64,000 bases of DNA, from the NCBI GenBank assembly GCA_001002765.1, contig LCMS01000001.1:4662-68661 (forward strand), in the 5' to 3' direction. Made by a program: the position numbers and the translations under genes. Source of the stretch: Candidatus Uhrbacteria bacterium GW2011_GWE2_46_68. GTDB lineage: Bacteria > Patescibacteriota > Patescibacteriia > UBA9934 > GWF2-40-263. Below, in pieces: positions 1 to 64,000 of the stretch (position 1 is its first letter; every line of letters begins with the position of its first letter). Below the pieces are notes generated by a model that searched no databases, was not told where the DNA came from, and was given only the letters and a program-made list of their open reading frames with translations.

Positions 1-113
1 GCGTGTTGTGTTGTTTTATGTTTTTGTTTCCACAAGCTGTGGAATCCTCGCCTTGCTTTTACAAAGCGATGAAAAATTAGTGGCGCTTATCATTCTTGCC
101 GTACTCATGATTC

Positions 114-617
114 TTGGCGCCTCGTATCTTGTTCATAAAGAACGTGTCGTTTTTTGTGTGTGTAAGAAATAAATGGTTGGTTGGAGGGGTATTATGTTTC
201 GTTTTTTTGATCGGAGTCGTCTTTGGTCTTTCTTTAGGAGAGACAAGGACAAGCGGTATAGTTTTATGTCCGGATGGATTCTCCATTTCCGTATTGATCG
301 CTGATGAACATCACGAACAAGTACAGGGGTTAAGCGGGACGTCCGTTCTTGAAGAAAATGAGGGGGTGTTATTTTTGTACAAAGAAGCCGGATACCCCGT
401 CCATTGGATGAAAGACATGTTTATCTCGATTGATCTTTTATGGCTTTTGGATGGGGAAATCGTGTTTATGGTAGAAAACGCTCCGATCCCATCGGGGGGA
501 GAGATTGCACACTACCGTCCAGAGGCGCTTGCCAATCAAGTTCTGGAAGTTCCTGCAGGTTTTGTTCAAAAACACGGGCTTTCGGTTGGTGATCACCTTG
601 ACGTACACATACCCTGA
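114..617 (+). CDS. DUF192 family membrane-anchored protein
   Basis: Motifs GLSG..L.ENEGVLF, HWMKDMFISIDLLW, VLEVPAG; N-terminal TM; start uncertain. Confidence 0.8.
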   Translation: MAPRILFIKNVSFFVCVRNKWLVGGVLCFVFLIGVVFGLSLGETRTSGIVLCPDGFSISVLIADEHHEQVQGLSGTSVLEENEGVLFLYKEAGYPVHWMKDMFISIDLLWLLDGEIVFMVENAPIPSGGEIAHYRPEALANQVLEVPAGFVQKHGLSVGDHLDVHIP

Positions 618-687
618 CCGTATACTTTCCCCACATTCTTAATCGCTGGCACACTCGTCTTTTGGCGTAGGAGCCGCGTCAAACATT

Positions 688-1002
688 ATGTTGGCCGTGA
701 TTCAAACCGGAGGAAAACAATATATTGTCCGCGAAGGACAAGAGCTCAACGTCGAGCTTTTAACTCAAGAGCCTGGAAGCGATCTTTTGCTTGATGCCCT
801 ACTCATTTTTGAAGAAGACGGGAGCGATGCCAAAGTCGGCACACCTACGGTTTCAGGAGCAAAGGTGGAGACCAAGGTGCTTGAGCATGGAAGAGCCAAA
901 AAGGTTTCGGTGATCAAGTACAAACCAAAGGTGCGTTATCGTCGCAATGTCGGTCATCGTCAACCTTTCACCAAAATCAAAATAGAAAAAATCTCCGCCT
1001 AA
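688..1002 (+). CDS. rplU: 50S ribosomal protein L21
   Basis: MLAVIQTGGKQYIV ... GHRQPFTKIKI. Confidence 0.97.
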   Translation: MLAVIQTGGKQYIVREGQELNVELLTQEPGSDLLLDALLIFEEDGSDAKVGTPTVSGAKVETKVLEHGRAKKVSVIKYKPKVRYRRNVGHRQPFTKIKIEKISA

Positions 1003-1015
1003 CGCGGAGATTTTT
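986..1015. terminator. Bidirectional intrinsic terminator
   Basis: AAAAATCTCCGC-ctaac-GCGGAGATTTTT between convergent genes. Confidence 0.75.
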
Positions 1016-1027
1016 CTTTAAGATTTG

Positions 1028-2812
1028 TTATCGCAGAACGCCACCCCATTCGATCACGCTGAAGCCGTGGCGCGCGGGTACAGGAGGAAGTTTTGGAGGA
1101 TTGGATGGAGCCGCCTCATCCAAAGGTTCGTAATCCATAAGGATGCGCAGCATCATATCCGGATGTATCGAGAAAGTGAGTGGAGCGATTTGATTCATGG
1201 CACGGGTTCCATGAAATCCAATTTTATAATACGAGGCACCTTGCATGCGCGGATACCAGAATTCCATAAAGTCCGCCGTTTCTTTTTCATTGAGTCCAAG
1301 GTTACTCAAAGTGCTTGTGAGAAAAGTTTTCACATCGGATTTTGCGACCACCCAATAGTGTTGCGGAGGCACATACAGTTTTCCCACACCTTCCCAAAAC
1401 AGATACGGATAGGTCGTGCCATCGGCATTCACCAAGGTTCCATCCGGATAAGCCGTCACATGCCAACCACCTTCATAGACAGGTTCGGAAACACTCAAGT
1501 TCGCATCAATCTCTACCGTGACATCGGTCGGTTCCTCGGGATAAAGATAGATGACCGGTTTTCCACATTCTGCCGCAGGCAAAACATCCGTGTTTGTAAA
1601 CTCGATCCAACGTCCAAGCGGATCTTGCCAGTAAAAATAGGGGTGGCCGGAAATAAATTGTTCCCATGTTTTTGTTTCATCACTCATTTGCCAACTCCCA
1701 AAAGCGATTTGATAGTATTCGGTATCATAGGAAGCGACTTCATACACCGTTCCCGACGCCCCATCAACATCATACGTTCCTGCTTCCACCAAGGTTCCAA
1801 TTTCGGATGCTTCGCGCACATTGGCATAGGTGTCCATTCCACATCCTCCCATACCACCCTTGATATAAAGTTTGTCATTTGTAGTCCCATCATTCCATAC
1901 AATAGGAGGAGGAGTGGATCCACTCTCTATCACCACATAAGGATCCGTCCAAAATGGCACATTCATGTCATACCAAATCAAGCGTCCATCTTCGCGTGTC
2001 GTATAAAAACCGTGTGAACCGCTGGCAAAAAATATACTACCTGTTTCTCCTTCAACAAAGACATATTCACTCAATGTTTTGCCTGTCGTCAGTGTGACTT
2101 GGTGAGGAATAATGGTTGGGGAAAAGTTTACATAATCCGCGCGATACCAAGTGCCCATAAATGTGTATGTATTGTCATTAGTATCGACAAGGGAGGATGC
2201 GGGTTCTTCCAGCTCGGGAATTTTCAAAGAAAGATTTGTTTGCACCAAGGTTTTAAGACTTGGAAAATCTTCTAAGAAAGGACGATAGGTATTTGGACTC
2301 GAGAAAGCCGAACCAATAAAAGAGGAGTATTGATCCAACAAAATGGGATCCCCACTTGTGGAAGGAACAAGGAGATACATATGAGCCGTATCTATTCCCA
2401 TACCGGGAAAATCCACCATCATGATGACGAGTTTGTATCCCGCATGGGTTCCTTCCCTGACGGTTCCAAGAAGGAGCGTATGTGGCTCATTTGGAAAATC
2501 CAAATTTTCCCACTCGTCTCCATAATTGTCTTCGTACATTACTTGTGAAAGAGTTGTACGAGATTCCACTTCCATTTGTTCCGTGACCGGAATCCAATCG
2601 ATAGCGAGGGTGTTTTCATCCGTGGGTTCAGACGTATCATCCACAGGTTGATCATTGACGATTGCATCGTTGTTTGTGTTTTCCACCGGTAAAAGTTTCA
2701 TACCAAGGGCGAATCCTCCGAGGAAAACCACAATGGTGATGGCGATCCCCACGCTGATTGAAGCAAAGATCTCGAGAGCCGAGAGTTTGTGCATAGGTGT
2801 TTGGTTCATCAT
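1028..2812 (-). CDS. Membrane-anchored hypothetical protein with C-terminal KPVIYLYP domain
   Basis: 594 aa ORF, N-terminal TM, conserved CGKPVIYLYP...YLFWEG...EWGG domain. Confidence 0.8.
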   Translation of the reverse strand: MMNQTPMHKLSALEIFASISVGIAITIVVFLGGFALGMKLLPVENTNNDAIVNDQPVDDTSEPTDENTLAIDWIPVTEQMEVESRTTLSQVMYEDNYGDEWENLDFPNEPHTLLLGTVREGTHAGYKLVIMMVDFPGMGIDTAHMYLLVPSTSGDPILLDQYSSFIGSAFSSPNTYRPFLEDFPSLKTLVQTNLSLKIPELEEPASSLVDTNDNTYTFMGTWYRADYVNFSPTIIPHQVTLTTGKTLSEYVFVEGETGSIFFASGSHGFYTTREDGRLIWYDMNVPFWTDPYVVIESGSTPPPIVWNDGTTNDKLYIKGGMGGCGMDTYANVREASEIGTLVEAGTYDVDGASGTVYEVASYDTEYYQIAFGSWQMSDETKTWEQFISGHPYFYWQDPLGRWIEFTNTDVLPAAECGKPVIYLYPEEPTDVTVEIDANLSVSEPVYEGGWHVTAYPDGTLVNADGTTYPYLFWEGVGKLYVPPQHYWVVAKSDVKTFLTSTLSNLGLNEKETADFMEFWYPRMQGASYYKIGFHGTRAMNQIAPLTFSIHPDMMLRILMDYEPLDEAAPSNPPKLPPVPARHGFSVIEWGGVLR

Positions 2813-2815
2813 AAA

Positions 2816-4615
2816 TTAAGGGTTAAAGACGGTTGTTATTTTCCCTTGCATCATAACATCGCGCAAAGGTTCGGACGAGAGATCGGCCAGTTCTTCAAAG
2901 ATTTTCGCCGCCTCTTGATCACTCACGGGCGTAGGTTGTTTTTCGATAATGCGATAGGGGAGAATCCATAAGGAAAGATTATTTTTTTCTCGCAATACAC
3001 CCACGGCATACCCTTTGTCCGTCTCAGGCATGGGTTGATCAAAAATGAAATTGCCCATGGAATAAAATACAGGAACGTCATCAATCATCTCGGCTCCTTG
3101 GGTGACGTGTGGATGTCCACCCACAATAAGATCAGCCCCTGCCTCCACCATCAGTGATGCCAAGTATTGCTGACTTGTATCCGGCACGCGCGCATATTCG
3201 GTTCCCCAATGCGGATAGGCAATGACAAAAAGATTTTCCGCAGATGCCTCCTCGATTTGTGCAACCAAGGTTTTCCAACTGCTTTGGAATTGATTGAATC
3301 CCACAAAAGAAACGCTCGTATTTCCCACTTCCATATCAAGACGAGGCGCCGCATCGTTATAAGTGCCAAACCATTTGATCCCAAGACTTGTAAGGGTTTC
3401 CTGCGTGGAAGTCGTGGCCTCTTTCCCATAATCATCCGTGTGATTATTGGCAAGGCTCACAACATCAACATAGAGTGACAAAACTTCATCCGCCTCGATC
3501 GGGAACACAAAAGGGTAGGGGGCCTCATGCGCATTTTTACGTTCCCAATCTCCTACGGTTCCCTCATGATTGCCGATAACCGTGTGAGTACCCGATAAAA
3601 ATCGTTCCATGTTTTGCCAAGGATAATCATAGCCATGCTCTTCCATTTCGGTTCGCACACTGCGGTCAAGCATGATGTCGCCGATCATGGTGAGGCTCAT
3701 AAACGTACCGTTTTCCGGAGGGCCACTTGTGAAGTAGCCCAAGATATGGCTGGTATTATCTTCAGGATCATTTGTGGCTCCCATCAAAATAGAACTGCCG
3801 CGATAGAGCGGATGCCACACTTGCGAGCCGTGTTCCTTGTTAAACGCAAACAAAATACGCAGGAGCGCATTGGAATCGGTTTCGAGTTCGCATCCGCGAC
3901 AATCACCATGAGCAAGGGCGGTCAAAGTGACCTCGTCATGAAAGGCCGCGATGTACTCGGGAAGATAGTGGGACATGTCGGCGCTGCCTATCAACAAGGC
4001 ATTAGGAAGAGTTTGAGCAATGGTTGTGCCCAAGATCGTCGCTTGCTCAAGAGTGAGATTGTCATGGACAATAATGGGGACAAGTTTGGCGTTTGGAAAA
4101 GATTTTTTGATAAACGGGGTGAGGGCGGCAATGCCGTGTTCCTTTGCAAAAGCTTCTTCCTCTTGTGCAAGCTCGGTATTTTTTGACAACAGTTCAACTA
4201 CAGCTCCCTCATCTGTTTCCAAAATGCCATAAGGTGTTTGCCAATTTCCTAAAGAGATTTGAGCAAAAGATCGTCCAACCGAAAAATGATTGGGGCTTAT
4301 TAGGACGATGGTGTGCACATCTTCATTACCGATGGTATAAAAAGTTTCGGCGATTTTGTGAGCTACAAGGAGATGATGGGCTGCAAGCGCGCTTTGGACA
4401 GCATTTTTCTCCTCATGCCATTTCGCTTGCGCATAGGCGGACTCATAAAAGTTTTGATCTTGCAGGCCGGAGGAATAAAGAGGGGAATCGTCTTCATGTA
4501 TTAAAGAGGGGAGGAAAACATATTGAGATCCCAAAAAAATTCCCAAACAAAAAAGACCTGTGAAAAGACAGATCCAAACCATCCAAGAAAAAGAAGAGTG
4601 GGGGAGAAGGGTCAT
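2816..4615 (-). CDS. MEMO1/AmmeMemoRadiSam protein B domain fused to CapA-like metallophosphatase
   Basis: AHHL, SPNHF, EHGI, SADMSHY (MEMO); GDIMLDR, LANNH, HWGTEY, GGHPHV, YSMGNFIFDQ (CapA). Confidence 0.85.
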   Translation of the reverse strand: MTLLPHSSFSWMVWICLFTGLFCLGIFLGSQYVFLPSLIHEDDSPLYSSGLQDQNFYESAYAQAKWHEEKNAVQSALAAHHLLVAHKIAETFYTIGNEDVHTIVLISPNHFSVGRSFAQISLGNWQTPYGILETDEGAVVELLSKNTELAQEEEAFAKEHGIAALTPFIKKSFPNAKLVPIIVHDNLTLEQATILGTTIAQTLPNALLIGSADMSHYLPEYIAAFHDEVTLTALAHGDCRGCELETDSNALLRILFAFNKEHGSQVWHPLYRGSSILMGATNDPEDNTSHILGYFTSGPPENGTFMSLTMIGDIMLDRSVRTEMEEHGYDYPWQNMERFLSGTHTVIGNHEGTVGDWERKNAHEAPYPFVFPIEADEVLSLYVDVVSLANNHTDDYGKEATTSTQETLTSLGIKWFGTYNDAAPRLDMEVGNTSVSFVGFNQFQSSWKTLVAQIEEASAENLFVIAYPHWGTEYARVPDTSQQYLASLMVEAGADLIVGGHPHVTQGAEMIDDVPVFYSMGNFIFDQPMPETDKGYAVGVLREKNNLSLWILPYRIIEKQPTPVSDQEAAKIFEELADLSSEPLRDVMMQGKITTVFNP

Positions 4616-4772
4616 AATGATTTTATCATACGGGTTTTTGGGGTGTTCGTCATTTCTTGTTTATCTTTTATAATGTGATGACTCTAGGGGAAGGTTTGAA
4701 ATGACGGGAGAAGAAAAGATGATAAATCACTCAAAAAACCCCAATAAAAACGCAAAAAGATGGGGTTTTTTC

Positions 4773-4801
4773 TTGACACATACGTTATTTTATGATACGT
4801 T
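4773..4801 (+). promoter_or_regulatory. Sigma70-type promoter
   Basis: TTGACA-17nt-TACGTT with extended TG. Confidence 0.6.
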
Positions 4802-5074
4802 GGCGCGTTCTAAAAAGTGCGTTTTTCAAAAGGAACGTCGTGCAATCAAGCGGTTTGATAGGCGTATAACATCTCCTCCTTGTTATACGTTCTGTCGAAC
4901 CACTTGAGTGCATGGCTAGAACGTAGGATTTGATTTATTGATCAAATCTTTCGTTCTAGTCAAAGGCACAGCTCCTTACAAGGAAGACTAACCCAAAACT
5001 AGAAGTTCGAAGCTCGACAACACCCCCACTACGGCGGAGAACCCGCCGTTTCCACTCGAAACAGGAGCCACACC

Positions 5075-6493
5075 ATGCGTACCTTCGTCACTCTCTTCGG
5101 TCTTTTCTTCGTTTTCGCCACCCCGGCCTTCGCGGCCGACTACTACCTCGACAATGACGGCGACGGCTACGGACAGACCACGGTCAAGCAGGCAAGCACC
5201 GCGACCGCGGCCCCCACGGGCTACGCGGCCGACAGTGGTGACTGCAATGACACCGACGCCGCGATCAACCCGGATGCCATCGAAGGGTGGGGTCAGGCCG
5301 GCGACAAGATCGACCAGGACTGCGACGGTTCCGACCGCCCCCTGCCCACGATCCCGGCCGATGCGGGGAGGAAGTTCAAGAAGAACTACCCCACGATGAA
5401 TGCCCTCGTCCTCGCGCGTACCTACGGGTACTGCGGGGTGACCGCGGGCTGCGTGATCAACAACACCGATGGCAAGTTCGAGGTCACCACGGCCGGCCAG
5501 GCCTTGTGTGACATGACCGTGTCGCGCGGATATTGGAAGCTCTGGGACGAAAACCAGTGCGCCCAGACCGCGGGCCTGATGTCCTCCCGTGGTGGTGGTC
5601 TCGGCAAGAGCACCGTCGAGAAGATGATCGCCGATGGGAACGCGCCCCTGGCGGCCCGCATCGATGAGGTCGCCCAGGCCTCCTACGACTTCGATATGCG
5701 GCTCGACGAGAGGATCGAAGTCCTGAACATCGCGGTCCTGACGGACAACAGGCGGCTCGATGACCTCGAGGAAGCGGCCGAGTTGTTCGACACCCGGCTC
5801 GATGACCTCGAGGAAGCGGACGTGACCCTGACTCGTGATATCAACGAGGTGTTCGATTCCCAGGTCGCCCTCGTTGGTGGCAGGAAGTCCGATGGCTCGG
5901 TCGTTCCGCCCGAAAAGTCCCGTATGAGTGTGGTGGAGGCAGGGGTCATGGACCTTTCTGACAACGGCATCATGGTGCTCGGTAGCTTTGGCGGAAACGT
6001 CGGCTACCAGCGGCCCTATGCCGTGCAGGAAGGCGGACGCTATGTCCGTGATGCGATGTTCGGTTCGGTCGGCGTCGGGGGTTTCCTTGGCGGCCGGTTC
6101 GGCCAGTTCCAGATGGGCGCTTCCGGCCTCGGAACCCGTACCTGGGATCCGAGCTATGGCAACAGCTTCACCCTCGGCCTCGAGGGCACCTACTTCCCCG
6201 GTGACATGGGCTTCGGCCTGTTCCTGGGTGGCGGGTCCCACGAGTCCGGAGGCAAGCCTCCGGTCGAGTCGACCGTGATCGGCCGCTACGGATTGGTCGG
6301 TTTGCAGGGCGTGTGGAACGCCCCGATCAACGGATACGGTATGTTCCAGATCGTCCCCCGCCTCTCGGCTGGCATCGAGGTCTTCGGGACCAAGGCCAGC
6401 GACGGTGAGAACGTGATCGTCGATGCCCAGCCCGGCGCCCTGCTGATGTTCTCCCTCGAGCTCCGCGCTGGCGCGGGACCCAAGGGCATCTAG
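5075..6493 (+). CDS. Secreted protein: MopE-like metal-binding motif, coiled coil, C-terminal beta-strand-rich (barrel-like) domain
   Basis: Signal peptide (PAFA/A), DNDGDGYG...DCND...NPDA.E...DQDCDG, heptad region, alternating Gly/hydrophobic strands; AGGAG SD; high GC. Confidence 0.8.
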   Translation: MRTFVTLFGLFFVFATPAFAADYYLDNDGDGYGQTTVKQASTATAAPTGYAADSGDCNDTDAAINPDAIEGWGQAGDKIDQDCDGSDRPLPTIPADAGRKFKKNYPTMNALVLARTYGYCGVTAGCVINNTDGKFEVTTAGQALCDMTVSRGYWKLWDENQCAQTAGLMSSRGGGLGKSTVEKMIADGNAPLAARIDEVAQASYDFDMRLDERIEVLNIAVLTDNRRLDDLEEAAELFDTRLDDLEEADVTLTRDINEVFDSQVALVGGRKSDGSVVPPEKSRMSVVEAGVMDLSDNGIMVLGSFGGNVGYQRPYAVQEGGRYVRDAMFGSVGVGGFLGGRFGQFQMGASGLGTRTWDPSYGNSFTLGLEGTYFPGDMGFGLFLGGGSHESGGKPPVESTVIGRYGLVGLQGVWNAPINGYGMFQIVPRLSAGIEVFGTKASDGENVIVDAQPGALLMFSLELRAGAGPKGI

Positions 6494-6748
6494 ATAGATA
6501 GAGTCTTCCTACGTTACGAGGGCGAGTGGTTCAATCCCATCTCGCCCGTCTTGCAAAGGTGTTGAGCATTGCCTCGACAACTTTGCGAAGATTCGTTCAT
6601 TTACATTGGATTAAAAGAGAACCGGGGATGTGAGAGAAAAAGAATGAGAAATTTTTTTCCTTCACACCCCTGGTTTTACTAGGGATTTCGAAAGACCAAC
6701 CCAGTACGGGCGAGGTTTCCTCGCCCAACTTCAACAAGGAGTTCCACC

Positions 6749-7399
6749 ATGCGTTCTCTTCTTCTCTCCCTTCTTTCCCTCTCCGTCGCCTGCGGTCCGG
6801 CCTGGTATCAGGGTCCTGCTCTGGAAGACACCTGTGAGGAGGCCGACACGGATACCGATTCCGACAGCGACAGCGACACAGACTCGGACACCGACTCCGA
6901 CACCGACTCCGACACCGACGTGGTCGTCGAGACCGACCCGTGCGAGGGGAAGGATCTCTGCATCGACTTCGAGACCCCCGGTGGTGTCGAGGTTGAGAAC
7001 GTGTACTTCCATGCCCACGTGATCGACGATGATGACGACTTCGATGCCATGGTGGCCGGCACGGTCAACTGGCCGGACTGGACCATCAACCTGACCTTCG
7101 ATGACATCGAGGAAGCCAGCGTCGGCCTGGACACGGGCTACATCGCGGCGGTGCGGTACAACGTGTCGTTCTGCGACGGTCACGAGGATGGCGACGACGG
7201 TGATGCGGACCACTGCACGTGGCTCGCGTACGGTCGTACCAGCTCCGAGGCCTACCTCACGGCCGACACCGAGGTCTGGTATTGGGGAGAGGACTACGAT
7301 CCCGAGACCATGACCTGGTGCTACGACACCGAAGGTGACACCGACTCCAACGACGACGAGTGTGGAACCTCGGTCGTCGCTGGTCCCAGCGTCGACTGA
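6749..7399 (+). CDS. Acidic putative lipoprotein with Asp-Thr/Asp-Ser repeat
   Basis: Lipobox-like LSVAC, DTDTDSDSDSDTDS tract, AAGGAG SD, high GC. Confidence 0.8.
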   Translation: MRSLLLSLLSLSVACGPAWYQGPALEDTCEEADTDTDSDSDSDTDSDTDSDTDSDTDVVVETDPCEGKDLCIDFETPGGVEVENVYFHAHVIDDDDDFDAMVAGTVNWPDWTINLTFDDIEEASVGLDTGYIAAVRYNVSFCDGHEDGDDGDADHCTWLAYGRTSSEAYLTADTEVWYWGEDYDPETMTWCYDTEGDTDSNDDECGTSVVAGPSVD

Positions 7400-7416
7400 T
7401 CCACACGTTTTGCTAC

Positions 7417-7450
7417 GGCCCCCGTTGAGCTTTGCTCCGGGGGCTTTTCT
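7417..7450 (+). terminator. Intrinsic terminator
   Basis: GGCCCCCG...CGGGGGCT followed by T-rich tract. Confidence 0.7.
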
Positions 7451-7537
7451 GTTTCTTTAATCAAAAAATAGAACATAAACAAATCCCTCCGAAGTCCACG
7501 CCGATGGCGGGGAAGAAGGGGGGGATTCTGTTTCAAA

Positions 7538-7589
7538 AGGGGCGAACGGCCGTTTTGTACGGTAGGGGCGAACGGCCGTTCGCCCCTAC
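7538..7589. repeat. GTAG-type REP-like palindrome (one partial, one full)
   Basis: GTAGGGGCGAACGGCCGTTCGCCCCTAC at 7562-7589. Confidence 0.85.
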
Positions 7590-7616
7590 CTTAGCCAAAA
7601 AGCGACCGTGATGGCC

Positions 7617-7645
7617 TTGACAAAATGACGTTTTTTTGTTATAGT
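7617..7645 (+). promoter_or_regulatory. Sigma70-type promoter
   Basis: TTGACA-17nt-TATAGT with extended TG. Confidence 0.7.
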
Positions 7646-7811
7646 AGGACGTTCAGAATTTGGCAAAAGTACACGGATTTGCGCCATGTTTACAAGGATA
7701 ATGCTTGCGAAGACCTGTTACGAAGCGGGTTTAGCCGGCAACACACGAGGGTGAGAGTAGGGAATCCAAAGGGATTTCCATATCCACACCCTCAAACGGG
7801 TGTTTTTTCAT

Positions 7812-7862
7812 AATTTCCAATCCCTTCATTCATTAGAAATTGGAAATTAGTAATTGGAAATT
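7812..7862. repeat. Heptamer (RGWAATT) repeat element, truncated copy
   Basis: CATT-AGAAATT-GGAAATT-AGTAATT-GGAAATT, same family as 31942-32675. Confidence 0.75.
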
Positions 7863-8048
7863 TACCCACCTCCTTGTCCCCATAGTGCAACTCCGTGACT
7901 TGAGGAAGTTCTTTCCAATAGAACGGAGAAACAGCAAAAAGATCAGTCAACCATACGGGCAAGGTTCTATCCCTGCCCACCCACACCAAACCCGCACGCT
8001 TGCGTGCGTCACGCTTCGCGTTCCAACTACCCCAAGGAGAAAAACACC

Positions 8049-9857
8049 ATGCGTTCCCTTCTTCTCGCTACTCTCATCTTCACCTCGGGCTGCAACCCAG
8101 CTTTCATCTTCGACGGCACCTCCACTGACACCGGCAGCGTCATCGACGACGACACTGGCATCCAGATCGAGGACACCGACATCGAAGATGGCTTCGAGCA
8201 GGGCCCCCAGATCGATCCCGACGACCTCGACAACCTCTTCGACGAGGACGAGACCGACGCGGACGAGGACGGCAGCCCGGCTTCCGAGGACTGCGACGAT
8301 CACGACGACGATGTGTACCCTGGTGCCACCGAGAAGTGCGACGGCGATGACAATGACTGCAACGGCGAAGTGGACGAGGGCTGCTCCGACAGCTCCTACA
8401 CCTACTACCGCGACAGCGACAGCGACGGGTACGGCGACAGCGCCGTGACCACGACCGTCACCACGGCCACGGCCCCCACGGGCTACGTCGCAAACGATGA
8501 CGACTGCGATGACATGAGCGCAGCCGTGAGCCCCGCCGACGCCGAGATCTGCAACAGCATCGATGACGACTGTGATGGCAGCGTGGACGAGGGCGTCACC
8601 ACCACCTTCTACGCCGACACCGATACCGACACCTATGGCAACGTGGCCTCCACCAAGGCCGCGTGCAGCCAGCCCACGGGCTACGTCGCAAACGATGATG
8701 ACTGCAACGACAGCACCTCCTCGGCCCACCCGGGCGCGACTGAGAGCTGCAATGACAGCATCGACAACGACTGCGATGGCGATACCAACGAGGGCTGCAC
8801 CGGCAGTGCCTCGGACAACGATGGCGACGGCTACACCGAGGACGGCGGCGACTGCGATGACACCGACAACAGCGTCCACCCGGGCGCCACCGAGACCTGC
8901 GACAGCGAGGACGACGACTGCGACGGCATCGTGGATGAGAGCGTGACCGTGACCTACTACCGCGACAGCGACAGCGACGGCTACGGCGTGGCGACCACCA
9001 CGATCGCGGCCTGCTCCGCACCGAGCGGGTACGTCACCAACTCGACCGACTGCAATGATGTGAGCGGAAGCGTCCACCCGGGCGCGACCGAGACCTGCAA
9101 CTACACGGATGACGATTGCGACGGATCCACGGACGAGGGCGTGATCAACACGTACTACCGCGACAGCGACAGCGACGGCTATGGCGTGAGCACCACGACC
9201 ACGGCCGCCTGTTCCGCTCCCACGGGCTACGTCACGAACTCGACTGACTGCAACGACACCAGTGCGGCCGTGAGCCCCGCCGATGTCGAGATCGACAATG
9301 ACATCGATGATGACTGCGACGGTACGATCGACGAGGGCTTCACCAGCACCTCGGATCCCTGCAGCGGGCAGCTCGCCTGCTTCGTGAACGATGACAGCGA
9401 CAGCTACAACGATGTCCTCTACGTCCATATGTCCCTCTTCACCCAGGGCTCGACCTACCAGACCCACGACGCGGTCGTGGTCGGGATCGGCGGCTCCTGG
9501 GACCTGAATGACGACAACGTGGCCGTGATCGAAGATGGTTCGTGGTTCGTGATCGACCCCAGCACCTGGTCGTGCGGAGTCGAACAAGATGTCACCCTCG
9601 TGTCCTCCCTGGACAACGACGGCGTCGATCTGTTCGATGAGTACGACTGCGATACGGATGAAGAGCTCGAGACGTCCGCCTGCGACGGAGTAGTTTCCTA
9701 CGCCACCTGGTCTTCCGAGGCCATCTGGCTCCAGAATTACGCCTTCTGCACGGGCGGATCGACGATCGCCGGCCAGATCTGTGAAAGCCAGGGCACCACG
9801 TCGTACCTCTTCTCCCTGGAGGTCGACTGCAGCACCCGCGAGTTCCGGGCGGATTAG
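8049..9857 (+). CDS. Putative lipoprotein with 6 MopE-related metal-binding repeats
   Basis: Lipobox-like FTSGC; DC(D/N)D...PGA.E.C...DDDCDG.VDE x6; ATG 8049 after AAGGAG. Confidence 0.88.
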   Translation: MRSLLLATLIFTSGCNPAFIFDGTSTDTGSVIDDDTGIQIEDTDIEDGFEQGPQIDPDDLDNLFDEDETDADEDGSPASEDCDDHDDDVYPGATEKCDGDDNDCNGEVDEGCSDSSYTYYRDSDSDGYGDSAVTTTVTTATAPTGYVANDDDCDDMSAAVSPADAEICNSIDDDCDGSVDEGVTTTFYADTDTDTYGNVASTKAACSQPTGYVANDDDCNDSTSSAHPGATESCNDSIDNDCDGDTNEGCTGSASDNDGDGYTEDGGDCDDTDNSVHPGATETCDSEDDDCDGIVDESVTVTYYRDSDSDGYGVATTTIAACSAPSGYVTNSTDCNDVSGSVHPGATETCNYTDDDCDGSTDEGVINTYYRDSDSDGYGVSTTTTAACSAPTGYVTNSTDCNDTSAAVSPADVEIDNDIDDDCDGTIDEGFTSTSDPCSGQLACFVNDDSDSYNDVLYVHMSLFTQGSTYQTHDAVVVGIGGSWDLNDDNVAVIEDGSWFVIDPSTWSCGVEQDVTLVSSLDNDGVDLFDEYDCDTDEELETSACDGVVSYATWSSEAIWLQNYAFCTGGSTIAGQICESQGTTSYLFSLEVDCSTREFRAD

Positions 9858-9891
9858 CCGTTCCGTTCGTCTCCGTTCCTACGTTATACGC

Positions 9892-9950
9892 GAGCCCCTT
9901 GTCTTTGTTCACACTTCGGTGTGTTCATTGACCAGGGGCTCTTGTTGTTT
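9892..9950 (+). terminator. Long 3' hairpin / terminator
   Basis: GAGCCCCT...AGGGGCTC with CACAC-TTCG-GTGTG apex and T-rich tail. Confidence 0.6.
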
Positions 9951-9967
9951 TCAAGGTTGATGATCCG

Positions 9968-10017
9968 GTAGGGGCGAACGGCCGTTCGCCCCTACCGTAC
10001 CGGCCGTTCGCCCCTAC
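9968..10017. repeat. GTAG-type REP-like palindrome (full plus partial)
   Basis: Full 28-mer at 9968-9995, half copy 10001-10017. Confidence 0.85.
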
Positions 10018-10023
10018 GATTCA

Positions 10024-10052
10024 TTGACATTTTTGCCAAAATATGGTAAAAA
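10024..10052 (+). promoter_or_regulatory. Possible sigma70-type promoter
   Basis: TTGACA-17nt-TAAAAA with extended TG. Confidence 0.45.
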
Positions 10053-10219
10053 CTTAGGCCAATTTTGGCTGAAAATATCGCTGATTTGACATAAAAACCT
10101 CTGGTTTAGGGATTTTTATGTCAGGTCAGTTCAGAGGTTCCTTCCACCATCGTGCGTTACGACCTGGCGCGCGATATTTCCAACAATGACCCGACCCCCA
10201 ACCCTCAAGGGAGGTTTCC

Positions 10220-12955
10220 ATGCGTCTTTTTCTGTGTGGTCTCTTTCTCATCTCCGGCTGCGAGTTTTTCGGCCCGGCCAGCGTTTTCGACGACACCAAG
10301 CCCGATGATTCGGGCACTATCGACACCGGTGCCCCCTGCGAAGAGCAGGCCTGGTACCGCGACAGCGACGGCGATGGGTACGGCATCTCGGTTTCCGAAA
10401 CCTGGGCCTGTGAGGCCCCCGAAGGCTTCGTGGCCAACGGCAAGGACTGCGATGACGACGACCCTGCGGTCAACCCCGGAGCGGTCGAAGTCTGCAACGG
10501 GATCGATGACAACTGCGACGGTGAGATCGACAACGATCCCGACGGCGACGACATCTGGTACATCGACGCGGACAGCGATGGCTACGGCAACCCGGACATG
10601 GCCCAGGACTGCGATGGCTATGACTGGTTCGTGAGCCAGGCGGGCGACTGCAACGATCTCGACCCCGCGGTCAACCCCGCGGCCACCGAGCTGTGCGACG
10701 AAGTCGACAACGACTGCGACGACACGATCGACGAGGATGATGCGGCCGATGCCACGCCCTGGTACGAGGACTTCGATGGCGATCTCTACGGCAACCTTGC
10801 CGTGGTGCGTGACGCCTGTGCGGAGCCCGAGGGCTACGTGGCCGACGCAACCGACTGCGATGACACGGACGCGGGTGTGAACCCCGACGCCAGCGAGTTC
10901 TGCGACGAGAAGGACAACAACTGCAACAGCGAAGTGGACGAGGGTGTGACCCTCACCTTCTACGCCGATGCTGATGCCGATCTCTACGGCGACGTGGGCA
11001 ACACCACGGAGGCCTGCCTCCTGACCGACGGCTACACCGAGGACGCAACCGACTGCGATGACGATGATCCCGCGGTCAACCCCGGCGCGGTCGAAGACTG
11101 CAATGGCATGGATGACGACTGCAACGGCGAAGTGGACGAGGGCGTGACCCTCACCTTCTACGTCGATGTCGACGCCGATCTCTATGGCGACGCGATGGTC
11201 TACGTCGAGTCCTGCGAAGCCCCCACGGGCTATGTCGCGGACGCGACCGACTGCAACGATGCCACGGCAAGCGCCTACCCGGGCGCTGACGAGTACTGCG
11301 ACACCCTCGACAACGACTGCGACAGCGTGGTCGACGAGAGCGACGCGATCGATGCCGGCGACTGGTTCGCGGATGCGGATGGCGACCTCTACGGTGATGT
11401 GACCATGGCCTTGCGCGCCTGCATGGCGCCCATGGGCTATGTCGCGGACGCGACCGACTGCAACGATGACACTGCGAGCGCCTACCCCGGCGCCAGTGAG
11501 TACTGCGACACCCTCGACAACGACTGCGACAGCGTGGTCGACGAGAGCGACGCGATCGATGCCCCGACCTGGTACACCGATCTGGACACGGACGGCTACG
11601 GCGACGCGATCACGGCCACCTTCTCTTGCACCGCCCCTGCGGGCATGATCGAGGACGGCACGGACTGCGATGACCTGGACCGTTCGGTTCATCCCAATGC
11701 CACCGAATTCTGTGATGAGATGGACAATGACTGCGATGGCCTGGTCGACGAAGAGCGGGGCAACCTGTTTTTCGCCGATGCGGATGGCGACGGTTTCGGT
11801 GACCCCTCGGTCTCTTCGGAGGCCTGTGCGGCTCCCTTGACCTATGTCGCTGACGACACGGACTGCGATGACACCGACGCGGGTGTGAATCCCGGCGCCG
11901 ACGAGCTCTGCAACGGGCTCGATGACGACTGCGATGGCACGCTGGACGAGGATGCCACGGAAATGAGCGCCTGGTACCTGGACTACGACAACGATTCCTT
12001 TGGGAATTGGATGGCGCAGACCTGGTCGTGTGATCAGCCCGCAGGCTATGTGGCTGACGCCACGGACTGCAATGATCTTCTCTCCTCGGTTTTCCCAAGC
12101 GCCTCCGAGACCTGCAACGGGCTCGATGACGACTGCGACGGCACCACCGATGAGGGGGTGAAGACCACTTTCTACGCGGATGCGGACGCGGACGGCTACG
12201 GCAACGTGGCTGTGACCGAGGAAGCTTGCGATCCCTCCGAAGGGTTCGTCTATGATTCCACGGACTGCGACGATGCCGATGTGGATGTGAACCCCGGCGC
12301 CGACGAGTTCTGCAACAGCCTCGATGACAACTGTGATGGCACGGTGGACGAGGATGATGCGGTCGACGCCCCGACCTGGTACGCGGACAGTGATCTCGAC
12401 CTCTACGGTGATGAGAACAACACCCTGGAGGTGTGCACCGCTCCCGCGGGCTACATCGCCGACGCGACCGACTGCGATGACACCGATGATCTCGTGAACC
12501 CCGAGGGGATCGAGATCTGCGATGACACGATCGACAACGACTGCGACGGGGACACCGACCTTTCCGACGAGTGCCTCTATGAAGGAACCTACACGGGAAC
12601 CTTCGAGGCCGATGTTACCTTGACCGCCTTCGGGATCACGGACACCTGTGAGGGTGCTGTGGAGCTCGATGTTGCGATCGACGGGGAGCCCATGATCTTC
12701 GGTGAGGCGTCATGTGCCTTCTCGGGATTGTTCGCCACCTATTACGCTGACGACATCATCGGCGCGATCGAGGGAGACATCTTCTCGGACATGGATGCCG
12801 AGGGCGATCTCTACGATGACGACGAGATCTTCTCGTCCATCTGGACCGGGATTTTCGACACCGATGAGCTCGACGCCACGTTTGTGGGTGAGGGTACCCT
12901 CCTTGGGTACGCCTACACCTATGACGGGACGTTCGAGACGATTTACACGCCCTAG
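10220..12955 (+). CDS. Putative lipoprotein with 11 MopE-related metal-binding repeats
   Basis: Lipobox-like LISGC; (W/F)Y.D.D.DGYG...DC(D/N)D...NPGA.E.C...D.DCDG units; GGGAGG SD. Confidence 0.9.
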   Translation: MRLFLCGLFLISGCEFFGPASVFDDTKPDDSGTIDTGAPCEEQAWYRDSDGDGYGISVSETWACEAPEGFVANGKDCDDDDPAVNPGAVEVCNGIDDNCDGEIDNDPDGDDIWYIDADSDGYGNPDMAQDCDGYDWFVSQAGDCNDLDPAVNPAATELCDEVDNDCDDTIDEDDAADATPWYEDFDGDLYGNLAVVRDACAEPEGYVADATDCDDTDAGVNPDASEFCDEKDNNCNSEVDEGVTLTFYADADADLYGDVGNTTEACLLTDGYTEDATDCDDDDPAVNPGAVEDCNGMDDDCNGEVDEGVTLTFYVDVDADLYGDAMVYVESCEAPTGYVADATDCNDATASAYPGADEYCDTLDNDCDSVVDESDAIDAGDWFADADGDLYGDVTMALRACMAPMGYVADATDCNDDTASAYPGASEYCDTLDNDCDSVVDESDAIDAPTWYTDLDTDGYGDAITATFSCTAPAGMIEDGTDCDDLDRSVHPNATEFCDEMDNDCDGLVDEERGNLFFADADGDGFGDPSVSSEACAAPLTYVADDTDCDDTDAGVNPGADELCNGLDDDCDGTLDEDATEMSAWYLDYDNDSFGNWMAQTWSCDQPAGYVADATDCNDLLSSVFPSASETCNGLDDDCDGTTDEGVKTTFYADADADGYGNVAVTEEACDPSEGFVYDSTDCDDADVDVNPGADEFCNSLDDNCDGTVDEDDAVDAPTWYADSDLDLYGDENNTLEVCTAPAGYIADATDCDDTDDLVNPEGIEICDDTIDNDCDGDTDLSDECLYEGTYTGTFEADVTLTAFGITDTCEGAVELDVAIDGEPMIFGEASCAFSGLFATYYADDIIGAIEGDIFSDMDAEGDLYDDDEIFSSIWTGIFDTDELDATFVGEGTLLGYAYTYDGTFETIYTP

Positions 12956-12982
12956 CTACGGCTATAGGAGGCGGATAACACG

Positions 12983-13014
12983 AAGCGGCAGCTGACGACC
13001 AGCGCCGCTTTTTT
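12983..13014 (+). terminator. Intrinsic terminator
   Basis: AAGCGGC...GCCGCTT-TTTT. Confidence 0.7.
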
Positions 13015-13026
13015 CGTTGAGAAGTA

Positions 13027-13222
13027 GGGGTCAGGTCCGGACATCGGACTTTTTGGAGAGACAATGAAAATTTAACGCATTTTTTACTTTTTTTAGAAGA
13101 TATTCATCACTTTTTTATCCATCAATGCATTAAAACTGAAAAAATATAAGGAGCATTTTCCTCAAAATAAGAGAAGTATTTTTGATCTTTCTTGAAAAAG
13201 TCCGATGTCCGGACCTGACCCC
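13027..13222. mobile_element. MITE-like element with perfect 28-bp terminal inverted repeats
   Basis: GGGGTCAGGTCCGGACATCGGACTTTTT at 13027-13054 and its reverse complement at 13195-13222; AT-rich interior. Confidence 0.65.
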
Positions 13223-13260
13223 ACAACCCGATTTGTTTTGTGCTACAATACACTTAAGAT

Positions 13261-14814
13261 ATGGTGGAATTTCGATCTCTTTACGCCCACGCGGAGGAAC
13301 ATATCACATTGCTCACTTTTGGATTATTCATCCTGCTTGGAGCTTTGCTTATTTTGCAAAGCTTATTTTCTCCATTTTTGATTTTGTCGATCCTTCTTGT
13401 GATCGGCTTTTTTATTTTGAGTTTTTATCGCCCGTTGTGGACCCTTGCCTTTGTTGCCATCTATCTTCCTTTTGAAAGTGTGCTCCTTAAGTTTATTCCC
13501 GAGGATATTTATGTGTTCGCGCGTTACTTTTCCGAAGGGCTTATTTATCTTCTTTGCGCGGTCGTTCTTTGGCATATCCTTTCAGGAAAAATAAAACTAC
13601 GACACACACCGATCGATTTTCCTTTCATCTTATTCGTGATTATTCTTCTTTCCTCCGCACTTATTAATGTTGTAGAACCCACCGTAGCCGTTTTAGGAAT
13701 CCGTCAGATCATTCGGTTCATTCTGGTTTTTTATCTTGTCTCTTACCTGCGTCCGTCCAAAACCTATATCAAACGCCTCACCGCCGCGATGTTTGCGGTT
13801 GTATTGGGAGAATCTCTCATCGGCATCACCCAGTCGTTTGTTGGAGAATCTATGGACGCTTTTTTACTGCCTTCGGACATGCGTTCGCTTGGAGACATCA
13901 CTCTTACTTCGGGTGTTTCCCAATTTTGGGATCCTGGGTCGCGAGTATTCGCCACTCTTGGACGTTATGATCGCCTTGGAAATTTTCTTTATTTGTTCCT
14001 TTTGATGGGCGTGGGATTCTTGTATGAGGCGCGCAGTTGGGTGGATCGTCGACAATTATGGCTTCTTTTTGCTTTGGGGCTTCCCGCTTTGCTGCTCACG
14101 TATTCCCGTTCATCTTGGTTTGCATTTTTGTTCGGGTTTTTATTTGTGAGCCTTTGGATCAAACGTGATCGTCGCGTGGCGATTGCGTTTGCCGGATTTT
14201 TGATTGTGATCGCCTCTTATCTCACACTCACTGGATTACAAGTACGATTCATCACCGAGGCTCCGGGGCAAACCTTGACCGAACGTTTTTATGAGACGTT
14301 TAGTTATGCCAGGTGGCGAGGGGAATATATCGGACTTGGACGTGTATTTTGGTTCGTGCAGACGATCACGACCGTGGTGCCTGCATCTCCGTTGTTTGGA
14401 TTTGGTCCGGGACAATATGGTGGAGGAGCCGTGGCTGCACTTGGAAACGCGGTGGTATATGAGAGGTTGGGATTACCCTATGGCGTGTTTGGCACCGAAG
14501 GCATGATTGATAACAATTGGTTTTCTCTGTGGGGAGAAAGTGGAACGCTCGGCATCATTTTTTACGGATGGATGTATATCGGACTTTTTCTTTATGCCTT
14601 GCGCGTCTATCATCGCAGTCAAGACCCGACCGTTCGTGCTATGGCCATGGGACTTGCGGCCATACTTCTTGGCGTGGGATTCAATGCGTTTACATCGACC
14701 GTTTTGGAAATTCGTACGCTTGCATTTTATCTTTGGCTCTACGCGGGCTTTTTGTATGTGTTGGATCAAAAACGTCCGCGTGCGAAACATCGTCGCTTAA
14801 AAGAGGAGATATGA
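13261..14814 (+). CDS. O-antigen ligase/Wzy-like polytopic membrane protein
   Basis: Multiple TMs, LLTYSRSSW, GFGPGQY, DNNW...ESGTLG. Confidence 0.85.
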   Translation: MVEFRSLYAHAEEHITLLTFGLFILLGALLILQSLFSPFLILSILLVIGFFILSFYRPLWTLAFVAIYLPFESVLLKFIPEDIYVFARYFSEGLIYLLCAVVLWHILSGKIKLRHTPIDFPFILFVIILLSSALINVVEPTVAVLGIRQIIRFILVFYLVSYLRPSKTYIKRLTAAMFAVVLGESLIGITQSFVGESMDAFLLPSDMRSLGDITLTSGVSQFWDPGSRVFATLGRYDRLGNFLYLFLLMGVGFLYEARSWVDRRQLWLLFALGLPALLLTYSRSSWFAFLFGFLFVSLWIKRDRRVAIAFAGFLIVIASYLTLTGLQVRFITEAPGQTLTERFYETFSYARWRGEYIGLGRVFWFVQTITTVVPASPLFGFGPGQYGGGAVAALGNAVVYERLGLPYGVFGTEGMIDNNWFSLWGESGTLGIIFYGWMYIGLFLYALRVYHRSQDPTVRAMAMGLAAILLGVGFNAFTSTVLEIRTLAFYLWLYAGFLYVLDQKRPRAKHRRLKEEI

Positions 14815-16031
14815 AGATGATCATGGCCAATAAATTTTATTATCTTCGAGGCGGAGCAGAACGTTATCTTCTTGATGTTTCCAAGCGTTTGGAAGCGCAA
14901 GGCCATGAGATCATTCCCTTTGCCATGAAGGATGTACAGAATCTGGAAACTCCTTACGAACGATTTTTCGTAAGCCAAGTGGAAACGCAGCGCACACGTT
15001 TTGATTGGCAAGGTTTGCGCACCTTTGGCCGGATGCTTTATTCGTTTGAGGCGAAAAAAAAGATGAACGCTTTGATCAAAGAAGTACAACCGGATTTTTG
15101 CCACATCCATAATATTTATGGTCAAATTTCTCCTTCGATTCTTGATGCGCTTCAAAAAAATAAAATTCCCGTGGTCATGACCGTACACGATCACCATTTG
15201 GTTTCACCCGCCTACAATGTGTGGGCACAGGGGTGTGGGTCTCAAGATATTCCGCGTGGAGTAGTGCGAGCGACTTTTTCTCGTTTTCATAAAGATTCCT
15301 TGGTTGCCAGTTTCGCTCAAGTTCTCGCCTTTCGTTTGCACGAGATGATGGGAATCTACAAACACAAAGTTGATTTGTTTCTTTGCCCATCTGTATATAT
15401 GCGCAGCCGATTGATCGCGACAGGATTTGCCGCGGAAAAAATTCGTGTGTTGCATAATCCCGTGGAAACGGAACGTATTTTGCCGTCTTATCAACATCGC
15501 GGATATTTTTTGTTTGTAGGTCGATTGTCGCCTGAAAAAGGCGGGGCCACTATTTTGCGTCTTGCAAGGTTTTTGCCAAATATCCATTTTAAAATTGTAG
15601 GCAGCGGGCCTGAACAGGAAAAATTGGAACAAAAAGGAAGGGGGCTTAGTAATGTGGAGTTTTTGGGATTTCGCATAGGGGATGCCTTGCAAGAGTTGTA
15701 TCATGGGGCGATCGCGGTTTTGATTCCCTCACGCGTGCAAGACAATTTTCCCTTTACTGCGCTTGAAGCGCATGCATCGGGAAAGCCGGTGATCGGGAGC
15801 GAAGTGGGAGGAATGGGAGAGATTGTACAAGATCGCGTGACCGGGTTTTTGGTAAAGCCTTTGGATTTGCATGGATGGAGTGAGGCTGTAATGCGCCTTT
15901 GGTATGACGACGATTTACAACAACAAATGTCCAAGGCTGCGCGAGAATGGGTAGAAAAACGATTCACCATTCGTGCGCATGATGAACAATTGATGAGGTT
16001 ATATGAGGAGGTAAGGAGAAAAATAAAGTAA
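14811..16031 (+). CDS. Glycosyltransferase family 4
   Basis: GGAERY, FVGRLSPEKG, DNFPFTALEA; start moved to ATG 14811 (ATGA overlap). Confidence 0.9.
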   Translation: MKMIMANKFYYLRGGAERYLLDVSKRLEAQGHEIIPFAMKDVQNLETPYERFFVSQVETQRTRFDWQGLRTFGRMLYSFEAKKKMNALIKEVQPDFCHIHNIYGQISPSILDALQKNKIPVVMTVHDHHLVSPAYNVWAQGCGSQDIPRGVVRATFSRFHKDSLVASFAQVLAFRLHEMMGIYKHKVDLFLCPSVYMRSRLIATGFAAEKIRVLHNPVETERILPSYQHRGYFLFVGRLSPEKGGATILRLARFLPNIHFKIVGSGPEQEKLEQKGRGLSNVEFLGFRIGDALQELYHGAIAVLIPSRVQDNFPFTALEAHASGKPVIGSEVGGMGEIVQDRVTGFLVKPLDLHGWSEAVMRLWYDDDLQQQMSKAAREWVEKRFTIRAHDEQLMRLYEEVRRKIK

Positions 16032-16033
16032 AT

Positions 16034-16066
16034 CAAAATCCCCGAGATTTTTCTCGGGGATTTTTT
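16034..16066. terminator. Bidirectional terminator
   Basis: AAAATCCCCGAGA-ttt-TCTCGGGGATTTT type hairpin between convergent GT genes. Confidence 0.7.
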
Positions 16067-16076
16067 GATTAAACGG

Positions 16077-17231
16077 TTAAGATGCGCTCTTTTCCACGAT
16101 CGGCTCCATACAGGATATCTCGTAGAGATAAGCGGTCTTTTGGGCAATATCTCGCCAATCATAGTGAGTTGCCACATAAGTCCGTGCTTCAACTCCGACT
16201 GCTTTCACAAGGTCAGGATGGGTGATCAGCATCTTCAAATGTCCGGCAAGATCATCCACATTATTGGTTTGAAAGGTAAGTCCGGCTTCATCGGTTAATT
16301 CTCGGTTTTCCGGAATATCCGAAGAAAGCACACACTTGCCATAGCCCATGGCTTCCAAAACCGCGATCGGAAGACCTTCAGATTCAGAGGGGTGCACAAC
16401 TGCATAGGAAAAACGAAAGAGAGCGTGGAGCACCGGGCCGGTCTGTGTTCCTGTAAAGACAATTGAGGGGTCATTTTGCGCAAGCGCATGAAGCTCGCGG
16501 ATATAATCCTCGGTAAACGCACTTCCTCCTACAATTGCCAATTTTTTTTGTCCCACAAGTTGAGGCTCATGTGCACGAAGGATCTTCCAAGCTTTGATAA
16601 GCGTGTGAGCCCCTTTATGGCGCACAAGGCGAGAACACATCATGAGATATTCATTTGGAACCAAATCATAGTCTTTGAGGTAAGAAGGGTCTGCATCTTC
16701 CAAGGGGATTTGGGTTCCGTTTGGAATATAGATCGCATGGATTCCATAGCGTTTTTGACAGTATGTTTGGAGAGTTTTGGAGACAACAATGGTGGCGTCA
16801 GGAATACGGCAAGCCATCCATTCTCCAAGCCAAAGCATAAGGCGCGCAAAGGCATTCCATTTTTGATGATGGCGATCCACGCAGTGAAAGGTCACGATCA
16901 CCTTAGCGGAAGGACGTAAGATTTTCGGAAGCCAGGCAAGAAGAGCTGGGCCCACACCATGGATATGAAACACATCCACCTTTTCGCGGGATGCGCGGAG
17001 AATGGAAGTGAAGGTATGGGTAATGGCGTCCAAGTGTTTGGTTTTGATACAGGGAGTTTCTAAACAACGGATTCCACAATAATTGTCCTGCGCCTGTGCA
17101 TACCAACGACGACAAAACACCAAAACCTCATGGCCTTGTTTGACGAGCATCTTGGACAACTCTTCCACATGGCGCTCAATACCGCCGGCATGGGAAGGAA
17201 TGCCCTTTTGTCCGATCATGGCTATCTTCAT
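16077..17231 (-). CDS. Glycosyltransferase family 4
   Basis: MKIAMIGQKGIP..GGIERH, SEGLPIAVLEAM. Confidence 0.92.
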   Translation of the reverse strand: MKIAMIGQKGIPSHAGGIERHVEELSKMLVKQGHEVLVFCRRWYAQAQDNYCGIRCLETPCIKTKHLDAITHTFTSILRASREKVDVFHIHGVGPALLAWLPKILRPSAKVIVTFHCVDRHHQKWNAFARLMLWLGEWMACRIPDATIVVSKTLQTYCQKRYGIHAIYIPNGTQIPLEDADPSYLKDYDLVPNEYLMMCSRLVRHKGAHTLIKAWKILRAHEPQLVGQKKLAIVGGSAFTEDYIRELHALAQNDPSIVFTGTQTGPVLHALFRFSYAVVHPSESEGLPIAVLEAMGYGKCVLSSDIPENRELTDEAGLTFQTNNVDDLAGHLKMLITHPDLVKAVGVEARTYVATHYDWRDIAQKTAYLYEISCMEPIVEKSAS

Positions 17232-17327
17232 AAAACAGGTTATATTAGCAAAAAATAGGCATTTTGTCAATCGTTTGAGGTGGATAACATCAAAAAATAA
17301 GGGGAAAAGCCCATGTTTTTCAATACG

Positions 17328-17375
17328 GTAGGGGCGAACGGCCGTCTGTAGGGGCGAACGGCCGTTCGCCCCTAC
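17328..17375. repeat. GTAG-type REP-like palindrome (partial plus full)
   Basis: Full 28-mer at 17348-17375. Confidence 0.85.
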
Positions 17376-17454
17376 GTAATACCCCTCGATTGACCGGTCA
17401 ATTATGTTTTGTTACGGTAGTCAACCTTGTTCTTTCAAAACAGGAGAGTGAACC

Positions 17455-18687
17455 GTGGGAAAAACAAATCAAAAAACGCGCGGACTGGGATTTTTGATTC
17501 TCCTTCCAAAGTTCATACCTAAGATTTTTGGTTTTCTTTTCAAGTTTCTAAAGATGGCAAAAGGATTCAAGATCGGTATGGCCGTAGCAACTTTCGGCAG
17601 CTATACCTGGCTGTTTAGCTGGCAGTTCGCATTGCTTCTCATGGGAAGCATCTTTTTTCACGAACTCGGGCATATTCGCGCCATGAAGGCCTACGGAATG
17701 AAAACCAAGGGAGTCTATTTTCTTCCATTTTTGGGAGCCGCGGCCGTAACCGAGGATCAATTTTCCTCTCGTCACACTGAGGCTGTTATCGGTCTTTGGG
17801 GTCCTGTTTGGGGACTTATCCTTTCCATGATTTTTTTTGACATCTATGCGTGGACGGGAAGTCCGCTTATGGCCGGGATTGCCGGATGGTGTGCGCTTGT
17901 GAATCTTTTCAATTTGCTCCCGATCAAACCTCTTGATGGAGGGAGGATTGTGTCTTCGATCGCGTTTTCGTTTTCCAGGCGCACGGGAATGACTGTTATG
18001 CTCGCCGGGCTTAGTCTTGCCTTTATCCTTGCAATAGTCACAAAGATCAGTATCTTTCCTCTGATCGTTTTTATCGGTTTTTTGGAGGTGTTGAGCGAGT
18101 GGAGAGATATTCCGGACGTTCGTGGTTTGCGAGAATCTTTGAGGGAAAAGGTGAAGACCGTGATTGGCTGTGATCCGGACGCTCCTAAAAATGAGATTTT
18201 GAAGAGAATGTTTGAATCAAACATATCCGAAACATTTTCCAATTTTCCCCTTGAGACAAGAGAACATATCCGGGAAATTGTGGGATCAGAAAAACTGACC
18301 TTGGAGAATTTTGTACAGCTCAAATACACAGAGGACGTTTCCGGGGCGTTGTTGCACGTCGTTTACACACAGGTCGAATTAAAGATGTTGACTCTTCTTC
18401 TTGAGGCAAATGTAAGAAAGCGTTGGAGATTTTTCAGGATGTTTCATTGCGACCCCAAACTTCTGCGTGATACCGTCTTGCAGAGCAGTTTTGCTGAAGC
18501 GTTTTTCGGTATTCTAAACGGTACTTTTGAACTCTCGCAAAAGACTTCAAGGCCTCTTATGGACACCAAGTCCATTGTCGTCACGATCGCCGGAACGATG
18601 ATAGTTATCGCTCTTCTTATCAGCATCATCTATTTGTCTGCCATTGATCCAGGATCCATGGTCGCGCTCCGGATTCTTCAAAGCTAG
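17455..18687 (+). CDS. Site-2 protease (M50) family protein with C-terminal extension
   Basis: HELGH, GP, NLLPIKPLDGGR; GTG start after CAGGAG; promoter TTGACC-17-TACGGT at 17390-17418. Confidence 0.85.
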   Translation: MGKTNQKTRGLGFLILLPKFIPKIFGFLFKFLKMAKGFKIGMAVATFGSYTWLFSWQFALLLMGSIFFHELGHIRAMKAYGMKTKGVYFLPFLGAAAVTEDQFSSRHTEAVIGLWGPVWGLILSMIFFDIYAWTGSPLMAGIAGWCALVNLFNLLPIKPLDGGRIVSSIAFSFSRRTGMTVMLAGLSLAFILAIVTKISIFPLIVFIGFLEVLSEWRDIPDVRGLRESLREKVKTVIGCDPDAPKNEILKRMFESNISETFSNFPLETREHIREIVGSEKLTLENFVQLKYTEDVSGALLHVVYTQVELKMLTLLLEANVRKRWRFFRMFHCDPKLLRDTVLQSSFAEAFFGILNGTFELSQKTSRPLMDTKSIVVTIAGTMIVIALLISIIYLSAIDPGSMVALRILQS

Positions 18688-18764
18688 AACACCCCACGCT
18701 CGGGTGTTTTTTTGTAGACGATTTATCTGTTATTCTGTAAGGGTCATTCTTTCAATTATTTTTT

Positions 18765-20444
18765 ATGGTTTCAGAATATTCTCGAGGCGATCGAGAGGCG
18801 CATAGCGAATCCGAACGCCTTTCCCAATGTTTAGTCAGGCATATTGTGGATGTAAAACCCCAATGGCATGGCACACGGGAACATAAGGCGCAGATAGGAG
18901 ATACAGCCGTTGCAGCCATTGAGGCGCGAGTGTCTCGTTGCGATCCGCCACTTGAGGTTTCGCAGCTCAAATTGGAAAAAGGGAAAAGTATCGTACTGGT
19001 AGGTCCAAACGGAAGCGGCAAGAGTACGCTTTTTGATGCGATCATGGGTCGGGCACACGCGCGGTTTGATGAAGGGTCTTTTGGATACGGCAGGGGCGTG
19101 CATCAAAAAGAAACCTTGCGTATCGCGCGCTTGGATCAAGAAGAAATTTTGGATTCGATCAAAGAGATGACCGCTCGTCAAGTTTTGGATTTGGCAATTG
19201 ATCATTTTCAAGCCGAGTTTCCTGTGGACTGGAATGCTATGGAAAAATACGAGCAGAATCTTGCAAACGACGAAGCTCATGTGCGCATCGAGTCACTTAT
19301 GAGTCAAGTTGGGCATCTTTTTGAAATCGAACAATTTTTGGGCCGCAAAGTGTGCGAGCTTTCCGGAGGAGAACGCACAAAACTTTCTCTCCTCATGCTT
19401 CTTTCAAGCGAGCCTGATGTGCTTCTTTTGGACGAGCCCACCAATCACCTTGATTTGGAAAGCATTGCAAAATTGACCGGACTTTTTGATACATATAAAC
19501 GCGCAGGCGTATCTGTGGTCAATGTGAGTCACGTAGAATGGTTTTTGCAACTCGCAGGCGAGGATGGAACCGTGGAATTGCAAGTGGAGAAAAATCGTCG
19601 TGTGGCCATGTCTTCTCAATCCCCGTACCGCAAGTTTATGAAGCGGGAGAAACGTCGACCCCTTATGACCGGCGCAATCACTTGGCAAACCGAAGGAGTG
19701 GGAAAATCGGCGGGGATCAGCCCTTTTGATGCGGATTTTTCTTTTGCCGTGCCAAATTCTCCACTGCATGCAGTGGAGCTACCCGCAATTTCAAGCGGTG
19801 ACCTGACCGTGTTTAGTGGAAAAAACGGCACAGGAAAAACGAAAATGATGGAGGCGATGGCAGATCCTCATTTCAAGTCCATTCGTCGCGAAAAAGGAAC
19901 CCAAGTGGCGTATCTTCCACAATTTTGGCCTGAACAAATCGCCAATGGAACCGTGGAAAATTTTTTTCTTTGGGTGAAAGAACAAGTGAATCGTTATAGT
20001 GATAAAACCGCCGAGCGATTCAAAAAAGAATTGCGCCAAGTGGGATTTGGAAACGGCACACGAGATCTGTTGCGCGAGCCCATCACTTCTTTTAGCGGAG
20101 GAGAACAGCGATTGCTTTGGTTTGTGGCTGCGAGTATTTTTGAGGGAACCAATGTGTTGGTTTTAGATGAGCCGAGTAACCACATGGATGAGGCTACAAT
20201 GCACAGTGTGCTCAAGGCCATTCAAGATTTTCCCGGAAGCGTCATTCTTTCCACTCATGATTTGCGTTTGATGGAAGAGCTCGAAAAATATTCGGGGAAA
20301 TCAAGAAATGGAGTGCAAAATATTGTGTTTATGCGCGATGGCGAAGATGCTGTCTTAGTGAAAAGTGATGAGAGTCCTTTGGAATATGCCAAGGCCACGT
20401 TTGAACGAGGACGTAAAAAAGCAGGGAGAGTGAAGGTCGCATAA
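18765..20444 (+). CDS. ABC-F family ATPase (two nucleotide-binding domains, no TM)
   Basis: GPNGSGKS, LSGGE, LLLDEPTNHLD; GKNGTGKT, FSGGE, LDEPSNHMD. Confidence 0.88.
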   Translation: MVSEYSRGDREAHSESERLSQCLVRHIVDVKPQWHGTREHKAQIGDTAVAAIEARVSRCDPPLEVSQLKLEKGKSIVLVGPNGSGKSTLFDAIMGRAHARFDEGSFGYGRGVHQKETLRIARLDQEEILDSIKEMTARQVLDLAIDHFQAEFPVDWNAMEKYEQNLANDEAHVRIESLMSQVGHLFEIEQFLGRKVCELSGGERTKLSLLMLLSSEPDVLLLDEPTNHLDLESIAKLTGLFDTYKRAGVSVVNVSHVEWFLQLAGEDGTVELQVEKNRRVAMSSQSPYRKFMKREKRRPLMTGAITWQTEGVGKSAGISPFDADFSFAVPNSPLHAVELPAISSGDLTVFSGKNGTGKTKMMEAMADPHFKSIRREKGTQVAYLPQFWPEQIANGTVENFFLWVKEQVNRYSDKTAERFKKELRQVGFGNGTRDLLREPITSFSGGEQRLLWFVAASIFEGTNVLVLDEPSNHMDEATMHSVLKAIQDFPGSVILSTHDLRLMEELEKYSGKSRNGVQNIVFMRDGEDAVLVKSDESPLEYAKATFERGRKKAGRVKVA

Positions 20445-20504
20445 AATGCGTGATCAAAAAAACAAGAGGCAATGAACCCCTTGTTTTTTGATTTGAGGTG
20501 ATTA

Positions 20505-22346
20505 TTATTCCACCACTCCTTTTTCCGAGGCCATGATATCTTCGGGGAGATCGGTTGTTATAGCAGCACTTGTAGCGCTCACAAACGCGCCGGTTGTTTG
20601 ATCCAAGGCCGTGATTTGAATATCAGAAAGAAGAATGGGAGAAGTTCCGATTTGTTCCTCGGTTGGTATGAGGGAAACTTCAAAGGCAATACCCACAACC
20701 GCACTTTGAGGATCAAGAGTCGGTTGAACAAAATGTGATGTCCAAGAAACGGTTTGTAACGCAGGATTATAAGTGACTCCTTCATCTTGCGAAACCGTTT
20801 GTCGTCCGGTGAAAGAGACGTAAGGAGGAAGAGTTCCTTCGATGGTCACTTGTGAAAGCGGATTGGTTGTGCCGGAAAGATGCCAGAAAATCCAGTACTT
20901 TGTTTCTTGTCCTACGCGCGGAGGCAGGGGGCCACGTCCGAGCTGATCCCCGCTTGGGAGTGCATAACGTGCAAAACTCTCAAGGACAAGGGGAGTGGTG
21001 AGTATCGTGGAAAGAGAAGTGCCCGTATAGGCGATTTCCTGTCCATCCATACTTCCAAGTCGATAAGTGGTGAGAGGAGTTGTGTCAATCGAGATATTTT
21101 CATATCGTGAAAGTTCACTGACAGACACGGAAGATCGCAGTCTCGTGGATAAGATCACTTCTCCTTTTTGCCCCGGAGTGATTTCGTCCAAATCAATAGC
21201 ATCGTCTTTATCGATCAAAATATTTTTTTGTGAGACAAATGGGCTGTTTGATTGCACGCCGATTCGTACATCATAGATAGTGGCATCGCCTGTATTCTCA
21301 TAAGCAATCGTGATCTTCATTTCTGATCCCGGTCGCACGGTTTTTCGATCCACAATCTGTGTCAAAGAAAGCTGTGGAGGAATTACTGCACATGTTTGCG
21401 TCAACACCTCTTGTCGATAATGAGTTTGTTCAAAAGTAAAGGAAGGGTGTAAAGAAAAAACAACTTCTTCTTTTGTGGTCGCAAGATACCCGGAAAAGCT
21501 CATGGTTCCTTGTTCTCCCGCAATAATTGAGGGAAGAGTGAAATGATTATCCACAAGACTCGGTTGACTTTCGATTAAAACAAAACCTTCAGGCCAAGAC
21601 GGTTCAATGCTAATTTCCGGGAAATCCACCGTACCCGTATTGTGATAGGTGATGGTTCCCTCAATCGCTTGATAGGCAACCAAAGGTTCGGGAATCCATA
21701 ATGTGAGTGCCAAAGTGGAGCGTACAGGAGAAAAACGATGTTCACTTGTTTTTTGCGCCACTTTATTTTTTTCTCCGTAGGAAAAGGTCATGAGACTGCG
21801 AAATGTTTGTGTGCCACCCACATCTCCAAACAGGACTCCTGTGATTTTGATAGATCCCGTCGCCTCTGGTTTAAGAGTTCCGAGGATCACATGATTTTCT
21901 TCCACAGCCGCATTTTCAGAAAGAATTTCTTGCAATTGAAAATGTGCAGGATAGGTAAGGGTTATGTTTGCGTTGCGAAGTTCTTCTCCTGTCCCGTTTG
22001 TATAGTGAATGATAAGAGTGGAAGGCGCTCCACTGACAATTTCTTCCGGAGCGATGGAGACGTCGAGATACAGATCATCGGCAATGGTGTGTTTTGGAAA
22101 AAATGTCAAAATTCCTGCCGCGACAAGAAGGCCAAGGGTAAGGCCGATCAAGACAAGGTCAGCCAAAAAAATCGTGCGAGCAAAGGCATAGCGTCCGGCA
22201 TAATGTTTTTCAAACCATTTCACAAAAGGAAGAAGTGCCAGCCTTCCCGGGTGAATGACAAGACTTATGGTTTTATGGAGGAGATGTTCGGGTGTGCCCA
22301 AGTCGTGACAGACAAGATGAGGTTTGAGACGGTGGAAAAAAGACAT
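20505..22346 (-). CDS. Membrane-anchored protein with DUF11-like Ig domains
   Basis: N-terminal TM, YTNGTG/YENTGD repeats, GPLPPRVGQET.Y motif; start set to ATG 22346. Confidence 0.75.
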   Translation of the reverse strand: MSFFHRLKPHLVCHDLGTPEHLLHKTISLVIHPGRLALLPFVKWFEKHYAGRYAFARTIFLADLVLIGLTLGLLVAAGILTFFPKHTIADDLYLDVSIAPEEIVSGAPSTLIIHYTNGTGEELRNANITLTYPAHFQLQEILSENAAVEENHVILGTLKPEATGSIKITGVLFGDVGGTQTFRSLMTFSYGEKNKVAQKTSEHRFSPVRSTLALTLWIPEPLVAYQAIEGTITYHNTGTVDFPEISIEPSWPEGFVLIESQPSLVDNHFTLPSIIAGEQGTMSFSGYLATTKEEVVFSLHPSFTFEQTHYRQEVLTQTCAVIPPQLSLTQIVDRKTVRPGSEMKITIAYENTGDATIYDVRIGVQSNSPFVSQKNILIDKDDAIDLDEITPGQKGEVILSTRLRSSVSVSELSRYENISIDTTPLTTYRLGSMDGQEIAYTGTSLSTILTTPLVLESFARYALPSGDQLGRGPLPPRVGQETKYWIFWHLSGTTNPLSQVTIEGTLPPYVSFTGRQTVSQDEGVTYNPALQTVSWTSHFVQPTLDPQSAVVGIAFEVSLIPTEEQIGTSPILLSDIQITALDQTTGAFVSATSAAITTDLPEDIMASEKGVVE

Positions 22347-22347
22347 A

Positions 22348-24375
22348 TTAAAAAGAAGAAAGAGTAAAGACATCGGTGGTAAAAGCAAAAATTTCTTCGG
22401 TTCCGTTTCCATCAATGTCCGAAGCGGTGATGAGTAAGCCGTTTTTTTGTGTGGCACTGGCTCCTAAAAATTCGGAAAAAAGATTTCCGTCGCGATCAAA
22501 GATTTTGACCCAAGGTTCTAATCCAGCCCCCGGGCCAGTGATGATCTCATCGATCCCATCACCGTTTATATCACCTGAAGCGACATAAGCTCCTCCGCGA
22601 TAATCTTCATCATACGCGAGAAAGCCAGGATTGATGACCTTGCCGTGTTTGTTGGTGATGCGAATATGGGGGCCACCACCATCCCCGGCCGCACAAATAA
22701 TTTCCCGTGTCCCGTCTCCATTAAGATCACCGATTGCGACACGGACACCCCCTCGGAACGATTCATGATAAGGAAAAAATCCAGGATTGATTAAAATTCC
22801 TTCACTGTTAAACACGCGGATATGCGGGCCTCCGCCTTCTTCGGTTCCTGTGACAATTTCCATAGATCCATCATTTTCCAAATCTCCCACCGCAAGATTT
22901 ACCCCGTCGTGATACAGATCAGTATACGGTGCAAAACGAGAGAGAAGAGATCCGTTTTCGTCATAAATAGAAACATAGGTGTCTCCTGCAGCTATGGTTT
23001 CACGCTCCCCGTCATGGTCAAGGTCATAGCGAACGACAAAGGTTCCGCCGAGTTGTGAAGCGTCATAGGCAAAAAATCCCGTGCGGGATGCATTGCCTTC
23101 GAGATCAAACACACGCGTAAAGGATCCATTCAAAAATGGTGCATCAGTGAGTTCTTTAATCGGACGCAAAAGAATGATTCCGTCTTTGGAGGCTAAGGTG
23201 ATCGTTGAGGTAACCGACCCATCATTGATAGACGGATCCTGGGTTCCACGGAGCTTTTCGTATTCACCGTCAAGCATAATGGTTTGTGAGGTTGATGTTG
23301 CGTTCAAAACGACTTTGCCGTTTTCAAAATCTCGCTCCCAAATTCCCGTAGTGATGGTGACATCATGAGGATCCAAAAGATTTTCAGGATCTCCTTTTTG
23401 TTCTCCCAAATACACATCATATTCATCGTACGTCCATAGTTGACTATGATTTTCATCTCCATAATCAAAGCCGAAAAACCCGCTGCCTAAAAGCGTGGTG
23501 GTGATGCCATAGCGCACACTTTGATAATCGTTCGAGTCTCCGGTGTTTTTTGTATTCACGTTAATAATATTGATGGGGGATCGGGTCAGCGATTCTTCAA
23601 AAGAAAGATAATCGCGCGTTCGATTTTTCCAATCCGTGAGAGTGTCGTTTGAGGAAGGAAATGTTTCAAACATGCGACCGTTCACATACGGGGCAAAGGA
23701 GAGGTTGGAACTGCCGTTTGTGATCATGATGGCAGAGGATCCCAAAAGAGACCGTGTGGTGGAAAATAATTCTTTATATCGAGAAGCCCAAAGCGTATTT
23801 GCTTCGGCAGCCGAATCATTTTTTCCGTCTTGATTGATATCAAGGTCTCCAATCCAAGTGATACTGTCCTGAACTTCGTCATAAAAGATTCCATCCCAAT
23901 ATCCGGTGGAGATTACTTCCTCGTCTACAAAAGAGGCAAGGTAAGAGATCCAATTTGTATTGAGATTGAGTGCTCGCGTTCCTGGCCAGACGGATTTTTG
24001 CGATCCATCCTCATCGGTAAGCCACCAATCAGACTCGATGCCTTCATATAATTTGTCATGGAAAGGATCAGACCAATAGCGATCATTCCAGCTGACCGTA
24101 GGGATATAGGCTAAGAGAATAATATCTGGATTGAGTTTCCGGATTTTATCGAAAAATTCTTTGTTATAGATTTGCGCTTCGGCAGGGAGGACAAGGAGAT
24201 CAAAGGTGGAAAGGGTTTGGATAGTGTTTTCATCTTGGAGGGTTGAACCGGACATGAGGAAATAATTTGCTGTCCTGACAGAGGGCGGTTCATCAGAAGC
24301 CAAAAGAGACGCCTTGTGCCAAGGGGCAAGGAGGAGAACCGCTATGGTGAAAAAATGAATCAGGCGTCGTATCAT
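22348..24375 (-). CDS. Secreted putative glycoside hydrolase-like protein with FG-GAP-like repeats
   Basis: Signal peptide, WDGIFYDE, repeated VA.GD.NGDG..EI..G.G.GGGPHIR; start set to ATG 24375. Confidence 0.8.
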   Translation of the reverse strand: MIRRLIHFFTIAVLLLAPWHKASLLASDEPPSVRTANYFLMSGSTLQDENTIQTLSTFDLLVLPAEAQIYNKEFFDKIRKLNPDIILLAYIPTVSWNDRYWSDPFHDKLYEGIESDWWLTDEDGSQKSVWPGTRALNLNTNWISYLASFVDEEVISTGYWDGIFYDEVQDSITWIGDLDINQDGKNDSAAEANTLWASRYKELFSTTRSLLGSSAIMITNGSSNLSFAPYVNGRMFETFPSSNDTLTDWKNRTRDYLSFEESLTRSPINIINVNTKNTGDSNDYQSVRYGITTTLLGSGFFGFDYGDENHSQLWTYDEYDVYLGEQKGDPENLLDPHDVTITTGIWERDFENGKVVLNATSTSQTIMLDGEYEKLRGTQDPSINDGSVTSTITLASKDGIILLRPIKELTDAPFLNGSFTRVFDLEGNASRTGFFAYDASQLGGTFVVRYDLDHDGERETIAAGDTYVSIYDENGSLLSRFAPYTDLYHDGVNLAVGDLENDGSMEIVTGTEEGGGPHIRVFNSEGILINPGFFPYHESFRGGVRVAIGDLNGDGTREIICAAGDGGGPHIRITNKHGKVINPGFLAYDEDYRGGAYVASGDINGDGIDEIITGPGAGLEPWVKIFDRDGNLFSEFLGASATQKNGLLITASDIDGNGTEEIFAFTTDVFTLSSF

Positions 24376-24394
24376 AAAAAAGAAGGGGCAGGAC

Positions 24395-24694
24395 TTAGAG
24401 TGTGTCTTCCTTCTTTTCGGGCTGGACATTAAATGGGTTAGGGGAATAGAGCTTGTTGGTGATCCGCCAGCGATCCACGTATTGACCGATGCCTTTATTG
24501 TCCCGTTTGTTTCGGGCGGTTGTTGTTCGTTGTGACCAACGCAGGAGGGATTCAAAGTTAAGTTTGTATCGCCCCTGAACCACCACATAGGTGATTTCTT
24601 GGTCTTTGATGGCTCGGCGGATGGTTCTTTGGCTGACGCCAAAGATACGTGCGGCTTCAGAGACAGAGAGGCGGATTGCGGTTTGGTTTGACAT
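24395..24694 (-). CDS. Excisionase-like helix-turn-helix protein
   Basis: LSVSEAARIFGVSQRTIRRAI; promoter TTGACA-17-TACACT on minus strand at 24721-24749. Confidence 0.8.
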   Translation of the reverse strand: MSNQTAIRLSVSEAARIFGVSQRTIRRAIKDQEITYVVVQGRYKLNFESLLRWSQRTTTARNKRDNKGIGQYVDRWRITNKLYSPNPFNVQPEKKEDTL

Positions 24695-24795
24695 AGAAAT
24701 GAGATCAATTTGTCTACAACAGTGTAGCCATACAAAACCTTTTTGTCAATTGAGGATTGATTTTTGGGCGTTTTTCAGCTATCCTTCGTTCATCT

Positions 24796-24822
24796 TGTAA
24801 CGTTTTCCTTATTTCAAACGAC
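24796..24822 (+). promoter_or_regulatory. ECF-type promoter
   Basis: TGTAAC-17nt-CGAC just upstream of the ECF sigma gene. Confidence 0.55.
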
Positions 24823-24829
24823 TACTATT

Positions 24830-25441
24830 GTGCAAGGCTCGAAAGAACAATTCCTCCTGTATCGGTTGCGCACGCATCGAGATTCTCGGGCTTTCGCGTG
24901 CCTTTTCAATGAGCACAAGGATCCCATCTTCCGCTATCTCAAGGCAAAATTACCTACTGTTCAGGACGCGGAAGATGCCCTTTCCACGACCTTCTTGCGT
25001 CTGTGGAATTACGTTATCACCTCGCCGGTGGATCATGTATCCAGCCTGACGTTTACCATAGCCAAAGGGGTGATCGCGGATTTCTATCGGCAAAGAAAAG
25101 TAGACATACCATTAACAAATGAAGAAGGTGAAGACTTGCCTTTAGCTGGAGAGGACGGCAAAGAAGGAATCGAACAACGAGTTGAGGTGTCGCTTATCAA
25201 GCGAATCATTCCAACCCTTAAGTCCGAGCATCAAGATGTGATCATTCTGCGCTTTGTCCAAGGGCTTTCTGTAAGGGAAGCTGCCAGGTATCTTCAAAAG
25301 TCTGAAAGCGCGGTTCGAGTGACTCTACACCGCGCGATCAAAGAGCTACGTATCAAATTCGAACAAAAACATTGTGAACCACCGCACGTTTCTCCAAACT
25401 CTGCAGGAACTCAAGGAGACCACCCGGTCAACCGACCTTGA
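24830..25441 (+). CDS. ECF RNA polymerase sigma factor
   Basis: DAEDALSTTFLRLW (region 2), LSVREAARYLQKSESAVRVTLHRA (region 4); GTG start inferred. Confidence 0.9.
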   Translation: MQGSKEQFLLYRLRTHRDSRAFACLFNEHKDPIFRYLKAKLPTVQDAEDALSTTFLRLWNYVITSPVDHVSSLTFTIAKGVIADFYRQRKVDIPLTNEEGEDLPLAGEDGKEGIEQRVEVSLIKRIIPTLKSEHQDVIILRFVQGLSVREAARYLQKSESAVRVTLHRAIKELRIKFEQKHCEPPHVSPNSAGTQGDHPVNRP

Positions 25442-26294
25442 GCTTTCCACACAAAACGCATGGCAAAAAATTGCCACTGACCTTGAGTTGCCCTTGGAGA
25501 ATACTGTGAGTGGTTTTTCTGTACGTGAATATCTGGATTATGGCATTGGATATGCCGCGCGTCTTGCCGTAAAACCGGTAGCCGTTTCTTTGACAGCTTT
25601 TGTTTTTGTGGTAGCTGGAGGGTTGGGTATCACAAATGCTTCTTTTTACAGCCTCCCGGGAGATGCCATGTACCCGGTCAAGTTATCCATGGAGCATCTT
25701 CAGCTTTCCATTTCTTCCGACGATGCCCAGCGTGCCAAATTACAAGTGGAGTTTGCCGGTCGCCGACTTGAGGAAATGACCGATCTAGCTGCTCGCTCAG
25801 GCGATCAGGTTTCCAATATTCAATACGCCATGAATCAATTTCGTCAGGAGACTAGAGTCATTCAAGATGAATTGACCTCTGATTCTACCGATTTGGCTCG
25901 TGAAGTCAGTCGTAAGGTGGAAATCTACAATTCAACCGTTTCCGCTTCCCCCGATCTTAAGACCGAACTTGTGGGAGAAGAAGTACAAGAGATTATTGAA
26001 GCGACTCAAGATCAGGCTGTAGAAGTTTTCTTGTCCACACATGAATCTACGCAAGATGCGGAAAGCGCCAAAGAGCTCGATTACACGTTTGATCAAGAAT
26101 ATTCAGCACTCGAGAGTGAATTGGAAACCTTCACAGCCGATCAAGAAAAAGATTTTTTTACACAATTCAATACAACTTCCACAGCCTATCTCATTTTAGC
26201 TGATCAACTGCGCGATCAAGCCGCTTATCGTCGTGCGTTTCAAATTTTGAGCGAAATAGAGATGTTCCTCCAAGTTTTCAAGGAAACCTCTTAG
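25374..26294 (+). CDS. Putative anti-sigma, DUF5667-like membrane protein
   Basis: Single TM followed by SLPGDAMYPVKLSME...RRLEE; overlaps the sigma gene. Confidence 0.75.
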   Translation: MNHRTFLQTLQELKETTRSTDLELSTQNAWQKIATDLELPLENTVSGFSVREYLDYGIGYAARLAVKPVAVSLTAFVFVVAGGLGITNASFYSLPGDAMYPVKLSMEHLQLSISSDDAQRAKLQVEFAGRRLEEMTDLAARSGDQVSNIQYAMNQFRQETRVIQDELTSDSTDLAREVSRKVEIYNSTVSASPDLKTELVGEEVQEIIEATQDQAVEVFLSTHESTQDAESAKELDYTFDQEYSALESELETFTADQEKDFFTQFNTTSTAYLILADQLRDQAAYRRAFQILSEIEMFLQVFKETS

Positions 26295-26502
26295 GTTTCC
26301 CTTCGATCCGGGTATCTTTTCCAAGGATATCCGGATCGGGGCTGACCCGACTTCTTCTTTTCTACGCAAGTGGAAAAAGAGGAGTGAATGTGTTTTTTAC
26401 AGGTGGATGATAGAAAAGTCGAGGCTTGAAAAAGCCATTGTCCACTTTAATTCCGAAAAAAGGTTCGCCCGGTATAACCCCCGGGTAAAAAATTACTTTC
26501 TT

Positions 26503-29500
26503 ATGAACGATGTACTCAAAATGGGAAAGAAAGCATTTACCGTGTTCGTCGCTGCGGCCACTTTGTTGTGGACCGTCGGTGTAGTGTCTTTTGTTGCCCC
26601 TTTGGCCGCAAAAGCCGCTTCTTACGATGCCGGTGATCTCATTAAAGGTGAAACCTTCTCAACCGTTTATTACTACGGAACAGATGGTCTTCGCTACTCT
26701 TTCCCAAACGAAAAGACGTATTTTACTTGGTATACTGATTTCGACGATGTCGTTACCATTTCCGATGAGGATTTGGGTGACATTTCCCTTGGCGGCAACA
26801 TTGTGTACCGCCCGGGATCCCGCTGGATCAAGGTAGATAATATGGCCGAAGTCTATGCAGTTTCCACTGATGGAACCATCCATTGGATCGAAGATGCCGA
26901 TGTGGCCGAAGACCTTGCTGGCGCAAATTGGAACCAATTTATCGATGACGTTCCAGATGTATTCTTCTCTGATTACGCTGCTGGTGATTCCATTGTAGAT
27001 GCCAGCGAAGGATATGATGGCATGCTTGTCGATGATGAAGGAACCACCTATCTCATCTGGGATGGCGAAAAGCGTGAAGTGTCCGATATGGATGCCAACC
27101 GTTTTAACAGCGATTATGTGCTCGATGGCGATGGTGTCGATCTCGACAGCATGACCACGGGTGATGAGATTGATTCCGAACTTGATAACATGACCGATAC
27201 CGCCCAGGTGGTAGATGAGGAAACCTATACCGAAACCACCGAAGTGACCGTGAGCGTAGCCGATGATTCTCCAGATTCACTCACCCTCGCTTCCGGTACG
27301 GATACAACTGTTGACGTGAATGGTTTTGCCAATCTCGTCAGCTACGAATTTGACAACCCAACCGATGAGGATTTGACCGTCACAAGTTTTGCTTTGAATC
27401 GTGGTGGTGTGTCTTCTGACACAACACTCTCAAACGTCTATCTTTTTGATGGATATGTACGTTTGACCGATTCCGCCACTCTTTCAAGCGGAAAAGTGAC
27501 TTGGAACGACACCTCCGGTCTTTTCACGATTCCAGCAGGTACCAGCGCGACCATTGATGTCTGGGGCGATATCGCCTATGCCACCTCCGGTCAAACGGTG
27601 TACCTCAAGATTGCTTCAGCCGATGACATCACTTTTGATGGCAGCTATGAGGCAACAGGAGACTTCCCACTCCAAGGCGCAACTCACAGTATTGCGACGG
27701 TTTCAAACCTCTCATACTTTGATGTGAACGCCACGACAACTCCTTCAGCTTCATCCATTGATGCTCAAGACGATTATCGTATTTGGGAAAATACCGTAAA
27801 CATCGGTAACAATGAGATGTATCTTTATTCCATCCGTTTCCGTAATATCGGATCCATCGATGCTGATGATATCGAAAACTTCCGATTGTATGTGGCCGGT
27901 GTGAATTATGGCGATGCCGTTGCAAACCAGGATGCCAATGGATACGTCACCTTCGATCTCTCCGACGACCCAGTCAAGATGAATACCGGTAACCATATCG
28001 TGAAAGTTTTGGCTGATATTATCGGTGGATCTACTCGCACAGTCTCCATGTCTTTGCGCACAGCCGCTGACGTGGTTGCTATGGACGAGGATTACGATCA
28101 AGCCACGGTTACAACCGATGGCGGCGGAACAGCTTTCGCCAACCATGATGCAGGTGCACAAACCATCAACAGTGGAACCTTGGTGATCAGCAAGTCATTG
28201 ACTTCAGCTTCTGGCAATGTCACCAATGGCGCCACCAACATGTCACTCGCAAAGTTTGACGTGAAGGCATATGGAGAAGACATGAAAGTTGAAAACCTCA
28301 ACTTCTATGTTGATGAAAGCGACAACGACACAGCATTCACCCTCCGCAATGGCGCGGTTTATGCTGACGGTGTCCAAATCGGAAGCACAGCAGCCCTCGC
28401 TTCCAATAGCGATGCCACCCTTGCTTACACAGCTTATACTTTTGGTTCATCCCTTGTGATCGAGCCGGGAGAGACTGTTGTGATCGAAGTAAAAGGTGAC
28501 ATTTATGACAGCGATGGTACCAATGATTGTGCCAATGCCGATACCTTGCAGGTCAACATGGACAACACGACTTCAAGCAACGTCTTGCGAAGAACATCCG
28601 GAAGCTACACAACCTATCCATCTGCCGATGTAGCTGCAAACACCCTCACAGTTGCCCAAGGCAGCTTGACGGTCGCAAAGAACACTTCTTATGCCGATCA
28701 GAGCACCGTTGCTCCAAAGACGGCTTATAAGCTCGGTTCTTTCACCATTGCTTCTTCAACAACCGAAGTTGTGAACATCACCCAGTTTGATGTGGATTTC
28801 ACTGATGCCGATGCTTTCGATGCCTCTGATGATTTGACCAACCTCTATATTGAGTATGGTCCAACATCTGCATACAACACGAGCTCCATCAAAGGAACCG
28901 TGACAGATTCAGATAATACCTGGTCTGTGAACTATGCCTTGGCAGCCAGCACCACCATCTATGTGAACATCTATGCCGATATCCCAACCAGTTCAACAAA
29001 TGGTGATGGCATAGCTGACACGATGCGCCCAAGCCTGACCATTACAGCCCAAGGTGCCTCCTCTGCCGCTGATGCTTCAGCCACAGTTGTGACCGGACAA
29101 ACCGTTACTTCAACAACCGGTTCTTTCACCGAGTCTGAAGATTCTATGCCAGCAGCCAAGGTGGTTGCGGCAAACCAGGAAGTTGAAGCAGCCAAGTTCC
29201 GCTTCACCGCTTCCAATGAGACCTACAACATCAAAGAGGTGACCGTCTCTGTGACAAGCGCAACCGTAGCCGGTGTGATCGGTACAGCAAACCTGTACGA
29301 CGGTTCCACCTTAATCGGTTCTGCCGCTTTTGATCAGAGCAGCAACATGCGAGCCCTCATTTATGTGACAGGTGGTCTCGAAGTGCCTTATAACACCTAC
29401 AAGACTCTCACCGTCAAACTCGATTTGAACGATGTGGGTACAGGTTCGGGTACTTCTCAACAGGACGCAGCCATTACCCTTTACTCAGTGAAGTTTGCTG

Positions 29501-30264
29501 ATTCCACCGGCGTGGAGACAACCGAAACGTCAGGAACAGAATTCTCTGGTTTGGCCGGTAACTCGGTTTACGTCTACAAGTCCATCCCAACCGTCAGCAT
29601 CGTTGATTTGACAAACAATGATTTGTCAAACGGCAATGCCCAGGATATCTACAAGTTTACCGTCGCAGCAGCCAGCAACAGCTCGATTGCTCTCAAGCAA
29701 ATCAAGCTCAATGTGACCTGGAGCGATGGCGGAACCGACGATACCCTCGAGGTTGAAACCCTCAAGTTCTACAAGAATGGCACGGATATTTCTTCCAGTG
29801 TCACCATCGTAGACGAGGACGGAAACCTTGTGTCAAGCACCAGTGGTTTGCTCGAAACCGATGGCACATGTGTCATTACCTTCAGTAGCACAGAGGACAC
29901 CATCTCCGCAGGCAGCTCGGTTACTTACACCGTCAAGGGAACCCCAACCGGTTTCCGCGTGCTCGGTGCAACCGATACAGCTCGCGACAGCGTGGCTCTC
30001 TACCTCAAGGGTGATGCATCACACAATGGAACCAGCACATATTTGAACGATGAAACCGATATTGGCGCAGGTCAGTCCGAGATTATGGAACTCCTTGACA
30101 GTGCAGCCGTCAGTTCCAGCGATGGTACTGCCGCGAACTTCATCTGGTCTGATATGAGTTCGATCTCCCACACCTACGACATCAACGCTTCGTCTTCAAG
30201 CGATTGGGCAAACGGTTACTTGGTCTTGAATCTTGATTTGGATTCAGAATCATGGGGCCGATAG
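26503..30264 (+). CDS. Large secreted S-layer-like surface protein
   Basis: Signal peptide (LAAKA/A), GDLIKG...VYYYG.DG.RY.FPNEKTYFTWY domain, long S/T/D-rich beta repeats; start 26503 or 26521. Confidence 0.8.
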   Translation: MNDVLKMGKKAFTVFVAAATLLWTVGVVSFVAPLAAKAASYDAGDLIKGETFSTVYYYGTDGLRYSFPNEKTYFTWYTDFDDVVTISDEDLGDISLGGNIVYRPGSRWIKVDNMAEVYAVSTDGTIHWIEDADVAEDLAGANWNQFIDDVPDVFFSDYAAGDSIVDASEGYDGMLVDDEGTTYLIWDGEKREVSDMDANRFNSDYVLDGDGVDLDSMTTGDEIDSELDNMTDTAQVVDEETYTETTEVTVSVADDSPDSLTLASGTDTTVDVNGFANLVSYEFDNPTDEDLTVTSFALNRGGVSSDTTLSNVYLFDGYVRLTDSATLSSGKVTWNDTSGLFTIPAGTSATIDVWGDIAYATSGQTVYLKIASADDITFDGSYEATGDFPLQGATHSIATVSNLSYFDVNATTTPSASSIDAQDDYRIWENTVNIGNNEMYLYSIRFRNIGSIDADDIENFRLYVAGVNYGDAVANQDANGYVTFDLSDDPVKMNTGNHIVKVLADIIGGSTRTVSMSLRTAADVVAMDEDYDQATVTTDGGGTAFANHDAGAQTINSGTLVISKSLTSASGNVTNGATNMSLAKFDVKAYGEDMKVENLNFYVDESDNDTAFTLRNGAVYADGVQIGSTAALASNSDATLAYTAYTFGSSLVIEPGETVVIEVKGDIYDSDGTNDCANADTLQVNMDNTTSSNVLRRTSGSYTTYPSADVAANTLTVAQGSLTVAKNTSYADQSTVAPKTAYKLGSFTIASSTTEVVNITQFDVDFTDADAFDASDDLTNLYIEYGPTSAYNTSSIKGTVTDSDNTWSVNYALAASTTIYVNIYADIPTSSTNGDGIADTMRPSLTITAQGASSAADASATVVTGQTVTSTTGSFTESEDSMPAAKVVAANQEVEAAKFRFTASNETYNIKEVTVSVTSATVAGVIGTANLYDGSTLIGSAAFDQSSNMRALIYVTGGLEVPYNTYKTLTVKLDLNDVGTGSGTSQQDAAITLYSVKFADSTGVETTETSGTEFSGLAGNSVYVYKSIPTVSIVDLTNNDLSNGNAQDIYKFTVAAASNSSIALKQIKLNVTWSDGGTDDTLEVETLKFYKNGTDISSSVTIVDEDGNLVSSTSGLLETDGTCVITFSSTEDTISAGSSVTYTVKGTPTGFRVLGATDTARDSVALYLKGDASHNGTSTYLNDETDIGAGQSEIMELLDSAAVSSSDGTAANFIWSDMSSISHTYDINASSSSDWANGYLVLNLDLDSESWGR

Positions 30265-30306
30265 TTTGACAGATAGGTGCGAACAACCGTTCACACCCAC
30301 GAAACA

Positions 30307-30337
30307 CAAAAACAGGCTTTCGGGCCTGTTTTTGTTT
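30307..30337 (+). terminator. Intrinsic terminator
   Basis: AAAAACAGGCT-TTCG-GGCCTGTTTTT. Confidence 0.75.
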
Positions 30338-30405
30338 GGCGATTGATTTTTTTACTTTTTTTAGTTAACGTATGGAGGTGAAGTTAACAAAATATAGAAA
30401 AAAGT

Positions 30406-30633
30406 ATGGATATTCAAGATAAGATTTTAAGTGCGGTTCTCGATATCCAAGGAGATGTAAAAGATCTAAAAGAACGGATGGGGAAAATGGAAGATGTTCA
30501 AGGAAGGGTTTGTGACAAGTTGGACAGTTTCATGATCCTTATCAATCGTCATGAAGCAGAGATCGCAGCCGTGCGATCTAAACTTGAAAGACTGGAAGAT
30601 CGTTTGAGCCAACTAGAAACCGCCCGAGTGTAA
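30406..30633 (+). CDS. Small coiled-coil hypothetical protein
   Basis: 75 aa ORF with heptad pattern. Confidence 0.7.
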   Translation: MDIQDKILSAVLDIQGDVKDLKERMGKMEDVQGRVCDKLDSFMILINRHEAEIAAVRSKLERLEDRLSQLETARV

Positions 30634-30855
30634 AAGGCGGTTTTATTTTTCCAATCGAGCGGCAAGAGACCTTAAAACGCGTTTTACCTTGCGTCTGCTC
30701 ATGCGAATACAAACACGACGAATGGCTTTATCAAGACTTGCATCCTCCTTTTGCCTGGCTGACCAAGAAAGTGTGAGAGGATAGTAACGAAGGGAAAGAG
30801 TAGACATAGAGTTTTTTTTGGGATTCTTTTGATCAGACGAACGGTTGTGTGTCCG

Positions 30856-30883
30856 GTAGGGGCGAAGGGCCCTTCGCCCCTAC
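30856..30883. repeat. REP-like palindrome variant
   Basis: GTAGGGGCGAAGGGCCCTTCGCCCCTAC (compensatory change). Confidence 0.8.
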
Positions 30884-30969
30884 CGTTTGTTCCATACAGA
30901 GACAGAAAGGACATCGTGATCAAAAGAATCATTAAGAATGAAAAGACAAGAGGAGCGTAGGGAAGATGT

Positions 30970-31251
30970 ATGAAGGTTGTTGATGGAGGGGAAAGAACGA
31001 TTTTTTATAAAGAAGACCCTGAAGCCCCTCTTGTCTTGGCACATTATTGTGAAAGGACAAACAGAAACATGATTGTTTTCTCCACCTATTACTTTTACAA
31101 TATAAAAGACGTCGGATCCGCAAGGATAAGGTGTCATACAAGGACGTTGATCAATGTCTTGCCAGACATCAACGTCCTTTGGTTTTTTGGTAGGACTTAC
31201 GTGTTTGGATGCAGAACGAGGAAAAACCGAGGCTTTTTGCGAGGCGTATGA
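30970..31251 (+). CDS. Hypothetical protein
   Basis: 93 aa ATG ORF filling an intergenic gap, purine-rich upstream. Confidence 0.4.
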   Translation: MKVVDGGERTIFYKEDPEAPLVLAHYCERTNRNMIVFSTYYFYNIKDVGSARIRCHTRTLINVLPDINVLWFFGRTYVFGCRTRKNRGFLRGV

Positions 31252-31310
31252 GACATACGTTGAGTAAAAAATGCAGGTTTTGACAAAGTTATGCGCCAAA
31301 CACGTAAGTC

Positions 31311-31931
31311 CTACACTGGCCTAAACTTACGAATCACTGCACGGACAACTCCTTGAATAATGCAATCTTTAACATAAATAGGCTGCATGGTGCTATTGGC
31401 CGGCTGGAGACGAATACGATTTTGCTCGCGATAAAAACGTTTGAGTGTGGCATAGGCATTATCAAGAAGCGCCACTACGACCTCGCCATTTTTTGGTGAA
31501 GGATTACGCTCTACCACCACAAAATCTCCATCTAAGATGCCATCCTCAATCATAGACTGACCTTTGACACGCAAGACATACGAATTGGCGCCATCCACCA
31601 CAAAGGTGGTGGGGACAGCCATGGTTTCGCGATCTTCTACGGCCTCGATAGGCTCGCCGGCTGTAATGAGTCCGGATAAAGGGAGCAAAACAGCATAAGC
31701 GGTTTGGGCAGATTCGTCCTTGATAAGCTCAATGGACCGCGCCTCGCCACCTTCACCCATGGTGATCGCGTTTTTTTCAAGAAGCGCTTTGACATGTTGA
31801 TGAACCGTAGCGGGGGAGGAAAGACCAAGAGAATCCGCAATCTCCCGATAACTTGGCGCATACCCATGCTCGGAAAAATAGGTGCGAATAAAGTGCAAAA
31901 CCTCGGCTTGTTTTTTTGTGAGAGAGTTCAT
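31311..31931 (-). CDS. lexA: SOS repressor LexA
   Basis: LTKKQAEVL...PSYREIA, TAGEP cleavage site, GQSMI, TLKRF; start ATG 31931. Confidence 0.95.
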   Translation of the reverse strand: MNSLTKKQAEVLHFIRTYFSEHGYAPSYREIADSLGLSSPATVHQHVKALLEKNAITMGEGGEARSIELIKDESAQTAYAVLLPLSGLITAGEPIEAVEDRETMAVPTTFVVDGANSYVLRVKGQSMIEDGILDGDFVVVERNPSPKNGEVVVALLDNAYATLKRFYREQNRIRLQPANSTMQPIYVKDCIIQGVVRAVIRKFRPV

Positions 31932-31941
31932 AAGATTCAAG

Positions 31942-32437
31942 AATTTCCAATTTCTAATATCTAATTTCCAATGAAGGAAAAAGATAGATATTTTAAGAAA
32001 AAGTTTGAATTGAGTAATTCGGATTATTTTTTGTTTTTTGAATGATAGCATGAAGAATAAGATGAATTTCTTTTACTTCCTGCCATAATTTCTGGATGGA
32101 TTCATTCTGTTCTGGTTGGGCAACCGATACCATCTTTAGCCAATATTTTGTTTCCTCGGCTTCCTTTTTGGCAATAAAGAATTTATGGATGAAATCTTTC
32201 CTCGAAGACGCATTATCAGCTTCACAATAGTTAGCACCTACACTTGTACCAGATTTAACAAGTTGTGAAATAAGAGGTTTTGAAATGATGTTTTGGGGAA
32301 CCTTCTTAACGAATTCTATGATATTTTTTCCAAATTCATTTGTTCGACTTTTGATGTCATACATAGATTTCCTTCATTATCCGACGGAGCCAGATCCGGC
32401 TTTGCCGGAGAAATTAGGAATTGGAAATTAGAAATTT
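31942..32437. mobile_element. Heptamer-array-flanked four-helix-bundle cassette
   Basis: (AATTTCY)n-AATGAAGGAAA on the left, inverted TTTCCTTCATT...(RGAAATT)n on the right. Confidence 0.6.
31993..32364 (-). CDS. Four helix bundle protein (23S rRNA IVP-like family)
   Basis: QLVKSGTSVGANYCEA..ASSRKDFIHK..IAKKEAEETKYWL. Confidence 0.9.
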   Translation of the reverse strand: MYDIKSRTNEFGKNIIEFVKKVPQNIISKPLISQLVKSGTSVGANYCEADNASSRKDFIHKFFIAKKEAEETKYWLKMVSVAQPEQNESIQKLWQEVKEIHLILHAIIQKTKNNPNYSIQTFS

Positions 32438-32446
32438 TTGTTTTGT

Positions 32447-32492
32447 GTTCGTTGTTTGTTCGTATTTATAATAGAGCGAACAAAATACGAAC
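32447..32492 (-). promoter_or_regulatory. Putative LexA operator pair overlapping the lexA promoter
   Basis: GTTC-N7-GTTC (32447-32461) and GAAC-N7-GAAC (32478-32492); minus-strand TTGTGT-17-TATTAT. Confidence 0.65.
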
Positions 32493-32571
32493 ACAAGAGT
32501 CTATCTGTGGATAACATATCATCTGGAAGAAGGGGTGAAATCTTGGTACGCTTCCAGCGGATTATTAAGAG

Positions 32572-32675
32572 AATTTCCAATTTCTAATGTCTAATTTCTA
32601 ATGTAGGCGCCTATCGGCGATATTTGAAATAAATATCCCCATTCATTAGAAATTAGTAATTGGTAATTGGAAATT
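32572..32675. repeat. Empty heptamer inverted-repeat element
   Basis: Four AATTTCY-like units, 40-nt spacer, four inverted units. Confidence 0.75.
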
Positions 32676-32686
32676 TTTATCTCATT

Positions 32687-33745
32687 ATGCCCAAAGTCGT
32701 TGAATCGGTTTTAGCCGGACAGCCCGACAAAGTCTGCGATCAAATCGCAGATGCGATTGTGGATGAATATCTTCGTCGTGATCCTGACGCGTCCGTTGAC
32801 CTTCATGTTATGGGTTCTCATGGCATGATGATGATCGGGGGCGAAGTTCATTCCAAGGCCGACTTTGATCTTTCCGAACTTGCCAAACAGGTTTATCAAA
32901 AAATCGGTTATACCGATGACGTTGAAGTGTTTGTAAATATTGATCAACCTTCCTCTGAAATGCAGCTTCTGGATCGTCATCTCCCCGGTGACACCGTGGT
33001 TGTAAACGGTTACGCCACACTCGAGACAAGGGAACGTTTACCGCGAGCGCTTGTGTATGCTCATGATATGGCAAGGAGACTTGATAATCTCCGCAAAACC
33101 GATCCGGCATTTGGCTGGCTCCAACCCGACGGAAAAGTCCAGGTCATGGTGTGGAAAAGTGAAGTGAAGGCTGTAACCATTCTGGCTTCTCATGCCAAAG
33201 ACGTGGAACTCAAGACTGTACAAAGCGCGCTTTTGGATCGTGTGATTGTACCGATTGTGGGCGAAGAAGGTGTGCAGATTTTTATCAACCCCATTGGACC
33301 GTTTACTATTCACGGATTTTCCGCAGATTCAGGAGCCAGCGGCCGCAAACTTGCTGTGGATACCTATGGAGCTCTGATCCCTCATGGTGATCACACATTG
33401 TCTGGCAAAGATCCCATGAAGGCCGAGCGCGCGGGGACCTATATGGCACGTTATGTGGCACGTTGGCTTGTAGAGCGGGAACTCGCGGAAAGTGCCTTGG
33501 TGACGATCGCCTACACTATGGGGCGATCCGAACCTTTGCTTATCAAAGCTCAAGGAACGGCGACAAAATCTCGCGGAGTCAGGATGGATCTTTCCAATGT
33601 GATCAAACGTGAATTTGATTTTCGACCCGAGGCCATTGTGGATCGTCTCGAACTCAAACAGCCTATTTATGAGCAAACGGCTGTGTACGGACATTTTGGA
33701 AGAACCGGATTTCCTTGGGAAAAGAAAATCGAAAAAACAGGGTGA
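32687..33745 (+). CDS. metK: S-adenosylmethionine synthetase
   Basis: ESVLAGQPDKVCDQIADAI, PDGK.QV, GRKLAVDTYG, TAVYGHFGR. Confidence 0.9.
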   Translation: MPKVVESVLAGQPDKVCDQIADAIVDEYLRRDPDASVDLHVMGSHGMMMIGGEVHSKADFDLSELAKQVYQKIGYTDDVEVFVNIDQPSSEMQLLDRHLPGDTVVVNGYATLETRERLPRALVYAHDMARRLDNLRKTDPAFGWLQPDGKVQVMVWKSEVKAVTILASHAKDVELKTVQSALLDRVIVPIVGEEGVQIFINPIGPFTIHGFSADSGASGRKLAVDTYGALIPHGDHTLSGKDPMKAERAGTYMARYVARWLVERELAESALVTIAYTMGRSEPLLIKAQGTATKSRGVRMDLSNVIKREFDFRPEAIVDRLELKQPIYEQTAVYGHFGRTGFPWEKKIEKTG

Positions 33746-34245
33746 TTCCCTGTTTTTAAGGGGGTTTCACCCCCTTGCCCCCTCTCCGCTTTTCTTTGGC
33801 CTGCAAAGAAAAGCGGAAGAAAAGAAACAGGCCGCCCGCCTGCGCTCGCCAGGCCACCTTTGGCACCGCGAGCCTTGGCTGTGGAACGTCGCTTGCCTCC
33901 TGCGGCTGACAGAAAAATGTAACGGTCAGCCTTGGAGGCTTCGCTCAAACAATCCTCGCCACAACAAGCCTATAGTTATCACATCATGAAACAGGATTTA
34001 TTCATCCGCAATGATGGCGGTCTGCTTGTCCTTCGCACAGAAAAATCCTCAATGTATCTACGGATACATCTGCGGTTTTCCTGTGCTGCAGGACGGCGCA
34101 TCCCATCCATCCTTGCGGCGTCTAAAGTCCCGTTTCATGATGTGATAACTATAGCTTGTTGTCGGCTCACTTGTGCCAAGGTGGCTCTGACGTGCTCGGA
34201 GGGCGGGATAAAGATCAGATAAAAACAGGGTGATGCCCTGTTTTT
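33733..34245. mobile_element. Non-coding structured element flanked by a duplicated 25-bp terminator hairpin
   Basis: AAAAACAGGGTGATKCCCTGTTTTT at 33733-33757 and 34221-34245; ~200-nt imperfect hairpin inside. Confidence 0.6.
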
Positions 34246-34251
34246 TTGTAT

Positions 34252-34279
34252 GTAGGGGTGAACGGCCGCTCACCCCTTA
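34252..34279. repeat. REP-like palindrome variant
   Basis: GTAGGGGTGAACGGCCGCTCACCCCTTA. Confidence 0.7.
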
Positions 34280-34294
34280 TATGACCTATAAGAC

Positions 34295-35662
34295 CTATAT
34301 TTCTATTTCCTGAAACATTTCAGGAATAATCACTTCGGTGCGCAAATGATAACGCAGGTGGGTGGCAAATACTTCTTGCACGGCAAATTCGCCATGTACA
34401 AGAATAATTTTTTTCGGCACATCGCCTTCTTTTGGCGTCAACCATTTTGTGAGTTTGTTTTGATCCGCGTGAGAAGAGAATGCACCCACAGCTTTTACGC
34501 TCGCTTTCACCTCCACCTCTTGCCCATAGACTCGCACCTGTTTGGCACCTTCGTAGAGACGGCGTCCCAAAGTTCCCGTTGCCTGATAACCGATAATCAA
34601 AAGTTGAGTTTTTTCGTCCGGTAAATAACGTTGAAGATGGTGCATGATCCGTCCGCCCGACATCATGCCGCTTCCGGCAATAATGATTTTTGGAGCCGGG
34701 CGATCATTGATTACTTTTGATTCTTCACGGTTCAAGGTTTCCACCAAGTTTGGGAAAGTAAAAAAGTCTCGGTCAGGTTCTCGTAAAATATCCGCTTCAA
34801 AACGGAGATAATTTTGATAATGCCGATAGATTTCAGTTGCACGGATCGCCATGGGGCTATCCAAAAAGATCGGCAGATTTGTTTTTAGGTCATGAAGAAG
34901 AATCTGATCCATCTCATAGAGCACCTCTTGCGTGCGCTCGATCGAGAAGGTTGGGATCAACAAAACCGATTGATTGCGCACGGTTTGCTCGATCAAATCT
35001 CGTAGAATAGTTGTGCGGTCTTTAGGATCCTCATGCAAGCTGTCTCCATAGGTAGACTCACAAATCACCACATCGGCTTGTGAAAGATCTTCGGTTTCAG
35101 GAAGGATGGGGACATCGCTATTGCCAAGATCACCGGAAAAAACCACGCGTTTCCCTTCGGCTTCAATCGAAAGAAATGCCGAACCCAAGATATGTCCGGC
35201 ATCATGAAACATAAAAGAGATTCCGGGAGTCATCTCCACTGTTTCGTGATAATTCACGGTTTGCATCTGTTCAAACACTTGGGTCACATCTTCCTCATCA
35301 TACAAAAGCGGTTCTCCTTCTCGCTCCGTATTTTCTTTCATGATGTGATAAGAATCCTCCAAAATGATGCGGGTAAGCGGGCGCGTAGGATGTACACAAT
35401 AGATGGAGCCCGTAAAACCGGCTTTGATGAGCTTGGGAAGCCTGCCTGTATGATCTGCATGTGCGTGAGTGACAAAGACAGCTTCTATCGTTTTAGGATC
35501 AAAATGGAAATCTTCGAAGTTCGGTTCGTCCGCATATCGCCTGCCTTGGAACATGCCGCAATCAATCAAGTACTGGTGCATATTTCCTTGCACATCTTTA
35601 ATAACAATTTGATGACAAGAGCCTGTGACTTCTCGTGCGGCCCCATGGAATGTGATCTGCAT
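34295..35662 (-). CDS. MBL-fold beta-CASP ribonuclease
   Basis: GAAREVTGSCH, THAHADHTG, AGHILGS, FSSHAD. Confidence 0.92.
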   Translation of the reverse strand: MQITFHGAAREVTGSCHQIVIKDVQGNMHQYLIDCGMFQGRRYADEPNFEDFHFDPKTIEAVFVTHAHADHTGRLPKLIKAGFTGSIYCVHPTRPLTRIILEDSYHIMKENTEREGEPLLYDEEDVTQVFEQMQTVNYHETVEMTPGISFMFHDAGHILGSAFLSIEAEGKRVVFSGDLGNSDVPILPETEDLSQADVVICESTYGDSLHEDPKDRTTILRDLIEQTVRNQSVLLIPTFSIERTQEVLYEMDQILLHDLKTNLPIFLDSPMAIRATEIYRHYQNYLRFEADILREPDRDFFTFPNLVETLNREESKVINDRPAPKIIIAGSGMMSGGRIMHHLQRYLPDEKTQLLIIGYQATGTLGRRLYEGAKQVRVYGQEVEVKASVKAVGAFSSHADQNKLTKWLTPKEGDVPKKIILVHGEFAVQEVFATHLRYHLRTEVIIPEMFQEIEI

Positions 35663-35787
35663 AAAAAATTTCTACATTGGAAATTATTTTATGCCATTAT
35701 CATAACGCGTTCGCAAAAATAGTGCACCCATTTTTATTTTGTGGATAAGTTACAAAAGATTCGGATATTCCTCTTATCTTTGTTATA

Positions 35788-37497
35788 ATGATAACAGTGC
35801 AAGTTATGACGCAAGAACAATTTCACGAAGCGTTAGTGGAACATGGCACCATAACCGAAGATCAGTTTCAATCCGTGATAGACAGTCGTGAGGCAAAGGA
35901 GGCGGGTATAGGAGAAGCCTTGGTGGTACGAGGTGTGATCAGTGAGTCTCAACTCGGTCAAATGTTAGCCTGGTGGTACAAGGTGCCTTATTTTGATTTT
36001 GGAAAAGAAGGTGTTGATCATGAGATTACACGTTTGTTGCCAGAATCTTTTGTGCGCGAACAACGGGTGATTCCCGTTTCTCATCATGAGCAAGAAGGGT
36101 TCAAGGTCGCCACATCTGATCCGAAAAATATAGTCCTGCGTTGTTTGCTCGAAAAATATCTTCGTGATCGTGTGCAATTTGTGTTTGCGACCGACCGTCA
36201 AATTGCGGGGCATCTTTATCTTTTTCAGCAAAATCTCGGAGAAACAATCAAAAAGATTCTGAAACAACCTGCAGTTTTCGGAAACGCGACCGATACAAAG
36301 GCCGTCACCATTACTGACACTCTCATCAGTTTTGCCTATCAGACGGGTGTTTCCGATATTCATTTGGAATCAGGGGAAAAGATTACCATGGTGCGTTTCC
36401 GTGTGGATGGCGTTTTACATGATATGGCGGAAATCCCCCCCGAGATTCATCAAGCCGTGATTTCTCGTCTCAAGGTTATGGCCCGTCTTCCCACCGATGA
36501 AACCCGCAAAACCCAAGACGGTAAGATTTTATTTCAATCTCCTTGGCATGATGCCGTGGATATTCGTTTATCTCTCGTCCCAACAACACATGCGGAAAAT
36601 GCAGTTCTGCGTTTGCTCACAGACCGTAATAAGAATTTTTCTTTTCATGATATCGGTCTTCGTGAGCGTGATGGGGAAAAGGTTTTAAATGCCTCTCATC
36701 AACCCTGGGGCATGATTTTGGTTGCCGGTCCCACAGGTTCGGGAAAAACAACAACGCTTTACAGTGTGCTCAAGATGCTTAATGATCGTGATATTCATAT
36801 CGTGACCATTGAGGATCCCGTAGAGTATGACATGAAAGGCGTGACGCAAATTCAGGTGAATGAAAAAGTCGGTTTGACCTTTGCCAGCGGTCTACGTTCC
36901 ATTGTGCGCCAAGACCCTGACATTATTATGGTAGGAGAGATCCGCGATCGGGAAACCGCAGGTATTGCCATTAATGCCGCCATGACAGGACATTTGGTTT
37001 TATCCACCATTCATACCAATGATGCGGCCACGACTTTTGTCCGACTCGTCGATATGGGGGCGGAGGATTATCTTTTGGCATCCACCATCAACGTGGTGAT
37101 TGCACAAAGACTTATTCGACGCATTTGTCTCGGATGTATTCAGAGTGTATTTTTGACGCCATCACAAATACAAATTATCGAACGCATTCCCAAAGCCAAG
37201 GAATATCTTTTGAATATAAGCGAAAAGCAAAATCTTTCCGATGTACGTTTGTTTGCGGGGAAAGGGTGTCAGGCATGTCACCAAACGGGGTATAAAGATC
37301 GCGTGGGCATTTTCGAAGTGCTGGATGTAACCGAGAGAATTCGTCAAGGAATCATGGAAAGGAAGGAAGCAGAGACAATCAAAGAAATAGCTTTAAACGA
37401 TGGAATGACGACTATGCTACAAGACGGTTTTAACAAAGCTTTAGTCGGATTGACGACCATAGAGGAGGTACTTCATGAAACACAGACCACTTCATGA
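35788..37497 (+). CDS. pilB: Type IV pilus/T2SS assembly ATPase (PilB/GspE)
   Basis: SDIHLE, GPTGSGKTTTLY, RQDPDIIMVGEIRD, TGHLVLSTIHTNDA, Cys pairs. Confidence 0.92.
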   Translation: MITVQVMTQEQFHEALVEHGTITEDQFQSVIDSREAKEAGIGEALVVRGVISESQLGQMLAWWYKVPYFDFGKEGVDHEITRLLPESFVREQRVIPVSHHEQEGFKVATSDPKNIVLRCLLEKYLRDRVQFVFATDRQIAGHLYLFQQNLGETIKKILKQPAVFGNATDTKAVTITDTLISFAYQTGVSDIHLESGEKITMVRFRVDGVLHDMAEIPPEIHQAVISRLKVMARLPTDETRKTQDGKILFQSPWHDAVDIRLSLVPTTHAENAVLRLLTDRNKNFSFHDIGLRERDGEKVLNASHQPWGMILVAGPTGSGKTTTLYSVLKMLNDRDIHIVTIEDPVEYDMKGVTQIQVNEKVGLTFASGLRSIVRQDPDIIMVGEIRDRETAGIAINAAMTGHLVLSTIHTNDAATTFVRLVDMGAEDYLLASTINVVIAQRLIRRICLGCIQSVFLTPSQIQIIERIPKAKEYLLNISEKQNLSDVRLFAGKGCQACHQTGYKDRVGIFEVLDVTERIRQGIMERKEAETIKEIALNDGMTTMLQDGFNKALVGLTTIEEVLHETQTTS

Positions 37498-39043
37498 GAA
37501 GTTTTTTTTGACGCGTATTTTTTGTTTCCTGTTTTGGATATTGGTTTTGTTTTTACCTCATCGAAATGTTTTGGCGCTTGGGTTGTATTCTCCGACAATC
37601 GCGCTTGGGGAAGTGGAGGCAGGGGAAGATTACACAGGAACATTTCGCGTGGTACGTGAGGCGGGAGAAGTAGGAACAGGGAGCTTGTCGGTGGATGTGG
37701 AAATAACGGGTGACCAATGGATTTCGGTGACAGGTGAAGAATCTTTTGTCATGAGCGCAAGCGAAAACGCGTATGATTATACCTTTCTTTTTTCTCCAAA
37801 CGCCGTGCAAACAGGGGATTATCAAATACATTTTATTTTTTTTCTTGAGCCTTCCGGTTCACACGACGGGGGTGCGGGAGCTGTTGTTCGCGAGGGTGTA
37901 GAGGGAACGTTGACCTACAGAATGATCACTTCTTCCGAAACCGGAACAGGATCGGTTTCTTCAGGGCAAGGAACCTCATCCTCGTCTGGCACAGAAACAT
38001 CAAGCGGATCTTCTGACAGCGAAACTGAAGATGAAGGCACTTCGAGCCAAGAAGGTGGCACTGAAGAAGAAGACGATACGCAAATAAGCGACTCGCCGGA
38101 ACAAATCGAGGTTTCCGAAAGATCAGAATCGGAAACGGAGACGATTTGGACAGGGGATGGAACCGAAGGATCAAGAGAAAGCACAGACGCAGGGGATGCA
38201 GTGGCGACTGAATCGTCGGCAACATCTGAAGCGGATAGTGTGGATTTTCAGGATGTTGCAGAGTTTATGGGATTTTATGGACAAACAGGGTCGGGATTAT
38301 CCTCTCACGATCTTGATGGGGGTGGCAGCATAGGCCTATCTGATCTCTCTTTGCTTGTCTCGCAATGGACTTCGGACGAAGGGGGATTTACCGGCCTGTC
38401 CCCTGTGGAACCCGGAGAGCCACTTGACGAGGACGTTATTCTTTTCAAATTTCAGGTGGCGCATGCGGATAGGGAAAAGTTTTCCGTGATTTTATCAAGC
38501 GCACATAAAACCACAGACGACGAGGTTACCATGTACATTTTGGTGGATACGGGACAAGGAGGGGTGAATACGGCTGATCTTACGATCGACTATGATACGG
38601 AAAAATTACGGTTTATCGATGCGGAGATTGAGGGGTCGATTTTTTCCATTTTTCGTTCAAAACCACAGGAAATTGAAAGCGGAAAAATCAGCTTAACCGC
38701 TGCAACTCCCTGGTCTTTTGTGGGTACAAACGGTTTTGTGGCCACTTTGTATTTTTCTTTGATTGCAAAAGGAGAGGCTGCTTTGCGTTTTGAAGAAATC
38801 GAGTCATACGGAGAAGATGCTTATGAGCCAGGACAGGTTTTGGGAACGGATTTGATCGGCATAGTAGATAAAAAATCCACATCTCTTTCCGATACGACGG
38901 AGGAGGAAGTCAGAGCCGAGCAAATCCCGTCTTACTTTTTTCAAATCAATTTTTTAGAGATTATTCTTCTTTTGATATTGCTTATGGACACCATTGCTTT
39001 TTGGATTCTTTACCGTGACACAAAAGATCAACAATATGTTTAG
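37478..39043 (+). CDS. Surface protein: Ig-like N-domain, S/T/E linker, dockerin-like and cohesin-like domains, C-terminal TM
   Basis: HDLDGGGSIGLSDLSLLVSQW; VDTG..VNTADLTIDYD..KLRF...SIF...ATLYF..IAKGEA.L.F; ATG near 37475-37478. Confidence 0.7.
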   Translation, partial: KHRPLHEKFFLTRIFCFLFWILVLFLPHRNVLALGLYSPTIALGEVEAGEDYTGTFRVVREAGEVGTGSLSVDVEITGDQWISVTGEESFVMSASENAYDYTFLFSPNAVQTGDYQIHFIFFLEPSGSHDGGAGAVVREGVEGTLTYRMITSSETGTGSVSSGQGTSSSSGTETSSGSSDSETEDEGTSSQEGGTEEEDDTQISDSPEQIEVSERSESETETIWTGDGTEGSRESTDAGDAVATESSATSEADSVDFQDVAEFMGFYGQTGSGLSSHDLDGGGSIGLSDLSLLVSQWTSDEGGFTGLSPVEPGEPLDEDVILFKFQVAHADREKFSVILSSAHKTTDDEVTMYILVDTGQGGVNTADLTIDYDTEKLRFIDAEIEGSIFSIFRSKPQEIESGKISLTAATPWSFVGTNGFVATLYFSLIAKGEAALRFEEIESYGEDAYEPGQVLGTDLIGIVDKKSTSLSDTTEEEVRAEQIPSYFFQINFLEIILLLILLMDTIAFWILYRDTKDQQYV

Positions 39044-40058
39044 AGTATCTCTTATGAGTCGTGTGTTTCTTTTTTTGCTTTTTAGCGGTTGTTTGTTTGG
39101 GCATGCGGTTCCATCAAACGCCGCGGGAATCGGTGTTTCTCCATCTTCCATCAACACCGAAATTTTGGCGGGAGACAAAGTAGAGCAAACATTGTCACTT
39201 TCCCGTTTTGGAAATTCGGAAGAAATGCGGTTTTTGGTGCAAGTTTCGGAAGGCAATGATTTTATTGATTTGTTGGGGCAAGAAGAAGTGATCATCCCGT
39301 TTGGAGCCTCTCAAATATCGTTTACGTTTGCGATCAACGCGCAAAATCTTGGGGTGGGTGAGAAAATCGGAAACATTCAATTTTTGTCAGATATGCAAAT
39401 GCAAGATGGAAATTCCGGAAATCTTGTACAAACCGGGTTGGAGGTAAAAGTGAAGGCATCAATCGTCAACGCTTATGCCGTGGATGAAACTGTGGATGCG
39501 CAGCAAAATTGCAGTATTTTATCCGAGATCGCAGTTTCCAATATGCGCTTGAGTTATGCACGCGGTGGGGGGGGTGACACTTTAGATCTTACCTGGGATA
39601 TGCAAAATATCGGATCGGTTTCCATGAAGTCCGTGGCCTATGAGACAAACATTTTCAGAGACGGCGTATTGATTTCTTCCAGTCGTGAGGTCGCTGGAGG
39701 AGTTTTTGAAGCAGGTCAAACCATTTCACAAATCAAGTCTCAACATTTTTCTTCCTTACTCCCCGGTCTTTATCGTGTGGAATTAAAGTGGGGGGATAAG
39801 ACGCAAACCGTACAAATAACCGTGGAGCCGACGCTGTGGCAAGCGATATGGGATCAGGTATCGATTATCAGTGTTGCAGTGGGAGGACTGCTTGCTGCTG
39901 TCTTTGCTTTTCTTTTTATCAAAACAAAACTTTCTCTTTATGCGACAGTAAGGGCTTTGGGAAAAATGAAACGCAAAGTGGCCTCTGCGGCCACAAGCGG
40001 AGCAAAAAAAATAACACGCCGTCGTACGACAAAATTTTCCGCAAAAAGGGAAAAATAA
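39036..40058 (+). CDS. Secreted/anchored Ig-like protein (DUF916/PapD-like architecture)
   Basis: Signal peptide then GIGVSPSSI, NIGSV, C-terminal TM and basic tail. Confidence 0.7.
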   Translation: MFRVSLMSRVFLFLLFSGCLFGHAVPSNAAGIGVSPSSINTEILAGDKVEQTLSLSRFGNSEEMRFLVQVSEGNDFIDLLGQEEVIIPFGASQISFTFAINAQNLGVGEKIGNIQFLSDMQMQDGNSGNLVQTGLEVKVKASIVNAYAVDETVDAQQNCSILSEIAVSNMRLSYARGGGGDTLDLTWDMQNIGSVSMKSVAYETNIFRDGVLISSSREVAGGVFEAGQTISQIKSQHFSSLLPGLYRVELKWGDKTQTVQITVEPTLWQAIWDQVSIISVAVGGLLAAVFAFLFIKTKLSLYATVRALGKMKRKVASAATSGAKKITRRRTTKFSAKREK

Positions 40059-40171
40059 TTTTTTGTCATGAACTCTTCGCGGGACATTGGAAAATCATTG
40101 TTACAAAAGAGGGATCTCTCGTCGTTTCACTCATCGGGATAACATGAGAAGAGAGAAGCTCACGCTTGGGT

Positions 40172-40687
40172 TCATTGAGAAAACGAAAAGACAAGGCCAA
40201 AGATGTGATCGCGCGTTACAGGTCCGTACTCCCTGGAGTCCGTACTCTCATCTCGGTTATCACCCAGTAAAAAATATTCATTTTCTTTCAAAATATCGAA
40301 TGTTTGAGCGCTGCCGTTCCAGTTTCTTGTGACGGTTCCTTCGGGAAGATAGGTCTCTCCAAGTAAAAATGTTTTTCCGTCCATTCCTGTGACAAACACT
40401 TGATTGAGCCTGATCGTGACTTGTTCTCCGGGAAGGCCGATCACTCGCTTGATGACCACCTCTTTAAGCGAAGGGATAGAGGCTTGCACCACATCTCCTC
40501 GATCGGGCGAGTGAAACAGAAGATCAAACTTGTTAATGAAAAAAACTTGCGAGTCAAAAAAATTCGGTTCCATGGAGACGCCATCCACTATGCCCGGTTC
40601 AACGACAAAAGAACGAATAAAGATAAATGCAAAGGTGATCGCACACGTCAATTTGAAAATTTTCCAAAGATAATCATTTCTGCTCAT
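40172..40687 (-). CDS. lepB: Signal peptidase I
   Basis: GVSMEP, IKRVIGLPG, GDNRDESTDSR. Confidence 0.92.
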   Translation of the reverse strand: MSRNDYLWKIFKLTCAITFAFIFIRSFVVEPGIVDGVSMEPNFFDSQVFFINKFDLLFHSPDRGDVVQASIPSLKEVVIKRVIGLPGEQVTIRLNQVFVTGMDGKTFLLGETYLPEGTVTRNWNGSAQTFDILKENEYFLLGDNRDESTDSREYGPVTRDHIFGLVFSFSQ

Positions 40688-40722
40688 ACTTCTTCTATGA
40701 TATTATACCTGAAAGAGACGTT

Positions 40723-41073
40723 ATGAAGAATTTTTTTTGGGGACTGCAGGCGATCACGGAAAATTTTTTATTTTTTTCAAAACAACTTTCACAGTACCAA
40801 CTCTTTTGGGGATTTGCAGTCGGATTTTTTGTTGCCACACTTTTTTATGGATTCTTGATCACAGATCATCCCAAACAAGTGCCGACCGTTTTATTTCATG
40901 ATTCCTCCTCTTCCTTCCAAAAGATTTATCAGAGAAAAGAAGGTCAAGCCTATTCCACTTCTTTTTACGATTTTTCAAAAAAGGCCAATCGATTAAAGAC
41001 AGCTTTTCTTCTGGCCGGCATTCTTGCCATTGTATTAACACTCATTTCTTTACTAACCGTTTTTTATGGATAA
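40723..41073 (+). CDS. Small two-TM membrane protein
   Basis: 116 aa ORF overlapping the next gene start. Confidence 0.65.
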   Translation: MKNFFWGLQAITENFLFFSKQLSQYQLFWGFAVGFFVATLFYGFLITDHPKQVPTVLFHDSSSSFQKIYQRKEGQAYSTSFYDFSKKANRLKTAFLLAGILAIVLTLISLLTVFYG

Positions 41074-42442
41074 AAAAAACAAACAAAAAAGAGTTTTTTC
41101 CGGAAGTTTGATTTTAGCCTCACTTTTTTTCTTGTTCTTTCCCTTCCTAACTCCTCTTCCCGCAAAGGCCATAGGAGCTTCTCCGTCAAGAATAAACAAT
41201 GTGACGGTTTTGCGAGGAACCGTGCAGACCCAATCCATTTCCATTGTTCGTGCGATATCGGAGGGGAATCGCGAAGTGACGGTCAATGTGACAAAGCGTG
41301 GCGAGTATGCTCATTACATCAATGCGCCAGAGTCCATTATTTTGCTTAGTGGGCAAAATAGTGTGATCTACACTTTTGATGTGGATGCAACCGATGCGGC
41401 GGTAGGGGAATATCAGGTTATTCTCTCTTTTCTTGTCGATCCGTATATCACAGCACAGACAGAAGCAACATCAGGAGGAATGAGCGCCGGTGTCGGATTT
41501 ATTACAGGTGTGGATATTCCGGTTACTTTTACGGTCTCCGGAGATCAAGTGGTGTCTTATGATGTTCAAAGTATGGGAATGGATGACACCGAAGTAAATA
41601 TGCCTGTTTTCCTCACCTTTAATATCCATAATACGGGGAATGTAGAATGGAAACCACAAAAAGTGGAATTGACATTTACTGACACATCCGATCCAGCCCA
41701 TGTGGTGACCGAAATTGTCGAAAGTGAAGATTTTCCCGTGGTAAAACCCAGTGCTGAAAGTGTTGTCACGGTTGTACAAATCGCATCTGTATTGATCGAG
41801 GGGACCTACGAGGTGAAAGCTAAGTTTTATTATGAAGGTCAGGTGGTGGCAGAGCTTTCTTCTTCTTCGCTTTTGACGGTTTATCCGGTCGGAACCCTCG
41901 CGCAATCAGGCGAGCTTTTGTCCGCAAGTACCAATAAGACATCGTATGAAAGAGGAGAAAAAGTGAATGCAAGTGTGATTTTCAAAAATACGGGTGAGGT
42001 AAAGGTAAACGGCACCTTGTACATAGATATGTATAAGGACGGCTCTTATGTGGATTTGCTCTTGGGAGAAACCTTGGCTGTTGATAGGGGAGACGAAGTA
42101 GTTTTTTCAAAAATTATAGAAACGGATGGCCCTGGAGATTATGTGGCTTCGGCTTATGTCAAATACAGCAATAAAAAAACAGAATCCATTGATTTGGCCT
42201 TTTCCGTTATTTCTGCCGGAGGAGTCGGTGATGCCTTGTCGTTTGCCAATTCTGTCTGGGGTTTGGCTATTTTGATCGGTATTATTGTTGTTATAGCTGT
42301 CATTATCAAAATAACGAGGAAAAAGAACGGAACGTCGCCCACCATCATTCCCCAAACGAACACCATCCCCACGATAAATCAAATGGAAGCGCATAAAGAA
42401 GAGCAAAATGTTTTACCAATCGATGAGACAAAGGAAAACTAA
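41066..42442 (+). CDS. Secreted/anchored multi-Ig protein (DUF916/PapD-like architecture)
   Basis: Signal peptide then AIGASPSRI, HNTGNV, KNTGEV, C-terminal TM. Confidence 0.75.
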   Translation: MDKKNKQKRVFSGSLILASLFFLFFPFLTPLPAKAIGASPSRINNVTVLRGTVQTQSISIVRAISEGNREVTVNVTKRGEYAHYINAPESIILLSGQNSVIYTFDVDATDAAVGEYQVILSFLVDPYITAQTEATSGGMSAGVGFITGVDIPVTFTVSGDQVVSYDVQSMGMDDTEVNMPVFLTFNIHNTGNVEWKPQKVELTFTDTSDPAHVVTEIVESEDFPVVKPSAESVVTVVQIASVLIEGTYEVKAKFYYEGQVVAELSSSSLLTVYPVGTLAQSGELLSASTNKTSYERGEKVNASVIFKNTGEVKVNGTLYIDMYKDGSYVDLLLGETLAVDRGDEVVFSKIIETDGPGDYVASAYVKYSNKKTESIDLAFSVISAGGVGDALSFANSVWGLAILIGIIVVIAVIIKITRKKNGTSPTIIPQTNTIPTINQMEAHKEEQNVLPIDETKEN

Positions 42443-42623
42443 AAATTGTGGATAACTTTTTTGTGCGATTTCGTTCTTATTTGTCGCAATAAATGCTATA
42501 ATTTAAGCAAAGAAAATATCGGTGAGAAGGACACCGAAAAAATTCATTATTTTCATTCAAAATTAAACAAAAATAAATGAAACAAAAGATGTAGAACTTT
42601 TTATTCTTTTACTCTTATTTTTT

Positions 42624-43526
42624 ATGCAGGAATCAAAGGCCCTCCATTATGTTTTGGGGCTATCGCTCGCCATGATCGCGCTTTTTGTGGTCGTCGCGCT
42701 TGTGATGATCAATACGCGTGCAAGTGACTCTGAAGTGACCATCAATAACGTATCACCGACCGTGGTTGAATCCGCTTTGGATGCAGGAGCTGCCATCACA
42801 CTTACCTCCGGAACAACAAAGGAGGTCGTAGCAACAGCTACCGTACAAGACACGAACGGAAATGCAGACATCGCGACTGTATTAATGGTTCTTTATCGTT
42901 CCGGAGCAACAGGGGGAACAGCTTGCTCATCGGACGACAACGATTGTTACCGCATCAACGAATGTGTATTGACAAATAATGCAGATCCTCTTCAAAAAGT
43001 GGCCACTTGCACTTTTGTCATGGATCACTATGCGGATTCCACCAGCGCGAGTGGACGTTATCCAGCAGAAAACTGGAAATTGTATGTGAGGGTGGCAGAT
43101 ACAGATGCCACAACAGGAGAATTGAATACGACGACAACCGAAGTAAATGATTTGTTATCACTTAGTATTCCTTCCGTAATTAACTTCGGTACAGTTAGTC
43201 TTGGGAACCAAGGGTATACAAACTTAACCATTGAAAACCAAGGAAACATGCGATCCGGAGTAAATATCTCGTCTTCAGATGATGATATGGATTGTACGGT
43301 TCGAGGCGCGATTCCGCGTGATAAACAAGAACATAAGGATGCCACTTTTGCGATTGGAGCTGGTACAGATTTGAGCGCAACTCCCACAGATACAACTTTG
43401 ACCATTGATTGGCAAGCAACAGGAACAGATACCTCGGACATTCTTTATATGGGAGTAGATGTTCTTCCGTCAGGTCTTGAGGGTGTTTGTACCATGGTGG
43501 ATACTTTGACAGCCTTTGCAAAGTAA
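42624..43526 (+). CDS. Secreted beta-rich protein, paralogue A (putative fibre subunit)
   Basis: N-terminal hydrophobic leader, NVSPTV, C-x6-CY, SVINFG; paralogous to 43859-44821. Confidence 0.8.
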   Translation: MQESKALHYVLGLSLAMIALFVVVALVMINTRASDSEVTINNVSPTVVESALDAGAAITLTSGTTKEVVATATVQDTNGNADIATVLMVLYRSGATGGTACSSDDNDCYRINECVLTNNADPLQKVATCTFVMDHYADSTSASGRYPAENWKLYVRVADTDATTGELNTTTTEVNDLLSLSIPSVINFGTVSLGNQGYTNLTIENQGNMRSGVNISSSDDDMDCTVRGAIPRDKQEHKDATFAIGAGTDLSATPTDTTLTIDWQATGTDTSDILYMGVDVLPSGLEGVCTMVDTLTAFAK

Positions 43527-43535
43527 TTTGACTTT

Positions 43536-43772
43536 ATGAATCAAAAATTACTCGCGGTGTTGGCGGTCGTTGTTGTCCTATTGAGTGGGTTGGTGTTAAT
43601 TGCGGTTACCAAGTCTGTGCAAACCGATGATCTTGAGGATGTCGGAAGTATTCTCGTCCCAGGATCGGTTGCAGGACAAGAATTGGAAAACCCACCCACA
43701 ACCGTAGGCTCCGAAGCGGTCGTGAACATTCCGCAAACCAGCACAACCGCGCAGGTGAAAATTGGTGAATAA
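43536..43772 (+). CDS. Small single-TM protein
   Basis: 78 aa ORF followed by a terminator. Confidence 0.65.
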   Translation: MNQKLLAVLAVVVVLLSGLVLIAVTKSVQTDDLEDVGSILVPGSVAGQELENPPTTVGSEAVVNIPQTSTTAQVKIGE

Positions 43773-43792
43773 TGTAAAAGATACGGTAACAG

Positions 43793-43822
43793 AAAAACCG
43801 CTCTGTCATAAGGGCGGTTTTT
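43793..43822 (+). terminator. Intrinsic terminator
   Basis: AAAAACCGCTCT-gtcata-AGGGCGGTTTTT. Confidence 0.7.
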
Positions 43823-43858
43823 GATTTCAAATTTTACTGTTATAATGGAGGTAATGTT

Positions 43859-44821
43859 ATGAATCACGCAGGAGGGCGCAGACAAGAAAAAATAAGAAAA
43901 GGAATTTTCCTTTTACTTTTTGGGATAGGCATGTTGTTTGTTTTTACTTTTACGTTTTATCGATCTTTGGCAACTGATGTTTCTGTGCAAATTGGCAACG
44001 TTGCCCCTACGGTTGTTTCGGCGTTTCTTCATGCTTCCTCTTTTATTTTTACGGAACAATTCAATATAGGTACCCCTGTCAATGTAATGATTCCAGGGTC
44101 AACCGGAGCCTTATATGGAAATGGACGGGTGGAGGACTTAAACGGTCGAGATGATATTGTGAACGTGCGAGGTGTTTTTTATCGTTCCAGCGTTTCGGGC
44201 GGATCGGATTGTACAGCGGACAACAACGGTTGTTATGTGGTGAGTTCATGCACCTTACGTGACCTCACGGGAAACGATTTGCGTAAAGAATATTCCTGCC
44301 GTTTTGATCTTTCCGCTTATATTGATTCCACAGATAGTGACGGCCATTATTCCACAGATACTTGGAATTTTTTTGTCGAGGTGAGCGATGGAACAGCAAT
44401 AGATTCCGAGTCAGTAACAACCGAAGTCAGCTCGCTTCTTTCCTTGGATATTCCTTCCTCCATCAACTATGGAGTCTTGGGGCTTGGGGATAAAACACCC
44501 GCAGGTTCGATAAATATTACGGTCACACAACAGGGGAATGTGCGGGCAGGTGTGGAGATTTCAGGTGTGGGAACAGCAATGAACTGTTCGGGCCGCGGAT
44601 CCATTCCACGTGAGAATCAAGAATATTCCACTGAGTCTTTTACTCATGGAACAGGAATTGATTTGTCCGGCACGCCCATCTCAACTGGTATGGTGCTCGG
44701 GTGGCAGGAAACCGATACGGCCGTTTCTGATGATTTGTATTTTGGGATTGAGATTCCCTCAAGCGGGGTCGAGGGTATCTGCTCTATGGTAAACACACTA
44801 ACTGCAGCTTCTCTTGACTGA
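43859..44821 (+). CDS. Secreted beta-rich protein, paralogue B
   Basis: NVAPTV, C-x6-CY, SSINYG, same Cys pattern as paralogue A. Confidence 0.8.
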   Translation: MNHAGGRRQEKIRKGIFLLLFGIGMLFVFTFTFYRSLATDVSVQIGNVAPTVVSAFLHASSFIFTEQFNIGTPVNVMIPGSTGALYGNGRVEDLNGRDDIVNVRGVFYRSSVSGGSDCTADNNGCYVVSSCTLRDLTGNDLRKEYSCRFDLSAYIDSTDSDGHYSTDTWNFFVEVSDGTAIDSESVTTEVSSLLSLDIPSSINYGVLGLGDKTPAGSINITVTQQGNVRAGVEISGVGTAMNCSGRGSIPRENQEYSTESFTHGTGIDLSGTPISTGMVLGWQETDTAVSDDLYFGIEIPSSGVEGICSMVNTLTAASLD

Positions 44822-44826
44822 TCATT

Positions 44827-47106
44827 ATGTGGAAACAAAAGGGGGATATGTTTCGTTTCTTTTTTTCAAGAATCACCAGGCAATTGGAGTTTTTTCTACT
44901 TCTTTTTATTCTTGTTCCTCTATTGTGTTTGAGCATTTTTTTCATTTTTCAGGCTAGGGGGAACAGTCATGATACATCGAATTTTCTTGCCTATTCCGTT
45001 TTGATCAATAAAAGCAGGGTGCAAGAGATTTTGAATGCTTACGAATCGGGTGTGGAAACTCTTGCCCTTGATTTGCAAGTGCACGAGAATTTTTTTTCTT
45101 TTTTATCCGTTCATGATGAGGAAAGTTTTTCTGTTTTGGATTTACTCGGACGTGAAGACATATCCGGGGATCTGATCGCCGGTGCAGCTTTTTTAGGTTA
45201 TCAAGATAATGCGGCTATAGTTACGACAAACGGTTTTACGTTCACACAAGACGAGGTGCATGCTTTTGCTAGTCATAAAACAGACGGAAGAGAGACAAAA
45301 ACAACATTTCTTTTTCGAAATTCAGGAACCAACGATCTCTCCATCCTTCTTTCCTATCCTTTTGAAGACGAACAATCTTTATTTTCCGGTTTTCTCATTA
45401 TCGAGATAAAACCATCGTCTTTACTCGAGCTTGAAAAGAATTTCCGTACACTTTCCCAAACCGGTGAAATGCAGATTGTCTCATGGGGGAAAAACGGAAA
45501 CGCTCAAACAATTTTGCCATCGCGGTTTATCAATGCCTCTGTTGTTTCTTCCATCACCTCTGACTCTCTTTATGCCAAAGTGTTGAAACGGAATGGGTTT
45601 TTAGATAGGAGCATTGTGGATTATCGTGGGAAAAGCGTGTTTGCCGCCTCACGTTATCTTCCAACCCACGAGCTTGGTCTCATCGTAAAGATGGATCGTC
45701 AAGAGGTGCTTGAACCCCTCATCATCCTTGCCGGGTCTTTAACACTTATTGCTGTTTTCCTTTTGTTTTTCGGTTTTGTGTTTATTTCTTATTTTTCTTC
45801 CATCGTGGCAAAACCACTTGAGGATCTTGCCGAGGCCGCCAGAAGAATTGAAAAAGGGGAAACTGATATTCGTCTCCCTCATACGGATGCTAAAAATGAA
45901 ATCGGCGTGATGACCAGGGCGTTTCGTCGCATGACCACATCACTCATCGAATCCAATGAGGCATTGGAGGAAAAGGTGCACAATCGCACCGCGGAATTGC
46001 AAAAAAATTTTTCTCTGATCAAAAAAGAAAAAGCCAAGGACGATGCATTGCTTTCAAGCATTGGAGAGGGGTTGGTTGTTGTGGATGCCAAGGGACTGAT
46101 CATAATGGTGAATCGGGCTGCGGAAAGTATTTTTACTCTGCGCAGTGACCGTATGGTCGGGAAGCAGTTTTCTTCAGTAATTGTTCTTTTGGATAAAGAT
46201 AATCATGTATTGTCGGGAGATGCTCATCCGGTATTATCCACGCTTTTGACCGCCAAAAAAGCGAATCGTATGGAGTTTTTGTCCAAACGGTCAAATCAAG
46301 ATATATTTCCCATTGCCCTTACTTCAGCCCCCATTCTTTTGAGTGGAAAAGTGACCGGTTCGGTCATTATCATTCGTGATATTACCAGGGAAAAGGAGAT
46401 CGACCGCATGAAATCCGAATTCATCTCGATCGCTTCACATCAGTTGCGCGGTCCGGTGGCTTCGATCAAATGGTATGGGGAGCTTTTGGGGAAAGAGACC
46501 TCCCGCATGAAAGAATCCACAAAAGAGTTTGTAAATCGCATCAATGTTTCAACGGTTCAATTAGTCGCGCTTATCGATGATTTCCTTAATGTTTCCCGCA
46601 TCGAATCAAATACGGTTGCCAGAACACTTGAAGATATTGAACCCTATAAACTCGTACAAAATATAGTGGAAACTTATCGCCATGACATTGAAGAAAAGGG
46701 GTTGAAGCTCACGATCAAGAATCTTTCAAAAGTGAAAAGCGTTTCCTTTGATCCTGAGTCCATTCGCGAGATTTACGCTAATATCATCGCCAATGCAATC
46801 AAATATACGAAAGATCGTGGGGATATCTTCATTAGACTTTTCGATCGTGGTGTGACCTTAATGTTAGAGGCAAAAGATACAGGCGAGGGCATTCCAAGAG
46901 ATGAACAATCAAAGATTTTTACCAAGTTTTATCGGGCGAGCAATGTGCTTGAGGGCGGACATAAAGGGACGGGACTCGGACTTTACACCGCGCATCTTTT
47001 GGCAAAACAAGCGGGAGGGGACATCACGTTCATTTCCGCAAAAGGGAAAGGATCCACATTCACGGTTTCCCTTCCCCGCAAACAAAAAACTCTTTCAAAA
47101 AATTAA
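44827..47106 (+). CDS. Sensor histidine kinase (extracellular sensor, HAMP, PAS, HisKA, HATPase)
   Basis: ASHQLRGP, NAIKYT, DTGEGI, GTGLGL. Confidence 0.93.
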   Translation: MWKQKGDMFRFFFSRITRQLEFFLLLFILVPLLCLSIFFIFQARGNSHDTSNFLAYSVLINKSRVQEILNAYESGVETLALDLQVHENFFSFLSVHDEESFSVLDLLGREDISGDLIAGAAFLGYQDNAAIVTTNGFTFTQDEVHAFASHKTDGRETKTTFLFRNSGTNDLSILLSYPFEDEQSLFSGFLIIEIKPSSLLELEKNFRTLSQTGEMQIVSWGKNGNAQTILPSRFINASVVSSITSDSLYAKVLKRNGFLDRSIVDYRGKSVFAASRYLPTHELGLIVKMDRQEVLEPLIILAGSLTLIAVFLLFFGFVFISYFSSIVAKPLEDLAEAARRIEKGETDIRLPHTDAKNEIGVMTRAFRRMTTSLIESNEALEEKVHNRTAELQKNFSLIKKEKAKDDALLSSIGEGLVVVDAKGLIIMVNRAAESIFTLRSDRMVGKQFSSVIVLLDKDNHVLSGDAHPVLSTLLTAKKANRMEFLSKRSNQDIFPIALTSAPILLSGKVTGSVIIIRDITREKEIDRMKSEFISIASHQLRGPVASIKWYGELLGKETSRMKESTKEFVNRINVSTVQLVALIDDFLNVSRIESNTVARTLEDIEPYKLVQNIVETYRHDIEEKGLKLTIKNLSKVKSVSFDPESIREIYANIIANAIKYTKDRGDIFIRLFDRGVTLMLEAKDTGEGIPRDEQSKIFTKFYRASNVLEGGHKGTGLGLYTAHLLAKQAGGDITFISAKGKGSTFTVSLPRKQKTLSKN

Positions 47107-47125
47107 TTCATCTTCATTATTTTCT

Positions 47126-47494
47126 ATGTCCAAAAAAGTGCTGATCGTCGAAGACGACAAATTTTTATCGGATATTTATCAGAACCAATTGCAAAAGGAA
47201 GGAATCGAAACTCAAGTGGCTGTGGACGGGAAGGAAGCGTTGGTTTATTTGGAAAAAGAAAACCCGAGGGTCATTATTCTTGACATGATTATGCCAAGAA
47301 TGAATGGATTTGATTTTCTTGAAGCTTTGCGAAAGAACAACGAATGGAATGATATTCCCGTGATCGTGCTCACAAATTTGGGACAAGAAGGGGACAAAGC
47401 GCGGTGTCATGAGCTGCGAGAGTGTACATATCTTGTCAAAACCGAGGTGGAGATCGATAGAGTCATCAAACTGATCAAAGAAAAAATAAGCTGA
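47126..47494 (+). CDS. Single-domain response regulator
   Basis: VLIVEDD, LDMIMPRMNG, LTN, YLVK. Confidence 0.92.
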   Translation: MSKKVLIVEDDKFLSDIYQNQLQKEGIETQVAVDGKEALVYLEKENPRVIILDMIMPRMNGFDFLEALRKNNEWNDIPVIVLTNLGQEGDKARCHELRECTYLVKTEVEIDRVIKLIKEKIS

Positions 47495-47496
47495 TT

Positions 47497-48585
47497 ATGA
47501 AAGGAGGATTTAAAGGGGTGTGGGAACGCGTTGAGGAGATGCTTGAGCCGGTGGATAAAAGAGAAGTGGCAAACATGACCAAAAGTTTGGCCATTATGTT
47601 GCGATCCGGGGTTACGACCGTGGATGCACTTGATATTCTTGCCGAACAACATACCGGTAGAGTGAAAAGCGCGGTTAAACATATGGCGGAGCAGGTGCGT
47701 TTTGGGGAAACGTTTGCCGAAGCTGCAGAAAAAGAAAAAAACGTTTTTGACAAGGTGTTTATCGGTTCGGTTCGTATCGGAGAAAATTCCGGCACACTCG
47801 CGGAAAACCTCGAACATTTGTATACGCAAATGGATCGTTCGTTGATGATCAGGCAACAAGTGATTTCCGCCATGATTTATCCCGCCATTGTCGTATCTTT
47901 GATTGCGGTCGTTGGGTTTTGCATTGCGATTTTCGTGTTGCCGCAGATGGCGCAAACATTTGCGGCGCTTAAAACCGAGCTGCCATGGAGCACGCGGATG
48001 ATTATGGGGTTTGCCGATTTTTCCAAGAAGTACGGGCTTATCGTTTATCCGTTTTTTTTCCTTTTTAGCGCGTTTTGTGTTCTTTTTTTGAAACAAAAAT
48101 TTATCCATCGTTTTACGCATCCTTTCATTTTGCGCGTTCCTTTCCTTTTTTCTTTTTCCCGCGAATTGAACAATGCTCGTTTTTGCCGCTCACTTGGAAC
48201 TTTATTGGAAAATGGTGTTCCGATTCGAGAGGCCATGTTGTTGACCAGTACGCTTATGTCCAATGTTGTATTCGGCAAGCAGGTTTTTTATATGAGCCAG
48301 GAAGTAGAGTCTGGAAAATTATTGTCCGAATCCCTTCGCAAATATCATCGTTTGTTTCCCGCCATGATCGCAAGCATGGTGGCTGTGGGAGAGCGTTCGG
48401 GAGGAGTGGGAAAAATGCTTTTGTATTTGGCGGATTATTTTGAAAATCGTGTGGACGTGAAGTTTAAAAATTCTTCTTCCTTAATCGAGCCTGCTCTTCT
48501 CATTTTAGTGGGACTTGCCGTAGCATTTGTGGCGTTTTCGATTTTGTCTCCCATTTACGACATTACTTCTTCGTTATCGGGATAA
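47497..48585 (+). CDS. pilC: Type IV pilus platform protein (PilC/GspF)
   Basis: GENSGTL, AMIYPAIV, GERSG, EPALL. Confidence 0.9.
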   Translation: MKGGFKGVWERVEEMLEPVDKREVANMTKSLAIMLRSGVTTVDALDILAEQHTGRVKSAVKHMAEQVRFGETFAEAAEKEKNVFDKVFIGSVRIGENSGTLAENLEHLYTQMDRSLMIRQQVISAMIYPAIVVSLIAVVGFCIAIFVLPQMAQTFAALKTELPWSTRMIMGFADFSKKYGLIVYPFFFLFSAFCVLFLKQKFIHRFTHPFILRVPFLFSFSRELNNARFCRSLGTLLENGVPIREAMLLTSTLMSNVVFGKQVFYMSQEVESGKLLSESLRKYHRLFPAMIASMVAVGERSGGVGKMLLYLADYFENRVDVKFKNSSSLIEPALLILVGLAVAFVAFSILSPIYDITSSLSG

Positions 48586-48620
48586 TCGTCTATTAGAAAT
48601 TTTCTTTCCATATTGATTAT

Positions 48621-49637
48621 ATGTTTTTTCCTCATTTATCAGGTTTGGGTATAGACGTTTCCGAACATCACGTGCGTTTCGCGCTTGTTTCTTTTTTTGG
48701 AGGCGTCAAACATGTACAAGAGATTGTGCTTCCCGAAGGGTATGTTGTGGATGAAAAAATCGTCAAACAAGAAGAGTTGAAAGCATTGATACAAGAACAG
48801 TTAAAAACCATACGTCCGTTTATCGCTTCATCGGTACGCACGACGATTTTGGTACCGGAGTCCCGAGTGTTTTCCGCCGAAATACTTGTGGAATTGCACC
48901 AAGATGAGGAAATGGCTTTGGCCGAGGCTACGCGTCTTGCACAAAAGAAAATTCCCATTCCGTTTGGTCAAGCATATCTTTCCGCTTCTTGGGGTGAGAA
49001 AATTTCCGATCAAAAGCGTGTCAATATTTATACGTCTCCTCGGGAAGTGATTGATGGACTTTCCCATGTCTTTCTCACATTTTTTCCACACCTGATAGCC
49101 ATGGAAGTTAACAGTAAAGCGCTTCAACGCCTGCTCATTCTCTTTTCGAAATACAAACAACTTTTGGCAAAAAAAGATCAGTTGATTTGTATTGCCGACG
49201 TCGGACACAGTTGGTCTACCATTTCCGTATTCACTTCTTATGGTTCACAGTTGTTTTCTCGTACTCTGTCGCATGCGGGGCACTGCGAAGTCGTGGAAGG
49301 CAAAATGGTTCTTAGGCCCGAAGCCGCACAATTGATTGCAGAGACGATCACCGAAACCAAAGCTTTTTTTCATGTACAAAAGAGGCCTATAGCGGTTGCT
49401 GTCTTATGCGGGGTGGAGGCCATGCAAGAGCATGTGTTGGACGCCTGTCGTTTGGAAAAAGAAATTCCTGTTATTCTTGCCGGGGATATGGTGACGCTTC
49501 ATGGCGCGTCCAAAGATTCCATTCATTGTTTTGGAGCCGCAATCGGAGCTGCCTATCGTGCCCTGCGGCCGGGTCAGTATGCGTATCAACATAATTTTTT
49601 GTCCGGCATGCATGAAGAGAAAACACCGGATAAATGA
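48621..49637 (+). CDS. pilM: PilM-like actin-fold protein
   Basis: GIDVSE, ADVGHSWST, AIGAAYR. Confidence 0.75.
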   Translation: MFFPHLSGLGIDVSEHHVRFALVSFFGGVKHVQEIVLPEGYVVDEKIVKQEELKALIQEQLKTIRPFIASSVRTTILVPESRVFSAEILVELHQDEEMALAEATRLAQKKIPIPFGQAYLSASWGEKISDQKRVNIYTSPREVIDGLSHVFLTFFPHLIAMEVNSKALQRLLILFSKYKQLLAKKDQLICIADVGHSWSTISVFTSYGSQLFSRTLSHAGHCEVVEGKMVLRPEAAQLIAETITETKAFFHVQKRPIAVAVLCGVEAMQEHVLDACRLEKEIPVILAGDMVTLHGASKDSIHCFGAAIGAAYRALRPGQYAYQHNFLSGMHEEKTPDK

Positions 49638-49643
49638 ACGGAT

Positions 49644-50084
49644 ATGCGTGAGGAAAAACGAGGCTTCACTATCATTGAGCTTATTGTTGTTTTAGGGATC
49701 ATCAGTCTTTTGTGTACACTTGCGTTTCGTTTTTCTCTTACAGGCATAAGAGAAAATGAAGTGTCGGGAGCGGTGCAAGGTTTTGTTTTTGCCGCACGAC
49801 AAGCCCAGATATTGTCGCGAGCGGGAGAAGGGAATGCGCCTTGCGGTGTGTATGCGCAAACAGGTGGAATCACGGTGTTTCAGGGGGAAAGTTATGCGAC
49901 GCGGGACACAAGCCTGGATCGCATTTTTCCGGTAGCTGACAGCGTTTTTTTTACAGGAGACACGGAAATCATCTTTGCCGATTTTACCGGAAAACCCGAT
50001 GTCGGAGGGGTGTTGGTGGTATCTTCCTCTGGTGTTTCGTCCGTATCAGTCACAATCAATGCGGAGGGCATGGTGGAGTATTAG
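49644..50084 (+). CDS. Minor pilin (FimT/GspH-like)
   Basis: Prepilin motif RGFTIIELIVV. Confidence 0.85.
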   Translation: MREEKRGFTIIELIVVLGIISLLCTLAFRFSLTGIRENEVSGAVQGFVFAARQAQILSRAGEGNAPCGVYAQTGGITVFQGESYATRDTSLDRIFPVADSVFFTGDTEIIFADFTGKPDVGGVLVVSSSGVSSVSVTINAEGMVEY

Positions 50085-50095
50085 ATATCGAAAAT

Positions 50096-51487
50096 ATGTT
50101 TGCGTACGAAAAAAAACAAGAAGGATTTATTCTCGTGGAAGTATTGGTCACCATGGCACTTTTGGCATTGTTTTTTTCAGGTATTACCAGCGCGTGGGTA
50201 AATGGATTGCAATCAGGACGTGTGGCAGGTGATCGTACGCGCGCACTTTTTTTGGCTGAGGAAGGTCTGGCAGCCGTTCAAAATCTACGTGACGCCGGTT
50301 TTACAAATCTGACAAACGGCACTCACGGCATCAATGATTCAGGTTTGCAGTGGGCATTTGCAGGGTCATCGGACGCGACAGATATTTTTACAAGAGAAGT
50401 GACAATCTCTTCGATCGACGCATCCACAAAAAATATAACCAGCACCGTTTCTTGGGAAAAGTCTGATGGGGTCATATCTTCCGTTGCACTCACCTCATAT
50501 TTTACCAATTGGATCACAGCGACCTCCGGAGGATGGCTGACTCCATCACAGACAGGGGTTCTCAACCTTTCCAGCACACAAGACGGATTGCGTGTTCAAG
50601 TTTCTGGAGATTATGCTTATATCGTGCGCGCAAGCGGAAGCCCGGATTTTTTCATAGTGAATATCACAAATCCTTCCGCACCAGCCCTTGTCGGTTCTTT
50701 GTCGGTTGGAAACACCGTCACAGATCTAGTTGTTTCGGGTTCTTACGCTTATGTGACCGGACAAAATAATTCGGCCGAATTAAGAATCATAAATATTACT
50801 AACCCAGCTTCCCCGACCATTGTTGGAACCTATAATGCACCGGGAAACGCTAACGCTACATCTGTCTTTGTAAGCGGTACAAACGCGTATGTTGTGCGCG
50901 CATCAAGCAGTGATCGTGAGTTTCTTGCTGTGAATATCACCAATCCTGCTATTCCTGTACTGCTTGGATCTTTGGATTTAGGAGATCAGGGGAACGATGT
51001 GGCGGTGTCGGGTTCTTATGCCTATGTGGCATCAAACAGCAATACACAAGAGGTACAGATAGTGAATATAACGAATCCAGCTGTTCCGACCTTGGCGGGC
51101 AGTTATAATCTTTCAGGCACATCCAATTCTTCTTCCATCGCGGTAAACAGTAACCTTGTTTATTTTTCCAATAATGACACGCTCTATATTTTGGACGATA
51201 CCACGCACGGCTCGCCTGTATGGCAAGGCTCTACCGGTCTTGGCGGCGTGATCAATGACATCGCTTTTGACGGGAGCGGTTTATCGCTCATTTTTGCGGC
51301 CACATCTTTTTCCACACGCGAGTGTGAAGTTGTGAATGTGTATGATCCCACAGCCCCCGTTTTGATCGGCTATGTGAATATCACAGGCTCATCGGCTAAC
51401 GGAGTTGCCTATGATCCCGTATTGGATCAAGTGGTGATGGCTTGCACAGACAATTCCTCGGAACTTATCACCATAACGCATCCTTAG
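50096..51487 (+). CDS. Pilin-like protein with LVIVD-type repeat propeller (putative adhesin)
   Basis: EGFILVEVLV; repeated VSGSYAYV...IVNITNP..P.LVGS. Confidence 0.85.
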   Translation: MFAYEKKQEGFILVEVLVTMALLALFFSGITSAWVNGLQSGRVAGDRTRALFLAEEGLAAVQNLRDAGFTNLTNGTHGINDSGLQWAFAGSSDATDIFTREVTISSIDASTKNITSTVSWEKSDGVISSVALTSYFTNWITATSGGWLTPSQTGVLNLSSTQDGLRVQVSGDYAYIVRASGSPDFFIVNITNPSAPALVGSLSVGNTVTDLVVSGSYAYVTGQNNSAELRIINITNPASPTIVGTYNAPGNANATSVFVSGTNAYVVRASSSDREFLAVNITNPAIPVLLGSLDLGDQGNDVAVSGSYAYVASNSNTQEVQIVNITNPAVPTLAGSYNLSGTSNSSSIAVNSNLVYFSNNDTLYILDDTTHGSPVWQGSTGLGGVINDIAFDGSGLSLIFAATSFSTRECEVVNVYDPTAPVLIGYVNITGSSANGVAYDPVLDQVVMACTDNSSELITITHP

Positions 51488-51489
51488 GT

Positions 51490-52008
51490 GTGAAAAGATT
51501 ATTTCAAAATAAAAAAAGAGGTTTTACGCTCATTGAGGTTGTTTTATATGTCGCGATTGCGGGTATGGTGGTTTTTGCCCTCGGGTTTCTTGTGAAGGAA
51601 TCCGGAGAAACCCGTTTGCGTCAAAGGGTTATGGCCGAGGTGGAGCAACAAGGCCTTCTTATTTCGGATCATATCTCGCAAGCTATAAGGAACGCGGCTT
51701 CGATTACTACTCCTTCCGCAGGAAATACGACTTCTTCGCTCACACTTGCTTATGCGGACGTGTTAAAAAACCCAACAGTATTTGATGTATCTGCAGATGC
51801 CGTACAGATCACCGAGGGGGCGGAATCTCCAATACCTCTTACCAATACACGTGTTTTGGTGACTGATTTTTCTTTTCACAATCTTTCCCTTGCTTCCACA
51901 CCCGGTAGTGTGCAATTTTCATTTACGTTAAACTACGTCCTTTCTTCGGATGATGCCACGCGTTTTCAATATTCAAGAACATTTTATGGTGCGGCCAGTT
52001 TGCGATAA
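51490..52008 (+). CDS. Minor pilin (PilW-like)
   Basis: RGFTLIEVVLY; GTG start inferred. Confidence 0.85.
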   Translation: MKRLFQNKKRGFTLIEVVLYVAIAGMVVFALGFLVKESGETRLRQRVMAEVEQQGLLISDHISQAIRNAASITTPSAGNTTSSLTLAYADVLKNPTVFDVSADAVQITEGAESPIPLTNTRVLVTDFSFHNLSLASTPGSVQFSFTLNYVLSSDDATRFQYSRTFYGAASLR

Positions 52009-52432
52009 ACATGGATTTGTCCTTCCAAAGCTCCACCGACAGTGGAGCAAAGGAGGATTTGCCACACTTGCCGGCATATTGATGGTAGGCGCAATCGGAG
52101 CGGCAACCGCAACTTTAGTCTTGTTTTTTGGATCGGATTTTTCCCGTTCTGTCTTAAGTGCGCAACAATCTTATGAAGCAAAAGCGCTTGCTCGCGCTTG
52201 CGCCGATACGGCTCTTTTGGCAATACATAACAATATCTCTTACACAGGTTCTGATTCACTTACTTTAGGTCAGGGTACTTGTGAGTATGTGATCACCGTT
52301 ACCGGCCCCACGAGCCGTTTGATTCAATCCTCCGGCACCGTGGGAGAGGTGACAAGAAATATAGAGATTTCCATATCGCGTTTGATGCCCACCATTAGCA
52401 TTTCTTCCTGGCAAGATGTGGATGAGTTTTGA
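51950..52432 (+). CDS. Minor pilin (PilX-like)
   Basis: GGFATL hydrophobic stretch lacking E5, A.ALARAC, SWQDV; start uncertain. Confidence 0.7.
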   Translation: MMPRVFNIQEHFMVRPVCDKHGFVLPKLHRQWSKGGFATLAGILMVGAIGAATATLVLFFGSDFSRSVLSAQQSYEAKALARACADTALLAIHNNISYTGSDSLTLGQGTCEYVITVTGPTSRLIQSSGTVGEVTRNIEISISRLMPTISISSWQDVDEF

Positions 52433-52440
52433 TGAGGGGG

Positions 52441-52597
52441 GGGGTCAGGTCTTTACCTTTTACCTTATATTTTACCTTGTACAAAATTTTCACTCTTTTT
52501 TGAGAAGAAACCCTATACAATGACAGATATTTTTCAGATATTTTTGTTTATTTAAAGCCAAAATATTGGATGGGGTAAAAGGTAAAGACCTGACCCC
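52441..52597. mobile_element. MITE-like element with perfect 24-bp terminal inverted repeats
   Basis: GGGGTCAGGTCTTTACCTTTTACC at 52441-52464 and reverse complement at 52574-52597. Confidence 0.65.
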
Positions 52598-52691
52598 GAA
52601 GTTGTTTTTTGGGTAAGACCGCCTAAAACACAAACAAAAAATCGCCTCTGGAGCCATATCCGCGAGGCGATTTTTGTAGGAAACGAGGAAA

Positions 52692-53168
52692 CTATCGTGT
52701 CACACTGATAGCGGCGCCGTCCGGATCACAAGCCCCAACTCTTACTGTCCCGTTGGAGTTGCGGATCATATAATAATCGGTTTCAGTGGTTAACCCACCT
52801 GCCGGATCCAGAGGTACCGTGCCAAGATAGCCATCAGTGACGAGTTCGGTGAGATCCACACAAGCGGCTTGCGTGGTTTGAGCGGTACATCCGGTATCGC
52901 AACCAGAGACATTAGTGCCAATCGTATAGCCACTTCCTGTGACCAAAGCTGTGACCGTGGCGGGATAAGCACCATCATTGTCCACTTGAAAGGTTTTGAG
53001 GGCTGCAGCGACGTTTTCCACATCAGCCTGTCGTCTGGCGTCACGCGCATCCGCAAAGCGTTGCGCAGGATTTAGAGAAACAAATACCACTCCGGCCAAG
53101 ATTGCGATAATGGCGATCACAATCAAAAGCTCAATGAGCGTAAAACCGCGTTTGCTGTTTTTTTGCAT
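52692..53168 (-). CDS. Type IV major pilin-like protein
   Basis: RGFTLIELLIVIAIIAILA, ARDARRQAD, VPLDP. Confidence 0.9.
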   Translation of the reverse strand: MQKNSKRGFTLIELLIVIAIIAILAGVVFVSLNPAQRFADARDARRQADVENVAAALKTFQVDNDGAYPATVTALVTGSGYTIGTNVSGCDTGCTAQTTQAACVDLTELVTDGYLGTVPLDPAGGLTTETDYYMIRNSNGTVRVGACDPDGAAISVTR

Positions 53169-53306
53169 AGGTTTTTTAGAGAATTAACTTTTTATAGTTT
53201 ATCACAGTAAAAGCCTTTTTTGCGCGTTTGAAAGCGGGCCATGTGGATAATTCTCATTCACCATAGTGTGGGCATTTTTGTCTCCGATAAGGTAGAATGG
53301 TGACAT

Positions 53307-53498
53307 ATGACTGATAAACAAAAAACTGATATCTCTTTTACAGACGACGTGATCGTAGGGATGCCCGAAAGTTCGGAGCAGGTTTTAATCAGATCTGCGC
53401 TCATGGAAAAAATCCTCAAAAGCGCGGAAGCGATTCAAAAACTGCGCGCTGAAGGAGAGGTTGGTGCTGCCATTGCCAGAAAAATTCCCGAGAGTTAA
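53307..53498 (+). CDS. Small hypothetical protein
   Basis: 63 aa ORF followed by a hairpin terminator (~53515-53543). Confidence 0.5.
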   Translation: MTDKQKTDISFTDDVIVGMPESSEQVLIRSALMEKILKSAEAIQKLRAEGEVGAAIARKIPES

Positions 53499-53628
53499 AG
53501 AAGCAACCGAAACAAAAAATCTCTCTTAGACAGAGAGGTTTTTGTTTTAACCATTGTATAACTTGCTTGTGTTATGCGTTCGGGGGGGGGGTAAAATTAG
53601 CATGTTCATCATTTATTTCTTTAAGAAC

Positions 53629-53964
53629 ATGTATATGCCAGAAACGCCAGGGTATGTGCCACCAGAGGCACAAACAAAACAACCAGAGGAGTTGTCTCAA
53701 CAAGAGAACATTCCAACAGCAAGATGGAGCAAGGAAGGTCTCATAGAAAGAGTGGATAGAGAAAATTTAATTACTTCCATGGGAGAAATGGTCAGAATTA
53801 TCAAAGAGATGAGTTTTGAACAATGGAAACAAGTGGCTCCAGAAGTACAAGGGCGACCCATGACAGCAGAAGAGTATTTAACACTCATGCAAGATGGTTT
53901 GGACAGATTGAAACAAATGGGTGATGAAAATTTAGGCACAAGATCCTCGATAAAGATCGAATAG
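53629..53964 (+). CDS. Hypothetical protein
   Basis: ORF from ATG 53629/53635; terminator GCCCCCTC-gacgt-GAGGGGGT at ~53977-54002. Confidence 0.6.
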   Translation: MYMPETPGYVPPEAQTKQPEELSQQENIPTARWSKEGLIERVDRENLITSMGEMVRIIKEMSFEQWKQVAPEVQGRPMTAEEYLTLMQDGLDRLKQMGDENLGTRSSIKIE

Positions 53965-54032
53965 CAATAAACAGAAGCCCCCTCGACGTGAGGGGGTTTT
54001 TTGGATAGACTACGCACAGTTATGGATCAAAT

Positions 54033-55820
54033 ATGGATCAAAATCTGATACGAAATTTCTGCATTATTGCGCACATTGATCATGGAAAGTCCACGCTTGC
54101 GGATCGCATGTTGGAAATGACCGGTACCGTGGATAAACGCAAAATGAAGGATCAAATTCTTGACTCCATGGATCTGGAGCGCGAAAAAGGGATCACGATC
54201 AAACTCACTCCGGCGCGCATGCACTATGAGGGGCATATTCTTAACTTAATCGATACCCCCGGGCATGTGGATTTTAATTATGAAGTTTCCAGATCTTTGG
54301 CAGCTGTGGAAGGAGCTGTTCTTCTTGTCGACTCCACCCAAGGAGTACAAGCGCAAACCATCGGGAATCTCTATCTTGCACTTGCCGAAGATCTCACCAT
54401 TATTCCCGTGCTCAATAAAATTGATCTTCCTGCGGCCGATGTCCCACGTCGTCGGCAAGAGCTCATGCAGCTTCTTGGATGTTCGCCTGATGAAATTCTG
54501 ACCGTGAGCGGAAAGACAGGCGAGGGAGTTCCTTTACTCTTACAGGAAATCATCAAGCGTATTCCTGCGCCGCAGGGAGATGCCACACGTCCATCACGAG
54601 CCCTTATTTTTGATTCTTTTTACGATGACTACAAAGGTGTGGTGGCTTATATTCGTGTGGTGGATGGAAGTTTTCACAAAGGAAAAAATGTCCGCATGTT
54701 TGCCACCCATGCACAGGGTGAAATTTTGGAACTCGGTGCCATTAATCCTACAGGGTGGCAACCTGCAGACACGCTTGAAACCGGACAAATCGGGTATCTC
54801 GTCACCGGACTTAAGGATATTCAAGGATGTCGCGTGGGGGACACGGTTATTGCCGCAGATCATGGAGCGGTCGAACATCTTCTCGGTTATAAAGAGGTAA
54901 AGCCCATGGTATATGCCGGATTGTTTCCTCAAGAGGGAAGTGACTTCCAACGTTTGCGCGAGGCCATGGATCGATTGAAACTCAATGATGCGGCACTTAC
55001 GTTTGAGCCCGAACATTCTCCCGCACTTGGGTATGGATTTCGTTGCGGGCTTTTGGGGATGCTTCATTTGGAAATCGTCAAGGAACGGTTGGAGCGTGAG
55101 TATGATCTTCCTCTTGTCATTACCGTTCCATCCGTGGGGTACACGGTTTACAAAAAAGGAGGGGAGAAAATGATGATCAAAAGTCCACTTGAGCTTCCCG
55201 ATCCTTCTTTTTATGATCACATCGAAGAACCTTGGGTCAAGGTGGATATTGTGACACCCAATGATTTTATCGGAGCGGTCATGTCTCTGGTTCAAGATCG
55301 GCGAGGAATGTACAAAAATACCGAATATCTTTCTGATGCCCAGGCGATTTTGCACTATGAGATGCCTCTTTCCATGGTGATTGTGGATTTTTATGACAAG
55401 CTCAAAAGTGTGACCTCCGGATATGCCTCGCTCAACTATGAATGGTTTGGAGAGCGCATGGCCGATGTGGTGCGGATGGATATTTTGGTTGCAGAGGAGC
55501 CGGAGGAAGCGTTTGCCACTCTTGTGTATCGTGATGAGGCCGAGCGTGTGGGGAGACGAGTCATTAGTGTGCTTAAAGATTCCATTCCCAAACAATGGTT
55601 TGTGATCAAACTTCAGGCAGCCATTGGAGGCAAGGTTGTGGCGGCAGAGCGCATCAGTGCACTTCGTAAAGATGTGACTGCAAAATTATATGGTGGAGAT
55701 GTCACACGTAAACGAAAACTTCTCGAAAAGCAAAAGAAAGGAAAGGCTAAGATGGCCGAATTCGGAAAAGGCAAGGTTCAGATTCCAACCAGCGCGTATT
55801 TGGAAGTGTTGAAACGATAA
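54033..55820 (+). CDS. lepA: Translation elongation factor 4
   Basis: IRNFCIIAHIDHGKSTLADR, RCGLLGMLHLEI, KLYGGDVTRKRKLLEKQK. Confidence 0.97.
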   Translation: MDQNLIRNFCIIAHIDHGKSTLADRMLEMTGTVDKRKMKDQILDSMDLEREKGITIKLTPARMHYEGHILNLIDTPGHVDFNYEVSRSLAAVEGAVLLVDSTQGVQAQTIGNLYLALAEDLTIIPVLNKIDLPAADVPRRRQELMQLLGCSPDEILTVSGKTGEGVPLLLQEIIKRIPAPQGDATRPSRALIFDSFYDDYKGVVAYIRVVDGSFHKGKNVRMFATHAQGEILELGAINPTGWQPADTLETGQIGYLVTGLKDIQGCRVGDTVIAADHGAVEHLLGYKEVKPMVYAGLFPQEGSDFQRLREAMDRLKLNDAALTFEPEHSPALGYGFRCGLLGMLHLEIVKERLEREYDLPLVITVPSVGYTVYKKGGEKMMIKSPLELPDPSFYDHIEEPWVKVDIVTPNDFIGAVMSLVQDRRGMYKNTEYLSDAQAILHYEMPLSMVIVDFYDKLKSVTSGYASLNYEWFGERMADVVRMDILVAEEPEEAFATLVYRDEAERVGRRVISVLKDSIPKQWFVIKLQAAIGGKVVAAERISALRKDVTAKLYGGDVTRKRKLLEKQKKGKAKMAEFGKGKVQIPTSAYLEVLKR

Positions 55821-55885
55821 TGGGGTCAGGTCGTGCTTCGTGCTTTTTATCCACGATGAAATAAAAACTCTCATCATTAATCATT

Positions 55886-57628
55886 ATGCCCGATATTTTT
55901 TGGCAAATAGCGCCACAGGTTTCAGAAGAAGAAACAGATGCTTATCCCGAGATAGATCCGGTTGTTTTGCAGTTGCTTGCCAATCGTGGCATCAAGTCAC
56001 AGGAAGCGATTGACATTTTTTTAGGTCCCGATTGGGGGCGCGATACCCATGATCCTTCTCTTTTTTTACACATGAAGCAAGCGACCAACCGTGTGTTTCA
56101 AGCGATTGAACGCGAAGAAATGATCAGTGTCCACGGTGACTATGATGCCGATGGTGTCTGCGGGACAGCCGTACTCGTCACGGTTTTGCGAGACATTTGC
56201 CGCCAACTGAAATGTGATCACGCCCGTTTTTCCACCTATATTCCTCATAGAGAAAAAGAAGGATATGGCCTTCATGAACATACGGTGCGGCACTTGCAAA
56301 AAGATGTGGGAACCAAACTTATTATCACGGTTGATTGCGGTATCAGCAATTATCAAGCGATTGAACTTGCCCACGATCTTGGTATGGATGTGATCGTCTG
56401 CGATCACCATGATGTGCCTGAGAAAGTTCCGAAAAACGCGATATTGATCCATCCGCAAGTCGTAGGAGAAACCTACCCGTTTAAACATTTGAGCGGAACC
56501 GGGGTGGCGTTTAAGTTTGCTCATGCTCTGCTTGAAGAAGCAAATCGTCGTGGAGCCGGATTTCATAAAGGCTATGAAAAGTGGTTGCTTGATTTGGTGG
56601 CGATTGCAACTGTGACTGACATCATGCCGCTCTTGGGAGAAAATCGCGTCCTCGAGCATTATGGACTTCTTGTTTTGAATAAAACGCGCCGCGTGGGACT
56701 CAAAAAATTGGTGGAGATTTCCGGAGGAGAATTTGGAAAACTGGATACCACGTCGATCGGGTATCAGATTGGTCCTCGGCTTAATGCGGCAGGAAGAATG
56801 GATCATGCCGACGTGGCACTGCAACTTCTCATTGAAGAAGACGAATCACGAGCGCTAGGACTTGCCAAAGAATTGCAAGAACTCAATATCGAACGACAAA
56901 AACAATCGGAAACGATTTTTCAAGAAGCTAAACGCCAAGTGGAAGCGCAGGAGGAATGTTCTTTGATTGTGGTGGTTGGTGAAGGATGGCCGGCCGGACT
57001 TGTGGGACTTGTGGCGGGAAAGTTAGTAGCCGCCTATCATCGTCCCGTATTTGTGATAGGACAAGAAGGGGAGGAATATGTGGGCTCGGGCCGAAGCCTT
57101 GGGGGATTTCATATGACGACCGCCTTGCAGACTATTGCAAAACATTTGGATGCGTTTGGCGGACATCCTCAAGCTTGCGGATTTTCGACGCGCGGAAAAG
57201 ATCGATTGGAAAAAGTTGTGGAAGGATTGCTTGCTTTTGCCAAGGAGACCATCCCCGATCCAAAAGTTGTGGCGACACTTGCCGTTGATGCAGAAATTCC
57301 ACTCTCATTATTGGATTGGGATTTTTACGGAGATTTGGAAAAGTTTGCGCCGTTTGGTGAAAAAAATCCTCGTCCGATTTTTTGTTCTCGTAACTTGACT
57401 GTGATGGGGATGGATACAGTGGGACTTCAGGGAAAACACTTGCGTTTGGTTTTACAATCTCCCGAAGGAAGAACATCCAAGTTTATCGGATTTAAATTTG
57501 GTGATTGGATTGAGCGATTGCATTTGGGAGCTCAATTGGATGTCGTTTACGAAATTGGAGTGAATGAGTGGAATGGCAGTCGTGAGCTTCAATGTTCCAT
57601 TCGTGATTTACGATTAGCATCACAATAA
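55886..57628 (+). CDS. recJ: ssDNA exonuclease RecJ
   Basis: GDYDADG, TVDCGI, DHH, PRLNAAGR, GGHPQACG. Confidence 0.95.
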   Translation: MPDIFWQIAPQVSEEETDAYPEIDPVVLQLLANRGIKSQEAIDIFLGPDWGRDTHDPSLFLHMKQATNRVFQAIEREEMISVHGDYDADGVCGTAVLVTVLRDICRQLKCDHARFSTYIPHREKEGYGLHEHTVRHLQKDVGTKLIITVDCGISNYQAIELAHDLGMDVIVCDHHDVPEKVPKNAILIHPQVVGETYPFKHLSGTGVAFKFAHALLEEANRRGAGFHKGYEKWLLDLVAIATVTDIMPLLGENRVLEHYGLLVLNKTRRVGLKKLVEISGGEFGKLDTTSIGYQIGPRLNAAGRMDHADVALQLLIEEDESRALGLAKELQELNIERQKQSETIFQEAKRQVEAQEECSLIVVVGEGWPAGLVGLVAGKLVAAYHRPVFVIGQEGEEYVGSGRSLGGFHMTTALQTIAKHLDAFGGHPQACGFSTRGKDRLEKVVEGLLAFAKETIPDPKVVATLAVDAEIPLSLLDWDFYGDLEKFAPFGEKNPRPIFCSRNLTVMGMDTVGLQGKHLRLVLQSPEGRTSKFIGFKFGDWIERLHLGAQLDVVYEIGVNEWNGSRELQCSIRDLRLASQ

Positions 57629-57630
57629 TT

Positions 57631-58059
57631 ATGGAGGAAGCAATAAAAAAAGTGCGGATGTATACCGATGGGGGATCGCGGGGGAACCCGGGACCTGCGG
57701 CTTGCGCGGCAGTGATTAAACGCATGGAGGATGGGGAAGAAAAGGAGAATTTGGATCAGGTTTCGGAATACCTTGGAAAGACAACGAATAACCAGGCGGA
57801 ATATATGGCCATTATTCGTGGACTGGAAAAGGCCAAGGCTTTGGGAGCGCAAGAAGTGGAAGTGGTCATGGATTCCGAGCTTGCGGTCAAACAACTTAAT
57901 CGTGAATATAAAGTGAAAGATCCTGGTATCGCCGCGCGATTTTTGGAGGTGTGGAACGTGACACAAGCATTTCGTCATGTGACTTTTCGTCATGTGCGTC
58001 GAGAACAAAATCAAGAAGCCGATGCACTTGTGAATGAGTGTCTTGATAACCATCATTAG
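57631..58059 (+). CDS. rnhA: Ribonuclease HI
   Basis: TDGGSRGNPGPAA, TNNQAEY, DSEL, HVRREQN..AD. Confidence 0.93.
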   Translation: MEEAIKKVRMYTDGGSRGNPGPAACAAVIKRMEDGEEKENLDQVSEYLGKTTNNQAEYMAIIRGLEKAKALGAQEVEVVMDSELAVKQLNREYKVKDPGIAARFLEVWNVTQAFRHVTFRHVRREQNQEADALVNECLDNHH

Positions 58060-58067
58060 AGATGTCT

Positions 58068-59378
58068 ATGTCTCTTTCTCGACCAAGTTTGGAATCTTCC
58101 CCCTCTGCCGCCCCTGCGGAGGCAGGGGTCCAGCGCACTTCGGAAATTCTTGGCGAAGCCATTATGGATTCGGTTTCAAGTGTTCGTGATTCTTTGCCCA
58201 AGGAACATCGTGAACATTTCAATGCTCTCCGCAGGGAGATCATTGATTTTACAAAAGTTCACGGGATTCCAAAAGAATCCCTTACCAAACCCGCCGTTCT
58301 CCTCGAGGCTACAAAAAAACTTTCCACTTCAGACCTTGAACGACTCGCTCTCCTTCTCGAACGCTTTGAATATCTACTTAAACACAAGGAGCCAAAGGAA
58401 ATCACAGATCCTTTAGAATATGCCGAAGAGTTTTATCATCTTCGTGAGCAATACACTTTCCAAGTTTCCCTTCTTGAGCAAGTCGGTATCCTCAAAGAAG
58501 GAGCCATCCTAGGCATAGACGGTAATACCTATCCCATTCCCACTTTGGAACAAATGGCTTCTCGTCTCTTTGAGCGCCGTGAGACTCTTAAAACAAAACA
58601 CGACCAAGGCTTTACCAAACTCCTCCTTGTTCCTTTTGGTATGAGCCTTGATAGTCTCCAAGAAACATTCGAACAATTCCTTCTCAAATACAAAAAGGAT
58701 AATCCCACTTTTGATCTTGATACTAACGAACCTCTCTGGACGGGTGCAGACTATCAAGGAGCAGACATAGGAAATTCCCCAAACCTTGTCTATTATCCAC
58801 AGTCTTTTACAAAAGAAGGTCATGGGGGGAAGACAAAAGCACAGATACTCGTAGAACAAGCTCAAGGACGATGGGCCCCTGCCTCCGCAGGGGTGGTAGG
58901 AGAGAAGGGAGTTGGAACCCCAGGCTGGACTGTTCATCTTCTTCAGCCTTCTAATCCTTCCGATCCACATTCCCCGGGCTTTGCTTCCATTCCTAGAGAA
59001 GGACAAGGAACACCCCAAGGAAACCTTGTCCCTCGACCTCCTCTTGAGGCAAACGAAACCTCCAATGAATATCTTTCCATTCTTCAAAAAGCTCAAGAGG
59101 ATGAAGACTCTCCCTATCATGGTGAAACAGGCATGACTCCTGAAGATTGGATCATAGCCTTTATGATTCACCTTTTTGAAACAGGAAAACCCCTTGATGA
59201 TGCACGGAATCCCACAAACAAAGAAAGCACCTCTTACCTTACAGGAGCTTTTTTTCGGTTCTCCATCCGTGTGCCTTACGTGTGTTGGATCCGTGATAGT
59301 CGTCAGGCTTACCTCAGCGCGCTTGATCTTCATGCTCGGGGTGTGACCTTTGGTTTGCGGTCTTCGGTGGTGATTTAA
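58068..59378 (+). CDS. Hypothetical protein, putative DGR target (CLec-like C-terminus)
   Basis: Paralogue of next gene; A-depleted 3' end; ends G.R.SVVI. Confidence 0.75.
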   Translation: MSLSRPSLESSPSAAPAEAGVQRTSEILGEAIMDSVSSVRDSLPKEHREHFNALRREIIDFTKVHGIPKESLTKPAVLLEATKKLSTSDLERLALLLERFEYLLKHKEPKEITDPLEYAEEFYHLREQYTFQVSLLEQVGILKEGAILGIDGNTYPIPTLEQMASRLFERRETLKTKHDQGFTKLLLVPFGMSLDSLQETFEQFLLKYKKDNPTFDLDTNEPLWTGADYQGADIGNSPNLVYYPQSFTKEGHGGKTKAQILVEQAQGRWAPASAGVVGEKGVGTPGWTVHLLQPSNPSDPHSPGFASIPREGQGTPQGNLVPRPPLEANETSNEYLSILQKAQEDEDSPYHGETGMTPEDWIIAFMIHLFETGKPLDDARNPTNKESTSYLTGAFFRFSIRVPYVCWIRDSRQAYLSALDLHARGVTFGLRSSVVI

Positions 59379-59390
59379 CCTTTGATATCT

Positions 59391-60665
59391 ATGTCTCTTT
59401 TCCGACCAAGTTTGGAATCTTTTCCGTCTGCTACCCCCACGGAGGTGGGGGTCAAGCGCACTTCGGAAATTCTTGGCGAAGCCATCATGGATTCTGTTTC
59501 AAGTGTCCGTGATTCTTTGTCTAAAGAACACCGCGCATATTTTGAAACTTTGCGACAAGAGATCATCACCTTCACCGAGGTTCACGGGATTCCAAGAGAA
59601 TCTCTTGGCAAGCCCGACCTCCTCCGCGAGGCGACTGGCAAACTTTCCATTCCAGATCTTGAACGACTTGCCAATCTTCTTGAACGATTTGAATACCTTC
59701 TTAAGAACGGGGAACCAAAGAAAGAAGAACTCCCCGAATATTTTCAAGAAATTGAACGTCTTTATCATCTTCGCGAGCAATACACTTTTCAATTCAACCT
59801 TCTTAAAGAAACGGGAATACTTAAAGAAGGAGCCATCCTAGGCATAGACGGTAAGACCTATCCCATCCCCACTTTGGAACAAATCGCCATGCGTCTGTTT
59901 GAACGTCGTGGCGAACTTTCCACTAAACATGACCAAGGCTTTACTAAACTCCTCCTTGTTCCCTTTGGGATGAGTCTTGGTACTCTCCGAGAAATCCTCA
60001 AACAATTCCTACTCAAATATAAAGAGTCCCACTCCTCTTTTGATCTTTATAAACGCGAACCTCTTTGGACGTGGAAAAACTATCAAGGAGCAGACACAGG
60101 AGATTCTCCTAAGCTTGTTTATTATCCACAGTCTTTTGATCCGAAAGAGCATCAAGGAAAGACAAAGATGGAGATACTTGAAGAACAAGAAGACAATCAA
60201 GATTCCTTTCCCGGTTGGACTGTTCATCTTCTCCAGCCTTCTGATCCTTCCAATCTACATTCCCCGGGCTTTGCTTCTATTCCCAGAGAAGGACAAGGAA
60301 CACCCCAAGGAAAGCTCATCTCACGTCCTCCTCTTGAAGCAAACAAATATCTCAAGGAATATCTTTCCATTCTTCAAAAAGCTCAAGAGGATGAAGACTC
60401 TCCCTATCATGGTGAAACAGGCATGACTCCCGAAGATTGGATCACAGCCTTTATGATTCATCTTTCTGAAACAGGAAAACCAATGGATAACTGGCAAAAT
60501 AATAAAGAAAGCAAATCTTGCCTCATCGGAGCTTTTTTCTCGGCGCCCTCTGTCTCCATTCCTTGTGCACATTGGCGTTACGGTGATGCGCAGGTGCACT
60601 TAGAAAGTTTGGAAACCAAGTTTCCAGATGATTATGTGGGTGTCCGTACTTCGGTAGTGGTTTAA
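59391..60665 (+). CDS. Tandem paralogue of the putative DGR target
   Basis: Long identical blocks with 58068-59378, divergent C-terminal ~55 aa ending GVRTSVVV. Confidence 0.75.
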   Translation: MSLFRPSLESFPSATPTEVGVKRTSEILGEAIMDSVSSVRDSLSKEHRAYFETLRQEIITFTEVHGIPRESLGKPDLLREATGKLSIPDLERLANLLERFEYLLKNGEPKKEELPEYFQEIERLYHLREQYTFQFNLLKETGILKEGAILGIDGKTYPIPTLEQIAMRLFERRGELSTKHDQGFTKLLLVPFGMSLGTLREILKQFLLKYKESHSSFDLYKREPLWTWKNYQGADTGDSPKLVYYPQSFDPKEHQGKTKMEILEEQEDNQDSFPGWTVHLLQPSDPSNLHSPGFASIPREGQGTPQGKLISRPPLEANKYLKEYLSILQKAQEDEDSPYHGETGMTPEDWITAFMIHLSETGKPMDNWQNNKESKSCLIGAFFSAPSVSIPCAHWRYGDAQVHLESLETKFPDDYVGVRTSVVV

Positions 60666-60709
60666 CGTCGTTGTCACCGAAGATCAAAACGACGTACAAT
60701 AAAAGTATT

Positions 60710-60952
60710 ATGTTGCAAGAAGAAATGCTCAAGAAAATTGAAGAAGCACTTGTAAAGATTCGTCCTCTGTTGGCACAAGACGGAGGAGACATCGAGCTTC
60801 TTTCTTTTGATCCGGGAACACAGATGGTCACGGTTCGTTTTCTTGGTGCTTGTCAGGGATGTCCTATGGCGCAATTCACCTTGCAACGCATCATCAAAAC
60901 AACCATCCAAGAATCTTGCCCCTTTGTTACTGATGTTATTCTCAACCCATGA
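60710..60952 (+). CDS. NifU/NfuA C-terminal domain protein
   Basis: IRP.LAQDGGDIEL, GACQGCP. Confidence 0.9.
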   Translation: MLQEEMLKKIEEALVKIRPLLAQDGGDIELLSFDPGTQMVTVRFLGACQGCPMAQFTLQRIIKTTIQESCPFVTDVILNP

Positions 60953-61350
60953 ACCTTTTCAAACGTCATTTTAAACCGCGTTATCTCTGGATCGCTTTGG
61001 TAACCTTGGTGCGGCAATCAAAAACGTTTCGCATCACCACGGTGATTTCGTTTCTTTTTTTGCTCGCCATGTGGTTTTTGCCCATATGGCGCATTGTGCC
61101 TTTGGCCGAACTCAAACCTTTTCTTCCGCTTCACTATAATGTCTATATGGGTATTGATCGTTTTGGTCCTTGGTACGGTGCTTTTGTGATTCCGGTTCTT
61201 GGGACATTTCTGTGGATCATCAACAGTATTTTCGAAGCGCTGTTTTTTCAAAAGGCGCGAGTGCTGTCATCCTTTTTTGCGTTTGGAACCGTTGTCACCG
61301 AAGGGGTCCTTTTGGTTTCTTTGATTTTTATGATTCTTTTGAACGTATGA
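60949..61350 (+). CDS. Conserved membrane protein
   Basis: PLHYNVYMGID motif, three TMs, overlaps both neighbours. Confidence 0.7.
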   Translation: MNLFKRHFKPRYLWIALVTLVRQSKTFRITTVISFLFLLAMWFLPIWRIVPLAELKPFLPLHYNVYMGIDRFGPWYGAFVIPVLGTFLWIINSIFEALFFQKARVLSSFFAFGTVVTEGVLLVSLIFMILLNV

Positions 61351-62405
61351 CTTTGGAATCTTTTGAACTTATTCGTATTTTATTTTTGACCGCGGCCGCT
61401 TTTTTGATCGCGGTGGCGTGGACCCCGCTGCTTATGAAGGTGCTTGTGCATTTTAAAGCGGGAAAATCCATTCGCAGCGAAAAGGAAGCGCCGATTTTTG
61501 CCAAACTTCATGCCAAAAAAATCGGCACACCCACCATGGGGGGTGTGCTTGTTTGGGGGACCGTTCTTTTGATCGCACTTTGTTTGTATTATGCCGCAGG
61601 GTTTGTTCCGGCCGATCATCTGTTGGCCAAGTTGAATTTTTTAACACGCTCGCAAACCTTGTTGCCTTTGGGGGTATTAGTAGCCACAGCCATCGCAGGA
61701 TTTCTGGATGATTATTTGAATATTCGCAGGATCGGATCTGGCGGCGGAGGACTGCGTATGCGTCATCGTTTACTCATTTATACGTTGATTGCTTTTGTGG
61801 GAGCTTGGTGGTTTCGTATAAAGCTCGATTGGGATTTGATTTCTGTCCCATTTCTCGGGGATTTCAATTTGGGATTTTGGTATTTGCCGTTATTTTTATT
61901 TGTGATTATTGCCACGGCCTTTTCGGTGAATGAAACCGACGGGCTTGATGGATTGGCAGGCGGAACCTTGATGACATCGTTTGGTGCGTACGCTGTGATT
62001 GCCTTCGCGCTTGGTAAATATGATTTGGCGGTTTTCTGCGGAGTGATTTTAGGCGCGCTTTTAGCATTCCTTTGGTTTAATATCTATCCGGCACGATTTA
62101 TCATGGGAGATACAGGCGCTATGTCTTTGGGGATTACACTTGGTGTTGTAGCCATGCTCACCAATGCTCCTTTTATTCTCCCCATCGTAGGTTTGGTGTT
62201 TGTGTTGGAATCATGCTCTGTATTGTTGCAAGTTTTTTGGAAGCGTGTGTTTCATCATAAACTTTTTCTTTCCGCACCGTTTCATCATCACCTCGAGGCG
62301 ATAGGCTGGCCCGAACCAAAGATTGTCATGCGGCTTTGGGTTATTTCCATGGTTTGCGCCCCGCTTGGAGTTGCCTTGTTTCTTTTGGATGCCTTAATAC
62401 CGTAA
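61347..62405 (+). CDS. mraY: Phospho-N-acetylmuramoyl-pentapeptide transferase
   Basis: KIGTPTMGG, GFLDDY, NETDGLDGL, FMGDTG-like, APFHHHLE. Confidence 0.95.
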   Translation: MTLESFELIRILFLTAAAFLIAVAWTPLLMKVLVHFKAGKSIRSEKEAPIFAKLHAKKIGTPTMGGVLVWGTVLLIALCLYYAAGFVPADHLLAKLNFLTRSQTLLPLGVLVATAIAGFLDDYLNIRRIGSGGGGLRMRHRLLIYTLIAFVGAWWFRIKLDWDLISVPFLGDFNLGFWYLPLFLFVIIATAFSVNETDGLDGLAGGTLMTSFGAYAVIAFALGKYDLAVFCGVILGALLAFLWFNIYPARFIMGDTGAMSLGITLGVVAMLTNAPFILPIVGLVFVLESCSVLLQVFWKRVFHHKLFLSAPFHHHLEAIGWPEPKIVMRLWVISMVCAPLGVALFLLDALIP

Positions 62406-62412
62406 ACGCATT

Positions 62413-63534
62413 ATGACCCGTGGTTCCGGACACGTGGATTATTCTTTTCTCTCCATTGTCGGGGCCATTATTCTTTTTGGTCTTATCATGCTCGTGTCCG
62501 CATCTGCCCCGGAAGGATATCGAGAATTTTTTGACAGCTACTATTACGTTAAACATCAATTGATTTTCGGTTTTATTCCAGGTCTTGCCGGGCTGCTTTT
62601 GTTCAGCCGCATTCCGTATACGTTTTGGCGTAAGCATGCATGGAATCTTTTGATTATATCGATCGTTCTTTTGGTTATTGTATTTATCCCGGGGATTTCC
62701 GCTGGAATCGGGACTGCACATAGTTGGATTTCGGTAGCTGGTGTTTTTTCCATTCAACCTTCCGAGATTGTGAAGCTCACCTTTCTTTTTTATTTGGCAG
62801 GATGGTTGAGTCAGAGAGGAAAACGTGCGGTTGAAGATGTTCACGGCGGGCTACTTCCGTTTGTAGGGGTACTTGGGACAATCATGCTTCTCATGATTTT
62901 ACAGCCGGATACGGGAACCATGTTTATTATCGCGGCCATGGCATTGGTAGTGTATTTTGTCGCGGGGGCGCCTCTTGCGTATGTACTTGGACTTTTTGGT
63001 GCAGGGCTTGGGGGTCTGTCACTTCTCATCAGTTTTTCACCGTATCGCGCGGCGAGGTTTACCACGTTTTTGCATCCCGAGCTTGATCCACAGGGGATCG
63101 GGTATCATATCAATCAAGCACTTTTGGCGATTGGGACCGGAGGATTTTTAGGTCTTGGATATGGGCATTCGCGTCAAAAGTTTGAGTATCTTCCCGAGGC
63201 TATCAATGATTCCATTTTTGCGATTATTGCCGAGGAAATGGGATTTATACTTGCGGTTGGGCTATTACTGCTTTTTGTCGCATTCGTATGGCGTGCTGTG
63301 GCAATCGCCAAGGCCGCACCGGATGATTTTGCAAAATATGTGACCGTGGGAATCACTGCATGGATTGCCTTGCAGGCGATCGTGAATATCGGCTCTATGG
63401 TGTCTTTGCTTCCTATGACCGGGGTTCCGCTTCCTTTTATAAGTTATGGTGGAACATCTTTGGCTGTTGCCATGTCCGCGGTCGGTGTGGTACTCAATAT
63501 TTCTAAACATACAAAAAATTCATCCATTGTATGA
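62413..63534 (+). CDS. ftsW: SEDS peptidoglycan polymerase FtsW
   Basis: QPSEIVK, LQPDTG, LPEAINDSIFAIIAEE, GVPLPFISYGGTS; lies between mraY and murG. Confidence 0.92.
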   Translation: MTRGSGHVDYSFLSIVGAIILFGLIMLVSASAPEGYREFFDSYYYVKHQLIFGFIPGLAGLLLFSRIPYTFWRKHAWNLLIISIVLLVIVFIPGISAGIGTAHSWISVAGVFSIQPSEIVKLTFLFYLAGWLSQRGKRAVEDVHGGLLPFVGVLGTIMLLMILQPDTGTMFIIAAMALVVYFVAGAPLAYVLGLFGAGLGGLSLLISFSPYRAARFTTFLHPELDPQGIGYHINQALLAIGTGGFLGLGYGHSRQKFEYLPEAINDSIFAIIAEEMGFILAVGLLLLFVAFVWRAVAIAKAAPDDFAKYVTVGITAWIALQAIVNIGSMVSLLPMTGVPLPFISYGGTSLAVAMSAVGVVLNISKHTKNSSIV

Positions 63535-64000
63535 ACGTTTTATTTGCAGGCGGTGGAACCTTGGGTCCGGTCACTCCACTTTTGGCAGTTGTGCAAGCAT
63601 GGAAGGCACAAGAATCAGGTGTTTCTTTTTTTTGGGCGGGAACACCGCACGGACCCGAACGAGAAGTGGTGGAAAAGGCAGGAATCCCTTTTTTCCAAAT
63701 TATTGTGGCACGACTGCCGCGCTATCTTTCTTTGGAATGGGTAAAGCTACCCTTTGTTTTTTTGCGAGCCTTAAGGCAATCATGGTGTTTGATTTCAAAA
63801 GTGAAACCAGATGTAATCGGGGCGGCAGGAGGGTACACGTCAGTTCCCATTGTGTTTGTGGGGTGGATGCGCGGTATCCCGAGTTGGATTCATCAAATGG
63901 ATGGGGAACCGCTTTTATCCAATCGTCTTTTGGCGCCATTTGCCACGCGCATTACCGTGACATGGCCAGATATGGTTTATGCATTTCCTGCTTTCAAAAC
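63531..64000 (+). CDS. murG: MurG glycosyltransferase (5' part, runs off the window)
   Basis: MNVLFAGGGTLGPVTPLLAV ... GGYTSVP. Confidence 0.9.
   Translation, partial: MNVLFAGGGTLGPVTPLLAVVQAWKAQESGVSFFWAGTPHGPEREVVEKAGIPFFQIIVARLPRYLSLEWVKLPFVFLRALRQSWCLISKVKPDVIGAAGGYTSVPIVFVGWMRGIPSWIHQMDGEPLLSNRLLAPFATRITVTWPDMVYAFPAFK

Follow-up and report, generated by a model that had tools for sequence, protein, structure and literature searches.

CPR bacteria are host-dependent, and four neighbouring genes in the genome of a tiny one from groundwater, Candidatus Uhrbacteria bacterium GW2011_GWE2_46_68, raise the question of whose ribosomes their messages are written for. The genes lie in a 64,000-nucleotide stretch of contig LCMS01000001.1, referred to as the window; positions are counted from its first letter. 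An earlier sequence-only reading proposed that they are transcribed by the CPR cell but tuned in codons, ribosome-binding site and lipobox to a high-GC host.

The four cassettes

All features of the array are on the forward strand. ORF1 is preceded by a sigma70-type promoter (4773–4801, TTGACA-17-TACGTT), and 4 nt later by CGTTC, the predicted start, which is found at the equivalent position in 19 of 24 ORF1-family promoters. Its leader (4806–5074, fold z -7.6) contains two long hairpins, the first with a near-identical copy in homologue L054, then an A/C-rich stretch and the Shine-Dalgarno (SD) motif AGGAG 7 nt before the ATG. ORF1 (5075–6493, 472 aa) encodes a signal peptide, one MopE-like motif (PF11617 at 25.5 bits, just below the gathering score of 27), a coiled-coil stalk and a predicted C-terminal beta-barrel of outer-membrane type. 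The hairpins that follow (6518–6600) lack a U tract and a promoter for ORF2 was looked for and not found, so ORF2 may be co-transcribed with ORF1.

ORF2 (6749–7399, 216 aa) is a predicted lipoprotein (SVA-C15) with a DTDSD repeat linker and a beta-rich domain without a clear solved relative, and it is followed by a terminator-like hairpin with T tract (7412–7452). After REP-type palindromes (7538–7593), other copies of which exist elsewhere in the genome, come the ORF3 promoter (7617–7645, TTGACA-17-TATAGT, then 4 nt and CGTTC) and a structured leader of 400 nt (7650–8048, fold z -6.6) with native heptamer repeats at 7838 and the SD AAGGAG. ORF3 (8049–9857, 602 aa from its ATG) is a predicted lipoprotein (TSG-C15) with MopE-type Asp/Cys repeats (PF11617, E 4e-50, 168 bits) and a C-terminal domain whose matches, among those listed, are all from CPR loci. 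A hairpin with a T-rich tail (9892–9941) and further REP-type palindromes (9966–10017) separate it from the upstream region of ORF4 (10024–10219), with a TTGACA but a poor -10 (TAAAAA), a hairpin leader and the SD GGGAGG. ORF4 (10220–12955, 911 aa), again a predicted lipoprotein (ISG-C14), has many MopE-type repeats (PF11617, E 5e-100, 328 bits; like ORF3 above the gathering score) and a C-terminal beta domain that is TbpB-like by structure, below the naming threshold. A terminator-like hairpin with T tract (12980–13014) closes the array. In ORF2–4 the lipobox Cys was placed by a pattern scan at position 14–15, after the signal peptide.

The four ORFs have a GC content of 0.62–0.64 and a GC3 of 0.81–0.86, while the median GC3 of all genes in the genome is 0.42. 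Their GC-richness was already seen in the earlier spot counts (60% and 72%); the native values given there, 35% and 38%, are too low, as the 43 native genes in the window average 45.3% (range 33–52%). Nor are the spacers between the genes AT-rich as had been stated: the three inner ones have 46–50% GC, near the genome average, and the outer flanks alone 39–41%. All four ORFs do begin with ccATGCGT, 5–9 nt after a strong SD. This start is found at 6 of 972 called starts, and among those an SD is present only at the four ORFs. The core genes rplU, metK, recJ and ftsW indeed start with cattATG and no SD, but cattATG occurs just 18 times among the 972 starts; as a general rule, the base at -1 is T in core genes (73% of 715) and C in SD genes (89% of 55).

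TTGACA promoters had been claimed for three of the genes, and they are good for ORF1 and ORF3 but not for ORF4. The array promoters are of the same type as those of core and rRNA genes, in support of transcription by the CPR cell itself. The REP palindromes, of which the genome has 13, are seen at 7562 and 9968 in the array and again at 17348 and 30856, and the heptamer run at 7838 is repeated at 32419. Thus the spacer repeats are shared with the rest of the window, as had been noted, and the view that the array is not a simple block transfer is supported.

A second gene class in Uhrbacteria

The four ORFs are the extreme end of a class of about 75 accessory genes (about 7% of all genes), dispersed over many contigs, for which no prior description was found in the literature searched. 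The class, with a median GC3 of 0.51, is set apart from the core genes by its codons, SD, base before the ATG, stop codon and lipobox. GC3 forms a continuum within this genome; genome-wide the class is bimodal, as the sequence-only reading had proposed to check, with an SD of at least 5 nt at 17 of 25 genes at GC3 >= 0.65 versus 40 of 699 at GC3 < 0.45 (chance 2%). TAG is the stop codon in 15 of 22 genes at GC3 >= 0.6 and in 56 of 92 in relatives, while Myxococcota-type loci mostly use TGA. The largest codon shifts remove AAA, CAA, TTT and ATT, and TTC, ATC, AAC and ACC are favoured.

Such favoured codons resemble translational codon selection in highly expressed genes, as does the constant offset described below. 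However, the genes for ribosomal proteins, EF-Tu, GroEL and DnaK (25 core genes) have background codon usage and no SD. This speaks against a codon class of highly expressed genes and against the objection that native highly expressed genes might share the GC3 and SD use.

The class also includes alpha-CTD genes, a kinase, DnaJ, ThiF and MshEN. One alpha-CTD is up to 89% identical to Myxococcota-type RpoA, and the cell's own RpoA has no alpha-CTD. For domains encoded by the class, the matching partner machines were not detected in this cell.

The class persists across the order: in all of the 35 relatives, homologues of the four genes have a higher GC3 than the core genes next to them, by about 1.8 logits. 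Over a range of 0.32 to 0.97, class GC3 follows the background of the resident genome with a slope near 1, ORF1 still has a high GC3 where core synonymous sites are saturated, and third-position change is balanced. A constant offset is the pattern expected under mutation-selection balance. In our reading, Uhrbacteria have a second class of genes that is old and maintained by selection. One MopE gene in another genome is an exception, without offset (0.45 versus 0.43).

The likely reader of the messages

The class codon choice is closer to that of free-living high-GC bacteria than to that of CPR core genes. SD genes at GC3 0.45–0.65 are better fitted by the own-core codon model; this fit and the class median GC3 speak against a host as reader. 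The margin of Myxococcota over other high-GC bacteria is small, about 0.004–0.01 per codon, and in one half-set for the four genes they ranked below Acidobacteria and Microvirga. MopE-type DCDD..NPGA.E.C repeats and DTDSD-repeat lipoproteins are typical of Myxococcota-like high-GC diderms. The ORF3 and ORF4 repeats resemble the PF11617 surface proteins of Myxococcota in Pfam match and at 42–49% identity; unlike these, they are encoded by a monoderm lineage. The proposed affinity to Myxococcota-like diderms is supported by codons, lipobox and protein matches, and two independent protein families indicate the candidate host phylum.

ORF1 residues 294–470 are predicted to form an eight-stranded barrel of the OmpA/OmpW/NspA fold. 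In a 64-row alignment, alternating lipid-facing hydrophobics are clear on six of the eight strands and weak on strands 5 and 6. Only 5 of the 64 proteins end in F or Y, so the usual aromatic BAM signal is not evident, and a sequence-level Pfam match of ORF1 to outer-membrane protein families was not found. Unlike in OmpA, OmpW and NspA, the barrel is C-terminal on a coiled-coil stalk and belongs to a monoderm lineage: BamA (PF01103) was above cut-off in none of the 121 genomes of the order, and Lnt was not detected in this CPR. Lgt and LspA are present in 119 and 116 of the 121 genomes, respectively, and both in this one. A predicted barrel without an insertion machine, together with foreign-style codons, SD and lipobox, suggests that the messages are likely meant for a myxobacterium-like host.

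Our best reading, a tentative one with somewhat less than even chances, is that the parasite makes mRNAs that are translated in a myxobacterial host. This host would most probably be a high-GC, double-membrane member of the Myxococcota. Each cassette would be transcribed from its native sigma70 promoter into a hairpin-protected mRNA, which would move to the attached host; the candidate conduit is an apparently relaxase-less type IV secretion system. One VirB4-like and two VirD4-like matches represent its ATPases in this genome. The relaxase PF03432 was found in none of 21 genomes while its positive controls worked, and PF13814 was likewise not matched in any of the 21, but there the positive controls were silent too. 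Host ribosomes, Sec, Lgt/LspA and BAM would then put the ORF1 barrel and the three MopE/DTDS lipoproteins into the host envelope, as a calcium-binding docking patch for the parasite. The remaining class genes (alpha-CTD decoys, kinase, DnaJ, ThiF, MshEN) may tune the physiology of the host in the manner of early phage genes. A class-specific export signal was not found among the class genes; the CGTT start fits a YRY start element, which an excerpt of PMC12641261 describes as general.

It can be speculated further that Uhrbacteria are cellular parasites with a phage-like takeover, in which about 7% of the genes are transcribed at home, exported as hairpin-protected mRNA by the conserved, apparently relaxase-less type IV secretion system and translated by a myxobacterium, whose outer membrane is rebuilt as a docking site and whose RNA polymerase is decoyed. 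This full scenario is conceivable, with the chances rather against it. If true, the dialect of codons, SD and lipobox would allow sequence alone to name the host of this uncultured CPR lineage. The class supplies a candidate cargo that is defined by a list of genes and their sequence signature. Against the delivery reading stands an excerpt of PMC9166423, which reports FISH in which two families of order SG8-24 were unattached or on lake snow.

We know of no mRNA that one bacterial species delivers to another. Agrobacterium T-DNA offers an analogy: genes with recipient-type expression signals are kept in the bacterium, delivered by type IV secretion and expressed in the recipient. Here, a bacterium keeps genes with foreign-type codons, SD and lipobox and has type IV secretion ATPases. 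However, T-DNA is a single block flanked by borders, which a relaxase moves as DNA and which carries host promoters, while the present class consists of about 75 dispersed genes with native-type promoters and a stop codon unlike that of Myxococcota, no relaxase was found in the two families searched, and both the transfer and its bacterial recipient are what we infer.

The parasite could instead read the messages itself, as a second regime in which its own ribosomes use SD pairing in one life stage (e.g. attachment, with host-derived tRNA or amino-acid pools) and the products mimic the host once displayed or delivered, with the ORF1 barrel anchoring the stalk tip in the outer membrane of the host. 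The anti-SD at the 3' end of the 16S rRNA, which the sequence-only reading had suggested checking, is present in full, and a few core genes have SD-like motifs. With the anti-SD, Lgt and LspA at hand, SD and lipobox are in principle readable at home; these three and the TAG preference, unlike the TGA of Myxococcota, are observations against host translation. A full set of 46 tRNAs can read every class codon, the VirB4/VirD4-like ATPases could export proteins, and ORF1 has a head-stalk-barrel order and a non-aromatic C-terminus. One genome of the same taxonomic class (G378) has seven SD cassettes without GC3 offset, so the SD alone is usable at home. Nevertheless, one tRNA pool can hardly account for a codon selection of about 1.8 logits that acts on these genes but spares those for ribosomal proteins, EF-Tu, GroEL and DnaK, the GC3 of long secreted core proteins is 0.50 at most, and the class lipobox is unlike the native one. 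We regard home translation as rather unlikely. Should it prove true, a cell with two systems of codons and initiation, kept by selection throughout the order, and with an outer-membrane barrel but no BamA would still call for an explanation.

Selection on the nucleic acid with decoding at home, where a high GC3 serves to make abundant messages more stable or to evade nucleases or cryptic promoters, appears improbable. The leaders are strongly structured, the largest shifts remove A- and T-rich codons (AAA, CAA, TTT, ATT) and TAG is the sole stop ending in G, all as this explanation would have it. But in 34 of 37 loci a foreign code gives a better fit than the cell's own code shifted uniformly in GC, GAA, GAT, GGT and CGT are not avoided, just as in free-living bacteria of high GC, the inner spacers are not enriched in GC, and SD, lipobox, barrel and alpha-CTDs are left unexplained.

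Ancestry and integrity of the array

The genes could also have been captured repeatedly, one by one, from high-GC donors into fixed slots and be at various stages of amelioration. At genome level, ORF4 matches best to records of Myxococcota and Deltaproteobacteria, at 42–49%, against which its repeats score as well as against CPR ones; the 89% alpha-CTD identity, the GC3 continuum and an array content that varies among genomes point the same way. Of the 62 ORF1 representatives most have no taxon, which keeps some room for a donor-side family. On the other side, all three full-length homologues with a taxon are Uhrbacteria or Patescibacteria, and the ORF1 tree mostly agrees with the genera, so that inheritance, as judged from sequence, is largely vertical. 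For the non-repeat domains of ORF2–4, 12 of the 13 matches listed are CPR, one of them a paralogue in this same genome. Class GC3 that follows the resident genome and a stationary third position are likewise not what capture would leave. We therefore consider it very improbable for the class; gene-by-gene capture from the host, the earlier alternative, leaves ORF1 unexplained but may account for the origin of the MopE repeats and the alpha-CTDs.

A recent horizontally acquired island under amelioration was rejected. No near-identical outside donor was found, the best non-CPR matches being 42–52% identical and in repeats only, and the offset is kept in all 35 genomes despite saturation; as the earlier reading had asked, the protein families are old, CPR-specific and GC3-rich throughout. 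Lawrence and Ochman reportedly proposed an amelioration model for acquired islets and ORFans. Such islets, and phage morons, are alike in atypical composition, in having their own promoter, SD and terminator, in lying between conserved genes and in variable content. Here, however, the offset is undecayed past synonymous saturation, the gap to background is constant and ORF1 is largely vertical. The class genes would mislead composition-based calls of horizontal transfer as well as binning.

An artefact of assembly or binning, or a by-product of repeat-driven GC-biased conversion, is scarcely credible and the artefact already contradicted: repeats break assemblies and none of the contigs listed covers the whole array, but its junctions are spanned in runs from two other studies (4047–5009 and 12654–13302 in X8, 12734–13544 in X6), MopE genes occur in 39 of 41 genomes, one of these a single-contig genome, gene order is identical in many relatives, MopE genes of non-CPR loci have no GC3 offset, and ORF1, which is non-repetitive, carries the full offset. 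A contig from run X4, possibly the source sample, covers 2500–6901 with zero differences, and no chimeric join was seen at the junctions bridged in X8, X6 and X4. Run X12 contains a strain about 90% alike, with even depth over most of the array.

The gene class in the source genome

The window corresponds to G000:C1:4662-68661 of the source genome G000, which has 1.06 Mb in 30 contigs, about 46% GC and a completeness of 99%. Homologues with a taxon name assign it to Candidatus Uhrbacteria. A block of four ORFs (5075-6493, 6749-7399, 8049-9857 and 10220-12955, ORF1 to ORF4) is flanked by a CapA/Memo-domain gene on one side and an O-antigen ligase gene on the other. The ORFs, their Shine-Dalgarno (SD) motifs and their ccATGCGT starts are as described in the sequence-only reading. 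They have a GC of 0.62-0.64 and a GC3 of 0.81-0.86, and the inner spacers are 46-50% GC. The same reading put native GC too low; the mean over the 43 native genes of the window is 45.3%.

In G000, 26 GC-rich segments, totalling 31 kb, are spread over 14 contigs. Among 972 genes from our own gene caller, an SD of at least 5 nt precedes 17 of 25 genes with GC3 of at least 0.65 vs 40 of 699 with GC3 below 0.45. The base before ATG is C in 89% of SD genes (n=55) and T in 73% of core genes (n=715). An SD of at least 4 nt plus a C at -1 is found in 75 genes, with GC3 from 0.33 to 0.91 (median 0.51); these and their homologues in relatives are referred to as the class. The folds of its proteins are predicted, including a C-terminal barrel in ORF1.

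The promoters of the class (TTGAC-17-TAnnnT) match those of core and rRNA genes in type, consistent with transcription at home. RpoA (C7:52068-52811) lacks a C-terminal domain; a match to this domain is absent in most sampled genomes of the same taxonomic class and mostly kept in other CPR classes. The 16S 3' end reads GGATCACCTCCTTT, thus the anti-SD is intact. For bS21 there is only a weak match, below the cut-off (C13:21664-21816), which bears on possible anti-SD sequestration. The 46 tRNAs form an unusual decoding set: Arg-GCG is present, Arg-ACG is absent, and Ile-TAT occurs with only two CAT tRNAs. A class cluster on contig C10 (L105:2305-6914) has genes with an NMT1-type lipoprotein, a vWA and an OmpA C-terminal domain; 13 of the order's 121 genomes have the latter, every one in the family of G000.

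Maintenance across relatives

The class is old and has been maintained. Thirty-nine of 41 genomes of the order, from seven families, contain MopE repeats. In many relatives the array is flanked by a wzz-like gene and the O-antigen ligase, and its first gene is often ORF1-like. The ORF1 barrel domain has 62 representatives at 50% identity; 26 of 73 genomes of the family have it as a single copy. Its tree consists mostly of genus groups (g4, g38, g23 with g8; g6 and g17 are mixed) and shows a correlation (r) of 0.54 with the wzz-like gene and a weak one of 0.31 with the ligase.

With class and core labelled by protein family alone, in genomes with enough codons (two sources, each missing one of the labels, were dropped), class GC3 lies above that of the neighbouring core genes in 35/35 genomes, with a logit slope of 1.21 and a mean offset of 1.77; one locus breaks the pattern. 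In these relatives' loci, an SD is present in 70/97 class genes vs 25/241 core genes. MopE genes and their neighbours in 53 non-CPR loci are 0.09 apart. Six pairs of genomes within a genus and one pair across genera have synonymous differences of 0.54-0.90 in core genes, most of them at saturation, and ORF1 GC3 stays at 0.66-0.97. Between ORF1 and its counterpart at L054, gains and losses of third-position GC are in balance, and dN/dS is 0.12-0.37.

When 60 kb from each of 20 complete CPR genomes was sampled, a clear offset was seen in just two genomes, both from the taxonomic class of G000. A third genome of that class, G378 (32% GC; L283, L303 and L323), has SD-led accessory cassettes, including lipoproteins, without the GC3 offset. 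In G004, two SD-led, GC3-rich pilin genes (L036:15421-16475) have an IAIP-S/N-F motif unlike the native pilin of the window, and are possibly host-type pilins.

We found no description of the class in the literature searched. The present analysis contributes the constancy of the GC3 offset over the order and beyond synonymous saturation, the GC-matched codon comparison, the difference in lipoboxes and the finding that two protein families both point to Myxococcota. The class fails the tests that define islets under amelioration and those that define a highly expressed gene class.

Codon usage and the site of translation

The sequence-only reading had proposed native highly expressed genes as a check. 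In 25 such core genes, identified by sequence motifs (among them ribosomal proteins, EF-Tu, EF-G, GroEL and DnaK), codons are those of the background, and an SD-like match is found in two. The codon usage of the class is not the home expression code. At matched GC3, the RMS distance of the class is 0.066-0.095 to Myxococcota-type genes and 0.10-0.148 to GC-rich Uhrbacteria core genes, the latter from two genomes only. Of 11 references, the best for each of the four gene sets is a Myxococcota set and the Uhrbacteria cores come last, with other free-living high-GC bacteria close to the top. The codons indicate a free-living high-GC bacterium without naming the phylum. The lipoboxes differ as well: Gly at position -3 is found in 7/18 non-class hits, 0/8 class genes, 4/69 genes in relatives and 1/60 donor-type genes. 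TAG is the preferred stop of the class, which sets it apart both from core genes, with TAA, and from Myxococcota-type loci, with TGA.

The class, its persistence and the foreign type of its signals are established by these data. We tentatively propose that parasite-made class mRNAs are translated by the host. The genes would be transcribed at home, the RNA would be transferred, and a Myxococcota-like high-GC host would translate it; for G378 this model predicts a low-GC host. ORF1-family leaders are 218-503 nt long, with a median fold z of -7.1, and 19 of 24 carry CGTTC four bases past the -10 box. High-GC3 class genes have leaders with more structure than the regions upstream of core genes. 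The nearest working analogue is Agrobacterium T-DNA; it differs from the class in that it is a single block of DNA, has a relaxase and goes to a eukaryote. VirB4- and VirD4-like ATPases are found in G000, and no PF03432 relaxase was found in the 21 genomes searched. T4SS clusters of CPR are reported to be mostly without a relaxase (PMC12102498), and for Saccharibacteria essentiality is reported (PMC12857230).

Against host translation, the anti-SD, Lgt and LspA are all available at home. The start motif also matches the general YRY element (PMC12641261), and two SG8-24 families are reported to have been observed unattached or on lake snow (PMC9166423). A second translation regime at home, using this machinery, is the less likely reading, and we consider it rather unlikely. 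That the class proteins are host-directed in function, wherever they are made, is probable, and likelier than host translation or a second home regime alone.

Selection at the nucleic-acid level is improbable. Compared with the own code under a uniform shift in GC, a Myxococcota model gives the better fit in 34/37 loci; for the mid-GC3 SD genes of G000 it does not. Repeated capture from high-GC donors is slightly less probable still: a fixed GC3 gap above a moving background is the expectation of mutation-selection balance, and capture followed by decay would not give it.

Contiguity and neighbouring elements

An artefact is scarcely credible, with 2500-6901 covered by a single contig from a possible source run, both block junctions bridged in runs of two other studies and even depth over most of the block in a strain about 90% alike, though none of the contigs listed spans it whole.

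Between ORF4 and the ligase gene lies a MITE-like element of about 196 bp with 45-nt inverted ends (13027-13222), and contigs of three runs contain joints across it. A second O-antigen ligase, 70% identical, adjoins another MopE lipoprotein related to ORF4 (G000:C26:2260-6459), and the wzz-like gene lies on contig C17 (G000:C17:223-732). The ancestral array locus seems to have been duplicated or split in G000.

Elsewhere in the window, a secreted core protein of 1253 aa (26503-30264) is a candidate major surface protein; its gene lacks an SD and has a slightly elevated GC3 of 0.50. Two tandem paralogues of about 430 aa (58062-60665) belong to a family present at many loci. Small genes with low GC3 (0.26-0.35) and heptamer-repeat flanks (31993-32364 and L037:5790-6212) are found both among core genes and within the arrays of relatives.
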